DNA of 64,000 bases from Nitrosopumilaceae archaeon (GCA_965209085.1 OZ242376.1:1280001-1344000), one strand, 5' to 3'; shown: positions 1 to 64,000, counted from the first letter of the stretch. Numbers and translations are program-made. Notes: generated from the letters alone by a model not told the origin.

Positions 1-534
1 GGTGAGCAGTCATTTGACATACATGCAAACGCAAACCACATCAGCCCGGCAACTGAGGCAAAAATAGTTGAAAAATCAATTCTAAGGGACAAGTCAAAAT
101 CACTCTTCAAGGGCATGATTCGCATATTAGAGAATGCTGTAAAATCAAACTCATACCTGTCTGGAAGATCCATCCTGTTGGATCCGGGTGCAAAATCGGA
201 CGCAATACCAGGCCTTGAGATACTGACAAACGATGTCAAAGCTACGCATTCAGCCTCTGTGGCGCAGATAGATGCAGAACAGGTGTTTTATCTGCAAACC
301 CGGTGCCTTACAAAACAAGCTGCTGAGCGTACGATTATCGAGGGGTTTTTGGAGCCGCTTTCAAGAAAAATGTCATACCAGGTGCGGGCGTGGATTGGTC
401 ACCTTATTGAATCAAAATGGGACGGACGCAGTCTGTCCATAAACAACGACGAGGAGTTGCGCAAATTTATCGAAGTGGAAGAAACTAGGTATAATGAAAA
501 AGCAGAGATAGAACAGCACTACAAATACCGGTGA
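1..534 (+). CDS. sufD: Fe-S cluster assembly protein SufD (5'-truncated by window edge)
   Basis: SufB/D C-terminal motif 'DAIPGLEILTNDVKATHSASV..FYLQTR'; upstream of Rieske-sufS-sufU; ORF is open from the window start. Confidence 0.8.
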   Translation, partial: GEQSFDIHANANHISPATEAKIVEKSILRDKSKSLFKGMIRILENAVKSNSYLSGRSILLDPGAKSDAIPGLEILTNDVKATHSASVAQIDAEQVFYLQTRCLTKQAAERTIIEGFLEPLSRKMSYQVRAWIGHLIESKWDGRSLSINNDEELRKFIEVEETRYNEKAEIEQHYKYR

Positions 535-842
535 TAAAATTGCCAGAATGGGTAAAAACGTGCACAATTGATAAACTAGATGGTCTGTTTTCATTTGATT
601 ACAAAGAAAAACGCATTCTCCTCTCAAAAATTGGAGAGCGGGTGTGTGCTACGGACCGCACGTGTACGCACGATGATGCAGACTTGTCGTGCGGTTTTGC
701 CACGCCAGAAGGTGTGCGGTGCAATCTTCATCTCTCAGTATTTGACATGCGCGACGGAAAACCGTTAAACCCCCCAGCTGAGAAATCTCTTGCAGTATAT
801 AATGTTAAAATAGACGGCAAAGACGTCTATGTAGAGTTGTGA
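531..842 (+). CDS. Rieske-type [2Fe-2S] ferredoxin
   Basis: CTH...CNLH Rieske ligand motifs; located in the SUF operon. Confidence 0.85.
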   Translation: MIKLPEWVKTCTIDKLDGLFSFDYKEKRILLSKIGERVCATDRTCTHDDADLSCGFATPEGVRCNLHLSVFDMRDGKPLNPPAEKSLAVYNVKIDGKDVYVEL

Positions 843-845
843 TGT

Positions 846-2087
846 ATGGTGCAGGGAAAATCAATTAAAAATGCGCGCGAGGATTTTCCAATGATGGAAA
901 GACATGTTCACGGGGACAAACGTCTGGTATATTTGGATAATGCATCCACCACGCAAAAACCCATGCAGGTCATAGATACTTTGACAGAATATTATAAAAA
1001 TTACAATTCAAACATACACAGGGCAGTATACGTCATAGCTACAGAGGCCACATCCGCATATGAGGGAGTCCGGAAAAAGACTGCAAATTTCATTGGTGCA
1101 AAAAACCCCGATGAGATTGTCTTTGTGCGCGGAACAACAGAGGCCATAAACATGGTGGCGTACGCATGGGGCAGGGCAAACATATCAGAGGGCGATGTCA
1201 TAGTTACAACCGAATACGAGCACCACAGCAATATTGTTCCATGGCAGATGCTAGTAAAAGAAAAAAATGCAGTTCTAAAGTACATCGATATTGACGATCA
1301 GGGCAAGTTAATCCTAGGGCAGCTTGACGAGCACCTCTCAAAAGGGAACGTAAAACTAGTATGCTTTAGCCTAATGTCAAACGTGCTTGGAACCATATCG
1401 GATGCAAAATCGATAATCTCAAAATGCAAAGCCTCCAATGTAATGACCCTAGTGGATGCAGCACAGGCTGTCCCGCACATGAGGGTAAATGTTGAAGATT
1501 TGGAATGTGATTTTTTTGCATTCTCAGGGCACAAGATGCTAGGACCTACAGGTGTCGGAGTGCTGTGGGCCAAAAAAGAGATTCTTGAGCAAATGGCGCC
1601 ATTTCATGGCGGAGGCGATATGATACGCGAGGTTCACAAACAAGAGGCCACGTGGAATGATGTCCCATACAAGTTTGAAGCCGGAACACCAAACATTGCA
1701 GACGTGATAGGGTTTGGCGCAGCAATTGACTATCTGCAGGAGATAGGAATGGATAACGTCAGGGAGCATGAGGTAGAGCTTACATTATATGCGCTTGAAA
1801 AACTCTCAAATGTTTCCGGAATCAAAATTTACGGAACAAATCAGATGCAATGGCGCGGAGGCGTTATCTCTTTTAATTTTTCAGACGTTCATCCCCACGA
1901 TGTAGCCCAGATAGTAGACAGGGAAGGAATTGCCATACGCTCCGGCCACCACTGCGCACAGGTGCTGATGGAAAAGCTCGATGTGGCAGCCACATCAAGA
2001 GCCAGTTTTTACATTTACAATACAAAAGATGACGTTGACAGACTGATTGCAGCACTGCATAAAGTGGCAAAGGTGTTCAGGCTGTGA
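846..2087 (+). CDS. sufS: Cysteine desulfurase SufS
   Basis: YLDNASTTQKP, EHHSN, SGHKMLGPTG (PLP lysine), RSGHHCA. Confidence 0.95.
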   Translation: MVQGKSIKNAREDFPMMERHVHGDKRLVYLDNASTTQKPMQVIDTLTEYYKNYNSNIHRAVYVIATEATSAYEGVRKKTANFIGAKNPDEIVFVRGTTEAINMVAYAWGRANISEGDVIVTTEYEHHSNIVPWQMLVKEKNAVLKYIDIDDQGKLILGQLDEHLSKGNVKLVCFSLMSNVLGTISDAKSIISKCKASNVMTLVDAAQAVPHMRVNVEDLECDFFAFSGHKMLGPTGVGVLWAKKEILEQMAPFHGGGDMIREVHKQEATWNDVPYKFEAGTPNIADVIGFGAAIDYLQEIGMDNVREHEVELTLYALEKLSNVSGIKIYGTNQMQWRGGVISFNFSDVHPHDVAQIVDREGIAIRSGHHCAQVLMEKLDVAATSRASFYIYNTKDDVDRLIAALHKVAKVFRL

Positions 2088-2524
2088 GCGGGACTGATAT
2101 TTACCACGAGATGATTATAGACTATTACCGTAACCCGCTAAACTTTGGAAAAATTGAAAATCCTGACGTAACGTATCATGATTCAAATCCCCTGTGCGGC
2201 GACAGCATAGATATAGATCTCAAAGTGGACGGGAACTGCGTATCGGATATAAAATTTCACGGCAAAGGATGCGCCATCTGTATGGCATGCACGTCTGTTC
2301 TAACAGAAATGGTAAAGGGTAAGGACATAACAGAGGTTAGAAAGATTGTAAAAGACGACATCCTATCTGAGCTTGGCCTTGAGAGTTTGCAGGCTGTCCG
2401 GATAAAGTGCGCCCTGCTTTCGCTCAAAGTGCTAAAGTACGCCCTGTATACGTATCTAGCAGGGCACTCCAAAGATGACAATGGTACAGGGGACCTAAAA
2501 GAGGAGGCAGCAGACCTTTACTGA
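2084..2524 (+). CDS. sufU: SufU/IscU-type Fe-S scaffold
   Basis: NPLCGD, GCAIC, RIKCA motifs; overlaps the sufS stop. Confidence 0.9.
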   Translation: MSGTDIYHEMIIDYYRNPLNFGKIENPDVTYHDSNPLCGDSIDIDLKVDGNCVSDIKFHGKGCAICMACTSVLTEMVKGKDITEVRKIVKDDILSELGLESLQAVRIKCALLSLKVLKYALYTYLAGHSKDDNGTGDLKEEAADLY

Positions 2525-2531
2525 ACATATA

Positions 2532-2858
2532 ATGCTGCTCATACGCTGTGCAATCTTTGATCATTTTAACAAAGAAGACCTGAGCTTTAACAACGATCAG
2601 ATTTTAGAGGAGATTGTAAAATCAGGCGCACTAGATGCAAATTTTGATGTTGAAAAGCTTGAAGTGCATTTTGAGGATTTGTGTAAAAAAGAGATACTGC
2701 GGAATATTGCGCAAAATCTCACCACAGTATGGTATAAGATATTTGATCCGCTATCAGCGTATTCTTGCAAATCCTGCAATATGCAGGTGTACATTAATGC
2801 GAATGTTGAAAAAAACTGTCCAAATCCGGCATGCAATGCTGCCATCAGTCAGAATTAG
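2532..2858 (+). CDS. Hypothetical protein with C-terminal Zn-ribbon
   Basis: CKSC...CPNPAC; co-oriented with the SUF genes. Confidence 0.6.
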   Translation: MLLIRCAIFDHFNKEDLSFNNDQILEEIVKSGALDANFDVEKLEVHFEDLCKKEILRNIAQNLTTVWYKIFDPLSAYSCKSCNMQVYINANVEKNCPNPACNAAISQN

Positions 2859-4047
2859 AGGCGGCTTTTTCAAGTGCTGCAATCATTGGGAGTTTTTCAC
2901 GGGCAAGGTACAGGACTAGTGCGCCACCTGCAGTACTCACGTGGTTTATTTTATCATACAAATCGTATTTTTTGAGCGCCGAGCTTAGATGGCCGCCGCT
3001 GACTATGGTTGTAGCCATGGAATTTGCCACAGATTTTAGGAGACTCTCGGTTCCATAGCTAAACTGTTCGTGCTCAAAGTATCCTGCAGGACCGCTTATG
3101 AAGACGGTTCCAGCACCGATTATCATTTTTTCATAATGTTTTACAGTTTCCGGACCCATATCCAAGATACGGTCTCCGGATACTAGCTCACGTACCGTTA
3201 TTTCCACGCGTTTTCCGTTGCGCTCTATTGCAATATCCACCGGCGTTGAGAAAACGTCAGGGTATTCGCCTATCAGGGCGTGCGCCTTGCGTACAAGCTC
3301 ATCTTCGCGGTCTATTTCAAGATGGTATTTTATTCGAGCCTGCGCGCGCAAAAACACGCTGGCAATTACCCCCGTCAAAAGTATGTGATCTGCCTGTCCG
3401 TTTTTAATCAACAGTGAGATTGCCTCAAGGCGGTCCACAACTTTGGATCCGCCCAAAACCACCACGTGTGGTGCCTTTGCAACAGAGAGTATTCGGTCCA
3501 GCTCGCGCACTTCTTTTTCGACGATGCGTCCGGCGCATGCCGGAATGACATTTGGAAATCCCACAATTGACGGGTGTGAGCGGTGTGCGCTTGGAAACGA
3601 ATCAAGAACGCACAAATCAAAGAGTCCGCGCAGTCTGCTAACCATTATGGTTTTTGCCGCATCCTCGGGCAGAAATTCGTAATTTTCTTCAGCACACAGG
3701 CGCAGATTATCAAGCATTAGAATTTCACCGTTCTTTAAATTTCGTATTGCAGACTGGGCAGCCTCGCCTATCGTATCCTCCACGTATATGATCTTGCGGC
3801 CAAGCATCTCTTCTAATACTTTGGCATGTTTTTTCATGCTCGTATAATCCGTATTGCCGACCCTGCCCTGGTGTGATGCGATGACAAGTTTGGAATCTGC
3901 AAGCGATTCTATTGTAGGTATGGATTCTTCTATTCTTTTCTTGCCGCTGATCTCCAGGGTTTTAGGATCCATCGGACAGTTCATGTCGACTCTTAAGAAA
4001 ACCGTTTTTCCTTTTGTCTGTACATCATCGATGGTATGAAACCGCAC
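2845..4047 (-). CDS. pgk: Phosphoglycerate kinase
   Basis: LRVDMNCP, SHQGR, LDNLR, HVSTAGGA. Confidence 0.95.
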   Translation of the reverse strand: MRFHTIDDVQTKGKTVFLRVDMNCPMDPKTLEISGKKRIEESIPTIESLADSKLVIASHQGRVGNTDYTSMKKHAKVLEEMLGRKIIYVEDTIGEAAQSAIRNLKNGEILMLDNLRLCAEENYEFLPEDAAKTIMVSRLRGLFDLCVLDSFPSAHRSHPSIVGFPNVIPACAGRIVEKEVRELDRILSVAKAPHVVVLGGSKVVDRLEAISLLIKNGQADHILLTGVIASVFLRAQARIKYHLEIDREDELVRKAHALIGEYPDVFSTPVDIAIERNGKRVEITVRELVSGDRILDMGPETVKHYEKMIIGAGTVFISGPAGYFEHEQFSYGTESLLKSVANSMATTIVSGGHLSSALKKYDLYDKINHVSTAGGALVLYLAREKLPMIAALEKAASNSD

Positions 4048-4222
4048 TATATGTGCAACATATGTAATCTAGGTTAAAAGCTTTAGCCGATCACGGTTTT
4101 TACGAGTCGCCATACACACGGTTAATCGTATGCGTATGATCATGAAACGAAATTCAATATCTTTATGGTTTTTGCAGTATAAAATTTGATAATGATTAAA
4201 AGCATGAGGATTTTAACAAGGG

Positions 4223-4888
4223 ATGGGATGTACGCTGCAATCGCTTGCATTTGATATCAGATCAAGATCGACTGTGGTTATTGCAACCTCGTTTGTTCTC
4301 TGGTCTCTTTTGGTCTATTACGGTAAAACAGAGTGGTTTGATATTCCAACAATTGCTTTCTTTACAGATTTGGAGAGGGATGGAATATTAGATCTGTTTA
4401 TGAGAACGTTAACTGAGATTGGGGATATTTTTTACATGTTGGGTTTTACCATAATACTCATCATAATTCGCCCCACACGTAAACTCGGCATAGCTTTGCT
4501 CATACTGCTAGTTTTAACCACGCTGATTACAGGATATGTAAAATGCGGCGTGGACCGAGAGAGGCCGGAACCGGAAATATTTTCCGCATTCCCAGTAGAC
4601 ATTAGTCCTGATACGTTCTCACTTTTTTGTGCAGGAGGATTTGATGCATCATATCCGTCCGGGCATTCTGCAAGAGCTGCCGCAGTCGGATCCATTTTGG
4701 CCATAGGACTTGCCGTAAGGTTTCCAAGGGTAGCACCCCTGCTGATGTTGTATCCGGCCATGATGGCACTCAGCAGGATCTATGTTTTACAGCACTATCC
4801 ATCAGATGTAATCGGAGGGGTGTTATTGGGAATACTGCTCGCAGGCATTGTTGCAAAAAAAACGCATATTGATGATTCAAAGTCCTAG
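4223..4888 (+). CDS. PAP2-family membrane phosphatase
   Basis: K-x6-RP, SYPSGH, SRIYVLQHYPSDV motifs; hydrophobic segments. Confidence 0.9.
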   Translation: MGCTLQSLAFDIRSRSTVVIATSFVLWSLLVYYGKTEWFDIPTIAFFTDLERDGILDLFMRTLTEIGDIFYMLGFTIILIIIRPTRKLGIALLILLVLTTLITGYVKCGVDRERPEPEIFSAFPVDISPDTFSLFCAGGFDASYPSGHSARAAAVGSILAIGLAVRFPRVAPLLMLYPAMMALSRIYVLQHYPSDVIGGVLLGILLAGIVAKKTHIDDSKS

Positions 4889-5188
4889 ACTTTCCAAAAC
4901 CGTTGCGCTTACAAACATTATTGCATAGTGGTCATCATCGTGATGATACGTCCAGTATCGGATTGATCTTTCAGCGTTAATACGTCGCAGACCGTAATTT
5001 ACGGACGTGGTGATTGTATACCCTATGCGTTTTGCAGTCCGTTTCTCTTTTGTCATTAAAACCAAATAGCCCCCTTTGATTCCCTCAAAACCCAATTCTA
5101 CCATTTGATCTGCGGCAGCCGCAGCGGATTTTTCATCGTTAATTTCAAAAGTTTTGATCGCAGGTATCTGCGAAGGGTGAAACACCAT
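4877..5188 (-). CDS. Hypothetical protein
   Basis: 103-aa ORF filling the intergenic space with protein-like composition. Confidence 0.6.
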   Translation of the reverse strand: MVFHPSQIPAIKTFEINDEKSAAAAADQMVELGFEGIKGGYLVLMTKEKRTAKRIGYTITTSVNYGLRRINAERSIRYWTYHHDDDHYAIMFVSATVLESLGL

Positions 5189-5302
5189 CCTGTTTTAGAC
5201 ATATTTGAGAGATTTTAACATTTTTTTATGTTGGATTTCTTTACGTTTAGGTCAAAACATGGATATAGATTTAGATTAATCACGGCGTGTGTTTATTATT
5301 TT

Positions 5303-6169
5303 ATGGGATCGCTTGTAAGACTTGCCAAAAAGATCGAAGAACGCAAAAAAGAGATCGTCCGTGCAAAGCGTAAAGCCGAAAAAGATTTGAAAAAATCCGT
5401 ATCTAGTTACAGAAAATCATCATCAAGCCTCACATCCATAGAACACAGCGTAGAGACGGCCAAAGACCAGATAGGCGAGATTGGTAAGGAATTAGTGCGT
5501 GCTGTCGAACAGCGCGAGAGTGTAAAGAGGCTCATTGCTTCAGCAGAAGCAAGGTTGGAATCTGAAAAATATGAGAAATCAAACGCAGAGCAGGAAATAA
5601 AATTCACCAGTGGCAGAGAAGAGAAAAAAAACGCCCAATTCAAACTCGACGGCGTGATTGACAGCATTAATGAGATAAAAAATGAGATTAAAATCAGAAC
5701 AAATATGATGTCAAAACTTGGTGAAATCATCGACAGTCAGTCATCATCAAAATCAAAAATATCCACAAAAATTCGTAAAAATACCAGCAAAAAACCGGAT
5801 TTGAGAAAAATCATAAAAAGTAGCGGTAAAAAAGTAGAAGAACTCAGACGCAGTGTAAAATCAAAAGACAAACAGGTACAAAATGCAAAAATAAAAATAA
5901 AAAAAATCTCTGAACGTGTGAAAGGAAAATCCAAACCTGCAAAATTAAAAACTAAAAAACGCACCTCAAAATCCAAGACAAAACGCCGCACCGTACGTGC
6001 AAAAAGCAAAACACTTGGCGGTAAAAAACGCACCGTTAAAGCCAAAACAAAACGCAGCACCGTACGTGCAAAAAGCAAAACATCCAAAGTGAAAAAACGT
6101 ATTGTAAAAAAATCTACTAAAAGTGTTAAACGCCGCGCACCGGCACGCAAAGTTTCACGCAGGAAATAA
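5303..6169 (+). CDS. Coiled-coil protein with very basic Lys/Arg-rich C-terminal tail
   Basis: Likely start ATG 5303 (MGSLVRL); heptad region followed by repeated KRRTVRAKSKT-like units. Confidence 0.75.
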   Translation: MGSLVRLAKKIEERKKEIVRAKRKAEKDLKKSVSSYRKSSSSLTSIEHSVETAKDQIGEIGKELVRAVEQRESVKRLIASAEARLESEKYEKSNAEQEIKFTSGREEKKNAQFKLDGVIDSINEIKNEIKIRTNMMSKLGEIIDSQSSSKSKISTKIRKNTSKKPDLRKIIKSSGKKVEELRRSVKSKDKQVQNAKIKIKKISERVKGKSKPAKLKTKKRTSKSKTKRRTVRAKSKTLGGKKRTVKAKTKRSTVRAKSKTSKVKKRIVKKSTKSVKRRAPARKVSRRK

Positions 6170-6301
6170 CATTCTATTATCTTTCGTTTCTTTTGCGGTT
6201 GTACAGCAAATATCCGACAATTGCAGAAACTACCCCGCCAAGTATCCACAGATCATACGTCACGATGTGTGCAATACTGACCTGTCATTTAATCAATTGT
6301 A

Positions 6302-8650
6302 TTATTTAACGAGATGGTGCATCGATACAAGGTCTGGTTCAAAATCTTTGAGTGAATCGGGCACCTTTATCTGCACATTATCCTTTAATGAGAGTCCGGC
6401 ATCTTTCTTTTTTCCCCACACCATTGTGCTAAAATCAGCTATCATCTGTCGTGTGGATTTATCATATTCGATGTTTTCAGATTCTGCCTGGCGTTCTGCA
6501 TGTATGCTAGAATCAGAATACAGCATCATCCAAAGCTTGTCGGATATGAAAGGCGTTATCGGTGCAAGCAGTTTTAGAATAGTTGAGAGTACTTTGTGCA
6601 GTGTAAATACAGCAGAGTTTTTTTGCGCCTCCGATACTCCGTCCCCGTATGCGCGAGATTTTACCATTTCTATATAATGCGCTGCAAACAAATTCCACGC
6701 AAATTCACGGATTGCCACGGCGGGAACAAAAAAGTTATACTCATCATATCCTTTTTTGCATTCGACTATAAGATTGTCAAGCTCGCTTAAAATCCATTTA
6801 TCTGTAGGCTCCAAATCGGCATCATCGACTGTGGGAAAACTGGATATGAACCGCGATATGTTCCAAAGCTTGCTGAGGAATTTTTTTGCCGCCTCTATTT
6901 TTACCTCGTTGCATCTGAAATCATAACCGTGTGTAACCTCGCTGGCACTCCAAAATCTAAATACGTCCGCTCCAAGCCGCTCTATCAACGGTAGAGGGTC
7001 TATTGCGTTTCCCTTGCTCTTGCTCATCTTCATTCCTTTTTCATCAAGACCATACCCCATTATCCACGCTTCAGACCACGGTGTTTTTTCCACAAGTTGA
7101 TCGCATCTAAGCATCGTATAGTAAAGCCATGTGCGAACAATGTCTTTTGCCTGCGGACGTATTGCCGAAGGGTATGTCTTTGCAAAAAATTCATCATCCT
7201 TGCCGTATTTTGATATAAACAGCGGTGAGATGCTCGAATCCATCCACGTATCAAACGTGCGCTCCTCGCCGTGAAATTCTCCAGCACCGCATTTTGGGCA
7301 TTTGCTTATCGGACATTCATCCTTCCACGGGCGGTAATATTTTCCAGGCTCTGGAACATACGGCTCGGAGCATTTTACGCACGTCCATACCGGTATCTCT
7401 GTTCCGTAATAGCGTCTTCGTGATATTGGCCAGTCAATGGATATTGAGTCAAGCCAGTTGTTTAGTATCTGCTTGTGCATTTTTGGATAAAATCGCACGG
7501 TTTGGGCCAATTTTCGCATTCTATCCACAGAATCCATCTGTTTTAGATAATACTCTTCCATCGGAATTATCTCAATGGGGGTTTTGCTGCGCTCAGCTAT
7601 AGGAGTTCGGTGCATTATATTTTCGATTTTTTCAACAAATCCGGCACTCTCCAAATCTTCTGTTATTTTTTTACGCGCCTGTTTTGGGCGAAGACCCGCA
7701 TACGGGCCGGCAGTTTCAGTCATCTTGCCGTCAAGTCCGATTGAGACTATCTCTTCAAGATTCATCTCGCGGAAAAGTGCCACGTCGTTTTGATCACCGT
7801 AACTGCAAACCATTACAGCACCGGTGCCAAATTCCTTGTTCACTGAATGGTGCGTTTTAATTTCCACTTTGCGTCCAAATATCGGAGTAATGGCGTATTT
7901 TCCAACCATGTTTTTGTACCGTTCGTCATCTTTAGATACAATTATGATGCAGCATGCGCACAATAATTCAGGCCTGGTACTGGCAATGGTTATCGTATCT
8001 GATTCGTCTTTGATGGCAAATTTCATCGATACAAGGTTTGTCTGCAGATCCTCGTATGTAATTTCTGCATCAGCTATGGTAGTTCCTGAAACCCAGTCAT
8101 AGTTGTTTGGCCTGTTTGCAAGGTATACAAGTCCCATCTTCCAGAGTTTGATAAACGTGGACTGGGTCAGCGTCCGGTATTCTTCAGAATCGGTCCGGTA
8201 ATGCCCTTTAATGTCTCCGCTCAATCCAAGGTTTGTCATAATCTGTATCATTTCAGATTCTAAATCATCAAGTGAGTTTTTACACAAATCCAAAAATTCA
8301 CCCCTCTCGGTTTCGCGCATGCGTATGTTGTGTTTTTTCTCAGTGTACAGCTCTACTGGCAGTCCGTTGCGGTCTATGCCGATTGGAAAATAGACGTTTT
8401 TTCCGGCCATTCTAGCCGTTCTGGCAATCATGTCAATCTGCGAATAGTGTGCAGCTGCCCCGATATGCCAGGGTCTGCCCGACGGGTACGGAGGCGGCGT
8501 GTCTATCGTATAGTTTTCCGCAGACAGCTCAAAGTTATACACGCCGGATTTTGACCATTCCTTTAGCAGTTCAGCCTCTATTGCATGATCCCATGCTTTT
8601 GCAGTTATTGTAGGGGATGCTCGCTCAGTGGGGGGGTTATTTTCGGACAA
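6302..8650 (-). CDS. valS: Valyl-tRNA synthetase
   Basis: DTPPPYPSG, HIGA, KMSKS, DWPISRRRYYG, FDTWMDSS. Confidence 0.93.
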   Translation of the reverse strand: MSENNPPTERASPTITAKAWDHAIEAELLKEWSKSGVYNFELSAENYTIDTPPPYPSGRPWHIGAAAHYSQIDMIARTARMAGKNVYFPIGIDRNGLPVELYTEKKHNIRMRETERGEFLDLCKNSLDDLESEMIQIMTNLGLSGDIKGHYRTDSEEYRTLTQSTFIKLWKMGLVYLANRPNNYDWVSGTTIADAEITYEDLQTNLVSMKFAIKDESDTITIASTRPELLCACCIIIVSKDDERYKNMVGKYAITPIFGRKVEIKTHHSVNKEFGTGAVMVCSYGDQNDVALFREMNLEEIVSIGLDGKMTETAGPYAGLRPKQARKKITEDLESAGFVEKIENIMHRTPIAERSKTPIEIIPMEEYYLKQMDSVDRMRKLAQTVRFYPKMHKQILNNWLDSISIDWPISRRRYYGTEIPVWTCVKCSEPYVPEPGKYYRPWKDECPISKCPKCGAGEFHGEERTFDTWMDSSISPLFISKYGKDDEFFAKTYPSAIRPQAKDIVRTWLYYTMLRCDQLVEKTPWSEAWIMGYGLDEKGMKMSKSKGNAIDPLPLIERLGADVFRFWSASEVTHGYDFRCNEVKIEAAKKFLSKLWNISRFISSFPTVDDADLEPTDKWILSELDNLIVECKKGYDEYNFFVPAVAIREFAWNLFAAHYIEMVKSRAYGDGVSEAQKNSAVFTLHKVLSTILKLLAPITPFISDKLWMMLYSDSSIHAERQAESENIEYDKSTRQMIADFSTMVWGKKKDAGLSLKDNVQIKVPDSLKDFEPDLVSMHHLVK

Positions 8651-8652
8651 AT

Positions 8653-9471
8653 CTAGGCACGCAGGAGGCTGGATATTATATGGGAACCTTTGTTGTAACC
8701 CTCATAGATGTATACGCCGATTGCCTCTATGTTTGATGGCAGTTTTGGACCAAGCAGTCGTATGATTTCAGTGGAGAGATTTTCTACGGTGGCCTCGCCT
8801 TTTAGAAGATATGCGTTGTGTTTTGGCACCTTTAGATCAAAGGTGCCTTTTGGACCGTCAAATTTTATATGGTATGCAATATCGGTCTTGCCGCACACAT
8901 ATTTTTCGTTTATGAAAAATTTGTGATCAAATACTGCCATCACTTCTTTTATGATGCGTTTTGCCACGCCAAAGTCAAGCAGCAGATTGTTTTCCATTTG
9001 TCCTGCCAGTTCCACCATTACAGATGATGTATGTCCGTGCAGGATGGAGCATTTTTCCACCAGCGGGAGAATATGGGAATAATCAAACATGAATGACTGA
9101 TCTTCCAAAAATATCGAGCCTGTCTGCGGGCGGTTTTGATCGTAAAAGACGATATCCTGCAGCTCTTTTAATTTCGAGGCGTATTTTGGATGACCTATTG
9201 CCATAATTTTTGTTTCAGGGGATGACTCTTTGATTTTGGTATATTTTTCAATGTCCGCATTACCGTCTATGACCTCGATGAATCCATTGTCGGTTTTAAA
9301 ATCAACGGTTGCATCAAATCCTCCAAAAGTTTCCCTGTGGTTGTATTCGTATTTGTGTCCCAAAAATTCCAGCATTTGTGCTACGGCAAGCTCTGTTCTA
9401 GTGCGCATCAAATTGTCATGTTTGTCCAGATAGCGCATATCAGAGCTTATAACCCGCGGTTCTGCAGTCAT
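8653..9471 (-). CDS. queD: 6-pyruvoyl-tetrahydropterin synthase/QueD-like protein with extra N-terminal domain
   Basis: CSILHGH, DFG, FDHK, TVENLS, YEG motifs in the C-terminal half. Confidence 0.75.
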   Translation of the reverse strand: MTAEPRVISSDMRYLDKHDNLMRTRTELAVAQMLEFLGHKYEYNHRETFGGFDATVDFKTDNGFIEVIDGNADIEKYTKIKESSPETKIMAIGHPKYASKLKELQDIVFYDQNRPQTGSIFLEDQSFMFDYSHILPLVEKCSILHGHTSSVMVELAGQMENNLLLDFGVAKRIIKEVMAVFDHKFFINEKYVCGKTDIAYHIKFDGPKGTFDLKVPKHNAYLLKGEATVENLSTEIIRLLGPKLPSNIEAIGVYIYEGYNKGSHIISSLLRA

Positions 9472-9518
9472 TTCTCAGACTCGCTCTTGTGTGTATATAA
9501 TTCTGTGTGGGTCAGGTT

Positions 9519-9824
9519 TTACGCCCCCGCCAATGCGTTGAGAATACCTGCAAGTTTTGTGTCATTTTCTGTAATTCCCCCCGCATCATGGGTTACAAGG
9601 TCCACTGTGACTTTGTTATAGACGTTAAACCATTCCGGGTGATGGTTAATTTTTTCAATCTCAACTGAGGCTTTGCTCATAAATCCAAACGCTTCTTCAA
9701 AAGAAGCAAATTCATAATCTTTGTGCAATTTGCCGTTTAGGACAGACCAGCCAGAAAGTGCATTCTCAGATAATGCCTTTTGTAGCATATCCTCGGAAAG
9801 CTGTTCTAACATGATAGAGCGCAC
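9519..9824 (-). CDS. Pterin-4-alpha-carbinolamine dehydratase
   Basis: NHHPEWFNVYNKV..THDAGGITEND. Confidence 0.92.
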   Translation of the reverse strand: MRSIMLEQLSEDMLQKALSENALSGWSVLNGKLHKDYEFASFEEAFGFMSKASVEIEKINHHPEWFNVYNKVTVDLVTHDAGGITENDTKLAGILNALAGA

Positions 9825-9853
9825 GCAGTCTTGTTAATAATTCTGACTGTAAA

Positions 9854-11025
9854 GGGGGCTCTGTCCACGAATAAAATCCAAAACATACCATAAAGCTTTT
9901 AGATCATGAACGTAAACGACCGAAAAAGCTTTGGATCAGTAGATCAGAGCCAATTTAATGAAATCAACAAAGCACAACCGACGAGGAAATCTTGCCAGAT
10001 CACACCAAATGTTAACCTAGATTATAATGAAAGCAAAAAATCAATGGTAAATCCATGGAAACAATCAGTTAGGACAACACGGCTTTGATCCCATGGGAAT
10101 GACTGTGTATTACCCTAAAGACAATGCAACAACTGTCATACGATGAACTCGCAGATTATCTTGAAGATTCACCACGTTTACTATCAATACTGGGCTTGAA
10201 AAGAGTGCCGTCAAGGTCGGCGTTGCAGGTAGCATTTACTAGAATTGATGAGCATTTCATCACATGGATGATAAATTCTGCGAGCTGACATGGAATGAAA
10301 GGTACATTGTACTGGGATTCTACAGGAATTGCAATAAACGGGCATAACACGTGGCTTTATGCAAAAAATGGATCAAGGTACAGACTGGATTATTGCAAAT
10401 TGCATATTGTAACTACTGAAAACAGCATAATCATATCATATCATATCATATCATATCATATCCTATTACACATGCACGATGCCATGATGTACCAATATGA
10501 GCAAATATGTGGCACTGCCGCACGGTTCCAGTCATGTGATGCTTGATGCAGCATACCCTACACGCAACATGTGCATGCTCATAGAAAAGACCAGACAAAT
10601 TCCTGTAATAATGCCAAGAAAAGGTGTTCGCGTACGTGGATTTGACGCAATGGGCAAAAGATGGCATCGTGATAATCCTGATGAATTTCTATCCATATAC
10701 TACAAACGTAGCAACGTAGAGGCTACGTTTTCATCCATGAAGAGAAGGTTTTCATCCACTCTGAGTGCCCGCAAATTTGCAACACAGAAAATTGAATTGG
10801 GCTTCTTTGTCTTGTGTTATAATATTCACATTCTAGCTGCCGCAGTTTAGATTCTGACACTTTGTGTCAGATACTATCTAGCGTATGCTATACTCTAAAA
10901 CCCAATATTTGCAATACTGGCAAGATGAGCAGGGCTTGATGATGTTGAATTGGTGGACATGTTGCATGATTTTGAATGAATTTGATCGGATTTTTATAAA
11001 AAATGCTCATTCATGGAGAGCTGCC
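9854..11025 (+). mobile_element. Degenerate IS5-like insertion sequence; transposase in frameshifted pieces (~9906-10850)
   Basis: Fragments WDSTG, KLHI, LDAAY, YYKRSNVEATFSSMKR; imperfect ends GGGGGCTCTGTCCACGAAT / revcomp GGCAGCTCTCCATGAAT. Confidence 0.75.
10431..10460. repeat. Pentanucleotide tandem repeat (TCATA)x6
   Basis: Directly visible inside the IS5-like transposase pseudogene. Confidence 0.95.
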
Positions 11026-11046
11026 TATACCCAATCTTTAAAATAA

Positions 11047-12063
11047 ATGAAAAATAATAGTAGAAATATAATGCGACGCACACGTAATATGGCTCAAACT
11101 CCGATCACAGTTGGTAGCATGTTTGCAGGTATAGGTGGAATCGATCTTGGATTTACAAGTGCAGGATTTACCATAAAATGGGCCAATGAGATCGATGATA
11201 AGTCATGTGCAACATATTCCAAAAATTTTGATCATAAAATGATGTGTGGTGATGTTACCGATCTAAAAACAGTGCCAAAAGTAGATGTCATTACTGCGGG
11301 TTTTCCGTGTCAACCATTTTCCATCGCGGGTAGAAAAATGGGCTTTGAAGATAATAGAGGTACTTTATTTTGGGAAATTTCTCGAATAATAAAATCTGTA
11401 AGACCAAAGGCTTTTCTTTTAGAAAATGTAAAAAATCTGAAAACACATGATCATGGTAGAACATTTAGCATAATATGCGATACATTGGAAAATGAACTAG
11501 GATACAGAGTATTTTCAAAGATTCTCAATGCTAAAAATTTTGGCGTTCCTCAAAATAGAGAAAGATTGGTTATTGTAGGATTTAGAAAAAATACAAAAAT
11601 CGATCATTTTGATTTTCCAGATTTAAAAATCAAGAACGTTAAATTGAAAGATGTCATGGAAAAAAATGTACCAGTTAATTTTTTCATATCAAAAAAACGA
11701 TATATTGGAATGAAAAGACACAAAAAAAGACATGAAAGCCTAGGTCATGGATTCGGATATCGTATATTAGATAAAAATGGTGTTGCTGGAACCATTGTTC
11801 TTGGAGGTATGGGTAAAGAGAGGAATTTGGTAATAGATAAAACATCATTTAGAAAATTAAAAAATACTCCAGAAATTGAATCAAAAACCGAAGATGCGGT
11901 AAGATATTTGACACCTAGAGAATATGCAAGATTGCAAGGGTTTTCAGATAATTACAAAATACCTGTTGCCAATATTTGGGGTTATAGACAATTTGCTAAC
12001 TCGGTGCCAGTCCCTATGATCAAAGCTGTTGCATGTGAAATGAGAAATTCACTTTGTGCTTAA
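11047..12063 (+). CDS. DNA (cytosine-5)-methyltransferase
   Basis: FAGIGG, GFPCQPFS, ENVKN, PQNRER, RLQGF, NSV motifs. Confidence 0.95.
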   Translation: MKNNSRNIMRRTRNMAQTPITVGSMFAGIGGIDLGFTSAGFTIKWANEIDDKSCATYSKNFDHKMMCGDVTDLKTVPKVDVITAGFPCQPFSIAGRKMGFEDNRGTLFWEISRIIKSVRPKAFLLENVKNLKTHDHGRTFSIICDTLENELGYRVFSKILNAKNFGVPQNRERLVIVGFRKNTKIDHFDFPDLKIKNVKLKDVMEKNVPVNFFISKKRYIGMKRHKKRHESLGHGFGYRILDKNGVAGTIVLGGMGKERNLVIDKTSFRKLKNTPEIESKTEDAVRYLTPREYARLQGFSDNYKIPVANIWGYRQFANSVPVPMIKAVACEMRNSLCA

Positions 12064-12719
12064 GATCTATATGCATATCCTGGACCTCCATCATGTTTTG
12101 GACCCATCCATTGTATGTCCATTCCTTTATCCCTTAGATATCTCACCGTTCTTGGCCAATCCCGGATGCCGCTTATCACAGCAAGTTTTGTTGGACTAAT
12201 TATCTTATTTTTTTGTGCTTTGAAATAAATTTCTAATTTTTTCATTCCAGTTGATTGTTCTTGCACGTTTTTCATTATCTCGATCTCCTCATCTGAAAAG
12301 AAATCACGTTTTCCATGATTGCACATTGAGCATAAAGTCCAAAGGTTTTCGATTTGATTAGGATCTCCATTTTTCTTATCCCATATATTCACAGGTATTT
12401 TATGATCAACCTCCAATTCTACATTAGGCGAGGATTTTCCACATTTTTGGCAAGTACTTTCATCTCTAGCCAGTATCAGGTATCTAGTTTTTTGATTAAT
12501 AGATTTTCTTTGAATACCTGATTTTTTTTCTAATGAATATAGAACATATCCTTTATTATTTTTTGATTCTATATCCCACCCTTCTTGTCTTAAAGTTCTA
12601 AGTACTCGTGCCCAGTCACTTATACCAACATTATTTCTTATTGTGTTATTATCAACAATTTTTCCAACATTATTTTTCAACATATCGAGTATTTTGTCTT
12701 TGCTAGATGGTTTTCTCAA
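12060..12719 (-). CDS. HNH endonuclease flanked by two wHTH-like repeats; putative restriction endonuclease
   Basis: CQKCG..LEVDHKIP..NLWTLCSMCNHGK; duplicated 'GI(S/R)DW.R..R.LR..G.DI' motif; convergent with the MTase. Confidence 0.85.
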   Translation of the reverse strand: MRKPSSKDKILDMLKNNVGKIVDNNTIRNNVGISDWARVLRTLRQEGWDIESKNNKGYVLYSLEKKSGIQRKSINQKTRYLILARDESTCQKCGKSSPNVELEVDHKIPVNIWDKKNGDPNQIENLWTLCSMCNHGKRDFFSDEEIEIMKNVQEQSTGMKKLEIYFKAQKNKIISPTKLAVISGIRDWPRTVRYLRDKGMDIQWMGPKHDGGPGYAYRS

Positions 12720-12956
12720 TATTCATTTTTAAAATATTTGTCATAAAACACTCGTACAGATATATCTACACGTATTCACTAAAAATAATTTGACTATATG
12801 TATAGACAGACACGTATATCATTAGATATGTAAAACAAAAATATCAATAGGGTCATTTACTAGAATAATGCTAGAATCATACGAATGGTTATCACCAATT
12901 TCTTCTATCACATTCCACCAATTAATTAATATCTAACATATGGAATTTAGATATCT

Positions 12957-13541
12957 ATGGGATATTCACATCATTGGGAAACTAAACAATTGATCCCCGA
13001 TAAAACATTTTCTTTAATACTACATGATGTTAAATTAATTCAGAAACCATTATTTGATATTGGGATTCCATTAGCTGGTCCGGATGGTACAGGGGATCCA
13101 ATTTTTAATAATGATGTGATATCATTTAATGGAATTGATAAATGCGGTCATACGGCAAAAGATCTTTTTTTAGCATGGCCATCTAAAAATGCACATGGAA
13201 TCTCTCTAGATAAAATACAACATGTACCCTCGGATACGCAAATTGATGCTAGAACATGTAATGGTAGTTGCATGTACGAATCATTTATTTTTAAAAAATA
13301 CAATCAATGCAGATCTCGAGAATTAAACTATGACGATTTAATATGTTTTAATTCATGTAAAACAGCTTTTAGACCATATGATATCGCAGTCATGACTATT
13401 TTGATAATTGCGAAACATTATCTAATTAACGATATACGAGTTATTAGTAATGGAGACATTACAAAATGGCATGATGCAATAATGATCGTAAATCATTTTT
13501 TAGAATATGGGAATGATTTTAAACTTGACAATAATGCTTGA
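12957..13541 (+). CDS. Hypothetical protein (MGYSHHW start; Cys/His-containing)
   Basis: 194-aa AT-rich ORF with CKTAFRPYD motif, a pattern I associate with uncharacterised phage/island proteins. Confidence 0.65.
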   Translation: MGYSHHWETKQLIPDKTFSLILHDVKLIQKPLFDIGIPLAGPDGTGDPIFNNDVISFNGIDKCGHTAKDLFLAWPSKNAHGISLDKIQHVPSDTQIDARTCNGSCMYESFIFKKYNQCRSRELNYDDLICFNSCKTAFRPYDIAVMTILIIAKHYLINDIRVISNGDITKWHDAIMIVNHFLEYGNDFKLDNNA

Positions 13542-13605
13542 ATCCATCATGCATTATAAATTGTGGATTATAAATTTAATTCCCCCAACCATTATTGGCC
13601 AATAA

Positions 13606-13830
13606 TTGAAGAAAGCGCTCAACATATTCAAATTTGCAGAAATCATTCAAAACAAGTCAAATGCGCGACAGTTTCTGTATGATGCATTTGATAAAAAGAA
13701 AACTATCCTCTGCCCACATTGTCGCTGCAAGGATTACTATACAATGACCAAGAGTTATCTACGGTGTACAAAATGCAGAAATGATTACAATCCACTCTAT
13801 GGCACATGGATTTATGAAATACGAATAGAT
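13606..13830 (+). pseudogene. IS1595-like transposase N-terminal Zn-ribbon fragment
   Basis: CPHC...CTKCR..YNPLYGT resembles the IS1595 N-terminus; joins directly to an IS66-like fragment. Confidence 0.5.
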
Positions 13831-14273
13831 GCGGCAAAATACGAGACATTGTATAAAGATCCGACGATGTGTGCATCGCATACGAGGTTACAATGGATAT
13901 ATTTTGATGCAAAAGCTAGGAAAAAAGCAAAACCAGAAGAATGTGATCTGCTGGTACAGGATGTCTTGACAATCGCATAATCCTACAAAAATGCTGGAAA
14001 ACAGTTTGGAGTAAAACTTGCCAATGCCGCACCCAATTTGTTTACATTCTTGCAGCATCTTGGAATGGCACCTACAAACAATGCAGCCGAGCGTGCAATA
14101 CGTCCTGTCGCACTATATCGCAAGGAAAAGGGAGGGCTGAAAAATGTAAAAGGCATGAGAAGGCTTGGCGTCATTCTGACCTTTTATGAGACCATGCGTA
14201 TGAGAGGCATCAATCCTCACACAGAATTGGTTAAAATCCTCTCAGAGAGGAGTTTGTAGGGCTAACCATTTAC
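13830..14273 (+). pseudogene. IS66-family transposase C-terminal fragment with right end
   Basis: PTNNAAERAIRP motif; end ...CCATTTAC (revcomp GTAAATGG, IS66-type GTAA terminus). Confidence 0.8.
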
Positions 14274-14307
14274 CTCAACTGTGCAATCGGTTTTTATGAG
14301 ATAAGAG

Positions 14308-15093
14308 ATGATTTACGCCACGGATACCTTACATGCAAAGATACTCGAGTCCATAAACGACGTCTGCGCCTCTAAAGAGGATCACATTGCGGTGGCATTT
14401 TCAGGAGGGGTTGACAGCTCACTATTAGCTGCAATATGCAGTGATGCAGGGTATAAGATTACTCTCCTTACGGTAGGATTTAGAGGATCACATGATGTGG
14501 AATTTGCATCCAAAGTAAGCAAAGAGTTGAACATGAAATGCAAAACACTGATTGTGGATGATGAGTCATTTGAGCAAATATCCAAGACTGTAATACTCAA
14601 GGTGCCAGAAGATAATATTTCATGGATTGAGAACTGTATTGCATTTTATTATGTCGCATCTTTGGCAAAAGATCTTGGCATATCAAAAATACTTACTGCA
14701 AACGGAATAGATGAGCTTTTTTGCGGATATGATGCATACCGCCGCATGGAGGATCAAAGTGAGGGTGCGATATTATCCGCAATGGATGCAAAAATAAAAA
14801 ACGAATTAAACATGGTGCAAAAAATCTCAGATATAGTGTACGGTATGGGCGTAAAAATAGTTCAGCCCCTGCTCTCGGAGAAATTTATCGCGTATGCAAG
14901 AGAACTTCCGCTAGAGTGCAAAATACGCGGTCCGGATGATATGCTGCGCAAACATGCAATAAGGGATCTTGCGTTAAAAATTGGCGTTCCTGAGATCTCT
15001 GCTAAAAAACGCAAAAAAGCGCTCCAATACGGAACCCTGATACACAAAAATCTGATAAAATCTAAATCTTTTTCCCGGTCGCGTGCAAGGTAG
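14308..15093 (+). CDS. Asparagine synthase C-terminal domain (PP-loop) protein
   Basis: AFSGGVDSS, GIDELFCGY, RKKKALQYG. Confidence 0.85.
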   Translation: MIYATDTLHAKILESINDVCASKEDHIAVAFSGGVDSSLLAAICSDAGYKITLLTVGFRGSHDVEFASKVSKELNMKCKTLIVDDESFEQISKTVILKVPEDNISWIENCIAFYYVASLAKDLGISKILTANGIDELFCGYDAYRRMEDQSEGAILSAMDAKIKNELNMVQKISDIVYGMGVKIVQPLLSEKFIAYARELPLECKIRGPDDMLRKHAIRDLALKIGVPEISAKKRKKALQYGTLIHKNLIKSKSFSRSRAR

Positions 15094-16423
15094 ATTTTAC
15101 CACACTGCCGATTATGCGCGAGGATGCGCCAAGATGTTTCTGAGGATCAAAGATAGAATCAAGATCCCCCGAGGTTAGCTTTGAGGATATTTTTTTGTCG
15201 CGCTTTAGCGCATCAAGGTATTCGCTTTTGGATTCTGCAGCCTCAAAGGCAACCCTCTGTACGTCCCTGTATGCATCCATGCGCGGCATGCCTTTTTTTA
15301 TCAGCGCCTCTAGTACGAATTCGGCAAATATCTGCCCTTTTGTAACATACAGGTTTTCTTGTATGCGTTTTGAATTTACTTTGAGGTTTTTGAAAACCCG
15401 GATCATTGTATGGAGCATTTCATCGCATAGGATAATCGTCATAGGAATAAGAAATCTCTCGTTTGCAGAATTTGAGAGATCCCGCTCATGCCACAAGGGT
15501 ATGTTTTCAAGCGAGAGTTGTACCTGGGAGCGCAGTATGCGGGCAAGTGAGGATACGCGTTCGCTCTTTGTAGGGTTTCTTTTTACCGGAACAGCGCTGC
15601 TGCCCATCTGCCCGCGTGCAAAATATTCTGCAACCTCGCCAATTTCGGTTCGCTGCAGGTTGCGAATTTCAACGGCCATTTTATCCAGTGTTGTGCCAAC
15701 TAGCGCAAGTGAAAAAACAAATTCGGCATATCTTTCCCGCGGCACAACCTGTGTTGCCACGCGGATTGGTTCAAGTCCGAGTCTTTTTGCTGCAAGTTTT
15801 TGAACGAGTATTGAATTTGCACCCATTATGGAACCGGTTCCCACAACGCCCAGTGTTTTGCACACAAGTGTCCGCGGGCGCATTTGTTTTACACGTTGCA
15901 TGTGTTTTGCCATCTCCTCAGCCCAGTTTGCAAATTTTAGTCCAAATGACATGATGCTTGCATGCTGGCCGTGCGTTCTTCCCACTGCCGGCAGTTTGGC
16001 GTGTTTTAACGCCATGGATGCCAAAGTTTGTGCAAGAGTACTCATCTTTGGCTCTATTATGTCCAACGAGTCCCTCATCTGAAGCGAGTTGCTAGTATCC
16101 ACAAGATCGTTGCTTGTAAGACCGTAATGTACCCAGGGGCGCGCCTGTTTTGGGCAGCGCTCTGATAGCGCCTGAACCAGTGCTGCAGTGTCATGATCCG
16201 TTACAGATTCAATCTGTTTTACCCGCGATGCGGTTATTTTCCCGGATTTTGATGCAGATAAAATTGCACGCCCTGCCCCCTTTGGTATTATGTTCAAACT
16301 AGCCTGTGAAATTGCAACAGCCCCCTCTATTTGCAGCTGGTAGTTTATTTTTTGTTGTTCATCAAAGATTGCCAGCATTTCAGGCGTTCCGTATCTTTTG
16401 CCATCTATGGGGAGAATTGCCAT
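15062..16423 (-). CDS. purB: Adenylosuccinate lyase
   Basis: HYGLTSND, GRTHGQHA, GSSAVPVKRNP; true start MAILPID at 16423. Confidence 0.95.
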   Translation of the reverse strand: MAILPIDGKRYGTPEMLAIFDEQQKINYQLQIEGAVAISQASLNIIPKGAGRAILSASKSGKITASRVKQIESVTDHDTAALVQALSERCPKQARPWVHYGLTSNDLVDTSNSLQMRDSLDIIEPKMSTLAQTLASMALKHAKLPAVGRTHGQHASIMSFGLKFANWAEEMAKHMQRVKQMRPRTLVCKTLGVVGTGSIMGANSILVQKLAAKRLGLEPIRVATQVVPRERYAEFVFSLALVGTTLDKMAVEIRNLQRTEIGEVAEYFARGQMGSSAVPVKRNPTKSERVSSLARILRSQVQLSLENIPLWHERDLSNSANERFLIPMTIILCDEMLHTMIRVFKNLKVNSKRIQENLYVTKGQIFAEFVLEALIKKGMPRMDAYRDVQRVAFEAAESKSEYLDALKRDKKISSKLTSGDLDSIFDPQKHLGASSRIIGSVVKSTLHATGKKI

Positions 16424-16510
16424 ACAGTATATGTGGACATTATTGAAAATAAACCTACTTGCCGCCATCCTATATGATTTAAATTGGATACGGACGCCTT
16501 TTGACGCGTA

Positions 16511-17965
16511 ATGTACCACGGTGTTGCACCAAAAAAGGTTGGAGATACAGAATATGTCATAGAGCCAAACGCTGAAAATAAAATGAATGTTCCCGTTAGA
16601 ATATTTGCCGATGAGCAGCTCTTGTCCAAAATGCTCACGGATCGCACCATAATGCAGGCTACAAACGTTGCAGCAATGCCAGGAGTTGTGGGTCATGTGG
16701 CAGTGCTCCCCGACGGACATGAAGGGTATGGATTTCCCGTGGGCGGAGTTGCTGCAATGGACGCAGAGGAGGGTATGATTAGTCCCGGCGGCGTAGGATA
16801 CGACATAAACTGCGGAGTCCGATTGCTGCGCACCAATTTGGATGAGAAACAAGTTCGTCCCCGTCTTAAGGAACTTGTAACTGATTTGTTTTCCAGCATA
16901 CCCTCAGGAGTCGGCTCCAAAGGCGCCATAAGGCTCAGTTCTTCAGAGCTTGACGAGGTTCTCTCAAGAGGAGTAGGATGGGCAATGGATAACGGTTACG
17001 GACAAAAAGGCGATTCAGATGTATGCGAGGAAAACGGCCATATGAAAAACGCGGATCCGCATACGGTTTCAGATAGGGCAAGAAAACGCGGTGCGCCGCA
17101 GCTTGGAAGTTTGGGTTCGGGCAATCACTTTCTAGAGATACAAAAGGTGGATGAGATTCACGACAAAGATGCCGCAGCCAAGATGGGAATAACTCACACA
17201 GGACAGATTACTGTTCTGACACACTGCGGTTCGCGCGGACTTGGCCATCAGGTATGCAGCGATTATCTGCGCATTTCAGAGCAGGCTCTTGGACGTTACA
17301 GAATAAATCTTGCAGATAAGGAGCTTGCATGCGTTCCAAACGGTTCAGATGAGGGCGAATCATACAGACGTGCAATGTTTTCAGCGCTAAACTATGCGTG
17401 GGGTAACAGGCAAATGATCTCCCACTGGACACGCAAATCATTTGAGCGCGTCATGAGATCATCTGAAAGTGATCTTGGTATGGATCTTGTATACGATGTA
17501 TCGCACAATATTGCAAAAATTGAAGAGCACCGCATAGACGGCAGACGGCGCCGCGTAGTGGTGCACAGAAAAGGGGCCACACGGGCGTTTCCTTCCGGCA
17601 TGGACGAGGTGTCTGCAAAATACCGCTCTATCGGACAGCCAGTATTCATACCAGGTTCCATGGGAACTGCAAGCTGGATACTAATTGGAAAACCCGGTTC
17701 CATGGAGCACACATTTGGGTCCACGGCGCACGGAGCTGGCCGTACAATGTCCCGCTCCAAAGCAAGGCGCCAGTACACCGAAGAGGGAGTCAAAAAAGCG
17801 CTAGACTCTAACGGAATTTTTGTAAAATCACTCACCCGCGAGGGCGTAGTGGAGGAAGCGCCCGGCGCCTACAAGGATGTGGATAAGATAGCAGAGATTT
17901 CGCACACAATGGGAATTGCTACAAAGGTTGCAAGGCTTGTTCCAATTGGAGTGATAAAAGGTTGA
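16511..17965 (+). CDS. rtcB: tRNA-splicing ligase RtcB
   Basis: PDGHEGYGFPVGGV, DINCG, GNHFLE, HRKGAT, HGAGR, EEAPGAYKD. Confidence 0.97.
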   Translation: MYHGVAPKKVGDTEYVIEPNAENKMNVPVRIFADEQLLSKMLTDRTIMQATNVAAMPGVVGHVAVLPDGHEGYGFPVGGVAAMDAEEGMISPGGVGYDINCGVRLLRTNLDEKQVRPRLKELVTDLFSSIPSGVGSKGAIRLSSSELDEVLSRGVGWAMDNGYGQKGDSDVCEENGHMKNADPHTVSDRARKRGAPQLGSLGSGNHFLEIQKVDEIHDKDAAAKMGITHTGQITVLTHCGSRGLGHQVCSDYLRISEQALGRYRINLADKELACVPNGSDEGESYRRAMFSALNYAWGNRQMISHWTRKSFERVMRSSESDLGMDLVYDVSHNIAKIEEHRIDGRRRRVVVHRKGATRAFPSGMDEVSAKYRSIGQPVFIPGSMGTASWILIGKPGSMEHTFGSTAHGAGRTMSRSKARRQYTEEGVKKALDSNGIFVKSLTREGVVEEAPGAYKDVDKIAEISHTMGIATKVARLVPIGVIKG

Positions 17966-18357
17966 GCGCCGATGATGAGCTTGAAAGGCTAAATGCAAGG
18001 CGTCTTGCAGAAATGAAAAAAAACATGGCACAAAAAGAGCATACCAGCCAGGAATCCAAAAAACCCCAGAAAACTCCCAGGGATGTTTTGATATCGCGTC
18101 TTGGATATAGGGGTCTTGAAGTTTTAGAGAATGCAGAATATCAGTATCCCCAACAGGTTCCGTTCATAATCATAAAAATTGCAGAACTGATAAATTCAGG
18201 TGAGATGCCCGAGGTGATGGATGGCGGCGGATTGTTGTCACTGTTTCGCGCCATAGGATTAAACGTGCACATGGATACAAAGATAAACGTGGAAAAAGAC
18301 GGCAAGTTTGTATCACTTTCTGAAAAACTTAATACTTCAAAAAAAGATGATGTGTAA
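17962..18357 (+). CDS. PDCD5-like dsDNA-binding protein
   Basis: N-terminal DDELERLNARRLAEM motif. Confidence 0.65.
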   Translation: MSADDELERLNARRLAEMKKNMAQKEHTSQESKKPQKTPRDVLISRLGYRGLEVLENAEYQYPQQVPFIIIKIAELINSGEMPEVMDGGGLLSLFRAIGLNVHMDTKINVEKDGKFVSLSEKLNTSKKDDV

Positions 18358-18666
18358 ATGACCATATCCATACAGGCCAGCACGACTACGTACGAGGAAG
18401 ATTCCATACATGTGAAAAAAGCGATTGCAAACATGTCATCATTGTGCGGAGATCCGTCAGGATATGAGATAGGCAAACCGTCCACCAAATTTGGATGGAC
18501 GTTTTACACGATACATTTGGAGAATGAATTGTTTTTGGGAATAAAGTCAAAGTTTGGCGACATGATAAAAAAAGGCCGCAACGATGACGAGGGATTTATT
18601 TATTTTATGACAGAGTATCTTGAAGCGCGAAATATCAAAGTTAAACTAAAACTATTGTCAAACTAG
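18358..18666 (+). CDS. Hypothetical protein
   Basis: Abuts the previous ORF; 102 aa. Confidence 0.6.
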
Positions 18667-19250
18667 ACTCTTCTGCCACGTTTGCCGCCTTTTTTACGCG
18701 TTGTATCATGGGGTATTGGCGTAACATCGTCTATGCGTCCGATTTTAAATCCGCCTCTTGCCAAAGCACGTATTGCAGCCTGCGCTCCAGGTCCTGGAAC
18801 TCTAGAACCTACTCCGCCCACGGCCCGGACTCGGATGTGAAATGCCGTAAATCCCTTTGTACGCGAAGATTCTATTACAGCGTTTGCAGCTTTCATTGCA
18901 GCAAACGGCGATGACTCGTATCTGTCTGCTGTCACATGCATTCCACCGGAGCTAATCGATACTGTTTCAGCACCGGTAAGGTCAGTCATGTGGATAATTG
19001 TATTATTGTAACTGCTAAAGATGTGGGCAATTCCCCATTTTTCCTTTGTTTTTGTCGGGTCACTTTCATCGGATTCAGGTTCTGTCTCATTTAGAATGGA
19101 TTCGGCAGTTTCACCCTCCTCCATGATTGATTCAACCTCTTGAGGCTTGGCCACTTTTGGATCTTTCAAGACTTGGGGTTTGGCTATTTTTGGATCTTCC
19201 AAGACCTGTGGCGTTACATTTTCAGTTGAATTCGAAGTTGTCTCTGACAC
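18663..19250 (-). CDS. rps11: 30S ribosomal protein S11 with acidic N-terminal extension
   Basis: [36 protein letters not shown]. Confidence 0.96.
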
Positions 19251-19567
19251 TGTAATTTTGGCTCAAATAGGGTCTTAAATAACGTTTCATTAAGACTTTA
19301 TCGGCAATTATGCTGTTCCTGTAATTCAAAGCATGCCTATAGGAAATCAGGCTTGTTGCATTATCGTGATCTATCTATGCTTGAAATACGGATCTGTAGA
19401 ATTGAGGGGTTGAGATGATGCCATATATGCAATCGATCAGTTATGAGTAAAAATGTACAAAATCATCACTTGTGCCATCTTTACCCACATTTTCATTTAT
19501 TGTGTAAATTCTAGGCACAACGGGACATCTAAAAAATATATAGATGGTATAAAGTAAAAGTATCAAG

Positions 19568-19660
19568 ATGACATCAGAGCAGGATAAAAAACTAGACGAG
19601 GCAATGGACAAAGTACTAGACAGGTATCATATGGTATTTGAAAGATTATCTAAAATGTAA
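19568..19660 (+). CDS. Putative 30-aa Doc antitoxin (MTSEQDKKLDEAMDKVLDRYHMVFERLSKM)
   Basis: Translated by hand; TAATG overlap with the Doc-like gene; C-terminus resembles Doc-binding antitoxin helices. Confidence 0.55.
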   Translation: MTSEQDKKLDEAMDKVLDRYHMVFERLSKM

Positions 19661-19841
19661 TGTCACCTAATTTTATTATTTCAATTCATAAAAAAATCCA
19701 AAAACGTTTTTCGATTACTGCAGGTATAATGAGTCATGGGAATTTACAAAATGTTGCAGATATGCCAGACAGATATGTTAATGGTGTGGAACAATTTGAT
19801 ACAGTATTCAAAAAAGCTGCATCCTTGACCGAATCTATTAT
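19660..19841 (+). pseudogene. Fic/Doc-family toxin truncated by an IS3 end
   Basis: IISIH...GNL...VFKKAASL..SII typical of the Doc N-terminal half; the HPF..GNKR motif is missing at the IS junction. Confidence 0.65.
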
Positions 19842-19854
19842 TGGTGCGGACCCC

Positions 19855-21218
19855 TGTACAATGAGGTGGTATGTACGAAAAAATCAAAAAGCCCTCAAAC
19901 CACGAAAAAGACAATAGACCTCATACATAATCATTAAAATCAGTCATTTTTATTCGTAAAAATTGTGAATTTGGTCCATTATGCATGAAGTCTAATGATG
20001 TACACGGCAATGGATTTGAGTCAAAAATCAATACAGATCGCCGCTAGAAACAGCCAGGGAAAATTTGTTAAAGAATGTAAAATTGATAAAAATGCAAACT
20101 TGTTGTTAGATGTTCTAAAAGGATTGGGCAAGAAAAACACCATAAAGATTGTCATGGAGTCCAGATATAATCACCAGTATCCATACAAACTGTTGCGTGA
20201 ACTTGGATACGATGCTATCATAGCACAACCGTTTATGGTAAAGGCCATTGCATATGCTAAAGTTAAAACCGATAAAGTAGACGCAAGAATGCTAGCAAAC
20301 CTGCTTGCAGCAGAATTGATTCCAGAGGCATATATTCCTGAAACAGAAATTCAGGATTTACGTGATCTGGTTAGAAGTAGACTTGGACTTGTACGTGAAC
20401 GTGTTCATAAAAACAAGATAAAAGCAGATTTAGCAAAAAGATGGATAACAATTAACGTGTCAACCCAAATGATTCTTGGGCAAAAATGCTTACGAGAATT
20501 AAACATATGGTCAATAAACGATTAACTAAACGTTATTTCGTTCCTAAATGACAGGATTTACCAATTGGATCTTCGAATACGTAAAAAAGCAGAAAATAAC
20601 AAATATGCCAAGATTCTCATGACCATACTGGGAATATCATACTATTCGGCACTTTCTATATCCGCAGAGATTGCAGACATTGACAGATTTGAAAACCATG
20701 AACACTTGTGTTCATATGCACGATTGGTTCCAAGAGTGTATCAATCTAGGGAAAAGCTAAAGATGTGTGCTGCAGGAAAACGTGGAAGTCAAATACTCAG
20801 CTGGATGACTGTACAATGCATGTTTGTTCACATAAAAAATTGTCCAAATTCGGCAATTACCATACACTACAACAAGATAGCGGAAAGACGCAACAAGTCA
20901 AAGGTAAAGATCGCAGCGGCTAGAAAGATGATGAAAATCATCCATGTAATGCTAAAAGAAAACACATCTTTTAGACACGATGGATAAGTGGACGGCATAG
21001 AGGCTCATAACGTTCTTGCACTATGAGTGCGTGAATGAGGTTGGGTCCATAATGCCGCATAAGCGAAAACCACGGTGCGTTTGGAACGCGAATAGTAGTA
21101 TGCGATCCATCTGATTCAAAACCACACAATGTGGAGGACGACATCTAGCGAAAGATATGCACCGTTTTAAATAAAACATGTCAAGTTTAATAACAAAGGA
21201 TTATGTCGTACATTGTAG
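19855..21218 (+). mobile_element. IS110-family (IS1111-like) element; transposase 19995-20987 broken by an in-frame TAA at 20523
   Basis: AMDLSQK, VME, KTDKVDA (DEDD RuvC), GIS..SA..I.AEI.DI.RF, AARK; TGTA at both junctions; long 3' non-coding region. Confidence 0.85.
20988..21212 (+). ncRNA. Candidate bridge/seekRNA region of the IS110 element
   Basis: ~225-nt non-coding region after the transposase with stems (CGGCAT..ATGCCG, CTCATA..TATGAG) and short matches to target and element ends. Confidence 0.5.
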
Positions 21219-22486
21219 AACGATTTTTGCATTAAAAATGATAGGATCGGAGGGTTCATTTTATCATTGCCCTCCATGCGGTGCCAAATTCTGATGGCGT
21301 CGCGTACCCTATTGCAGAGTGTACTTGGTTCTGATTGTAATCCTCAAAGGCGTATGATATTGCAGCCTCTGCGTCCTGGAACGTCTCAAAGTCGCGCGGC
21401 CAGACATACTCTTTCTTGAGACTCTTGTGGAAAGATTCCACATGAGCATTTTGCTCTGGTGTATGATAGTGGATGAATTCTTACCTCACACCGTATGCTT
21501 TTACAGTCTTGCCAAATTGCGCTGAAATATACTGGGAGCCGTTGTCGGTTCTTAAAACAAGCTTTGAGCAGTCCGGTTTTTTGGATGCCAAAGCTTCAGT
21601 TAATGCTGCAATTGCACCGTCGGTAATAGCTCTTGACTCAAACGCATATCCGACCCATTCGCGGGTAAATGCATCAAGGATGTTAAACAGATAACATCAT
21701 CTGTCCTGACCGCACCAAATGTACGTCATGTTAGCTTGCCAGAGCTGATCAGGTCCTGCAAGTTTTGGTTGTTTTCTGGAGCGTATGATCTCTTTTTTGG
21801 GTTTTGCAGGCACATTCTAGCCCAAATAATGATATATTTTCTTCACTTTTTTGCAGTTTACAGGTTTACCTGTAATGCGAGATATGATGGCGACCATTCT
21901 TCGTGTTCCATATGTGAGTCTGTTTTGAGCAACCTACGGTACCATCTTTGATATTTCCTTGTCGATTTGGATGTGCGTGGTTTTTTGATGGCATACAGTC
22001 TCTTGTTGGACGCTCCAGCATAGCGTGCGGATTTGCGAAGACTCAAACCTTGCTCCTGCATGAGTGTAACAGATTTCATTTTATATTCCACAGTAACGTT
22101 TTTTTTTAAAATATCATTGACGATGGTCAGATCACCAATGAGCTTTTTGAGGGATTCATTTTCACTTGTAAGCGTCTTGACTGCATTGTCTCTGGGCTTG
22201 CCTGAAAGAGCAGCTTTGCAGGATTCAATGAATGATTCACTCCAACGACTGAACGTTATCTGACTGATGTTGTGTCTACGGCACAGCTCTGCGGGGGTAA
22301 TGCGTGTGTTTATTGACTCCATGATGATACGTACTTTTTCATCTGGCGCACGATGGGGGTTTTTCATTGACAAATCCACTCCCGAGGGGGTAAAATTTGT
22401 AATACTTGAAGTGCTCTCCTTTTATGGGGTCCACTCCAAGATCAAGTCACATAAACTATATATCGTGTTTACCAATTAACTATCAT

Positions 22487-22687
22487 ATGAGTTCAGATAC
22501 TTATAATGTACCTGGAACCTGCCATAACTGCAGTGGCAAAAATTATGTTGTGTTGAAAAAAGGCATACCTGCAAATAGTAAAGATTCCGTAATAGCATCA
22601 GAGGAAATGGAATGTACTACTTGCGGGTGTATAGGTTTTATTTTGGCCAGCGCAATTTCGAATCGTGATAACGCGATGGATCTATGA
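22487..22687 (+). CDS. Small Zn-ribbon protein
   Basis: MSSDTYNVPGTCHNC...CTTCGC. Confidence 0.55.
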   Translation: MSSDTYNVPGTCHNCSGKNYVVLKKGIPANSKDSVIASEEMECTTCGCIGFILASAISNRDNAMDL

Positions 22688-22717
22688 CCGCGTGTTGTTA
22701 ATCCGCCTAGCACTGGT

Positions 22718-22796
22718 ACGAGGTCACATCATGCCTAGAATTTACGCAATAAATGAAGATGTAGGCACAAAATAGCACGAGGTGCTGACCTCATAC
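22718..22796. repeat. Structured ~80-nt repeat, copy 1
   Basis: 74/79 identical to 32642-32720; nested inverted repeats GAGGTCA..TGACCTC, TGCCTA..TAGGCA. Confidence 0.9.
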
Positions 22797-22843
22797 TAGC
22801 AGTGATCTAAAAAAGTTATATACGCATATAGAAATTATGTTGC

Positions 22844-23329
22844 ATGGGAGTTAGTTCGCTACTTATTGCAGATTATCTATTATCTAAAGAAACACCATTA
22901 ACCCCAATGCAGGTAAACAAACTAGTTTACATATCCCATGGCTATTCATTAGCTGTACTTGATAAAAGCTTGATTGACGATAGAATTGAAGCTTGGAAAT
23001 ATGGTCCAGTCATACCAATTGTATATTATAAATTCAAACAATATGGTGGAGATATAATAGACCGGCTAGGTTATTGCAAAACATCCTTATCGGATAATGT
23101 ATTACTTACAGAACGTAAAAAATTCTTTACGATCGCAATTGATCTTACGAAAAAAAATATTGTAGATTTCGTATTTTCTAAATATAGCAATTATCGAGGA
23201 ACACAATTATCTGTAATCACTCATGAGAAAAATACACCGTGGGCAGAATGCTATAATGAGAATGAACTGTTTACAGAAATTCCAAATGACATCATAAAAA
23301 AACACTACAAGGAGTTAATACATGACTAA
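22844..23329 (+). CDS. Panacea/SocA (DUF4065) antitoxin-like protein
   Basis: LTPMQVNKLVYISHG, IEAWKYGPV, THEKNTPW. Confidence 0.9.
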   Translation: MGVSSLLIADYLLSKETPLTPMQVNKLVYISHGYSLAVLDKSLIDDRIEAWKYGPVIPIVYYKFKQYGGDIIDRLGYCKTSLSDNVLLTERKKFFTIAIDLTKKNIVDFVFSKYSNYRGTQLSVITHEKNTPWAECYNENELFTEIPNDIIKKHYKELIHD

Positions 23330-23747
23330 GAAAAAGTCCGAAAATGATGAATTATTAGAAAAGATGTATTTGGAACATAAGAAAATATTATTTAGAAAAC
23401 ATAGCACTACCCATGGCGAAAAAATCAAAAAGCTTCTTATAGTTAAAAAACCTAAAAAAAATGACGAGGATGATTTTTTTAAAAATAAAGATATGCGTGA
23501 AACTTTAAACAAACATTTTTTAAAAAATCTTCCGAAATTTTGGCATGAAGAAAATATAAAATATATGCTAAAAACATTACGTTATATTACTACATATGCA
23601 TATATTGGCACGTTTATTATTTTGATCTTTACAGGATTTAAATTCTATGGTTTTAATATGCCTGAAAATGTATTAATAGTATTAATAGCATCCATTGCAA
23701 CTTCAAAAATAACTCAATCGATAACATCAGCTATAAAATCAAAATAA
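23322..23747 (+). CDS. Membrane protein (2 C-terminal TM); candidate partner of the Panacea protein
   Basis: Overlaps the Panacea gene; charged N-terminus and two hydrophobic helices. Confidence 0.7.
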   Translation: MTKKKSENDELLEKMYLEHKKILFRKHSTTHGEKIKKLLIVKKPKKNDEDDFFKNKDMRETLNKHFLKNLPKFWHEENIKYMLKTLRYITTYAYIGTFIILIFTGFKFYGFNMPENVLIVLIASIATSKITQSITSAIKSK

Positions 23748-23753
23748 CGCAAT

Positions 23754-24155
23754 TCATTTTTTAAATCTTTTAGATTTCCTATACACCTTAAAAAATCCCA
23801 AACCTGCCTTTGCAAATTTCATCGTCTTCAACAAACGCAATAAACGAAATACCCTGAACAATCGAAAGAACGGTACGAGTAACACGATATCAAACCAATG
23901 CTTTCTCAAGAACACTTTCCAATTTTCACTTGCACGGTATTTCAAAAATACATCAAATGCAAATATAACCCAAATTATCCAGGACAATATGTCCCAATAA
24001 TGTGCCAATGTATCCGGCAACGGGAGAATGGGATATTCAAAGCCGAACAGGTCGCTGTCAAAAGCTAAAAGACCTACTAGGAAAAATATAACCCAACCGA
24101 TTGTTACTATGTTGACCGATTGGATCCATTTCTCAGATTCAGAGTTTAATTTCAA
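23754..24155 (-). CDS. Voltage-sensor/ion-transport-like membrane protein lacking a pore domain
   Basis: FLRKHWFDIVLLVPFFRLFRVFRLLRLLK, an S3-S4-like Arg-periodic helix. Confidence 0.75.
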   Translation of the reverse strand: MKLNSESEKWIQSVNIVTIGWVIFFLVGLLAFDSDLFGFEYPILPLPDTLAHYWDILSWIIWVIFAFDVFLKYRASENWKVFLRKHWFDIVLLVPFFRLFRVFRLLRLLKTMKFAKAGLGFFKVYRKSKRFKK

Positions 24156-24190
24156 AATATAAATTTAATGGCAATTGCATAAATTTATGT

Positions 24191-24427
24191 TTATTTGTAA
24201 GTATGGCGTTTATTTTCCACATCAGGAAATGGTAAATTTGGATGTTTTGATTTTTCAGAAATCGCCAAAAACGTGATTGGTGTTAAGAAATAACGTGTGT
24301 TGGTAATAGTTGTTGATGAAGGCGATTCGCCTATCTTAACATGTCCAATATTTTCAAGTTGTAGCATATATCCTTTCAAAGTACTATTATCAACCGTCGT
24401 GTTACTGTTATCATGAAGATGTTTCAA
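24191..24427 (-). CDS. Small putative winged-helix protein
   Basis: 78-aa ORF with wHTH-like pattern (LKGYMLQLENIGHVKI...RYFLT); start uncertain. Confidence 0.35.
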   Translation of the reverse strand: MKHLHDNSNTTVDNSTLKGYMLQLENIGHVKIGESPSSTTITNTRYFLTPITFLAISEKSKHPNLPFPDVENKRHTYK

Positions 24428-24628
24428 GATTTCAGCGTCAGTTATGCCGTATGGTCATTTGGTATACAGTATATTTAATATTTGAAAATGAATTGATATC
24501 ATACTCTGGTAATTCTTAGGTCTTTATGACTAATTTCGACCTGCTGTTAATTTAGGGTGTTTTTCTGTCAACTTGGGGAGGTAAGATATACATAATTTCC
24601 ACGCCTAAAAATTCAAACTGCGATCAGT

Positions 24629-24859
24629 TTAGTTGTGCATATAATGATGTGCTATGTATTCAGAACGCACGTCAAATATCTGTGGAGGGATGCAATATCC
24701 ACAAACCCAAAATTTCCGGTCTGTTGGGACAACTTCATCAACATCGATGTTTTTTGGTATCTCAGTACCACTAAGATCTTCTTCAAGGAAAACTTCCCTA
24801 GGATCGCATGATGTATCTGCAATGTGTGTTTTCCTCTCATCTCCAGCAAAATCAATCAA
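24629..24859 (-). CDS. Small hypothetical protein with C2H2-like tail
   Basis: CGYC...HHYMH; may be the frameshifted tail of the upstream AN1 gene. Confidence 0.4.
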   Translation of the reverse strand: MIDFAGDERKTHIADTSCDPREVFLEEDLSGTEIPKNIDVDEVVPTDRKFWVCGYCIPPQIFDVRSEYIAHHYMHN

Positions 24860-24904
24860 TGATCCTGATTTTGAAACATATCTGCATGCATCACATACTA
24901 GACT

Positions 24905-25210
24905 TCATGCATAATGGGATAAATTCCCAATTTTTACGAATAAAAATGACCGATTTGAACGATTATGCATACGGTCTACTACAATGTATCTGCCATAGCT
25001 AATATTCAGATCCAAGCGCCTCAACCAGGTTTTTCTTAGAAATTTCACGGGCTCTATTTTACTACATTCATGATTTTCCAACTGAATGTGATCTACACAA
25101 AAATCTCGCCTACAAAATTTACATGCAAAATCGTCCGGAAATGCCACACCAATTCCACAAAATCCACATTTTTTCATGGCGTTTAACCTGTACCCCATCT
25201 TATCATGCAA
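24905..25210 (-). CDS. AN1-type zinc finger protein
   Basis: CGFC...FACKFCRRDFCVDHIQLENHEC. Confidence 0.8.
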   Translation of the reverse strand: MHDKMGYRLNAMKKCGFCGIGVAFPDDFACKFCRRDFCVDHIQLENHECSKIEPVKFLRKTWLRRLDLNISYGRYIVVDRMHNRSNRSFLFVKIGNLSHYA

Positions 25211-26193
25211 TTATATCGTTCAATGCCTTCATTATGGGTATCATTCATTCTTTCATATTTATCATATAAGATGAGATATTCGGAATATTGTGCAGTGTCG
25301 TGTATTGTAGATGGATATCTGTCAAGCTCACGACCTAGTCTATCTAGTTCTCTAAACATCTTGCGTAATTTTTCATCCAATGTTTTCATGCCTGCAGATT
25401 CATAAGATTCCACGTCGCTTGAAGGTATGTCATAACCTAAATTATCAAATGGGAATTCATAATCATCGCCGTGCATCAAATGATTTTGATTTCGATTATG
25501 TTCAATACCTAAATGATGTCCAAATTCATGCTTTACAATATCTATCATTGATTCTGGGTTATACTCGTATCGGTTCCCATTACAATCATAATCGCCAGTA
25601 TCGACCAAGATCTCGCTCACACCCCAAAAATCTGATTCAGTGTGACTATCACATCCATCACTACAGTATAGGCCAGCATAATCCACTGATCCTAATTCCT
25701 TGAATGTGAATATGAAATCATAATCTGAATAATCGGTCACTTCTCGAAATTCCATGCCTGGATTCAGATGGGACCATTCATTCAAACCAATATCTGCAAT
25801 ATGCCGGTATTCGATAAAACCTCCACGTATTGCATATTTGTACACTTGATTGTATGGTGCATCATTTGATTCAGTATAATCTGTAACAGGTACCTTTGTT
25901 GGTTCGATTTCCACATGTGAAGTATCTACATCATCCAATGGTGGCATTACATGTGTGGGCCGCCACATACTTTCGTCAGTTGCAAGCCAGTATCCAACTA
26001 TGAGCATTAACGCCACAACGATGACAATCCCCGTGATCTTGGACTCTCGCCCATACACAATATCTTTTTCACTTTTGAATTTGTATGACTCTCCAGTTCT
26101 CATCAACGTATGACCGCATTTCTCACAACAAACATACCCTTCCTCAGAATATCTATAATCGTGGGAGCAACGACCTAGCATTGGGAATTCCAT
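25183..26193 (-). CDS. Membrane-anchored matrixin-like zinc metalloprotease
   Basis: HEFGHHLGIEH zinc motif plus Met-turn (HLM); N-terminal Zn-ribbon and one TM helix; C-terminal coiled coil. Confidence 0.85.
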   Translation of the reverse strand: MEFPMLGRCSHDYRYSEEGYVCCEKCGHTLMRTGESYKFKSEKDIVYGRESKITGIVIVVALMLIVGYWLATDESMWRPTHVMPPLDDVDTSHVEIEPTKVPVTDYTESNDAPYNQVYKYAIRGGFIEYRHIADIGLNEWSHLNPGMEFREVTDYSDYDFIFTFKELGSVDYAGLYCSDGCDSHTESDFWGVSEILVDTGDYDCNGNRYEYNPESMIDIVKHEFGHHLGIEHNRNQNHLMHGDDYEFPFDNLGYDIPSSDVESYESAGMKTLDEKLRKMFRELDRLGRELDRYPSTIHDTAQYSEYLILYDKYERMNDTHNEGIERYNCMIRWGTG

Positions 26194-26543
26194 GATTTAG
26201 TCCAGTAATATAACAGATACACGTATCCTACAAATATGGATAATGTAAATATTATCACACCCCATTCATGAAATTCTGAATTTATGTGTGCTCCACGTAA
26301 TGTTAATTGTATTATAATATACAATAATATGCCTGTTCCAATCGAATATAGTAAACCTAGTCTTAATTTATGAACTCGGTAATAAAGGTAAAATAAAACA
26401 ACAGGTTCAATAAATATTAATAATGTTGATGCATCAGATATGACCGGACCAAGCATATTGGAAGTTATGAAATATACAATTACTATCACAGCTAATGGGA
26501 TCATCTGTGTATACATTTTTACAGGAGTTTTTTGCAGAGGCAT
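26175..26543 (-). CDS. Membrane protein (4 TM)
   Basis: Four hydrophobic segments; overlaps the protease gene. Confidence 0.7.
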   Translation of the reverse strand: MPLQKTPVKMYTQMIPLAVIVIVYFITSNMLGPVISDASTLLIFIEPVVLFYLYYRVHKLRLGLLYSIGTGILLYIIIQLTLRGAHINSEFHEWGVIIFTLSIFVGYVYLLYYWTKSWNSQC

Positions 26544-26546
26544 GTT

Positions 26547-26717
26547 CTATCCTCGCATCCATCTACGCCATGCCCTACTCGTATACGCCATAATTACAAA
26601 CAGCGATGGGAAAAAAAGCAACCCCGAGATCTGAGTGTTACCTGGATTGGCAAACAGCATGGCCCCAAAAAACATGCCAATTATAGCCAATGAGCATATG
26701 ATCACACCCGTACGCAT
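26547..26717 (-). CDS. Small membrane protein (56 aa)
   Basis: Hand translation MRTGVIICSLAIIGMFFGAMLF...AWRRWMRG; first gene of a putative operon. Confidence 0.5.
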   Translation of the reverse strand: MRTGVIICSLAIIGMFFGAMLFANPGNTQISGLLFFPSLFVIMAYTSRAWRRWMRG

Positions 26718-26800
26718 ATTTCACTATAATAATGTAGTATTATATGAATATTCGTGATAATCTTGGCATGGATTAAAACTCGTGTTATACTTGGCAGAGC

Positions 26801-26959
26801 ATGGCAAAAATCATGGGCTCAACAAAAATCACGACCAGATATCAGATCACGCTGCCTGAAGAAGTTCGGCTCAGTATGGGACTAGAGATTGGGCAGTTGT
26901 TGGCATTCGTGCAGAACAAGTCCGGACGCATAGAACTGGTTACAGAAGTGGATACATGA
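26801..26959 (+). CDS. AbrB/MazE-type DNA-binding protein (52 aa)
   Basis: Hand translation MAKIMGSTKITTRYQITLPEEVRLSMGLEIGQLLAF. Confidence 0.8.
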   Translation: MAKIMGSTKITTRYQITLPEEVRLSMGLEIGQLLAFVQNKSGRIELVTEVDT

Positions 26960-27121
26960 TGACCTCGCGGCAAAAACCATGTCGTATGCGTGTGATTGGC
27001 GGTCCTAAGAGGATGTACCTCATTGAAAATCATGTAGGATAATTCGAGAATACAGTGGAAACAATCTAAGACCATTATTTGATAAACTAAAATGCTAATA
27101 TAAGGAAAAAACTAACTGTAC

Positions 27122-28021
27122 TTGGAAAATTGTATGGTTAAAACAGATATTCATAAAATTGGAAATGTTAAAATGGAATCGGATGTGGAATTACAGAAAT
27201 TTTCAAATGAAAAAAATGTGGTATTATTGGCATTCATTAATTCATATGCTCCAAAAAAAATTAATACTGTTAGATCCGACGCACCCGAAATAAACATCGC
27301 AGATGAAATTGCAATTGAAAATGTTTTAGATACCATAAAACAAAAAATGGGAACAATGCCAGATGAAGCATATTTATTAGTTAACACGACTGGTGGAGGG
27401 TTAAACTCATCATTCAAAATAGCAAAGGCGATTAGAAAAAAATTTAAAAAAATAACTGTTTTTGTTCCACATGTAGCTGCTAGTGGAGGAACGTTATTGG
27501 CAATGACGGGAAATACAATCCGAATGGGGATGATGAGTCAATTAAGTCCTCTCGATCCTCAAATAGAATACAAAGAATATGGTCGTGTATCTGCCAATTG
27601 TATGAATAGATCTAAAAGACGATACGACGATGAACTTGCAACGCTACATGAAGATGATATAGATTTTCCAGACAGGCACATGATAGAATCACTTGATCCA
27701 ATATTGTATGAAATATTTAACGATGCACTTGTTATGGCAGAAACGTACATTGACTTCATTTTAGAAAAATCCAATTATACAAAACCTGTACGTGAATCTT
27801 TGTGCAATAGTTTCATCTATGGTTTCCCTGGTCATGATTTTATGATAGACAAAAATTTAGCAAAAATACTTGGGCTTCATATTGAAACTGAAGATCAGAA
27901 TATTGAAGAATGGAATTTGATGAGAGACTGGTTTGGAAAATATATTTCAAAAGAAACAGACATGCATTTTATTCGATACTGTATTCCAAAAAAATTAGAT
28001 AATGTAAATATGGGAAAATAA
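27122..28021 (+). CDS. SDH/ClpP-fold serine protease
   Basis: LVNTTGG, VFVPHVAASGGTLLAM, SQLSPLDPQI, H.F.I motifs. Confidence 0.85.
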   Translation: MENCMVKTDIHKIGNVKMESDVELQKFSNEKNVVLLAFINSYAPKKINTVRSDAPEINIADEIAIENVLDTIKQKMGTMPDEAYLLVNTTGGGLNSSFKIAKAIRKKFKKITVFVPHVAASGGTLLAMTGNTIRMGMMSQLSPLDPQIEYKEYGRVSANCMNRSKRRYDDELATLHEDDIDFPDRHMIESLDPILYEIFNDALVMAETYIDFILEKSNYTKPVRESLCNSFIYGFPGHDFMIDKNLAKILGLHIETEDQNIEEWNLMRDWFGKYISKETDMHFIRYCIPKKLDNVNMGK

Positions 28022-28197
28022 TTACGTAAATTATTGATCACTAATGATTGTGTTTTTTGGATTATGAGCTCGTTTTGCCATGTGTTCCTTAACACGATCA
28101 TATGTCATTGTAATCTCATGGGAATTTTCCATACGCTAATTGTGATATTACCACATAAATATTTAGCGGCATGAATATATAATGGCTGATCGCAGGG

Positions 28198-28338
28198 TCA
28201 GGATTCATTGGCCCATTTTAATAGAGCTTCTTCAACTGCTATTGACAAATTACCTTTCTTCATGCCTTTCTTCCGGGCAACTGCATTTCTGAATTTCTGA
28301 TCTACATCTTCAGATATTTTCATGTTCAACTGACCCAT
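28198..28338 (-). CDS. Ribbon-helix-helix protein (46 aa)
   Basis: Hand translation MGQLNMKISEDVDQKFRNAVARKKGMKKGNLSIAVEEALLKW; divergent from the transposase. Confidence 0.8.
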   Translation of the reverse strand: MGQLNMKISEDVDQKFRNAVARKKGMKKGNLSIAVEEALLKWANES

Positions 28339-28422
28339 ATTGATATATGTAATAATCCATGTATATATATCTACATTAAGTAGTTAAGTAGATTTATATG
28401 ATATACCACTACATAACTACTT

Positions 28423-30048
28423 ATGAATAATAGTATGGTAAATCAGATAGAAGCACCAACAGAGATCAACCGCAAAGTTCATGGTGTAGATATTGCAAGC
28501 AGATCGGAAGATGTACGTCGCATCGAAGACGATTATTGGCAAGTACGATCTCAAACATTGCGGTATGAGACATGGTACAATTTGGTTCATACAGAAAATG
28601 GCTGGATATGTGATTGCCCTGACATGCAACTCAACAAGGCAATATGCAAGCACTCTCATGCCATGAAGTTTTTCATGAAAATTTATGATGCACGTAACGG
28701 TATGACACAGGTTCCAGATGAGATATCCCATGAATGCAAAGATGTTCGGATAATTGCCAAAAATCATTATGCTGTAGAATCAAGCACTTCTGACAAATCA
28801 TATCGGGTGGAAAAATTGGCAAAGGCGGACGTCTGGGTCTGTGAATGCAGGGATTTTCATCGTAAACTTCGAACAAATCCCAAAAAACCCTGCAAGCATA
28901 TTCGTGCATGTATGAATATTGCAAACTCTCCAATAAAACCCACAAAAATCATGACCACGAGTATACCTCCAATATGCCCTAGATGTAATTCAACTTCCAT
29001 AATAAAATCTGGATTCCGTACAATCAAAAATAAAATAAAACGCCAAAGATATTTTTGCCAGCAATGCAAGCGTAAATTCATTCTAGGTGAAAACGGTTTT
29101 TCCAAAGTCAGCTCTGATCCGAAAATAATTACAGAATCTTTGAATCTGATAATGTCCGGGGTATCGTATAGGGATATATCTAGGCACATTAAGGTGTCTC
29201 ATAACATAGATATCAGTCATGTTGCCATCTGCAAATGGGTGCAAAAATACACTCAAATCATGAAAACATATGTGGAAAAAACATACCCAAAAATCGGTCC
29301 GGATGTATGGTCTTTGGATGAGATGGTGTTGAATGTCAAGGCTACCAAGAAAGGCAGCAAGGGGTTCAGCGTCTGGCTTTGGACCATAATTGATCCGCAA
29401 ACCCGTTACATCATATCCACGGAAGTTTCAAAGAAACGAGAAATAGATGATGCTAGAAGTATTATCGCCAAGGGGAAAAACAACACATCTGTAAATCCCT
29501 CGTATGTGGTCACAGATTCGTTACAATCCTATGCGGGGGCAATACGCAAAGAGTTGGATAATCGACGTACTGCACATATTAAAACAAAGGCAATCAAAAA
29601 CGAATTTGCTAACAGGCCTGTAGAGCGTGCGCATAATGAAATGAGGGAGAAATTATCTGCAAGAAGAGGGTTGGGAAATGACAAATCATCTCAAAATTTT
29701 ATGGAACTGTTTCAGATCCACCACAACCTGATCCGGCCGCACATGGGTCTTAATGGTAAAACGCCAGGAGAAGTGGCAGGAATTAGTCCGGATTTGGGAG
29801 AAAACAAGTACCGTACTTTGATTCAAAATGCATCAACAAAAGCCACTTTTGCCTCTGCGCTTAAGAATCGTATCCAGTATGTCAATATCGATAATAACGG
29901 AGATCGGATTCGTGTAACGCAGAAAGGCTGGCTAGATAAGAAGGTCTGGAGAGAGATTAATGATATTTTGAGCCTTTATGGGTTTGAGTGGGATTCTAAT
30001 GATGGGCGAGGGTTTTGGATAAAAGACGAATTGTGTAGAGCCCATTAA
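28423..30048 (+). CDS. IS6-like DDE transposase with two SWIM Zn fingers, IS1-type Zn ribbon, HTH and a C-terminal extension
   Basis: CDCPD..CKH and CECRD..CKH; CPRC..CQQC; WSLDE, VVTDS, NRPVER, HNLIRPH...GKTP. Confidence 0.9.
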   Translation: MNNSMVNQIEAPTEINRKVHGVDIASRSEDVRRIEDDYWQVRSQTLRYETWYNLVHTENGWICDCPDMQLNKAICKHSHAMKFFMKIYDARNGMTQVPDEISHECKDVRIIAKNHYAVESSTSDKSYRVEKLAKADVWVCECRDFHRKLRTNPKKPCKHIRACMNIANSPIKPTKIMTTSIPPICPRCNSTSIIKSGFRTIKNKIKRQRYFCQQCKRKFILGENGFSKVSSDPKIITESLNLIMSGVSYRDISRHIKVSHNIDISHVAICKWVQKYTQIMKTYVEKTYPKIGPDVWSLDEMVLNVKATKKGSKGFSVWLWTIIDPQTRYIISTEVSKKREIDDARSIIAKGKNNTSVNPSYVVTDSLQSYAGAIRKELDNRRTAHIKTKAIKNEFANRPVERAHNEMREKLSARRGLGNDKSSQNFMELFQIHHNLIRPHMGLNGKTPGEVAGISPDLGENKYRTLIQNASTKATFASALKNRIQYVNIDNNGDRIRVTQKGWLDKKVWREINDILSLYGFEWDSNDGRGFWIKDELCRAH

Positions 30049-30081
30049 ACATTTTTATGGGTATTTTACATATGTCAACTA

Positions 30082-30360
30082 TTGGTATATTACATAGTGT
30101 CATTTGATTTGGAAGATCCAAACAACAATGATTATGAATCCATATATTCACGCATGAATAATAAATTTCCAAAGTCATGTAAAATATTGTCTACAACATG
30201 CTTGATTAAATCAAATGATAACATTGACACAATAAGAGATTGGTTTCAAATGTGTACAGATGATGAAAATAATATTTCTGTATTTGTCGCAGAGTGGGAA
30301 GGTTATTCAGCTTGGATTACTGAAACTGCAAGAAAAGCGATAGAAGAAATATTAAACTAA
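30082..30360 (+). CDS. Small ferredoxin-like (Cas2/VapD-like) protein
   Basis: YIVSFDL...DY..IY pattern resembling the Cas2-like N-terminus; no CRISPR context. Confidence 0.55.
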   Translation: MVYYIVSFDLEDPNNNDYESIYSRMNNKFPKSCKILSTTCLIKSNDNIDTIRDWFQMCTDDENNISVFVAEWEGYSAWITETARKAIEEILN

Positions 30361-30388
30361 CATGCATATAAAATTATTATTACAAAAT

Positions 30389-30631
30389 TCATATTTTTGC
30401 CATCTTGATGATTCTTGGGCACAATCGTAGCAACAGTATAAAAATAGGTATGGCGAAAACTATGCTCACGGTGTTAATGGCGTCAATGTATTGCGTGTTA
30501 TTTATTATTGTTTCAAATAATTTTCCAAATATGCCTTTATCGGTTATCTGATGAATTAATGCTGTTATTAATATCAAAACTAGTGCATAACATACGCTGT
30601 TCTTCTCGCTTATCTTTGGAGAATCAAACAA
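30389..30631 (-). CDS. Small membrane protein (2 TM)
   Basis: Two hydrophobic helices; third gene of a cargo operon. Confidence 0.55.
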   Translation of the reverse strand: MFDSPKISEKNSVCYALVLILITALIHQITDKGIFGKLFETIINNTQYIDAINTVSIVFAIPIFILLLRLCPRIIKMAKI

Positions 30632-30638
30632 AACTCAT

Positions 30639-31181
30639 TCAACTATGTCTTTTCCTTAAAAATTGGAATAACATCGTAGTCGAATAACCTGCTAATATGG
30701 TTGCGGCAATATAATTTAAAGGGCTATCGAACATTAGATATGCTAGTAGGGATAACAAGTATGATGAACCAAAAAATAATATTCTTGCAAGACGAGGAGA
30801 TTTTGTAACTGAGGATGAATGTTTTTTACTAATATTTTGAGCCATGATTTCCTTAAAAATTGGGTTTGTGGAATATACTGATTTTACACTTGCAGTGTTT
30901 TTTGAAGATGGTTTCTCAACAGGTTCAAATTCTACAATCTGTTCTTCTTTTCCATTATTTTTTATGGATTTAAAATGAATAATTATTACTTCTCCTTTAT
31001 GATGTACTTTATATACATATTTTTTTGAATCATTTGTATTGTTGATTGTGTTTAGAAGTGATTCATGTGGCACATTTTTTAATTCTGTATCTGCAAATAC
31101 AATTTTAGTTCGTTTTATATTTTGAGCCTTATCTATGTCTTCATCTATGATTTCTTTTAGAATAACATTGTTTTGAGTCAT
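30639..31181 (-). CDS. Hypothetical protein with two C-terminal TM helices
   Basis: Start overlaps the upstream stop; C-terminal hydrophobic pair. Confidence 0.65.
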   Translation of the reverse strand: MTQNNVILKEIIDEDIDKAQNIKRTKIVFADTELKNVPHESLLNTINNTNDSKKYVYKVHHKGEVIIIHFKSIKNNGKEEQIVEFEPVEKPSSKNTASVKSVYSTNPIFKEIMAQNISKKHSSSVTKSPRLARILFFGSSYLLSLLAYLMFDSPLNYIAATILAGYSTTMLFQFLRKRHS

Positions 31182-31690
31182 TATACCATATCATGCTTTT
31201 CTAATGTTATTAATACTTTATTACAAGTTTCATGGGTAAATGCCAATTTTTTTCCACAAATATCCAAAAAAGCATGTCGTTTCTCCAACCCAATACCATG
31301 TATCAAATAATGAATAGATGCAGCAATTTCAAGATTGACTGGATTATAATCTAATGAATTCAAAAATTGAGAAAATCTATCATAACATTTTTGATCATTT
31401 TCGCTCAATGTGATTAAAGGTTCTGTAATGTTGGATGAAGATATTATATCGTGTATATATACTCCATCGTGTGTAAGTCTTTTCGAATACGGTCCACATG
31501 GGAACCACTTAAACACATATCCTAAATTTATTCCACATTCTTGTAGAAAGTATATCCCTTTCTGAAATACTGTTCTGGATTCGACCGAGCTTAAATTCAA
31601 TATTTTTGAGTGATGCGCGAGAGACCCCATTACTAATACTTTGGTACCATTATCTGAATCTTCATATTTTATCAACTCAGCAGGTAGCAT
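31181..31690 (-). CDS. YwgA/Panacea-like winged-helix protein
   Basis: R..FQKGIYFLQ..G..LGY.F.W...GPYS..L and LEIAASI motifs. Confidence 0.7.
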   Translation of the reverse strand: MLPAELIKYEDSDNGTKVLVMGSLAHHSKILNLSSVESRTVFQKGIYFLQECGINLGYVFKWFPCGPYSKRLTHDGVYIHDIISSSNITEPLITLSENDQKCYDRFSQFLNSLDYNPVNLEIAASIHYLIHGIGLEKRHAFLDICGKKLAFTHETCNKVLITLEKHDMV

Positions 31691-32411
31691 ACAGTGTTGT
31701 CACATTTATGACAGAATATAAAGATTAGTAACTGTCTAGAATTTTGAAATGATTTGATCATATGATCGAGTATTTTCCACCGTGATCTGGCGTGGTCCAT
31801 TCCAGAACACGCTTTTAGTAAAGTTAGACATGCCGCAGGATTATGGTCCGACTAAACTGATCGTAGTTTGAATTTCTAGGCGCGAAGCCATCCAAATTCT
31901 AACACCCGAATTTTACAACCTAGTCAAATACGTGAAAACATTCTAAAATTTACCAGAGTAGTTTGCATCCATAGATGATCAAACCAGTTATTTCCTTGCT
32001 TATGATGTGACAGATACAAAATTCCAACATAACGCAGATCACCTATTGGAACTGACAAAAAAAGTCATATGTAAATCTCCAAAACATTTCACTACTGACG
32101 GACTTCCGGCATACGCCAAATCATCTAAACGTGTATTCGGTAAAGATACACAATATCATGCACACATTCACTTGCGTAGACCGCAACAATAACAAAATGG
32201 AACGGTTTAATGGAACCTTTAGAGATCGTGAATTGGTATTTAGAGGTTTAAAAAAATCAGATACGCCTTTGATCGGTGGCCATCAAGCATTTTACAATTA
32301 CACTAAAAAACACATAGGTCTTGGCGGCAAAACTCTAGCAGAGGCTTCAAACATTAAAGTTGCAGGATTAAATAAATGACAAACTTTGATACAAAATGCT
32401 AGTTTGCATAC

Positions 32412-32588
32412 TTATGAACGTTTTTCCCAAATGTGTGAAGTTTTTTTCTGAAATTCATCAAACTGTAATGAAGTTTTATTAAAAATATCCCGTGCTTCTT
32501 CTTTTGTCATTTTATCATGTTCACATAACCAATCTAAAAGTGCCACCATTGGAGTATATTGATTGTTTAATGTATCGCCTTTGACCAT
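32412..32588 (-). CDS. Small hypothetical cargo protein (58 aa)
   Basis: Hand translation MVKGDTLNNQYTPMVALLDWLCEHDKMTKEEARDIF. Confidence 0.45.
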   Translation of the reverse strand: MVKGDTLNNQYTPMVALLDWLCEHDKMTKEEARDIFNKTSLQFDEFQKKTSHIWEKRS

Positions 32589-32641
32589 ATTGAATCTTGT
32601 AATATATTTTATGAATAAATATGTTTTTAGTCAATCCAGGC

Positions 32642-32720
32642 ACGAGGTCACATCATGCCTAGAATTTACACAATAAATGAATATGTAGGCATAAAATAGC
32701 ATGAGGTGCTGACCTCGTAC
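32642..32720. repeat. Structured ~80-nt repeat, copy 2
   Basis: Direct repeat of 22718-22796. Confidence 0.9.
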
Positions 32721-32992
32721 CAATCCTGAGAAGATCCATATTTCACGCCTGACGCCTAAGTGTTGATAACTTTACAGAATCTAAAATTCTACATACTGTG
32801 ATCAGAATTGAGACCATATCCCTAAGTTAACAGAAAAACACCCTAAATTAACAGCAGGTTGGAAATCGTGGAAAAGCCCTAAGAATTACCAGAGTATGAT
32901 ATCAGGTTCTGTAAACTTATCGGTGCATAGGCGTGGATATGGATCTTCTCTGAATTGATTGTTTTATATGTTGGAATATGAGTTAAAAATTA

Positions 32993-33210
32993 TGAGTGAT
33001 TTATTGGATATTGATCGGATAGTTCCAGAACTGCCAGAAGGTTCACGTATGGATATGGTAGAGTGGGCAAATATGTTAGATGTTAAATTGCGAACATTAG
33101 ATGGTCGTACAAATAGTGCATTTCAGTACCGAGATAAAAGATATAACCAATTACAAGAATTGATTTCTACCATAGAAAAAGAAATTGATGATTTGAAAAA
33201 AAGACCATAA
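32993..33210 (+). CDS. Small coiled-coil protein 1
   Basis: MSDLLDID..EWAN..; C-terminal heptads; start approximate. Confidence 0.65.
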
Positions 33211-33221
33211 TAAAATTTATC

Positions 33222-33259
33222 AAAAAGTGATCATTTTTTGAGTAAGATCAATAAAGGGG
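33222..33259 (+). promoter_or_regulatory. Duplicated promoter/operator, copy 1
   Basis: 35/38 identical to 33560-33597; 18 nt before ATG; TATA-like AATAAA. Confidence 0.7.
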
Positions 33260-33277
33260 CATATTTTAAAATACATT

Positions 33278-33514
33278 ATGAGTTTAGCAGCTACTGTCCC
33301 AAATGAAGCACCAAATTGGTTTAGAGAGTGGGCAAAGGGTATGGATAGAGATACAATATTTGGAACTGCGATATTAGAACAATCGGACTATACATTGGAA
33401 AGTGTAAAGAGGGATTTTGGAAATTTTAATACACGAATGGATAAAATGGATAAAGATATTTTAGAGATAAAAGATGATATAAAAACTATAAAGAAATTGT
33501 TGACTAATAAATAA
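33278..33514 (+). CDS. Small coiled-coil protein 2
   Basis: APNWFREWAK; C-terminal heptads. Confidence 0.75.
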   Translation: MSLAATVPNEAPNWFREWAKGMDRDTIFGTAILEQSDYTLESVKRDFGNFNTRMDKMDKDILEIKDDIKTIKKLLTNK

Positions 33515-33559
33515 TTTATCGGTTTTATTCAGGTTCTGCAAATCATCTATGGATTGACA

Positions 33560-33597
33560 AAAAAGTGATCTTTTGTTGAGTTAGATCAATAAAGGGG
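33560..33597 (+). promoter_or_regulatory. Duplicated promoter/operator, copy 2
   Basis: Matches copy 1; same 18-nt spacing to ATG 33616. Confidence 0.7.
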
Positions 33598-33615
33598 TAG
33601 ATTGCATGATGTAGT

Positions 33616-33906
33616 ATGAGTAGATTAGATGAAATAAAATCTGTAAAAGATGTTACTGAACGTGATATACAAGAGTGGTGTGGCGATTTACGAAAACATG
33701 ATGATAAGGCGTTTAAATATATTGGTTGGTTGTTTTGGGTTCATCACGATTTTCTGAAATCGGGGTTTGAAGAAACGAAAGTTGCTATTAAAGAAATGAA
33801 AGATGATATTGAAAAAGTGAATGATAAATTGGTTAGTATGGATTCAAGGTTTGACAGCATGGATTCAAAATTGGATTCCATAAATGAAAAATTAGAAAAG
33901 TTGTAA
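33616..33906 (+). CDS. Small coiled-coil protein 3
   Basis: IQEWCG; MDSRFDSMDSKLDS heptad repeats. Confidence 0.75.
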   Translation: MSRLDEIKSVKDVTERDIQEWCGDLRKHDDKAFKYIGWLFWVHHDFLKSGFEETKVAIKEMKDDIEKVNDKLVSMDSRFDSMDSKLDSINEKLEKL

Positions 33907-33911
33907 TGCAA

Positions 33912-35027
33912 TTATTCATACGTATGCAAACTAGCATTTTGTATCAAAGTTTGCCATTTGTTTAATCCAGCAACCTTAATGTTTGAAGCTTCAGCAGGCG
34001 TTTTGCCACCAAGTCCTATGTGTTTTTTAGTGTAATTGTAAAATGCTTGATAGCCACCGATCAAAGGGGTATCGGATTTTTTCAAACCTCTAAATGCCAA
34101 TTCACGATCTCTGAATGTACCGTTAAAGCGTTCCATTTTATTATTATTACGATCTTTGCGTAAATGGATATGTGAATGATGTTCCGTATCTTTACCAAAT
34201 ACACGTTTAGATGATTTGGCGTATGCAGGAAGTCCGTCAGTTGTAAAATGTTTAGGCGATTTGCCTATGGCATTTTTTGTGAGCTCTAATAGACGATCTG
34301 CATTATGTTGGAATTTTGTATCTGCCATGTCATAAGCAAGGAAATAACGGGTTTGATCATCTATGGAAGCAAAAAGATATTTTTTCTGACCTGATACTTT
34401 GAGCCATACTTCATCAGCTCTAACCCATGTACGATCAGCGGTTCTTGGAATGATCTCATTTAGGTATTTTTCAACCATACGAGAATATTTGGCAATCCAT
34501 TTGTAAACTGCCATGTGGGATATTTTAATTCCCATCATCTCATAATGGTTGGCAATATCACGGACTGACATACCCGTGAAATACATTTGCATATCTCCAG
34601 TAATAGTAGAGGGTAAAACACGGGTATTTTCAAAGCCAAAGTTTGTTGTAAAAATTTTGGTACATTCTTGGCATTGATACTTTTGAAGTTTGCCGTGCCT
34701 ATTGGTTCTATAACCACGTTTACGTAAATTACCCGAACTGCAATATTTGCATAGGTTGAGCTTTGATCGTTCCATGATTTTAAATTCATTATTGGCATAT
34801 CCACGATTTTGTTTTATTATCTTTATAATGACATGAATATGTTTACAGTCGGATTTGCGGTATTGATGATCAGGGCATTCGCATACAAGACCGTTTCCAG
34901 TCCTAGAGACCGTATAGTATTTGTCGGGCGTGGACATGGATTTTACTTTGAATGTGTGGGTATCGGTTTGAGTTATTGCATTTGCCGTTTCTAGTATTTG
35001 GTTTGCTTGTTGTTTGCGTGTATTCAT
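33912..35027 (-). CDS. IS6-like DDE transposase with one SWIM finger and an IS1-type Zn ribbon
   Basis: CECPD..CKH; CKYC..CQEC; RADE, TTDG, NNKMERFNGT, YNYTKKH..GKTPAE. Confidence 0.92.
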   Translation of the reverse strand: MNTRKQQANQILETANAITQTDTHTFKVKSMSTPDKYYTVSRTGNGLVCECPDHQYRKSDCKHIHVIIKIIKQNRGYANNEFKIMERSKLNLCKYCSSGNLRKRGYRTNRHGKLQKYQCQECTKIFTTNFGFENTRVLPSTITGDMQMYFTGMSVRDIANHYEMMGIKISHMAVYKWIAKYSRMVEKYLNEIIPRTADRTWVRADEVWLKVSGQKKYLFASIDDQTRYFLAYDMADTKFQHNADRLLELTKNAIGKSPKHFTTDGLPAYAKSSKRVFGKDTEHHSHIHLRKDRNNNKMERFNGTFRDRELAFRGLKKSDTPLIGGYQAFYNYTKKHIGLGGKTPAEASNIKVAGLNKWQTLIQNASLHTYE

Positions 35028-35042
35028 ACAGTTGGTATTAAG

Positions 35043-35100
35043 AGTACGCTTAATATATGTATCTGTTAATAGTACGCTTAATTAAGAGATCGCTTAATTA
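35043..35100. promoter_or_regulatory. Direct repeats AGTACGCTTAAT (x2 plus partial) between transposase and regulator
   Basis: 35043-35054, 35071-35082 and partial 35091-35100. Confidence 0.6.
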
Positions 35101-35127
35101 ATATGGTAATAGGTTATTGCACCGTGT

Positions 35128-35298
35128 ATGACACGGTGGAAAAAAGATGAGACGGAATTTACAGTCAGCTTATCACATGACGGTGGGCTTGGAATGATTG
35201 CACGCATACCTAAACCAATTAGGGAAGAGTTGGGCAATCCTACCAAGATTAAATTTCTAAAGTATAAGGGTAAAATATTAGTAGATTCTGGAGATTAA
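35128..35298 (+). CDS. AbrB-like DNA-binding protein (56 aa)
   Basis: Hand translation MTRWKKDETEFTVSLSHDGGLGMIARIPKPIREELGNPTKIKF. Confidence 0.75.
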   Translation: MTRWKKDETEFTVSLSHDGGLGMIARIPKPIREELGNPTKIKFLKYKGKILVDSGD

Positions 35299-35500
35299 AA
35301 CGGTTCATAGAATTTTGCGATCACGGATAAGGCGTGTGCAATATTCAAGACCATGACTGCGATTTCTAAATATTCCCGATTTTACCTGTTTGTCAATCCA
35401 TCTTAAGATTTCAGCTTCTATGGATATGGCGATCTTATGCTTCACATGGTACAGTATGACTAGGTATGATTAAAATACGGTATGATAAAGTCATACTTTT

Positions 35501-35878
35501 GTGAGTGCAGTTAAGGGATTTCTAGCAGGGGGGTTTACAGTATTTGTATTTTTTATCATAGTATTGACAGGTTTTGCACTAGATTCAGATATTGAATATA
35601 CGAATGATTCAGGTATTGCCCATACGAATGAATTAAACTATACGGATAGAGCAGTACTGATAAAATTAGCTCAAAACTGTTATGGCAGAGATACTGATTG
35701 CTATGTAAAAAATTTGGGGTATGGGTTGGATAATAATGATAAATACATAATAGAATCATGGACAAATACTTGTCAGACATTTAGCAAATATCAATATGAT
35801 CGTTGCTGGAGTATAGATAGCGAGGATGCTGGCATAATTACTAGCATACGAAATATGCACTTAAAAGCGGAAAAATGA
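35501..35878 (+). CDS. Secreted or membrane-anchored Cys-containing cargo protein
   Basis: N-terminal TM helix; four Cys; inside the TIRs. Confidence 0.6.
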   Translation: MSAVKGFLAGGFTVFVFFIIVLTGFALDSDIEYTNDSGIAHTNELNYTDRAVLIKLAQNCYGRDTDCYVKNLGYGLDNNDKYIIESWTNTCQTFSKYQYDRCWSIDSEDAGIITSIRNMHLKAEK

Positions 35879-35987
35879 CGATTTTTGGTTGATTTGGTTG
35901 ATCGCTATTTATGGTCAAATATGCACCGATAAGTTTACAGAACCAAGAATCGCACAGCTTATATACACAAGTACCGTACTTTACGGT

Positions 35988-36095
35988 ATGTTACGGTGCG
36001 AATACTGTACAAGAATCTTTGGCGCGACCCACAACGGGTTTGCAGAAAAGACGTTCCATGAGTTATTACATGGTCCAAATGTGGTAAACAGCTAA
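35988..36095 (+). CDS. 35-aa Zn-finger-like microprotein
   Basis: MLRCEYC...FHELLH. Confidence 0.45.
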   Translation: MLRCEYCTRIFGATHNGFAEKTFHELLHGPNVVNS

Positions 36096-36141
36096 AAGCT
36101 AGCCACATACCAATATTTTTTTAAATCATTACATTTCCTAT

Positions 36142-37383
36142 ATGGTATTGACAGTCAAAAAGAAAAAATCAAAAAAAGCATCCGTAAAACGATCGGCTAG
36201 GCCTGTAAAAACAAAAGCATCCAAGCCTGTAAAATCAAAGACTGCTAGACCGACAAGGCCTGTAAAAACAAATGCTTCAAGATCGGCAAATACAGACAAG
36301 AGTATGACTTTGATCATAGAATCGACAAAAACGGTCTCAAAGGAGATAAAGACAATCTCAAAGATCTTTACGGACAATCAAAAAATACTGGAATCCATGA
36401 AAACCATGATAACCACCCTCTCTGGAACCATGCAGCACATTGACAGGCATTCCAAACAAATTATGCTGTTGGAAAATGAATCTCAAAAAATTCAGGCGGA
36501 CCTGCGCCAGGTAAATCAAAAGGCAGAGTCTGTGAAACCATCAGGCGCAATTAATGGCAATATTGAAAAAAGACTGGTCGCAATTGAAAACGAATCAAAT
36601 TTTGTACAGGTAAAGGAAATAATGTCAGAATGTCTTAAAATTACAAAAACTAGCGGACAAACTTTGGATAAAATATCAGATTATCTAAATAGTGCATCCA
36701 ATACAAACGCTGACAATATTGAATCAAAACTCGACGCCAATGCCAAGATGCTTGATGATGTCAGAAAACATCTTTACGATCATGTGCAGGATGGTGCGGA
36801 TAAAAATATCAAAAATGAAATCTCTGAAAAAATATCGACAATTTCTCGCGAGATTGCAGGATTACGCGAGCAGATACGCAGCGTTTCAGATGCGCAAATA
36901 ACTGACGAGCTTACAGACCACATGAGTGCCATATCCTCAAAAGCGGAGGTTCTCATGGGCATTCCGGCAGAATTACTAGAGATGCAGTCCCGTCTGAATT
37001 CCATAGAAGGAAAAATTGCAGAGAAAAAAGATTCCAGTGAAAAACAGCCATCAATTACGTTGCTAGAATATCAGGTAAAAATTCGCATGAATTCAGAATC
37101 AAAGTACGGGGATACAGACGAGCTGCAATCCATGATAGATCAGACCTCCGAGGTACTCCAAACAATTGAAAAAAACAAAAGCACCGGTATTTCAAAATGG
37201 GGCGTTTCACGCATTTTAGAGTGCGCCGACAGATGGGAGTTGCGATTCTCAGATGTACTAGCAATGATGAAAGATACGCTTGGTGCAGACATACTAAAGG
37301 AAGCAATTCGGATAAAACAGGTCAAAGACGTATACGGTGTGCGCGCAGTAGAGGATACAAAATCCCTTTTGGGTTTAGACTAG
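36142..37383 (+). CDS. Coiled-coil protein with Lys-rich N-terminus
   Basis: 413-aa ORF; N-terminal RPVK repeats; long heptad region. Confidence 0.75.
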   Translation: MVLTVKKKKSKKASVKRSARPVKTKASKPVKSKTARPTRPVKTNASRSANTDKSMTLIIESTKTVSKEIKTISKIFTDNQKILESMKTMITTLSGTMQHIDRHSKQIMLLENESQKIQADLRQVNQKAESVKPSGAINGNIEKRLVAIENESNFVQVKEIMSECLKITKTSGQTLDKISDYLNSASNTNADNIESKLDANAKMLDDVRKHLYDHVQDGADKNIKNEISEKISTISREIAGLREQIRSVSDAQITDELTDHMSAISSKAEVLMGIPAELLEMQSRLNSIEGKIAEKKDSSEKQPSITLLEYQVKIRMNSESKYGDTDELQSMIDQTSEVLQTIEKNKSTGISKWGVSRILECADRWELRFSDVLAMMKDTLGADILKEAIRIKQVKDVYGVRAVEDTKSLLGLD

Positions 37384-39413
37384 ACTCCGGGAGGCGGTAT
37401 TTTATCAGGTTCTGTAAGAGTGTCTTTTTTGTGCTTTAATGCTGCAAAGATTACGATAATCAGAGCTGCCCATAGTACTGAAATTATGATGTTTGAAATG
37501 CTCACATATGTATACGGTATTGCATCAAGTATGTGATCGGATATTTCCTGGGATCGTGCTTTCATATCCAACATTCCGGTATTGTACGCAGAGCTGTCCG
37601 CAGATATGGTTGCAAGAATTTGTACGCTTGAGAGCATTGTGTCAAGATCCCGCTGCATTCTCGCATAGTTTGTAGTCTCCGTAGGGAATATCCACACAGG
37701 GTTGCCGTCTCTTGGAAGATTACTCTTTATGGACAAAATATACTCTTGAATGTCCTGCGGGTCAGAGCTTGCAGATATTGCATCCAAAAGTCCTCGAGAC
37801 AGATCCAGGGGGTATACCTGCGAGGAGTATCCAATGTAGGCAGTTATCCCTCCGGCCACTATGAGTGCAAGGATGCCAGATAATGCAATTTTGTATGTAA
37901 TATTTGCCATTCTTTGCTCCCTGGAAATTGGTGCATTTAGCTTTGATTTATTTGTTTTAAAACGCGAATGAGAGATGCTCATTATTGCAATATACAAAAA
38001 TCCGATGGTTGGAATCAGTATTACTGGGACAAATGACGGATTGTTGGAGTATATTGCAATCATAACGCCGAATATTCCGTAAATGCCAAAGAATATTTCA
38101 AGCAGGGTCGTCTTTGTGAACGGCAAATTGTAGGCTTTATCGTCCCATTTGTCGGATTTTTTTAGTATGCCGTATTTTGGAGTGCGCAGAAATTCGTTTT
38201 TTTTGCCAAAAATGGCATCAAATACGGCCACAGTGTTGTTTACGGACAGCCCCGCATTGTATATTATAAGATACGGCAGCTGTTGCAGTTTTGAGGGCCA
38301 GGATTTGCCGTACATTTTTTGTATAATCAGGGCGTATGCAAAAGGACCCATTGCAATGTACGTGGCAAGAGTCACGGCGGGAAGATAGCTTACGATGTAC
38401 AGATTTACCTCTGAGGCAAGCAGGATTGGAAGTGTAAGAAACTGCAGCAGTATCAGCGGGAATACGATATGGCGCGTAAGCTGGATAAACGCCTGTATTT
38501 TTGTATCAACTTGTATTTTTCTTTTTACGGCAATACTTGCTCCCTGTTTTATGGCGCACTGTATGGATCCTTTTGCCCATCGAAACTGCTGCCTTTTTAC
38601 TGCATTCATTTGCACCGGCAGTTCAGCATCAACTACAATATCCGGTAAAAATATGCATTCCCATCCGCGCATCTGTGCACGGTAGCTTAGATCAAGATCT
38701 TCAACCAATGTTGTAGAATGCCAGCCGCCTGAATCCTCTATGCAGTTGCGCCGCCACACGCCAGCTGTTCCGTTAAAATTCATAAATAAATGCGAATGAC
38801 TCTTTGCTTTCTGCTCTATAAGAAAATGAAAGTCCAAGCTCATCGCCTGCGCCTGCGTTATGGAAGAATAGTTTTCATTTGCATGTCCCCACCGGCACTG
38901 GATAAATCCAATGTTTGGTTTTGAAAAATGTGGCAGTACGCGCTTTAGAAACCACGGTTTTGGCATAAAGTCCGCATCAAATATGGCCACAAAATCCGTG
39001 TTTGTCATACTCATGGCGTATTTTAACGCCCCCGCCTTGTAACCGGACCGCGTTGGGCGCCGGACATGCTCTATACGGAATCCCAATTCACGGTATTTTT
39101 TTACAAGATTTGCGACAAGTTCCACGGTATCATCATCAGAATCATCTAGCACCATGATTCTCATCTGCTCTTTTGGATAATCTATTTTACATACTGCATC
39201 AATCAGCCTTGTTGCAACGTATTTTTCATTATATATTGGAAGATGTATCGTAACTGAATCAGCTTTGAATGCCACAACGCTCAAGTTTACAATACGGCGT
39301 GAAGAGAGCAGGACAAGATAGTAAAAATTCAGCGTATACATTGTGATTACAAGTGCGGATACGAGAAAAAGATTGAAAATGGCTCCCATGAACGGATTTA
39401 AGACGATTTCCAT
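37380..39413 (-). CDS. GT2 glycosyltransferase (cellulose-synthase-like)
   Basis: LDDSDD, GYKAGAL, FDAD, LVEDLDLS, QQFRW (D,D,D,QxxRW); multiple TM helices. Confidence 0.93.
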   Translation of the reverse strand: MEIVLNPFMGAIFNLFLVSALVITMYTLNFYYLVLLSSRRIVNLSVVAFKADSVTIHLPIYNEKYVATRLIDAVCKIDYPKEQMRIMVLDDSDDDTVELVANLVKKYRELGFRIEHVRRPTRSGYKAGALKYAMSMTNTDFVAIFDADFMPKPWFLKRVLPHFSKPNIGFIQCRWGHANENYSSITQAQAMSLDFHFLIEQKAKSHSHLFMNFNGTAGVWRRNCIEDSGGWHSTTLVEDLDLSYRAQMRGWECIFLPDIVVDAELPVQMNAVKRQQFRWAKGSIQCAIKQGASIAVKRKIQVDTKIQAFIQLTRHIVFPLILLQFLTLPILLASEVNLYIVSYLPAVTLATYIAMGPFAYALIIQKMYGKSWPSKLQQLPYLIIYNAGLSVNNTVAVFDAIFGKKNEFLRTPKYGILKKSDKWDDKAYNLPFTKTTLLEIFFGIYGIFGVMIAIYSNNPSFVPVILIPTIGFLYIAIMSISHSRFKTNKSKLNAPISREQRMANITYKIALSGILALIVAGGITAYIGYSSQVYPLDLSRGLLDAISASSDPQDIQEYILSIKSNLPRDGNPVWIFPTETTNYARMQRDLDTMLSSVQILATISADSSAYNTGMLDMKARSQEISDHILDAIPYTYVSISNIIISVLWAALIIVIFAALKHKKDTLTEPDKIPPPGV

Positions 39414-39453
39414 TTAACATGCATGCTGTATTTTGCTATTTATATTTAGATAG

Positions 39454-40407
39454 TTATGAGATTTCGAATATTTTTATCGCCTTTGGAGGGCATACGACCT
39501 CGCATGCAAGGCAGAATATGCAGTCAGGCTCCTTTGACATTAGGGGTTTTTTATCAGATGCTACGTTGCCCGGCGTGTCAAACCATTCGTACACGTCTAC
39601 AGGACATGAGTCTATGCATGCCCCGTCTGCAACACAGATATCAAAGTCTACGGAAACAAATTCCCCCCATACGCCCATTATTGCATTATCCTCGCCTTTA
39701 CGTCCCCAGGTTTTTATTTTATTAGAGCTGTCGGCAACTGCAAAAGGCGATGATGCCGGCATGTGGGATTTGTATTCCACATCAATTGGTCCAGGTTTTG
39801 CCCCGTCCGGTATTTCAACTGCAGTCTCCTCAGATGGTGCAGAACCGGCAATCTGCGGGGCTGCAGCCAATTTTGGTTTGGGTTTTGCATTTAACACAAT
39901 TTTTGCCAGCGGAGTCATCTCTTCTAGCCTATCCAATGCCTGCTGGGCGGAAATTTTTTCAGTTTTTACCAAAGATGCTGCCATTTTGTCTGCAAGTATT
40001 GTATTGCGTAATATGGTATCAATTATCATTTTTGCATAATGATCCGCTTTTTTACGGTATTCTGTAACCCACTGCGAATCGCCAAAATGTTCAATTGGAA
40101 ATATCTGATAAATTATATCCACGACTTCACCGGTTACAATCTCCACGGTAACTGAAAGATCCGCACGTTTGTATTCAGAATCAGTCGTCTCCTCCACCCA
40201 CCTGTATGTTGCATAAATTCTGTCAGCATACATGTCCATCTCGAATGTTTTTTTCAGACCATCGTGTATTGAGGTAATCTCTGCAGGATCGTCAAGTTTT
40301 ATCGGGAGGCGGTATAGGCCAAGCTTGTATCCGTGTAATGGATATACTCCGCGTTTTGCAGTGGGGGCTTCCATTGTGTATACTCGGTCTTTAAGTAGTA
40401 GCGACAA
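39454..40407 (-). CDS. Ferredoxin-domain (2x[4Fe-4S]) protein
   Basis: CVADGACIDSCP and CIFCLACEVVCP at the C-terminus. Confidence 0.88.
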   Translation of the reverse strand: MSLLLKDRVYTMEAPTAKRGVYPLHGYKLGLYRLPIKLDDPAEITSIHDGLKKTFEMDMYADRIYATYRWVEETTDSEYKRADLSVTVEIVTGEVVDIIYQIFPIEHFGDSQWVTEYRKKADHYAKMIIDTILRNTILADKMAASLVKTEKISAQQALDRLEEMTPLAKIVLNAKPKPKLAAAPQIAGSAPSEETAVEIPDGAKPGPIDVEYKSHMPASSPFAVADSSNKIKTWGRKGEDNAIMGVWGEFVSVDFDICVADGACIDSCPVDVYEWFDTPGNVASDKKPLMSKEPDCIFCLACEVVCPPKAIKIFEIS

Positions 40408-40555
40408 CTAGGTTTGGGTTATAACTAGTCATTAAAAGTCTTTTTGGTTTTTTACATGAGATCATTGAATTTAGCCCCACTTGCAGTGCTCTTTGGGGAT
40501 TGTATTTTCGCAAAATACCACCGTTTTTAAGGTAATGTGGAATGTTTTGTTTTGG

Positions 40556-41371
40556 TTGAAGCTTCGAAAAGTGGCCATCATAAGTAAATTTGGATCAGTG
40601 GACTCTGAAAAGGCGTCCATAAAAGTGGCAAAGGTCTTTTTGGCCAAAAAAATTGCAGTCTATACAGTCTCCCCCGCATCCGTTCCAGGAACAAAGACTG
40701 TAGAGGCCACAGAGGATTTGAGAAAAGAAAAGCTGGATTTGGTAGTAACGCTTGGTGGCGATGGCACCACGCTGAGGGCGTTTAGGGGACTTGGCAATGA
40801 GACGCCAATGTTGGCAGTAAATGTCGGAGGAAACAGGGGAATACTCTCAGAGATAACCATGGATGGAATGAACAATGCCATAAAACAGATAGAGTCTGGC
40901 AATATTATACTTGAAAAGCGCATACGTGTTGTGGCATCATTTGACGGCAAGGAATTTGCGCCGGCGCTAAATGAAATACTCGTGCAGAGAAAAAACCTGA
41001 CAAAAACCGCAGAGTTTGCCATAAAGTTTCAAAATGACAAGGTAAAACAAAAGATGGACGGTGTTATAATAGCCACACCAAGCGGTTCCACAGGACATTC
41101 TCTCTCCCTTGGAGGACCCATACTGCACGAGAGTCTTGATGTGCTAATCATAACCCCCATAGCTCCAGTATACAGGCTTGAGTCCATCGTAGTGCCGGAT
41201 GAAAAGATCGAAGTGCAGTGTTCTCATGATTGTAATATAGTTATGGACGCACAGGTTGTGGTTTCTGCAGGATTTGGTGAAAAGATAACAATAACGAAGT
41301 TTAAAAAACCCGCAGTTTTTGTAAGATTGAAAAAACGTGGTTTGCGGCAGATGAGTAAGCTTGGCTTTTAG
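40556..41371 (+). CDS. nadK: NAD kinase
   Basis: LGGDGT, LNE, DGVIIATPSGSTGHSLSLGGP; likely TTG start at 40556. Confidence 0.93.
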   Translation: MKLRKVAIISKFGSVDSEKASIKVAKVFLAKKIAVYTVSPASVPGTKTVEATEDLRKEKLDLVVTLGGDGTTLRAFRGLGNETPMLAVNVGGNRGILSEITMDGMNNAIKQIESGNIILEKRIRVVASFDGKEFAPALNEILVQRKNLTKTAEFAIKFQNDKVKQKMDGVIIATPSGSTGHSLSLGGPILHESLDVLIITPIAPVYRLESIVVPDEKIEVQCSHDCNIVMDAQVVVSAGFGEKITITKFKKPAVFVRLKKRGLRQMSKLGF

Positions 41372-41846
41372 AATACTTGACGCAAGTGCGTTTTACGCAG
41401 GCGTTCCGTTTGGATCCACTGAAAAATATTATACTAGTACGCAGATATTTGACGAGATCAGCCACATAAAGGAAAAACACGGCGCCATTGACTTGCTGCT
41501 TGGGACTGGGAGATTGGATGTAAGGCAGGCAAATGAGAAATCACTAGAGGTGGTAAAAAAAGCATCAGTTGAATCCGGAGACGCGCAGACACTCTCCAAG
41601 AGTGACATCTCACTGCTAGCTTTGGGATATGAAATGAAAGGTGAGATTGTAACTGACGATTATGCCGTATCAAATGTGGCAAAAAGACTCAACATTGTAG
41701 TGCTGCCTGTTATGACCGGAGGCATAAAAGATACCGGAAGATGGATCAGATACTGCTCTGGGTGCTCTAAAGAATTTTCAACAGAAAAGATATGTCCCCA
41801 ATGCGGCAATCCGTTAAAGAAAAAATTACTCAAGCGGGAGACCTAG
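41361..41846 (+). CDS. nob1: NOB1-like PIN endonuclease
   Basis: ILDASAF, LSKSD, TDDYAV, C-terminal CSGC..CPQCG. Confidence 0.88.
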   Translation: MAFRILDASAFYAGVPFGSTEKYYTSTQIFDEISHIKEKHGAIDLLLGTGRLDVRQANEKSLEVVKKASVESGDAQTLSKSDISLLALGYEMKGEIVTDDYAVSNVAKRLNIVVLPVMTGGIKDTGRWIRYCSGCSKEFSTEKICPQCGNPLKKKLLKRET

Positions 41847-42590
41847 GCCTCTCCACTGGACAAAAGAGCCATCATACAGGCGCACTTTTTCAAATCCGGC
41901 TAGACGAAGCTGGTAGAAAAGGCTAGAGGCGCGGGTTCCATGCATGCAATAGCAGACAAGTTCCTTATCGCGCGGAATATTGGAAAATATTTTTTCAAGT
42001 TTTTCTGAATCCATAAAATGCATGCCAGCATCCCCAAGTCCGCTCGTATGCGGCATTAAAACGGCACCTGGCAGATGACCTGCCGAATATTCGGGCATGC
42101 TGCGCGCATCAATTACGTACGAGTCCGAGGATTGGATGAATTTTGCATCAACTAGCATAGAGTTATCAGGATTTGATTCAAATTTTGCAAAAGTGACATC
42201 TTTTACAATCTCTGACATTTTTATCCCGTTTTTTCGAAGCAGTGCAATGCTCTCCTGTATGCAATATACGTCGCTATGCCCTGCATACTCTAGAGCCCAC
42301 GCGATTCGCGCCATTGCCGGATCCGTATAGTCGCCTGCCAAAACCACCGGACGCGCAGAATCAATGCCCATGCTTGCAAACGCTGCGGCAGCCTTTGCAG
42401 GATCCAGTGCAAGGTGAGCTCCAAATTCCCCCTCTGTAATGACGTTTTGTATTGTAATTACAACAGAATTTTCCAAACGGCCGCTACGCGCAAACATCTT
42501 CATGCGCGTATCCACAAGTATCGGATTTTTACCGGATTCTTGCATTTGTACGTATTTTTCATACGGCACTAGTTTCACAAACTGCGGCAC
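41826..42590 (-). CDS. Sulfurtransferase (tandem rhodanese)
   Basis: DARSMPEY..GHLPGA, YCMHGTRAS, LYDGSFVQW. Confidence 0.9.
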   Translation of the reverse strand: MPQFVKLVPYEKYVQMQESGKNPILVDTRMKMFARSGRLENSVVITIQNVITEGEFGAHLALDPAKAAAAFASMGIDSARPVVLAGDYTDPAMARIAWALEYAGHSDVYCIQESIALLRKNGIKMSEIVKDVTFAKFESNPDNSMLVDAKFIQSSDSYVIDARSMPEYSAGHLPGAVLMPHTSGLGDAGMHFMDSEKLEKIFSNIPRDKELVCYCMHGTRASSLFYQLRLAGFEKVRLYDGSFVQWRGLGLPLE

Positions 42591-42606
42591 CGTTAGCCCC
42601 TATTTG

Positions 42607-43290
42607 TCAGCTTAGCTTTTTCTGCCCGGTTTTTTTATGACTTGTACTTTTGGAGCCTATCATTTTGCGTATTTTTTTGGCACGGGCGGATCCTAGTCCC
42701 TCTGTGCGCACAAGCTCCGAGTACGAGGCTGTCATTACCTTCAACGGAGTGCCAAAACGTTCAAGCAGTCTTGCGGCAAGCTTTGGACCCACTCCTGGCA
42801 GGCTAGCTAGAACGGACATTTGTTGTGATGAGACGTTGACGGATTTTTTTATTTTTTTAATGTACGGACCCTGCGGAAGGCTGCCTTTGCTTGCACACAT
42901 TGAAAGCAACAGTTTTGCAGTGTGCGCCGCACTCGGAGTTGGAATTATTGGAATTTTAAACTCCATTGCAACAGCTGCCAATGCCCCGTAAAATACCAGA
43001 GGGTTTTCGGTTATTTTTTCAACATCATCTATGTTACCTTCTATAATCATAACCGGGTTTTTGTAATTTTTGCACAAACGGGCGCATTGATCAAAGAGCC
43101 TGCCATCAAAGACTGATGAGACAAGATCCTTCATGCTTTTGCGCTCCACTGCAGTTTCTGGCGATACAATATAATCGCCCACAGGGAGTGTCCGTATTTC
43201 AGCGTCAAGACCTATGCTTTGCAAAAGTTTTGGTATTCCACTTTTGCGTTCCCTATCGTCAATTACTATGCGCAGTTTGGAAATGTTCAC
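42607..43290 (-). CDS. xpf: XPF/ERCC4 nuclease with HhH domain
   Basis: DDRE, GDY, VERKS, LPGVG HhH. Confidence 0.92.
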   Translation of the reverse strand: MNISKLRIVIDDRERKSGIPKLLQSIGLDAEIRTLPVGDYIVSPETAVERKSMKDLVSSVFDGRLFDQCARLCKNYKNPVMIIEGNIDDVEKITENPLVFYGALAAVAMEFKIPIIPTPSAAHTAKLLLSMCASKGSLPQGPYIKKIKKSVNVSSQQMSVLASLPGVGPKLAARLLERFGTPLKVMTASYSELVRTEGLGSARAKKIRKMIGSKSTSHKKTGQKKLS

Positions 43291-43316
43291 AGATAACGCA
43301 CGTACAACATGCTTGC

Positions 43317-43706
43317 TTAAGTCTTGTTTGGAGGCGGGGCAAGACCGGCATCTTTTTTGCCGCTTACCATTTCACTAATCTTGGCATCCTGCTCTTTGAG
43401 GCTCTCCTGCAAACGGGCTTCCTGTTTTTCCATAACGGTAATGCGCGTTTTGGCAAGCTCGCGGCGCTCGTTGAGATCTTCAATGGATGCAGTTTTGTTT
43501 GACTGCACAAGTATTGAACCGGCGTGTTTGAATACAGCATCAGTGTCTGAAGCTTTTCCCAGCTCCTCTAGTGCCTTTTCAATTTCGGCGCTTTCAATCA
43601 TTATCTGCTGTTTATGCGCTAAAATGTTCTGCAGGTTTTGCTGTGTTTTTTGCAGTTTTTGAAGCTGTTCTCTCAGCCAAGGGGGCACATTTTGCGGCGC
43701 AGACAT
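43317..43706 (-). CDS. pfdB: Prefoldin beta subunit
   Basis: Coiled coil with VFKHAGSILV hairpin; exosome operon context. Confidence 0.9.
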   Translation of the reverse strand: MSAPQNVPPWLREQLQKLQKTQQNLQNILAHKQQIMIESAEIEKALEELGKASDTDAVFKHAGSILVQSNKTASIEDLNERRELAKTRITVMEKQEARLQESLKEQDAKISEMVSGKKDAGLAPPPNKT

Positions 43707-43729
43707 GCATAACCAGAATTGCTGATTTC

Positions 43730-43963
43730 TTATATGTCTAGTGATTTTTCACAGACGCGTAAAAGTCCAAGAAGCGAGTTTACGTTTGCCCTCAAATGTG
43801 GCAAACTTTCAGAGTGTACGGTTATATCCAAAGAACCATCGTATGAAATGTCAGTATCGGAAGGATTTTCAGGATAAAATTCATTGTCAGTCTTTATGGA
43901 TTCGTATATGGCCCGCGTCCGCTCACCAGCATCCGCTTTAATGTGCGCCTCAAATCTTGACAT
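43730..43963 (-). CDS. pcc1: KEOPS subunit Pcc1
   Basis: LRANVNSLL motif; position between rpl37ae and pfdB. Confidence 0.8.
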   Translation of the reverse strand: MSRFEAHIKADAGERTRAIYESIKTDNEFYPENPSDTDISYDGSLDITVHSESLPHLRANVNSLLGLLRVCEKSLDI

Positions 43964-44159
43964 CGTATGCGGTTCCGGCTATTTTGTATGCGCATTTTTT
44001 GCAGGTCCACACGCCCACTGCCACACGGCCAAATGATTTAGAACCGCATTTTGGGCAGGGTCTAACTTCCTTTAAGAGATGGTGGATTTTTGTATATTGT
44101 TTGCGCAGTTTAATTCCATATCTTGCGCCAAGTCCTGCAAGTGATTTTCTGCGCGCCAT
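43950..44159 (-). CDS. rpl37ae: 50S ribosomal protein L37ae
   Basis: GARYG..LRK, CPKC, GVWTCKKC. Confidence 0.93.
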   Translation of the reverse strand: MARRKSLAGLGARYGIKLRKQYTKIHHLLKEVRPCPKCGSKSFGRVAVGVWTCKKCAYKIAGTAYDVKI

Positions 44160-44978
44160 TTAGAGATCATTCCTGCCGGTAGCCTTGCGTATCATATCAC
44201 GCACCTTTTTCCCGGTTTTTATGGACATTTCTGCACACACTTCTAGCTGTTTTTGTGTAAATCCGGCATTGCCGCCTTTTTGCATGGCGCAAATATTTTC
44301 ATCAGAATTTGTGACAATTGTCACGCGCGCATCCATTGATTCCCATTCGTCTCCGTTTGGATCAATTATAATGTGATCTTTGATGCGTGCCATTGTTATT
44401 GAAACTGGCACCGTTTGAACCGGAGTTGGCTCTTCTGCGCCATCTACAAGCTGCGGCACATCATCAACCATCTCCCATTTTGGCATCTTTGATGAGAGTA
44501 TGGCGCACGCTGATGCATACGAGCATGCATCAAAGAGATTGCCGTCATGGTCGATCACGCTGTTGTCTGCAAAGATGCCCACCACTGAAACATTTTTTTT
44601 GATTACAAGTTTGGAGACATCCAAGGTTCCACTCTCGCGTATTCCCCTGTCCACAACACGGGCCAGCTCTATCACGGTAGGGGTTGGAGGTCCAGGTTCT
44701 GCCGTATGGTGTGCAATTGGAAGAATTTCTGCCGTGCAGATAAGCATGCCCTTGTCGCCTGAATCCGGATAAGGTCTGTCAGGCTGTATTTTTACGCCTG
44801 TAACCACGTGTGTATATCCCAAAAGAACGCGTGCAGAACCGTTAGCTTTTGGTATTACCCCAGTCTCCAGGACAAGTTTGCGCTGTTCTTCAAGACCGCG
44901 TCCGTCAATGCGTTTGTCCTGCTCTAAGAGCGTTGCAATCTGTTTGCGTTTTAGCTGATCAATAACTGATTTTTGCAC
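44160..44978 (-). CDS. rrp42: Exosome subunit Rrp42
   Basis: RIDGR, ANGSARV, ELARVVDRGIRES, DGNLFDA. Confidence 0.93.
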   Translation of the reverse strand: MQKSVIDQLKRKQIATLLEQDKRIDGRGLEEQRKLVLETGVIPKANGSARVLLGYTHVVTGVKIQPDRPYPDSGDKGMLICTAEILPIAHHTAEPGPPTPTVIELARVVDRGIRESGTLDVSKLVIKKNVSVVGIFADNSVIDHDGNLFDACSYASACAILSSKMPKWEMVDDVPQLVDGAEEPTPVQTVPVSITMARIKDHIIIDPNGDEWESMDARVTIVTNSDENICAMQKGGNAGFTQKQLEVCAEMSIKTGKKVRDMIRKATGRNDL

Positions 44979-45715
44979 TAGCTAGAACCCCCATTTGCAA
45001 AGTATTTTGCGTGCAGTGCTTTTTTCTGCTCCTCGTATGCAAGTTTGCATCCAATTATGGCCGTGTCTAGGCATTTTTTATATTCATCAAAACTAAGAAC
45101 ACCGTCTAGCTGTACCAATGTTACGCGGTCAAGGTTTGGCATGTATCCTACAGGCATGTCTGCCTGTCCTGCCTGATCCTCTTCGTTGTTTACATCCAAT
45201 ACGATAGTATCTGCAACCTTGCCGGCAGCGCACGCACACACCATGTCGCGCATTGGAATTCCAGCATCAGCTAGTGCAACAGATGCAGCATCCAGTGCTG
45301 CACAGCGTGTTCCACCGTCTGCCTGTAAAACTTCGATATAGACGTCTACTGCGGTACGCGGGAATTTTTCAAGCATTACCGCCGGCAAAAGTGCCTCTTT
45401 GATTACTTTGGATATTTCAATTTCACGTCTAGACGGCGCGGGGTTTTTTCTCTCACCCACAGAAAACGGCGTCATGTGGTATCTGCACCTTAGAATACCC
45501 GTGTCAGAATCTGACATGTGCTTTGGATGTACGTCGCGCGGACCGTACACTCCGGCCAGTATTTTATTGTCGCCAAATTCAATGTATGCTGAACCGTTTG
45601 CATTTCGCAAAACGCCAGCCTGTATGGATATGCGGCGCGTTTCGTTCACTTTACGGCCATCACACCGTATGCCGTTTTCGTCCATTAGTACAAGTTTTGA
45701 TTCTCTGCCGCCCAT
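44978..45715 (-). CDS. rrp41: Exosome exonuclease Rrp41
   Basis: PSRREIEISKVI, LQADGGTR. Confidence 0.95.
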   Translation of the reverse strand: MGGRESKLVLMDENGIRCDGRKVNETRRISIQAGVLRNANGSAYIEFGDNKILAGVYGPRDVHPKHMSDSDTGILRCRYHMTPFSVGERKNPAPSRREIEISKVIKEALLPAVMLEKFPRTAVDVYIEVLQADGGTRCAALDAASVALADAGIPMRDMVCACAAGKVADTIVLDVNNEEDQAGQADMPVGYMPNLDRVTLVQLDGVLSFDEYKKCLDTAIIGCKLAYEEQKKALHAKYFANGGSS

Positions 45716-45724
45716 TATTTACAC

Positions 45725-46396
45725 CTAGGATTCAAGCATGGACTTGACCTTGTCCGTAAGGTTTGACATGTGGGCATTATCATCTATCATTTTAATCGCT
45801 TTTTTAGCCTTTAATAACCCATCCGCATCTTTTGCATCAATTACTATTCTGCCGTTTTGTCCGGCCGTTATCATACAGCCTGATGACTCTTCTATCATTT
45901 GTATCATTGATCCTCGTTTTCCTATCAGACGCGGTATCTTGCTGCTAGACATGGATACAAGGTCTCCAGTGTCAATTTTCCCCAAATCACGGTCAGAGAC
46001 TGTAATTAACGGATCGCGCGTACGATCAAAGTTTGCAATTCGTGCCGCAACCATGTCGCCTTTGATTAGTTTTGATGCCAATGCATCAGCACTAGCGGTG
46101 AAATCGCGCCCAAATATGTCGCTTGCAGGCAAAAATCCAACATAACAGGAATTAATGTCAACTTCCCAAGAAAGTGACGTATGTGAGATGACCTTTCCGA
46201 CCACCATGTCATCCACCTTTGGAAAGTACATTCCGGTCAGCGGCAGTACGCGGACTGCATCATCGTATATCTCAGAGGTTCCAACAATCGTAGAGGATAT
46301 GTTTTTGCCGTCAAATATCACATTTTCCTCCGGACGCATAGGTCTTGAAGTTATTACCTCGCCTGGGAGCACATGTTTGCGCATCTCATCGCTCAT
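45725..46396 (-). CDS. rrp4: Exosome RNA-binding subunit Rrp4
   Basis: S1 plus KH (PRLIGKRGSM) domains. Confidence 0.92.
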   Translation of the reverse strand: MSDEMRKHVLPGEVITSRPMRPEENVIFDGKNISSTIVGTSEIYDDAVRVLPLTGMYFPKVDDMVVGKVISHTSLSWEVDINSCYVGFLPASDIFGRDFTASADALASKLIKGDMVAARIANFDRTRDPLITVSDRDLGKIDTGDLVSMSSSKIPRLIGKRGSMIQMIEESSGCMITAGQNGRIVIDAKDADGLLKAKKAIKMIDDNAHMSNLTDKVKSMLES

Positions 46397-47079
46397 GAAA
46401 CCATCTCGGCTGTTGCCGTACCCTTTGTTACCGAACCTAATTTATCCAACATGACCGGTCTTCTTGCCGCAGCTATTTCTAGTATTGCTTTAAGCGAACC
46501 GTTTGATAACCATTCTTCTTTTTTTAGTGTGCCTGAAGATTTTAAAACCGAATAAGACTGGGCCGCGTATTGGGCCGGCACCGTAATAACAAGATCAATG
46601 TTTTCAGATTTTAATGGAATTATTCCCCGCAGTCCGTCCACAATGTCTTTTATCTGATCGTCTGCGCTTTTTTGCGGATCTATTGTAATGCGGGCATCAG
46701 TCATCGCCTGTTCTATGCGCAAAGGAGGATGCGGCAGATGGGATCTTGGATCAACGTACGTTTTTGCAATATGATCTATAATCTGTTTTCTTTTCTCATC
46801 CACCATCTTGCGGCGCTGCGCCGTGGTAAGATTTAGATCCCCTTTTTTGAGTATAATTTCGGCAATTTTTGCAGGATCGTCGGTCTTGAACGCTTTTACA
46901 AGCGCATCATCGGAGGGTTTGTTTCCCTTGCCCGAATCCGTATAGATATCCTCAGATATTAGAACCGATGATATGTCCGTGCGTTTTCCAAGTTTGAATT
47001 CCAGCGCTTGATCCGGTTTTACTAGTATCTCAAATTTTTTACCCTCGTATGAAAATCTAGCCGTAGTCGTTTCTACCAT
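46393..47079 (-). CDS. Ribosome maturation protein SBDS
   Basis: KFEILV, PHPPLRIEQAM. Confidence 0.92.
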   Translation of the reverse strand: MVETTTARFSYEGKKFEILVKPDQALEFKLGKRTDISSVLISEDIYTDSGKGNKPSDDALVKAFKTDDPAKIAEIILKKGDLNLTTAQRRKMVDEKRKQIIDHIAKTYVDPRSHLPHPPLRIEQAMTDARITIDPQKSADDQIKDIVDGLRGIIPLKSENIDLVITVPAQYAAQSYSVLKSSGTLKKEEWLSNGSLKAILEIAAARRPVMLDKLGSVTKGTATAEMVS

Positions 47080-47343
47080 GTGTGTCAGTATGTTTTTGGT
47101 TATTTATCTAGGTTATGATATGCTCTCAGATTATAGGCGCGCTAGGATGGCTCCACTTGCCAATTTTACAGATTTGTGGGCAATTATTGCATGCGTCAGG
47201 TTGTTCTGCGGTTTGCCAGCATTTGCTTTTGCGCCATAATTTGGCGTGTTTTTGCCCGTATTGGGCAAGGGTAAAAAAGATAAAACACATTCAGATTAGG
47301 TTTGAATTTTGATTGTGCCATGATGCGGAATTTTTATCCGCAT

Positions 47344-47982
47344 TTAATTTTCATATACAATGCGCGCAATCTGTTTGCATATCTGCGGTTTTTCCCCAAG
47401 TTTCAAACAATATTTTACATCATCCATAGAATCAATATCTGCCATCACCCTCCGCTGATATACGAGCATGGGATTCAAACCATGTTTGCGCGCCTCATCC
47501 ATGTGCATACGGTAGCTTCCCTCATCGTATCTTGTCAGCATAAAGTCAGGGGGGGAGCGCAGTAGTGCGTTTGTTCCATCAAGCAATCGCGATGGAACGA
47601 CTGTAACATACGGCGGTTTGCCGGACAAACGTACAAGCTCGTCCACATCAGATGGCATCAAAAGTGGAATATCCTGCGGCACCACAAGCAGGCAGTCAAA
47701 CCCGCCGGCGGCACAGTGTTTTGCACCCAACGCCACCGCCTCGTTTACTCCGGATTCAGAATCATCGCGTATTATTTCCGCTCCAAATTCCAAAGCTGCT
47801 AATTCTGCTGCAGGTTCTTTTGAGACTATGACAATAGAGCTTACAGCAGATGATTTATCCAATGCCCCTAAAACTTCGTGCAGCATCAAAGTGCACAAAG
47901 CGGCGGTTTTATCACCTCCAAGTCCGAGCCGAGATTTTGCCCGCTCAAAAGTCTTCACAGGAACAATTGCTGCAACTTTCAA
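47344..47982 (-). CDS. cofC: 2-phospho-L-lactate guanylyltransferase CofC
   Basis: VPVK..AKSRL, DIPLL, GTNAL, DIDSMDD. Confidence 0.92.
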   Translation of the reverse strand: MKVAAIVPVKTFERAKSRLGLGGDKTAALCTLMLHEVLGALDKSSAVSSIVIVSKEPAAELAALEFGAEIIRDDSESGVNEAVALGAKHCAAGGFDCLLVVPQDIPLLMPSDVDELVRLSGKPPYVTVVPSRLLDGTNALLRSPPDFMLTRYDEGSYRMHMDEARKHGLNPMLVYQRRVMADIDSMDDVKYCLKLGEKPQICKQIARIVYEN

Positions 47983-47983
47983 C

Positions 47984-48904
47984 TCAGATCTTTACTTGTT
48001 TTATCAGAAATGATGCCAAGGCTTCCTCTGCGGCGAGTGTTTTCATTGTTATTTTTGTCTCATATACTTGCATTTCCTGTTCGCGTATTTTTGTAGAGAG
48101 TTTTTTATCTTTGTTATCTATTATCATGTGTCTGCATACAGAAGAATACATTTTTGACAATCCCAGTGCGCTAGGTTCTATTCCCGCAGCCCTCATGTAT
48201 TCGGCGGCAGGACCACTTATCGCTTCTGTTCCTATAAACGGACTTACTGCAACGGTTTTTTTCTTTGCTTTTGTAAGCTCTTTGTACAATCCTTTCATCT
48301 CCAACATTGGTCCGATGCTTGTAAGAGGATTTCCCGGTGCCAATACCACCATTGAGGCGTTTTGTATTGCGTTTATCGCCTCCGGATTTGGACGTGCCTT
48401 TTCTATTCCAACATATCTTATGCCCTGTACTTTTTCCTTGCCACGGTGTTTTACCCAAAATTCCTGCAGATGCATTTCGCCTTTTGGCGTTGTTATGCGC
48501 GTCTCTACATTGTTATCAGTCATTGGAATAATCTTTGTTCCAACCGCGAATTTTTTACAAATCCAGTCGGTGATAAATCCCAAATTTTTGCCATCTTTAA
48601 GCATATTTGTGCGTATAAGATTTGTGGCAGCATCTCTATCCCCCATACGGAACCACGTCTCTTCGCCAAAAACTTCCATTTGACGCAGAAAATTAAACGA
48701 GTCATTTTTTATCCCCCAGCTGCGCTTGTAGTCCAAAAGATCGGCCAGTCCGTAAATCATCGTGTCAATGTCAGGGCAAACGTACATGCCATATACCCAG
48801 TAATTATCGCCCACGTTACTAATTACGCATACGTCGTTTTCCTGAGCCACAAGACCGCGTACAAGTTTTACAGAGCCGGTTCCGCCGGCAAGTACAGTTA
48901 TCAT
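47984..48904 (-). CDS. cofD: 2-phospho-L-lactate transferase CofD
   Basis: LAGGTG, CPDIDT, GDRD, PGNP..SIGP, SGPA. Confidence 0.93.
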   Translation of the reverse strand: MITVLAGGTGSVKLVRGLVAQENDVCVISNVGDNYWVYGMYVCPDIDTMIYGLADLLDYKRSWGIKNDSFNFLRQMEVFGEETWFRMGDRDAATNLIRTNMLKDGKNLGFITDWICKKFAVGTKIIPMTDNNVETRITTPKGEMHLQEFWVKHRGKEKVQGIRYVGIEKARPNPEAINAIQNASMVVLAPGNPLTSIGPMLEMKGLYKELTKAKKKTVAVSPFIGTEAISGPAAEYMRAAGIEPSALGLSKMYSSVCRHMIIDNKDKKLSTKIREQEMQVYETKITMKTLAAEEALASFLIKQVKI

Positions 48905-48988
48905 TTTTACCTAGAGATATTTTGCTTTTTGATGCTACATATTACCTTTTTTAAAAAAGGCAAAACAAGGTAGGTTTATTACTTGTAA

Positions 48989-50362
48989 TTGATCGGTCTA
49001 GGCGTGAATGTCAAATTTGCCTCAATTATGATCGCACTAGTTTGTATTATTATGACAGGTGGGGTACAACCCGCGCTTGGCGCCCAATTAGAGTCAACGT
49101 TGGATCCGGACAAGGATGAATCCAGATTTAAAATCCTATATCAGAGAACGCTCAGCATTGACTATAGTAATGGCGGAGAGATTGCAGAACTGATGCGTGG
49201 AGTCGTTGTTGATGAAAGTGTTTCGGCAACATCTCCAAACAAGGATTTAGATCAAATCATAAACATGTTAAATGAAAACATTCTAAGAGAGAAAAGCACG
49301 GCCAGAATAAATGATTTGGATTTGACATATAGTGTGTCGATTAATGGCAGAGCCGACAGGGCAAACATAGATTATCGCGTATTGTTGGAAGGGGACATAT
49401 CCAACTATAGAATAGGCGATAGAGACAGCGAAGGAAGACAGCTAATTGATCTTGGTTGGAGAGGGATTTCCGCATATGGACCAATAATCGTAGACGGAGT
49501 TGAAGTAAATATGCCAATATCTGCAATAAAGACATACGTTCCAGGTGTCTATGAAATGATTCGTGGTACGGATGCGGATACTCTGCTCTCAAAACCCATA
49601 ATGAATGGCGATGATATTTTGAGACAAAAGTTAGACAGTTGGCACTTTTTATTTGATCCTACAGGAATTACTGTAGATGCAGGCACGTTTAAATTGGATG
49701 AGTCAATATCAGGTATTGTATTATCTACATATACAATGGGAGAGAGCAGTATCAGGGAAGGTATAAAGACGGAACAAGAGGAAACGATAATACTTGATCT
49801 TGACAGAGAATATTCGTTTAAAACAATCCAGTCCTCAGATAGTGCGAGTCTTACCGTAATTGGATTTTCATCACTAGGTGTACTACAGGGTTTGGAAATT
49901 GTAGGGGTTACGGATGAAAATATTGGCGTTGATGCAGCCACCGGCGACTTTCCTGCACTCATAATATACGGAATGGCAGGTATGGCAGTAATAGGAGGCA
50001 CTGTCTTTTTCATCATAAGCGGCAGGCAACTCAAAAGAGAAGGTCAGGAACAGACAGGGATAGACCCATCAAGACTTACAGGATATCAGACTAGTGCAAG
50101 TGCTGGCGGATATCAGACAAACAGAGGCGAGGCGCAGCTTACAGAGGCAGGAAACTACAAGGAGCACCAAAATGTTTACAATGATACCAATTCTGAAAAC
50201 CTGCCGGCGCAGATAACACATTCGGATGCAGCATGCGGATGCGCCGCATCTGTGGAAATGGGTTCAGAATGCGACTGTGTAATGCAAGATTCTTGCCTGT
50301 GTGATGGTACATGCGACTGTAATGCAGAACTTTGCAAAGAAAACGCCAGTGCAATGAGATAA
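48989..50362 (+). CDS. Cell-surface/membrane protein with C-terminal Cys-rich tail
   Basis: Signal peptide, TM near residue 330, cytoplasmic tail with eight Cys. Confidence 0.75.
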   Translation: MIGLGVNVKFASIMIALVCIIMTGGVQPALGAQLESTLDPDKDESRFKILYQRTLSIDYSNGGEIAELMRGVVVDESVSATSPNKDLDQIINMLNENILREKSTARINDLDLTYSVSINGRADRANIDYRVLLEGDISNYRIGDRDSEGRQLIDLGWRGISAYGPIIVDGVEVNMPISAIKTYVPGVYEMIRGTDADTLLSKPIMNGDDILRQKLDSWHFLFDPTGITVDAGTFKLDESISGIVLSTYTMGESSIREGIKTEQEETIILDLDREYSFKTIQSSDSASLTVIGFSSLGVLQGLEIVGVTDENIGVDAATGDFPALIIYGMAGMAVIGGTVFFIISGRQLKREGQEQTGIDPSRLTGYQTSASAGGYQTNRGEAQLTEAGNYKEHQNVYNDTNSENLPAQITHSDAACGCAASVEMGSECDCVMQDSCLCDGTCDCNAELCKENASAMR

Positions 50363-50370
50363 AAAAAAAT

Positions 50371-50655
50371 CGGGCGTGCCGGGAGTAACCCTCCTTTTGT
50401 TTTCACGATATTTCGCTTTGCAGCCTACCTGAACCATGCACAGAAACTCGGTTCTGTTTGGCCTTTCTCCATGCGGGTCAGATTTTCCATTCCGACCATC
50501 CGGAAACCTCAGGTTTTACCCTCATAGTACGCCGGTGCGGATTTTTTTCTGTGCTGTTGCCGATCATCTCTGACCACCCATCTCCAGGTCGCATCTTCTG
50601 TGAGGAGGGAGGAGTTTCCTCTGCCGTAGCAGTGTTTCGTGCTCCGGCTCGCCCA
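50371..50655 (-). ncRNA. rnpB: RNase P RNA (archaeal)
   Basis: Minus strand GAGGAAACTCC (CR-I) and AAACAAAAGGAGGGTTACT (CR-V, pairs in P4); P1 GGGCGAGCCGG..CCGGCACGCCC. Confidence 0.9.
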
Positions 50656-50750
50656 CATATCTTAAACAACACAGTGATTTTAATATTTCCAGGTACAAGA
50701 TGCGCTTTTTGGTCTAAACGCGTCTGTAAAATCCCGCATGTGTTATTATT

Positions 50751-51587
50751 ATGCAGTATTTGATGCAAAGTGTGCAGAATGCAAAATCGCTTGAAGAATA
50801 CATATCTGTGTTAAAATCAGAATTTGCATCATCGTATATAAAAAAAGCGCATCTTTACGAAGCTCTTCCAAATGATGCATCAGGCATACCGGACATCTCT
50901 CAAAAAGATTTGGATGCGCTGCATAAATTCATAAAGTCCAATCCCATATATGAAAATTCTTACGAATCCATAATTGCGGAAACTTGTTGCACCGTATACG
51001 AGGGCGACATGAACTCATATTGGCTTGACAGCATAAAGCATGATGCAAGTTATGCCCTGTTTTATCCAACATGGGTTATTTCAGCTTGCGCGCTAATCAA
51101 AGCTGCAGATGCGATGGGAATAAAACATGTCGTAGACATTGGTTCCGGTGATGGACGTATAGCATATTGTTCTAGTATTGCAGGAATTGAGACGTATTCG
51201 GTGGAAATTGATGAAAATCTTGCAGCACTCCAGAAAAAAATATGCAGTGATACAGGTGTGCGTTTTGAAATAAAATGCGGCGATGCCACACAGATGAATT
51301 ATCCAATTTTTGATCAGGCGGTGTTTTTCATAGGCAGCATTCCGGAAATTGGTGAAATGCTTGCCAAAGGCGTGATCAAAAAAACATTACAATCAAGCAA
51401 CCAAGTTTACGTGCTTTCAGGAACCCAAATCATGCGTAAAAACGGCAGAAATGCATCCGTATACGGATGGGGTCCACTTTTAGAAGAATTTGATCTAAAA
51501 CCTGTCAAGACTCTGATTTTGCCAACCAGATGGACAGTAGAGCATCCAGAAGATACGCCGTATGTTTTTGCCGTAAAAAATGAATGA
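50751..51587 (+). CDS. SAM-dependent methyltransferase-like protein
   Basis: VVDIGSGDGR motif I; VEID. Confidence 0.75.
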   Translation: MQYLMQSVQNAKSLEEYISVLKSEFASSYIKKAHLYEALPNDASGIPDISQKDLDALHKFIKSNPIYENSYESIIAETCCTVYEGDMNSYWLDSIKHDASYALFYPTWVISACALIKAADAMGIKHVVDIGSGDGRIAYCSSIAGIETYSVEIDENLAALQKKICSDTGVRFEIKCGDATQMNYPIFDQAVFFIGSIPEIGEMLAKGVIKKTLQSSNQVYVLSGTQIMRKNGRNASVYGWGPLLEEFDLKPVKTLILPTRWTVEHPEDTPYVFAVKNE

Positions 51588-51673
51588 ATGTTTTAGACTT
51601 GTGTTGCGGCAATTTTACTGGCGCACATACTAGATGAAAAAATAATACGCGCGTCCCAAAAGAGAAAGTGCTA

Positions 51674-52459
51674 TTATTGTGCCCGCATTCGTGCCAGCCA
51701 GTCAGATTCTGTAGGAATGTGCTGCGTATCCGCAGTAGGCGTTTGGGCCTGTTGTGGTGTAGTTGACTCTGGTGGTTCTGGCATTGTTACGTTCATTGGC
51801 ACTTTTGGGAGTGTCGTTTCCGCTTCTGGGACTGATTCACCTGGCTGAGCGCAGAGCGTTTGCTCCACCTCAGTGTCAAGATTCTCCAGCCTTTGCTGTA
51901 CGCGTTTAATTTCAGAGATTTCGTTTTGCATGTGTTCTTCAAGACTTTTTGTTTGCTCACATACTGTAGAAAATGCAGTCTCGGCCATCTCGCCACTTTT
52001 TGACTGGATTCGGGCATCAAAGACGATTACCTTTACCGCTTTTAGCTGCTCATCCAGTTGCGAGAGCCTTGAATTCAGATCTGCATCAATTTCCCGGTGC
52101 ATGGATTCAAACGAAGTTATTTTTGTACGGTATTTTGCATGTACTAGGGACGCATCTTCTTTCATCTCGTCATTATCTGAGACAATGTCGATTATTGCTC
52201 GAAGCCTTCGCAGAGTCATTCCTTTCTCACGTAGCATTTTTTGTGAATCCAATCTCCATTTTGGTATGAAGATGATCACATCATCTTGTACTACAAGTTG
52301 AGAGTAGGGAATCTGCATCAGCCCAGAGTGTCCGCAGTCGACACCTACCGTATGCACACTGCCGTCGATGTCGGTCAGCGTTCCCACGGTTGTGCCCATG
52401 ATTGAACCGTACATGTCTTTTACAGATTTGCCGATTATCTCCGCGTTGTGGTTGCTCAT
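51674..52459 (-). CDS. cdvA: Cell division protein CdvA
   Basis: IGKSVKDMYG PRC-barrel N-terminus, IPKW, coiled coil. Confidence 0.85.
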   Translation of the reverse strand: MSNHNAEIIGKSVKDMYGSIMGTTVGTLTDIDGSVHTVGVDCGHSGLMQIPYSQLVVQDDVIIFIPKWRLDSQKMLREKGMTLRRLRAIIDIVSDNDEMKEDASLVHAKYRTKITSFESMHREIDADLNSRLSQLDEQLKAVKVIVFDARIQSKSGEMAETAFSTVCEQTKSLEEHMQNEISEIKRVQQRLENLDTEVEQTLCAQPGESVPEAETTLPKVPMNVTMPEPPESTTPQQAQTPTADTQHIPTESDWLARMRAQ

Positions 52460-52557
52460 AACTAGAATTGTATGATCTCAATAATACGACCTATGTCACC
52501 AACCTTTGTGAATTTAGTCAATAATAGCTCCACGCAGAGCGGTTTTTATGCAATAAA

Positions 52558-52881
52558 GTGATGCAATACATCATGATAGGAATAGACGAGATGAATCAGA
52601 TACTTGGGTTTGTCTCAAAACGCTGGGAAGAGATGGCCACAAATCCTGAAAACCGTTCCATGCAGACCCTGCCGAGCAATTTTTGGATGAATTCTGTAGG
52701 AGGTAAAGCTGGAAATGGCAGATGGATAACGGCCCTAATGTATACTGAAAGTGATGCGGATGCGCAAGCATTCAAGGATGTGCTGCTACGGTGGCAGACA
52801 AAGGGAATTGAATCTACAAAAGCACCGGATCTGATACAGATTGGCAGCAGCAAAGAAAATCAGGACAGTATGCGGCAGTGA
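52558..52881 (+). CDS. Hypothetical protein
   Basis: 107-aa ORF upstream of thyX. Confidence 0.55.
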
Positions 52882-52885
52882 GTGC

Positions 52886-54499
52886 ATGGCTCAAAAGTTT
52901 ACGCGAAAAGAAAAATCAGATCTAAAAAATCATTTTTCAAACACGGATGCAAACGTGTTTGCAATTACAACCCCGCAACAGGTAGACCGAGGAGCTCTCA
53001 TGTCAAGGTACAGCAGAACCGACAAGGACATGCGGCGCGTTTTTTTGGACGAGTTTTTGGCCAATAAAAAAAGAGGTGAAGAATTTTACCGGCGCGTGTT
53101 AATCGAATACGGCGATGATTCTGTTGCAGAGCTTGGATCAGCCCAAATTGCAGCCGAGGGCATATCAAACATTGCGGTAAAAAAAATTGAAGATCGCCGC
53201 ATAGGGTTGTCATATCTTGAAAAATCTTCAAGGTACGTCCCGTGGGATAAAAAACGTGCAGGCAAATACAGGTTTTACAGGGATGCAGATATTGCAGAAT
53301 CAAGATATGCAGATTCCTACGAGGATGCATGTAATTTGGATTTTGAAACGTATTCAAAGTTTCTAAAACCCATGTTGCAGTACATTAGGGAAAAATATCC
53401 GATAGAAAAATACGCGTTTAAAAATCATTCTGGCAGGAATGTTTCTTTTGCAAAGTTGCGCGATTCGTATGATATAAAATCCGCAAATGCCATCTACAAC
53501 GGCTCCACTAGGGCAAAAGCGCTGGACATACTGAGGGGACTTTTGCCAGCATCCACGCTGACAAACGTCGGAATTACAGGGAACGGCCGCGCTTTTGAAT
53601 ACCTGCTGACTGTAATGTACGGCTCTGCGCTAAAAGAGGAAAAATTGCTTGCCGCACATATGCATAAAGAGCTTGGCAAGACAATTGGTCCGTTTGTCAA
53701 AAGGGCCGGAGACGAATACGGCAGGCGTACCAGCGAATATCTGGCACGGTTAGGCACAGAATCAGCATCGCTTGCCAAAAAATATGCAGGTACAAAAAGA
53801 TCCGTCAGATGGCGTGCAAAGCTCATCGAATGTGAGCCGGAGGAAAAGGCGTTAAACCGCATTATATCAGCCATCATATACCAGGGATCATCTGGCGAGC
53901 CCCTCGAATACGCCGTGTCGGCTGCAAAAAAGATGTCTGTTGCCAAAAAAGCGTCCATCATTTTAAAATTCTCATCACTTAGAAACAACCGCAGGCAAAG
54001 ACCGCCGCGCGCCTTTGAGATGACAGAGTATACTTTTGACATGATAAATAATTTCGGCATGTTCCGTGACATGCACCGTCATCGGGCACTCACGCTTGGC
54101 AGACAGCTGTTAACTGCGGATCACGGATATTCTGTTCCAAAAGAGATTGATGAGATGAGTACAAGATCACAGTATACAGAATGCATGGAGAATACTCGGG
54201 ATGTTTTTAACAATATTCGCAGAAAACTGCCAGAGCAGGCCCAGTATGTTGTAAACTTTGCATACAATTATCCGTATTTTATGCGGTGCAATTTGCGCGA
54301 GGCTGTACACATAATCGAGATTCGCACAATACCGCAAGGTCATGCGGACTATCGCCTCGTGGCACAGGAAATGTTTGCACAAATAAAAAACAGGCATCCC
54401 AAACTTGCACGCATGATCAAATTTGCCGACACAAAGACGTATGATTTGGAAAGATTTGAATCAGAAAAACGCACAAATTCAAAAAAACGTGCACGGTAA
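52886..54499 (+). CDS. thyX: FAD-dependent thymidylate synthase (tandem Thy1 domains)
   Basis: [21 protein letters not shown]; start ATG 52886. Confidence 0.9.
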
Positions 54500-54508
54500 A
54501 GACACAAA

Positions 54509-54928
54509 TTGCCCATTATGTGCAATATACGCATGGACAGTGAATTTGCCAAATCATTAAAAGCAAAACTGGATCCGGCCCAATACGAGATATGCGTAAA
54601 CAAGGGAACAGAGCCGGCGTTTACCGGCAAATATCACGACAGCAAAGAACCCGGAACATATCGGTGTGTTTGCTGCAATGCGGTTCTTTTCAAATCGGAT
54701 AAAAAATTCAATTCTGGAACAGGCTGGCCCAGTTTTTCAGATGCAGCAGACAAAGACAATGTAGAGTGTATAGAGGATGCCAGTTTTGGCATGCTGCGCA
54801 CAGAGGCAAACTGTAAAAAATGTGGCGCCCATCTAGGACACGTATTTGATGATGGTCCGCAGCCCACAAATCTCAGATACTGCATAAATTCAGCCTCGCT
54901 GGATTTTGAAAAAAAGAACGCCCCATAG
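54509..54928 (+). CDS. msrB: Peptide-methionine (R)-S-oxide reductase
   Basis: [30 protein letters not shown]. Confidence 0.96.
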
Positions 54929-55026
54929 TGGAAGAATCAAGATTTGCACACAATTGCGGCAATTTTTGTAAATGGTATATTCCATGCAATCTTAATGTTA
55001 ATAATATTGCAAAGTAATCACAGTTT

Positions 55027-56031
55027 ATGCGCATAATATTGTGTGGTTTTGGAGCGGTTGGACAGAGTCTTGCATCCCTGTTTGAATCCAGAGCCAAAGA
55101 ATTGTACGATATGCACGGCCTGCGTCCACGTATCGTAGGGGTTTTTGACAGCAAAGGGGCCGCATTCCAAAGTTCTGGACTGGATCCTGGAAAACTTGTC
55201 AGGATAAAAAAATCAAAAGGCACTGTAGGGGCATACGGGGGAAAGATTGCAGGAGGGTTGGACATGATAGAATCAGTAGATGCGGACGTTCTAGTTGAAA
55301 CCACTGCAAGCAATTACAATGATGCAGAACCGGGCATGAGTCACATCATGGCCGCAATGAGGCGCGGTATGCACGTAATATCTGTAAACAAAGGACCCCT
55401 TGCCCTGGCATTTCCGTCTCTTTTAGAGCTTGCAGAACACAACGGTGTAAAGATTAGATTTAGCGGAACGGTCGGAGGCGGAACCCCGATACTGGATTAT
55501 GCAAAGAACAGTCTGCACGGGGAACGCATAACGTCATTTTCCGGAATATTAAACGGCACTACAAACTATATTCTCACAAACATGTCAGGAGGAATGTCTT
55601 TTGATAACGCACTAGCAGATGCCAAAGGACGCGGTTACGTGGAGGCAGACGAATCACTTGATCTTGACGGATTTGATGCTGCAGCAAAACTTACGATACT
55701 TGCAAACTGGGTAATGGATATGCGCGTTACCTTACAGGACATAGACAGAACTGGAATACGCAATGTGGACATTTCTGATGTAAAAGCAGCAGAAAAGAAA
55801 AATTCTGCCATAAAGCTTGTTGCATCCTGCAACGGCGGACTGCGTGTGGCTCCCGTGGAGATACCAGTAGATGATCCGTTGTGTGTGAACGGCACTTTGA
55901 ATGCAATATCGTTTACATCCAAGCATTCTGGAACCCAGACGATCATAGGAAGGGGGGCAGGAGGTACTGAGACTGCAAGCTCTATTCTTCGGGATCTATT
56001 GGACATACGGAGGTCAGTATCCTCAAATTGA
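55027..56031 (+). CDS. hom: Homoserine dehydrogenase
   Basis: GFGAVG, NKGP, GILNGTTNYIL, DAAAK, GAGG. Confidence 0.95.
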   Translation: MRIILCGFGAVGQSLASLFESRAKELYDMHGLRPRIVGVFDSKGAAFQSSGLDPGKLVRIKKSKGTVGAYGGKIAGGLDMIESVDADVLVETTASNYNDAEPGMSHIMAAMRRGMHVISVNKGPLALAFPSLLELAEHNGVKIRFSGTVGGGTPILDYAKNSLHGERITSFSGILNGTTNYILTNMSGGMSFDNALADAKGRGYVEADESLDLDGFDAAAKLTILANWVMDMRVTLQDIDRTGIRNVDISDVKAAEKKNSAIKLVASCNGGLRVAPVEIPVDDPLCVNGTLNAISFTSKHSGTQTIIGRGAGGTETASSILRDLLDIRRSVSSN

Positions 56032-56504
56032 AGTCAAATCCCATATCCAAGAGTGAGTCATCACAGACCCTGCGCGATATAGCGTCCCAGTGGGGCACAG
56101 AGCCGCCAAAAATAAAAAATCTCATGGTGTATCATATAACAAATGATGCGCTGTATATCGCAGGTGAGGATCTAAAGGCGCTGAAAATTGGTAAAAAATA
56201 CGTGCCTTTTTTAACTGATACAAAAATACTTGAAAAATTTCCCCGCATTATTGTTGATATGGGCGCTGTGAAATTCGTATGCAACGGTGCAAACGTGATG
56301 CGTCCTGGAATTACAGGATTTTCAGGCGAGTTTGAAGCAGGGCAAATTGTATGCATAACAGAGGAATCAAAAAATATGTTTCTAGCAATCGGCATAGCGT
56401 CCGTGCCAAGCTCAGAGGCTCGCACAATGAAGAAAGGACAGGTTTTAGAAAACATTCACTATGTCTCAGACAGATACTGGGACATTGTAAGGAAAATTAA
56501 CTAG
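56028..56504 (+). CDS. PUA-domain RNA-binding protein
   Basis: VDMGAVKFVCNGANVMRPGI. Confidence 0.9.
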   Translation: MKSNPISKSESSQTLRDIASQWGTEPPKIKNLMVYHITNDALYIAGEDLKALKIGKKYVPFLTDTKILEKFPRIIVDMGAVKFVCNGANVMRPGITGFSGEFEAGQIVCITEESKNMFLAIGIASVPSSEARTMKKGQVLENIHYVSDRYWDIVRKIN

Positions 56505-57120
56505 TGGATACCTGCGGTATTTTAATGCCGTTTTTATCGATGACCATCAAATCAATTCCATCGCCGCTGAAAGAATCGCGCATTGTTGCAGAATGCACCG
56601 CCTTTGTAGCCATGTCCACTGCTTGCTGCTCTGAGAGACCTTGTTTGAATCCTGGATCAAGAACACCCAGTGCCATCTCAGCTCCTGTTCCGACTGCAGC
56701 GTATTCATCCGGCAGTACTGAACCAAGCGGGTCTAGCGTGCATAATATCGGTTTGTCCACAACGCCTCCGACAATAACCTGTGTCAAGAGGGGAAAGTAT
56801 CTGCGTTCATACATCATGTTTGACATCATTTTTGCAATCGTATTTGGAGGCACTTCTCTTTTCAGTTCCATGAGGCGTATTTTTGCCAAAGCGGATATCT
56901 GCAAGGAGAGTAATTGCATATCAGCTACAAGGCCGGCACATGCAGCTCCCACGTATTTGGTAATCTGGAATGTTTTTTTCGTGTTTTTACTCACAAGGAA
57001 ATTGCCGTATGCTATACGCCTCTCACTGGCAAAGACGATCCCATGATCAAAGGTAATGCCCACAGCCGTGGCGCCTGGCATGTACATATAAGACATGAAA
57101 TTTGGCTTCATTTTGCGCAA
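56497..57120 (-). CDS. psmB: Proteasome beta subunit
   Basis: GATAVGI, AGLVADMQ, DPLGS, RDSFSG. Confidence 0.92.
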   Translation of the reverse strand: MRKMKPNFMSYMYMPGATAVGITFDHGIVFASERRIAYGNFLVSKNTKKTFQITKYVGAACAGLVADMQLLSLQISALAKIRLMELKREVPPNTIAKMMSNMMYERRYFPLLTQVIVGGVVDKPILCTLDPLGSVLPDEYAAVGTGAEMALGVLDPGFKQGLSEQQAVDMATKAVHSATMRDSFSGDGIDLMVIDKNGIKIPQVSTS

Positions 57121-57237
57121 TTAAAGGGTTTACCGCACGTATGCGGTGCAGATTTCATCCAATACAGGGATTGTTTTACGATCAAAATTATAAAATATTT
57201 CAACTAGTTTTAATATATGCCATGAAAGGCATCAATT

Positions 57238-57657
57238 ATGACACAGGCAGGAATTGGCACAGGCATACTCTCGGATGCAGCATTCATGGGAATTCGCGCA
57301 TCTATTGGAGTCATATTTTTGATGCACGGGCTCTCAAAGCTTGGCAATGAAATGTATATCGGATGGATGTCCTCGTTTGGTCTCACTCCGGATATGGCCA
57401 TGCTCATAGCCATAGGAGAAATTGTTCCCGGAATACTGCTCATTGTGGGAGTTTTGTCAAGATTGTCAGCAGGCGTGCTTGCATCAATTATGGTCTCTGC
57501 GATATTTATCATAAAAGATCCGCAGATCATTACCGGAGAAAAGGGAATAGAGTTTGAACTCATCCTGCTTGCAGGAGCGCTTATGATTGCAGTTGCAGGT
57601 CCCGGAAGACTGTCCATATCTCATGCTGTAAAACGTATTCCAAGACTCGTGCATTAG
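57238..57657 (+). CDS. DoxX-family membrane protein
   Basis: R...G..F..HG..K; GPGRLS. Confidence 0.88.
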   Translation: MTQAGIGTGILSDAAFMGIRASIGVIFLMHGLSKLGNEMYIGWMSSFGLTPDMAMLIAIGEIVPGILLIVGVLSRLSAGVLASIMVSAIFIIKDPQIITGEKGIEFELILLAGALMIAVAGPGRLSISHAVKRIPRLVH

Positions 57658-58997
57658 AGAAAATTTTTCATTATTGCAGACATGCATTTTGCAGACTTAA
57701 TCAGCAAGTCCACCCTGGCATATTCGTTTGGGGAATGAATTCCGGCAAATATGTGGGTGCATCCTATGGATATGCACGGACATTTTAAAATTGATGCAAA
57801 CTGGTGCATTGGTCCTGTTCCGGCGCTGGAGATACTCAAAACATGCCCTCCAAAGGCAGAATCTGCAGCATTGCACACCTGGGTTACAAATTTCTCATCA
57901 GGATTTGTGCGCGATGCAGCTTCGGCATGATGCACCTTTACTTTAATCTCGGAGAATCCGCGCAGTTGCAGATGTTTTAAAAGACGGGCGCGCTGTTTTG
58001 CAGGATTCATTCCAGGAGTCAGTCTAAAATCAACTTTTGCCACAGCTATTGACGGCAGTATCGTCTTTGCCCCCCTGCCCTGGTAGCCAGAGTATATTCC
58101 CGCAATGTTGCACGTTGCCCCTCCGACCAGCTGCGCTTTGGCGTCATCGCCCCGTCGGCCTCCCACAAACTGGCTTATCCCGTATTCTTTTTTGAATGAT
58201 GCCTCATCAAATGATTCTGCTGCAATAAATTTCAGATCACGCGCGGTAAATTTTTTTGCATCCTTGTACCAGTCATCCACGAGCACCCGACCGTCAGGTG
58301 CGCGCATGGTATGCAGTGCCTCGATGAGGCGCCATGCCGGATTTTTTATCAGTACGGCAAGGCTAGAGTGTGCATCATTCTTTGGTCCGCGTACGGTAAA
58401 TTCTACAAACAGCATTCCTTTCATTCCAAGGCTGACAACCGGAAGATTATCAGAATTTACAAATCCAAATTCCCATATTATTCCATCACATGCAAATTTT
58501 TTCCTGTATTTTTTCAGATATTTTTCAATGTGTGCGCTGCCAGTCTCTTCTTCCCCCTCTATGACAAATTTTATGCTGCACGGCAGATCGCCTTCGGTCT
58601 TTAACAGCGATTCGACCGCCTTTATTCTTGATACAAGCTCGCCCTTGTCATCAGATGATCCGCGTCCGTACACCTTGTTGCCTTTTAGGGTACGGCCAAA
58701 AGGCGGAAATTTCCACTCATCGAGCGGTTCGGCAGGCTGTACGTCGTAATGGTTGTAAAAGAGCAGTGTCTTTTTTGGGTTTTTCTTTGATATCACCTCT
58801 CCAAATACCAGGGGTGCTGCCCCCGAAATACGCAGTATTTTGGAGCGTATTCCGGAACGTTTCAACGACTCGGCCACCAGTTTTGCGCATTTTTCTATCC
58901 CCTCCCCGGTTGCCGAGACGCTTGGCTGTGCCACCAGTCTTTGCAGTTCGGATACCATTGATGGCGTGTTTTTATCAATATATGAATCCGATTTCAT
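57654..58997 (-). CDS. M20-family peptidase/deacylase
   Basis: YNHYDVQP, GRGSSDDKG, EGEEE, HSPNE. Confidence 0.92.
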   Translation of the reverse strand: MKSDSYIDKNTPSMVSELQRLVAQPSVSATGEGIEKCAKLVAESLKRSGIRSKILRISGAAPLVFGEVISKKNPKKTLLFYNHYDVQPAEPLDEWKFPPFGRTLKGNKVYGRGSSDDKGELVSRIKAVESLLKTEGDLPCSIKFVIEGEEETGSAHIEKYLKKYRKKFACDGIIWEFGFVNSDNLPVVSLGMKGMLFVEFTVRGPKNDAHSSLAVLIKNPAWRLIEALHTMRAPDGRVLVDDWYKDAKKFTARDLKFIAAESFDEASFKKEYGISQFVGGRRGDDAKAQLVGGATCNIAGIYSGYQGRGAKTILPSIAVAKVDFRLTPGMNPAKQRARLLKHLQLRGFSEIKVKVHHAEAASRTNPDEKFVTQVCNAADSAFGGHVLSISSAGTGPMHQFASILKCPCISIGCTHIFAGIHSPNEYARVDLLIKSAKCMSAIMKNFL

Positions 58998-59866
58998 GCC
59001 ATCTCACCAATACTATCAAACTGCATCATGGCATTAGGTATTTGTCCGCATACATCAGTTGCCAGTACATGCAGTCCAAACTTTTTTTGCGCCGCAGCTC
59101 CGGCAAGTCCGTTTACAAATACAGCCGCGGATGCTGCCTGCAATGCGTTTCGGTTTTTGGCAAGCATGCCGGCGGCAAGTCCGGAGAGAACATCTCCTGT
59201 TCCCCCCACAGTCATTGACGGGGTTTTTGTGGGATTTTTGTATGTTTTTTCACCATCTGAGATAATGTCCGTATGACCCTTTAAAATTATCACAACTTTG
59301 TGCTCAGCTGCAGTCTTTGCAACCTCGCGCTCTTTGGATTCCTCATCGTCTGGAATGTTGCGTCCAAAAAGTCTCCGGTATTCTCCGGCGTGTGGAGAGA
59401 GTATGCAATTTTTGTCGGATATTTCCGGAAGTATTTCTGGAATCAGCGCGGATGCGTCAAGCAGCAGCCGGACATCAGAGTTTACCAAAGTCTTTACCAT
59501 CAGTGCCAGTGAATTGCGCTCCTGTACTGCAAGTCCCATTCCAATTGCTGCTGAATCAAGTCCTTTTGGAATCTGTCCGAGAAGTTTTCGTACAGCACCG
59601 CGGGTCAATTTTTGATCGGCGAGTGGAATTACGATAAGGTTCGGCGATGCTGCGCGTGTGGCCTGTGAATTTATTTTTGGAACCGCAGTGTATACAAGAT
59701 CAGTTCCGCATCGGAGTGCTGCAATAGAAGTTAGGATCGGCGCCCCGTGGTATACATAGCTGCCTCCAAGTATGAGTATTTTTCCATTATCCCCTTTGTG
59801 TGAATTATAAGCTCGTGGAGGTATGAATTTTTTCACAATGTGTGAGGTCAGTTTTGTAGCAGCCAA
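58994..59866 (-). CDS. nnrD: ADP-dependent NAD(P)H-hydrate dehydratase
   Basis: HKGDNG, GGS..YHGAP, SPHAGE, GGTGDVLSG; likely TTG start at 59866. Confidence 0.9.
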   Translation of the reverse strand: MAATKLTSHIVKKFIPPRAYNSHKGDNGKILILGGSYVYHGAPILTSIAALRCGTDLVYTAVPKINSQATRAASPNLIVIPLADQKLTRGAVRKLLGQIPKGLDSAAIGMGLAVQERNSLALMVKTLVNSDVRLLLDASALIPEILPEISDKNCILSPHAGEYRRLFGRNIPDDEESKEREVAKTAAEHKVVIILKGHTDIISDGEKTYKNPTKTPSMTVGGTGDVLSGLAAGMLAKNRNALQAASAAVFVNGLAGAAAQKKFGLHVLATDVCGQIPNAMMQFDSIGEMA

Positions 59867-59897
59867 CACAGTATGCTGCAGGCTTGGCGCATAAATC

Positions 59898-60746
59898 TTA
59901 TTTGTTTTTCTCAGCAGGCGGTTTTTTCTTTGCAGAAGAGCGCCTGATTGAGCCAAAGTGCGCCTTTCTTGCCATGCACAGGTACGCGGTATGTCCGATT
60001 CCCTGAAAAGAATGGCGTGTCTTTCCCTCACGGGCCTCGATTGTACGAAGTATGTGTTCGGTGCATTCAATGTCGGCAAATTCATTCTGTGTGAGTACAG
60101 CTGCCAGTTTTTCAAGCTGGTTCATCGTGGGACAGATTGCGACAAACGCGCCGCTGTCTTTGAGCATTTTACGCACCTGCGGTACCACAGTCCATGGATC
60201 GCCAAGATCCACTATTGCAACGTCTGCCGGAGGTACTGATGTATCGCGGGATTTTTTCAGATCATGGTTTTTCATGATTACGTATTTTGATGCGCCGGCG
60301 CGTTTTAGATTTTTTGCCGCAATTGCCATGAATTTTTCATCCACATCAAACGTGTACACTTTGCCGCGCGGTTTTACAATTCCGGCTGCAAATCCTGTAA
60401 GGGATCCGCTCCCGGTCCCTATCTCTAGCACTGTTTGGCCGCTGGTCAGTCCGGTTCTTGCCGCAATATATCCAAGATCTTTTGGATACACAATCTGCGT
60501 CCCATGCTGCATTTTCATGATATAATCATATGCTGTGGGTTTGAACAGATAGACGTATTTTTCCTTGTTTGTTACAAGCCTGCTGCCGTATTCTTTGCCG
60601 ATTGCCTGATCGTGAGGTATGATTCCTATGTGTGTGTGTAAACTAGCGGATTTTTGCAGTTTTATCAGCCATTTTTTTCCAGAGTTGTAATAAACAAGTA
60701 CATCAGATCCCCGTTTTATCTTATCCACGCCAACTATGATGTTCAA
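59898..60746 (-). CDS. trmI: tRNA (adenine-N1)-methyltransferase
   Basis: TQIVYPKD, EIGTGSGSLT, DLGDPW, GHTAYL. Confidence 0.92.
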   Translation of the reverse strand: MNIIVGVDKIKRGSDVLVYYNSGKKWLIKLQKSASLHTHIGIIPHDQAIGKEYGSRLVTNKEKYVYLFKPTAYDYIMKMQHGTQIVYPKDLGYIAARTGLTSGQTVLEIGTGSGSLTGFAAGIVKPRGKVYTFDVDEKFMAIAAKNLKRAGASKYVIMKNHDLKKSRDTSVPPADVAIVDLGDPWTVVPQVRKMLKDSGAFVAICPTMNQLEKLAAVLTQNEFADIECTEHILRTIEAREGKTRHSFQGIGHTAYLCMARKAHFGSIRRSSAKKKPPAEKNK

Positions 60747-60763
60747 GGGGGTAATAATCCATG

Positions 60764-62635
60764 CTACATGCGTTTTGGCGCGGCAATTCCCAAAAGTGAA
60801 AGCGCTCCTTCAAGTATGCAAGCAGATGATAATACAAGGGATACGCGCGAATTAATCTTGGATGCATCTTTTGAATCAAGTACCCGAACATTTTCGTAAA
60901 AGGCGTTAAAGGCAACTGCCAACCCATGGCAGTAACGGGCAACAGTCTTTGGGGAGAGATTTTCAGAGGCGTCGCGAACCGAGGTTGCAAACATGCCGAT
61001 TTGCTTTAACAATTTTTTTTCATGCACGCCCCACTTTACCGTATGCTCAGCTGATGCATCAGGCATGCGGCCAAACTTTTCCAGTATGCGCGAGGCGCGT
61101 GCATGCGTATACTGTATGTACGAGGCAGTATCACCCTCTAGACTCAGCGACTTTGATTCATCAAATGTTATGATTTTATTCAAATCCTGCCGTATCATTT
61201 CATACCGTATGGTTGCAACTGTGATTTTTTTAGATATTGTATCAATTTCTTTTTTATCCATTTCCGGATTGCGTTTTGCAGTTTCTTGCATCGTACGCTT
61301 TTGCAGCGATTCTAGCACAGTGTCAGCGTTTACGTATACGCCTTTTCTGCCGGACATTTGTGCACCCCCGCTTTGAGTTTTTGCGCCAAGTGATTCTGCA
61401 GTCTGTTTGCTGAGCATGACGGATTCATATCCAAGATGCACGTATGCGCCCTCATCGGATTTGAACTGTCCCATCAGTTCTGCGATGATTTTTTGCAGCC
61501 TAGCCTGCCGCGAATCTATCACGGTAATGACTTTTTCTGATCTAAAGTTTTCAGGCGCTTTTTGTCCGCTCAGAGTTGTCAGCCACATTGTTTTATCCCC
61601 CGGCTGTCCGGAATGTTTTGAATATTCAAAGGGGTCCATTACAAGTCCGAGCTTCCAGGCAGCGTATGGAATGTCTTTTGCCATGTACGTGGCAGTTCCA
61701 TTTTTTCGCACCAAAACCTTGTCAGTTTCCTTTCCATCGCCCCGCACTATCCAACATCCCGCATTGTCTCCTGAGTTTTCAAACTCTACAAGTTTCATAT
61801 TTTTTAATTTTTCAAATGCCTCATCCCACATTCCGGAACGTATTATGTGGGATTCAAAATTAATACAGTCGTATCTTGCCTGCAGTGCCCAGCATGTTTG
61901 CAGCTGCGCTTCTAAAACGCGCCGCGTTATCTTATCTGCCATTTTTGCCTCCACGGTGTCCGGATCTTCCATCATTTTGAGAATTTGTGCGCATTTTTGG
62001 GTGATTTCAGGATTTTTTTTAATCTCCTGGTTTACCCGCACATACACATCATCGCCGCAATAGTGATCGAATTTTTTATTCTCCGGCGGATCAGGGCTTA
62101 TTCCCATGTGCATAAATCCGTAAAGCAGCTCTGCAATTTGCAATCCAGAGTCATCCACATAGTTTAGCACATGTACACAGTATCCGGATTTTTCCAGTAT
62201 GCGCGATATGGTATCTCCCACCACGATGTTTCTTACGTGTCCTATATGCAGTGCCTTGTTCGGATTTACGCTTGTATGCTCTACGGTTATTTTCCCATCC
62301 TTGTCACCTGATCCGTATTCAGGTTTTATTGAATTTTGCAGTATGAGTGTGCCAAGTTTTTCCCAATCAGCTTCAAAATTAAGATAGCCGGACGGATGCG
62401 CCTTGGCGCACATTGCAAGACCTGTAAATTCAGAATACGATTCGGCAAGATCTTTGGCAATTTCATGCGGATTTTTTTTAAGACGCCCCGCAAGAAGAAA
62501 AGGCGCGTTGCATGAGGCATCGCCGAATCCGGGTTTTGCCAGAGAGACTTGAAAATTTACATCACCGACGCCAATTTTGTTGAGAATTATTTTTACGTTT
62601 GATGCAATCTCTTCTAGCAGCAGCTCGTAACTCAT
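60764..62635 (-). CDS. argS: Arginyl-tRNA synthetase
   Basis: EHTSVNPNKALHIGH, MSGRKG, YIQYTHARA, C-terminal PKRM. Confidence 0.96.
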   Translation of the reverse strand: MSYELLLEEIASNVKIILNKIGVGDVNFQVSLAKPGFGDASCNAPFLLAGRLKKNPHEIAKDLAESYSEFTGLAMCAKAHPSGYLNFEADWEKLGTLILQNSIKPEYGSGDKDGKITVEHTSVNPNKALHIGHVRNIVVGDTISRILEKSGYCVHVLNYVDDSGLQIAELLYGFMHMGISPDPPENKKFDHYCGDDVYVRVNQEIKKNPEITQKCAQILKMMEDPDTVEAKMADKITRRVLEAQLQTCWALQARYDCINFESHIIRSGMWDEAFEKLKNMKLVEFENSGDNAGCWIVRGDGKETDKVLVRKNGTATYMAKDIPYAAWKLGLVMDPFEYSKHSGQPGDKTMWLTTLSGQKAPENFRSEKVITVIDSRQARLQKIIAELMGQFKSDEGAYVHLGYESVMLSKQTAESLGAKTQSGGAQMSGRKGVYVNADTVLESLQKRTMQETAKRNPEMDKKEIDTISKKITVATIRYEMIRQDLNKIITFDESKSLSLEGDTASYIQYTHARASRILEKFGRMPDASAEHTVKWGVHEKKLLKQIGMFATSVRDASENLSPKTVARYCHGLAVAFNAFYENVRVLDSKDASKINSRVSLVLSSACILEGALSLLGIAAPKRM

Positions 62636-63372
62636 TTCATATCCCCCGCCATTTGCGGTCCGAGTATGTCCATGGCATCAAGCAGTCCATCGCCTGCCTT
62701 TGAGTCCACCGTCAGGGTGGCTTTTTCCCTAACGTACTCTGATGCATTTCCAAGTGCAACACTTGTTTTTGCCACCTCAAACATCGGCACGTCAGTTGCA
62801 CTATCCCCTATGGCAATCAGATCTTTTGGTTCTACTGCAAGCATACGCATGGCTTCGCGCAGACCCGATCCTTTGTCAACTCCGTGTGAGTTTATGTGAA
62901 AAGCGTATTGGCTGTCAGTCAGTGAAACTTGGTATCCGGCATCCTTTAACAGTTTTGCCGCAGGTGCGATCTCAAAAGTGCGCTCTAGTACTATTTCCGT
63001 CATTCTAGGGTAGACTGGTTTTTCTACGACATTGTCCGTTTTGTTTTTCAGATATTTGAGGGCGTCCTCACAGTCGGATTTTTTCCCCAAGAGTTTGTGA
63101 TCATAGTTTCCCGAGGTTATGCATCCTCCGTTTTCCCCTATGCAGAATTTTGTCGTTCCTGCAAATACTCCAAGGATGTACCCCTCTATGGACGATCTTC
63201 CGGTTACAAATATCACATTGTGTCCAGCATCAGCTGCGACCCTAAGCGAAGAGAGTGCATCAAGGTGTATTCTTCCGGCCCCGTTTTCCGTTATTGTGCC
63301 ATCAATGTCCACTGCAAATGTCAGTTTCATATGCATGCTATCACACGCCCAAATAATAACAATATCTGCCAA
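62632..63372 (-). CDS. HAD-family (phosphoglycolate-type) phosphatase
   Basis: DIDGT, TGR, ENGG, KGSG, GDSATD. Confidence 0.9.
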   Translation of the reverse strand: MADIVIIWACDSMHMKLTFAVDIDGTITENGAGRIHLDALSSLRVAADAGHNVIFVTGRSSIEGYILGVFAGTTKFCIGENGGCITSGNYDHKLLGKKSDCEDALKYLKNKTDNVVEKPVYPRMTEIVLERTFEIAPAAKLLKDAGYQVSLTDSQYAFHINSHGVDKGSGLREAMRMLAVEPKDLIAIGDSATDVPMFEVAKTSVALGNASEYVREKATLTVDSKAGDGLLDAMDILGPQMAGDMK

Positions 63373-63425
63373 TTCAAGTCATGGAATTGTAAACCTTATT
63401 TACAAAATACGCAGCATTGCGTGCA

Positions 63426-64000
63426 ATGGGCATTCCTGAAAAGATAAAAGCGATCCAAGATGAGATGTCAAAAACGCAGATAAACAAAGCTACTGAACAT
63501 CATATTGGCATCTTAAAGGCAAAAATTGCCAAACTGCGCCGGGAACAAGAGGACGAACATACCAAGAAAAAAGGCGCAAAGACTGACGGTTTTGACGTAA
63601 GGCGTGCCGGAGATGCTACAGTGGTCTTAATCGGCATGCCAAGTGTAGGCAAATCCACACTGCTAAACCGCATGACCGATGCAAAATCCACCGTAGGTGC
63701 ATTCCAGTTTACCACTCTGACAGTAGTTCCGGGCATGATGGAATACAAGGGGGCTCAGATACAGATATTGGATTTGCCCGGAATAATAAAAGGCGCCTCC
63801 AGTGGGAGAGGACTTGGAAAAAGAATTCTCTCGGTTGCACGAAGTGCGGATTTGGTTCTTTTGATATTGGATGTATTTCAGCCGTACCATGAAGAAATTC
63901 TTACTGTAGAGCTTGCAAATATTGGAATAAGATTAAATCAAAATCCTCCAAACGTGGTTATTGAAAAAACACGTACCGGCGGTATTGCAATTGCACAGCA
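63426..64000 (+). CDS. DRG-family GTP-binding protein (3'-truncated)
   Basis: Hand translation MGIPEKIKAIQDEMSKTQINKATEHHIG..GMPSVGKST..FTTL..DLPG. Confidence 0.92.
   Translation, partial: MGIPEKIKAIQDEMSKTQINKATEHHIGILKAKIAKLRREQEDEHTKKKGAKTDGFDVRRAGDATVVLIGMPSVGKSTLLNRMTDAKSTVGAFQFTTLTVVPGMMEYKGAQIQILDLPGIIKGASSGRGLGKRILSVARSADLVLLILDVFQPYHEEILTVELANIGIRLNQNPPNVVIEKTRTGGIAIAQ

Follow-up and report, generated by a model that had tools for sequence, protein, structure and literature searches.

We conclude that the segment 24502-32896 of the window, i.e. of the whole 64,000-nucleotide stretch of DNA analysed here, is very probably a unit transposon of a family that occurs in ammonia-oxidising archaea, with a transposase that would be a distant, enlarged relative of IS6. 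The transposon proper is 8,395 bp long and contains about 13 ORFs; it has a G+C content of 35.5% (genome 41.2%). The overall interpretation given in the initial annotation, which spoke of large, non-composite archaeal IS6-derived transposons, is supported by our data.

The element is bounded by a perfect terminal inverted repeat (TIR; 19/19 bp, 24502-24520 and 32878-32896), followed by a second inverted block (24539-24578 and 32820-32859) in which 38 of 40 positions agree; both had been noted previously and both counts were reproduced. A repeat search delimits the whole inverted repeat as 86 nt (24494-24579 and 32819-32904) with 88% complementarity. The two ends, of about 80 bp, each have three sites of about 14 bp which are direct within the end. 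The left end (24502-24580, plus strand) consists of the TIR and site copies at 24506-24520, 24544-24557 and 24565-24578 with the motif CTG(G/T)TNAAYT..AGGG, and the right, outer end (32819-32896, minus strand) combines the TIR with copies at 32820-32833, 32841-32854 and 32878-32892. Three units had been reported for the right end, and these are present at 32820, 32841 and 32877/8; the left end has three too. The same three-site layout recurs in the ends of relatives in other genomes. Inward of the left end the repeat search found an "L-type" extension (24581-24633, plus strand), of which the block 24602-24633 recurs inverted at 31851-31882 (94%, 32 nt).

The sequence TGATATCA is found on either side of the element (24494-24501 and 32897-32904), as originally described. 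It is its own reverse complement, so that a lone copy of the element cannot separate a target-site duplication from an outward, palindromic extension of the inverted repeat. Such a 27-bp TIR without any target duplication is hardly credible, since TGATATCA is missing outside the tip TACTCTG in all eight further end copies of this genome, BLAST similarity ends at that tip (24502 in the left end), and 8 of 11 relatives have non-palindromic 8-bp direct repeats in this place. The earlier concern that TGATATCA might be a constant part of the TIR is thereby answered. From the exact divergence of the eight copies at the TACTCTG tip and the perfect non-palindromic repeats of the relatives, TGATATCA is, on sequence comparison, a target duplication outside the repeat.

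The same genome also holds two non-autonomous derivatives of about 210 bp, three solo ends and one decayed second copy. The other ends (B, C, D, E_L, E_R, F_L and F_R) align only inward from the tip, with flanks that differ from those of the element, and solo end D has the L-type extension too (82% over 150 bp). Ends B, C and F_L have one flank in common (GTTGTT), and a 306-bp paralogue of the element's left flank abuts a degenerate family end, so that some end copies spread by segmental duplication and recombination and not by transposition. Both junctions of the element are spanned by independent assemblies. No empty site was found, either in the only same-genus genome, which has about 71-75% DNA identity and in which everything left of 35952 is missing, or among the contigs of three runs, where no joint across the element was present.

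A survey of 200 other Nitrosopumilaceae genomes revealed homologues of the transposase (43-58% identity) in 11 genomes, at 17 places altogether. Fifteen of these places were inspected and represent 14 distinct elements in 10 genomes, the two places in the unpublished genome G076 being left out. An inverted pair of ends flanks the transposase gene in 11 of the 14, which bears out the association of ends and transposase that the initial annotation had proposed for testing elsewhere; no end pair was seen at the three loci in G013, G194 and G028. The duplication also held at other copies, as perfect 8-bp direct repeats of unrelated sequence flank 8 of the 11 elements (TCAAAAAT, CTAGATTT, AAAAAGTG, CTAAACTG, CAAAATAC, GGCACGCG, CGATTTAT and ACATGAAG), i.e. 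9 of 12 when the present element is included. The remaining three (G038a in both its copies, G176a and G003) have none; the two copies in G038 are inverted relative to each other and represent one 4,976-bp element with 99.98% identity. The relatives are 2,444-13,411 bp long. Full-length relatives of the present element at 92% and 82% identity occur in other assemblies. The end sites co-vary within an element (TAATT here, GTTAC in G093, TGCAT..CGCCGGATTTCA in G001). Family tips are TAC, GAC, CAC or TGC, with a GG start only in G049b, and the ends contain the core ACTGTT/CTGGT. Nine of the 11 relatives carry genes for restriction-modification or other anti-viral defence, and an all-against-all comparison of cargo gave no second conserved gene, related restriction-modification genes being common to some elements only.

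The transposase is a protein of 541 aa (28423-30048, plus strand) whose gene is present once in this genome. Its description as a DDE enzyme with a SWIM finger is confirmed by matches to PF13610 (DDE_Tnp_IS240; 57.6 bits, cut-off 27) and to the SWIM profile (22.1 bits, cut-off 19.6). The best NCBIfam profile is that of IS6 (NF033587, E 2.4e-30, whole model covered), with IS1 second (E 1.5e-19). The IS6 score of 105.8 bits lies under the NCBI family cut-off of 125, so that "IS6-derived" is a fair term for the enzyme, whereas "IS6 member" is not. Identity to Clostridium IS6/ISCpe7 transposases is 27% over residues 183-455, which comprise the zinc ribbon (C185, C188, C212, C215), the following helix-turn-helix (HTH) and the DDE core (D299, D365 and E401, then R408). 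N-terminal to these are two SWIM fingers with ligands C63, C65, C75, H77 and C140, C142, C157, H159, and the residues from about 475 to 541 form a C-terminal domain. D299, D365, E401, R408, the second SWIM finger and the zinc ribbon are all invariant across 16 aligned sequences; the family enzymes have one or two SWIM fingers and the C-terminal domain is conserved. SWIM fingers are linked to MuDR-type transposases, and the position of the CxCxnCxH finger N-terminal to the DDE core is a likeness to Mutator/MULE and IS256 elements. The top fold match of the predicted structure, a poor model with mean pLDDT of 58, was the transposase of ISCth4 (IS256 family). However, the profiles of IS256 (22.3 bits, cut-off 150) and Mutator (17 bits, cut-off 21) score far under that of IS6 on this enzyme.

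Besides the transposase, about 12 further ORFs of at least 56 aa are found inside the element, in line with the more than 10 passenger genes counted earlier. On the minus strand are an ORF of 101 aa with an AN1-type zinc finger (24905-25210; PF01428, 31.8 bits, cut-off 27.9), one of 336 aa (25183-26193) and three small ORFs of 122, 56 and 77 aa without family match (26175-27075). Of the metalloprotease operon proposed previously, the M10/matrixin-like gene stands, in the 336-aa ORF and with a weak match (PF00413, 25.1 bits, cut-off 24). The Clp-fold protease is recovered as a 299-aa SDH-type serine protease (27122-28021, plus strand; PF01972, 57.2 bits), which scores 78.7 bits with NF047768, below the cut-off of 250. 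The region 30082-31690 has ORFs of 92 aa (plus strand) and 80 aa (minus strand) and an overlapping pair of 180 and 169 aa (minus strand). Pfam gives no match for these four, and the 169-aa protein weakly resembles the C-terminal part of DarG (PADLOC DarG, E 2.2e-6; NCBIfam, 20.7 bits, cut-off 250). The Panacea-like module and the Cas2-like protein of the initial annotation were not recovered, neither family matching any ORF of the element even at E up to 5. The sole Panacea (SocA) protein is encoded at 22844-23329, outside the element, and similarity between it and the internal 169-aa/180-aa pair was not found.

Two other kinds of element were considered and rejected. The single transposase gene and the ends, which are non-coding repeats of about 80 bp, mean that the element is not a composite (pseudo-compound) transposon, and the term "non-composite" is upheld. 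An integrative element is not indicated, as Pfam gives no tyrosine or serine recombinase domain in the ORFs and no tRNA gene lies within 15000-45000.

Inward of the right end lies a third, degenerate end in right-end orientation (31851-31960, minus strand; tip TTACCAGAGTA at 31950-31960), in which the third site is missing and the L-type inner block is present. It is followed by IS-B' (31962-32781, plus strand), recognised by DNA comparison and inverted repeats as a truncated relative of the neighbouring IS-B; it keeps a frameshifted 3' part of the transposase gene (31962-32418, 88% DNA identity to 33915-34373) and a right terminus ending in ...TTTACAGAATC at 32781. Three small repeats are also present. 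Palindromic, MITE-like hairpin repeats lie at 24899-24981 (fold -24.3 kcal/mol, z -6.3; dozens of genome-wide copies as 75-90-bp matches) and at 32644-32720 (same-family copy at 22716-22796), and a short repeat from another family (31728-31788) is dispersed in about 10 copies at 90-95% and has no significant fold. The third end, the truncated IS, the three small repeats and the abutting 3,040-bp IS were absent from the initial annotation. From inside outward the order on the right is old degenerate end, truncated IS and current end, with the duplication located around the outer two ends. Relative G038c is likewise nested (inner end 9009, outer end 8865), and its duplication TCAAAAAT belongs to the outer end. 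With the truncated IS inside the outer, duplicated pair, the degenerate internal end shows, as far as can be read from the order of the parts, that the last move used the distal end and captured the broken IS.

The single copy, the decayed IS and the three small repeats suggest that the element may be old and inactive. That it is a genuine family transposon and now an immobile relic, kept by a neutral island or by useful cargo, is a serious possibility of somewhat less than even chance; the degenerate internal end and the lack of observed polymorphism in three runs also fit it. Against this, the reading frame of 541 aa is uninterrupted, its catalytic residues and zinc ligands are all conserved, the TIRs (19/19) and the duplication (8/8) are intact, and full-length relatives exist in the other assemblies mentioned above. 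Whether the 8.4-kb copy can still move we judge to be evenly balanced.

Directly outside the element lies IS-B (32905-35944, minus strand; 3,040 bp), with perfect 24-bp TIRs (GGTTCTGTAAACTTATCGGTGCAT) and tips of GG; besides three small ORFs it has a gene for a 371-aa SWIM-DDE transposase (33912-35027). At this site it has no duplication of its own, and a second copy in the genome is flanked by the 8-bp duplication TGTGATAA. Its tip marks the insertion site of the 8.4-kb element, the right duplication being the 8-bp gap between the two. One could read the two outer ends as unrelated remnants that bracket an island built by other ISs or recombination, the 8.4 kb never having moved as a unit. 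The many solo or rearranged ends in the genome (B, C, D), the variable island missing from the same-genus genome, the internal third end with the broken IS and the missing duplication of IS-B would all suit such a history, which we nevertheless regard as very improbable: the outermost tips form a perfect inverted pair with identical 8-mers just outside, for which a chance match at both exact junctions is about 1 in 10,000 or less, and the cognate transposase lies between the ends here as in 11 related elements.

Placement beside other ends is seen repeatedly. In G079 other IS6-type ends adjoin on both sides, G001 adjoins an IS-B-like remnant, a further family end lies 7-8 bp from G049a, G049b is situated within such an end, and in G093 with its 2,349-bp neighbour N CAAAATAC is present three times. 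The distance between a member of the family and the tip of a neighbouring IS6-type end is often exactly 8 bp, and we consider it rather probable that insertion beside such resident tips is a true targeting property. Abutted ends with a spacer of duplication length resemble the circle or tandem junctions of other IS families. The arrangement "end - 8 bp - end" might by analogy be a relic of such junctions, with movement by cut-and-paste or a circular intermediate, which would also agree with the clean duplications in 9 of 12 elements. We find this rather unlikely, as the abutting ends come from different elements with different sequences, the threefold 8-mer in G093 fits two successive staggered insertions, and the inverted identical copies in G038, together with the absence of duplications from 3 of 12 elements, agree with replicative events within one molecule, such as are described for IS26 (PMC7986276).

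In the mechanism that we propose for the unit transposon, the transposase would bind the three sites per end through its zinc modules and HTH and pair the ends. D299, D365 and E401 would introduce nicks at the 3' ends, which would then be joined to two phosphates of the target separated by 8 bp, and repair of this stagger would give the target duplication. By analogy with IS6, the element would be copied in via a cointegrate that is resolved by host recombination, a route to which we give about even odds and which we consider likelier than cut-and-paste. Use of an end farther out by the enzyme would add the DNA between to the cargo, and the target would be chosen 8 bp beside a resident IS6-type tip, the partner here being the 3-kb IS at 32905.

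Likeness to Tn7-like and Mu-like elements is found in the several predicted binding-type repeats per long end and in a cargo of mostly defence genes. However, the duplication is 8 bp and not 5 bp, there is no target-selector gene, and no TnsB/MuA-type transposase or TnsC/MuB-type ATPase domain was found in the ORFs of this element or its relatives. Tn3 elements encode a transposase of about 1000 aa and a resolvase, which is accompanied by a res site; their TIRs measure 38 bp and their duplications 5 bp. The present family resembles them in its single transposase, non-composite structure and cargo, in being probably replicative and in the loss of flanking repeats after intramolecular events; Pfam gives no resolvase or Tn3-type transposase in this element or its relatives.

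IS6 gives the best transposase profile, at a score under the NCBI family cut-off, and features in common with IS6/IS26 are the DDE triad followed by K/R (R408 here), the 8-bp duplication (8-bp direct repeats being described for IS6 in PMC7986276), the ACTGTT core in the ends (compare the IS6 consensus cTGTt) and small non-autonomous derivatives in both. In contrast, the family measures 2.4-13.4 kb where IS6 elements have 0.7-0.9 kb (maximum 1.76 kb) and a single ORF, the ends are about 80 bp with three sites instead of TIRs of 14-20 bp, the tips are TA, GA or CA instead of the typical GG, and one or two SWIM fingers, a conserved C-terminal domain and multi-gene cargo are found. The IS6 groups described by Varani et al. 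(2021, PMC7986276) include the ISCpe7-like clades h and i, clostridial elements of greater length whose enzymes have a zinc finger at the N-terminus, and ISDsp3 is the single member reported there with a passenger gene; clade i and ISDsp3 are compared with our family by description only. IS26 is described in the same source as integrating in a targeted manner beside a resident IS26, whereby arrays build up, by a conservative route without duplication that requires identical reacting ends (PMC7986276). The archaeal elements are similar in that newcomers insert at the very end of a related element already in place and pile up into stacks, but their neighbours have different sequences and a new 8-bp duplication arises, hence the same 8-mer three times in G093.

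No description of this family was found in a non-exhaustive search of the full-text literature, and within those bounds the "apparently uncharacterised class" of the initial annotation stands. On present evidence these archaeal cargo transposons, putatively distant relatives of IS6, form a group not described before, and what appears to be new in its biology is the use of a distal end with capture of a broken IS, and placement 8 bp from other IS6-type ends.

The cargo transposon at 24502-32896 (8,395 bp, here the window element) is a real transposon. The 8-mer TGATATCA is found at 24494-24501 and 32897-32904, with a perfect 19-bp inverted pair (24502-24520 / 32878-32896) directly inside it and a second inverted block (24539-24578 / 32820-32859) matching at 38/40 positions, all as described in the initial annotation; a repeat search joined both blocks into one 86-nt inverted repeat that is 88% complementary. 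Each end carries three direct copies of a unit of about 14 bp, at 24506-24520, 24544-24557 and 24565-24578 on the left and at 32820-32833, 32841-32854 and 32878-32892 on the right, where three units had already been recognised. Since TGATATCA is palindromic, the window copy alone does not decide between a target duplication and a constant part of the terminal inverted repeat (TIR). The source genome holds eight further end copies, namely the solo ends B (778445), C (785578) and D (1533266) and the two ends each of the small non-autonomous elements E (449149-449361, 213 bp) and F (1204660-1204868, 209 bp). Similarity of all eight starts exactly at the TACTCTG tip, their flanks differ, and the palindrome is absent as such outside their tips. 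On comparison of these eight copies, and with unrelated duplications in relatives, we regard it as settled that TGATATCA is a target duplication. The G+C content of the window element (35.5%, against 41.2% for the whole genome) is as expected for DNA acquired from elsewhere.

In a search of 200 other Nitrosopumilaceae genomes at E ≤ 1e-20, 75 had transposase matches, mostly of a shorter type like that of IS-B, the 3,040-bp insertion sequence (IS) next to the window element; three unpublished genomes (G076, G091 and G092) are counted among these, and no other claim rests on them. Homologues 43-58% identical and reaching the C-terminal domain were present at 17 places in 11 genomes, and the 15 places examined (two in G076 were left out) correspond to 14 distinct elements. 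The proposed check, whether such ends bracket SWIM-DDE genes with 8-bp duplications, came out in favour of the element: the transposase is flanked by an inverted end pair in 11 of the 14 (at the G013, G194 and G028 loci one end or none, and no end pair, was found), and eight of these 11 have perfect 8-bp direct repeats. The repeats are TCAAAAAT and CTAGATTT for two elements of one genome (G038c and G038d), AAAAAGTG for G176b, CTAAACTG for G079, CAAAATAC for G093, GGCACGCG for G001, and CGATTTAT and ACATGAAG for G049a and G049b. No duplication was seen at the ends of G038a, G176a and G003. G038a occurs in two copies, 99.98% identical over 4,976 bp, and none of the pairings of their four flanks, all inspected by eye, match. 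With the window element counted in, the duplication is present in 9 of 12 elements, and loss of flanking repeats has been described, in the available text of PMC7986276, for replicative intramolecular events of IS6.

The end layout is common to all elements: a terminal unit (about 5-20) is followed inwards by one or two subterminal ones (about 43-58 and 64-77). The units vary together within each element (GTAATT/GTTAATT in the window element, GTTAC in all three units of G093, TGCAT..CGCCGGATTTCA twice in G001), and they are putative binding sites of the cognate enzyme. In its terminal core (ACTGTT or CTGGT) the end is similar to the cTGTt of the IS6 consensus; the GG tip of IS6 is lacking from the ends of this family (PMC7986276, in the text available). 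Two further features of individual relatives may be mentioned. A tRNA-Thr(GGT) gene is situated 7 bp away from the right duplication of G038c (locus L027, 13816-13904), and the 11.5-kb G079 element has inverted arms of about 2 kb (locus L032, 6149-8159 against 15670-17704, in blocks 90-100% identical) which duplicate part of a type ISP restriction gene and may be the product of an internal rearrangement.

The claimed 541-aa SWIM-DDE enzyme is borne out by the ORF at 28423-30048, whose product scores 57.6 bits with Pfam DDE_Tnp_IS240 (cut-off 27) and 22.1 bits with SWIM (cut-off 19.6). Among NCBIfam models the IS6 transposase ranks first (E 2.4e-30, whole model covered) with a score of 105.8 bits, which is below the cut-off of 125; IS1 ranks second, and an IS1/IS1595-type zinc-binding domain scores above its own cut-off. 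Among annotated proteins in plasmid records, Clostridium IS6/ISCpe7 transposases come closest, with 27% identity over residues 183-455. In an alignment of 16 sequences, including the 371-aa enzyme of IS-B, D299, D365, E401 and R408 are invariant, as are C140/C142/C157/H159 (the SWIM CxCxnCxH finger) and C185/C188/C212/C215. An additional N-terminal SWIM finger (C63, C65, C75, H77) is present in the 541-aa form and in the relatives with 92% and 82% identity to it, and the C-terminal domain is common to the 541-aa protein and relatives of about 445 aa, the 371-aa enzyme being without it. The gene is single-copy in the 1.69-Mb source genome, and no relative came out of a scan of genome and metagenome contig collections with the 541-aa protein as query; the 92% and 82% relatives were not traced to their contigs. 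Compared with PDB sequences, the protein gave a best E of 0.3. The AlphaFold model, with a mean pLDDT of 58 and the DDE strands below 50, was too poor for use, and we give little weight to its Foldseek matches, which were generic DDE proteins only (ISCth4 transposase and retroviral integrases, TM 0.15-0.36).

Overall, the family is most fittingly described as a new IS6-type variant, enlarged, with multi-site ends and cargo and with a tendency to stack against other ends; an existing entry for it in an IS database is possible. In the available text of PMC7986276, IS6 is seen as a very uniform group of elements of about 0.8 kb with a single reported passenger-carrying member. A mobile-element survey treats thaumarchaeal IS as elements of one or two genes and, in the portion accessible, states that DNA transposons with passenger genes are undetected in archaea (PMC6563490). 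The word 'passenger' is absent from the available text of a 2026 archaeal IS survey (PMC13343696), and PMC3379541, as far as its available text goes, deals with other IS.

The right duplication of the window element adjoins the tip of the complete IS-B (32905-35944), which has 24-bp GG-tipped TIRs, the 371-aa SWIM-DDE transposase and three small additional ORFs. A second IS-B copy (G000:C1:570889-575328), interrupted by an insertion of about 1.4 kb, is bracketed by the perfect 8-bp duplication TGTGATAA. The two flanks of the window copy differ from each other (TGATATCA and AAGAATCG). Contacts at the same spacing are found among the relatives. Other family ends lie on both sides of G079, directly outside its duplication. 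In G093 the transposase-bearing element stands tip to tip with a 2,349-bp non-autonomous family element (locus L034, 6475-8823; 90-bp perfect TIRs, duplication CAAAATAC). CAAAATAC occurs three times there, and the cargo of this neighbour, an aldo/keto reductase and an NAD-dependent epimerase, is metabolic and not defence. An IS-B-like remnant has its tip directly next to G001, the distance between G049a and another family end is 7-8 bp, and G049b is located within such an end. Six of the ten insertions with clear duplications thus touch another IS6-type tip. With only 97 occurrences of GGTTCTGT in 1.69 Mb, chance would produce exact adjacency in about 1 in 10,000 insertions. The outcome is like that of IS26, which integrates beside a resident IS26, whereas the reaction is different, the IS26 event being conservative, without duplication and requiring identical ends (PMC7986276, available text). 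Small element E is separated by 8 bp from a solo tip resembling GGTTCTGT, a match of only 14 nt, and a duplication of its own can be recognised only by assuming a 2-bp deletion at the junction.

The window copy also carries a record of its history. A third end in right-end orientation is found at 31851-31960. Its tip is TTACCAGAGTA, and of the three units it has the terminal and the first subterminal one, the third being missing; the inner block of the left end (24602-24633) is shared. Directly after it follows the 3' part of a transposase gene (31962-32418), 88% identical to that of IS-B, and then the right tip of an IS-B-like IS, ending at 32781; 37 bases on comes the end now in use. The duplication brackets the outer end pair. 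On the most economical reading, an older 7.46-kb element would have sat within a copy of an IS-B-like IS, and a later move would have taken the more distant end, bringing the IS fragment with it. The same pattern is seen in G038c, with an inner left end at 9009 and a different outer end at 8865, the duplication accompanying the outer one. Nested ends in both elements point to a concrete route for cargo gain. Elsewhere in the source genome (1531314-1533266; locus L001), the 150-bp solo end D (9117-9266) is 82% identical to the left end. At a distance of 1.9 kb there is a 58-bp remnant (7314-7371, 90% identical) of the C-terminal coding region of the transposase, and the two together look like a decayed second copy of the window element.

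The region is a variable island. The left flank (22800-24501) gave only short or weak matches in 30 relatives, and the right side aligns to a same-genus genome only from 35952 on, the outer end of IS-B being where core synteny resumes. Contigs of three sequencing runs, which probably include the source culture, showed no joint of 24501 to 32897 over 22500-37500, the joints listed there involving dispersed repeats; in the 30 relatives, the same-genus genome and these contigs an empty site was neither found nor reconstructable. To judge from their flanks, several of the end copies in the source genome have spread by duplication and recombination and not by transposition, B, C and the left end of F sharing the flank GTTGTT. 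The 306 bp left of the window element (24196-24501) have a 91% identical paralogue in locus L002 (3662-3967). At the corresponding position this paralogue, too, borders on a family end, a degenerate one, and TATTATCA stands there instead of TGATATCA; common ancestry, site preference or recombination could be behind this shared junction. Locus L004 was considered as an empty site for end B and rejected, since the same flank there carries a 1,438-bp IS before its own small element.

This 1,438-bp IS, with TIRs starting TAGGTCATGTCACAAC, is present in the source genome at L002 3968-5405 and 9133-10570 and at L004 1216-2652, the last copy with AGTTGTTT on both sides and inserted exactly at the tip of element F. 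Two families of 75-90-bp palindromic repeats occupy dozens of sites genome-wide (24899-24981, 32644-32720 and 22716-22796 in the window) and fold as long hairpins, with z of -6.3 and -4.4. In their tips, ..TTCATGCAT.. and ..ATGCATGAGGTC, they resemble the insertion of about 1.4 kb in the second IS-B copy, and the repeats may therefore be miniature derivatives of yet another IS. A repeat of about 940 bp (21501-22439) has at least 12 genomic copies of 76-92% identity, one of which, truncated, adjoins element F.

The transposase is the sole gene common to all elements. Restriction-modification genes are carried by eight of the 11 relatives, as a complete type I system in G049a, type ISP with a PLD-SNF2 helicase in G079, a type III-like system in G176a, HaeIII-type and MvaI/BcnI-type nucleases with methylases in G038d and G176b, and other genes of this kind in G038a, G038c and G003. 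G049b carries a CAP12/Pycsar-type TIR protein, and the genes of G093 and G001 are without assigned function. The window element has a zf-AN1 protein, a weak M10-like metallopeptidase, a ClpP-fold SDH protease and several ORFs without assignment, and PADLOC gave two weak matches only. The two proteases of the initial annotation are thus recovered (the metalloprotease by a weak match), and the Panacea-like and Cas2-like proteins are without support. The sole Panacea (SocA-like) protein (76.8 bits) is encoded at 22844-23329, beyond the element, and forms a toxin-antitoxin-like pair with a 141-aa ORF (23322-23747) that follows and overlaps it; it is probably what had been placed inside. Searches with Rfam over 20000-38000 (E up to 0.1) and for tRNA genes over 15000-45000 gave no match. 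The unannotated cargo of the window element, G093 and G001 offers candidates for new defence functions.

It is tempting to join these observations, in a combined reading to which we give somewhat less than an even chance. The elements would form a separate family that is sister to IS6 and not inside it, and would be a main vehicle of restriction-modification and other defence genes in ammonia-oxidising archaea. Defence islands would grow by newcomers inserting into the 8 bp flanking resident IS6-type tips and stacking tip to tip, cargo would be gained through use of an end further away, the 2.3-kb aldo-keto-reductase/epimerase element of G093 and other non-autonomous cassettes would be moved in trans, and the protease and two-gene modules of the window would be candidate new defence systems. 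If this is true, ammonia-oxidising archaea, which are abundant worldwide and among which gene flow is little known, own unit transposons that ferry whole defence systems, and the family is a simple testable model both for a small IS-type enzyme evolving long multi-site ends and for defence-island growth through end-adjacent stacking.
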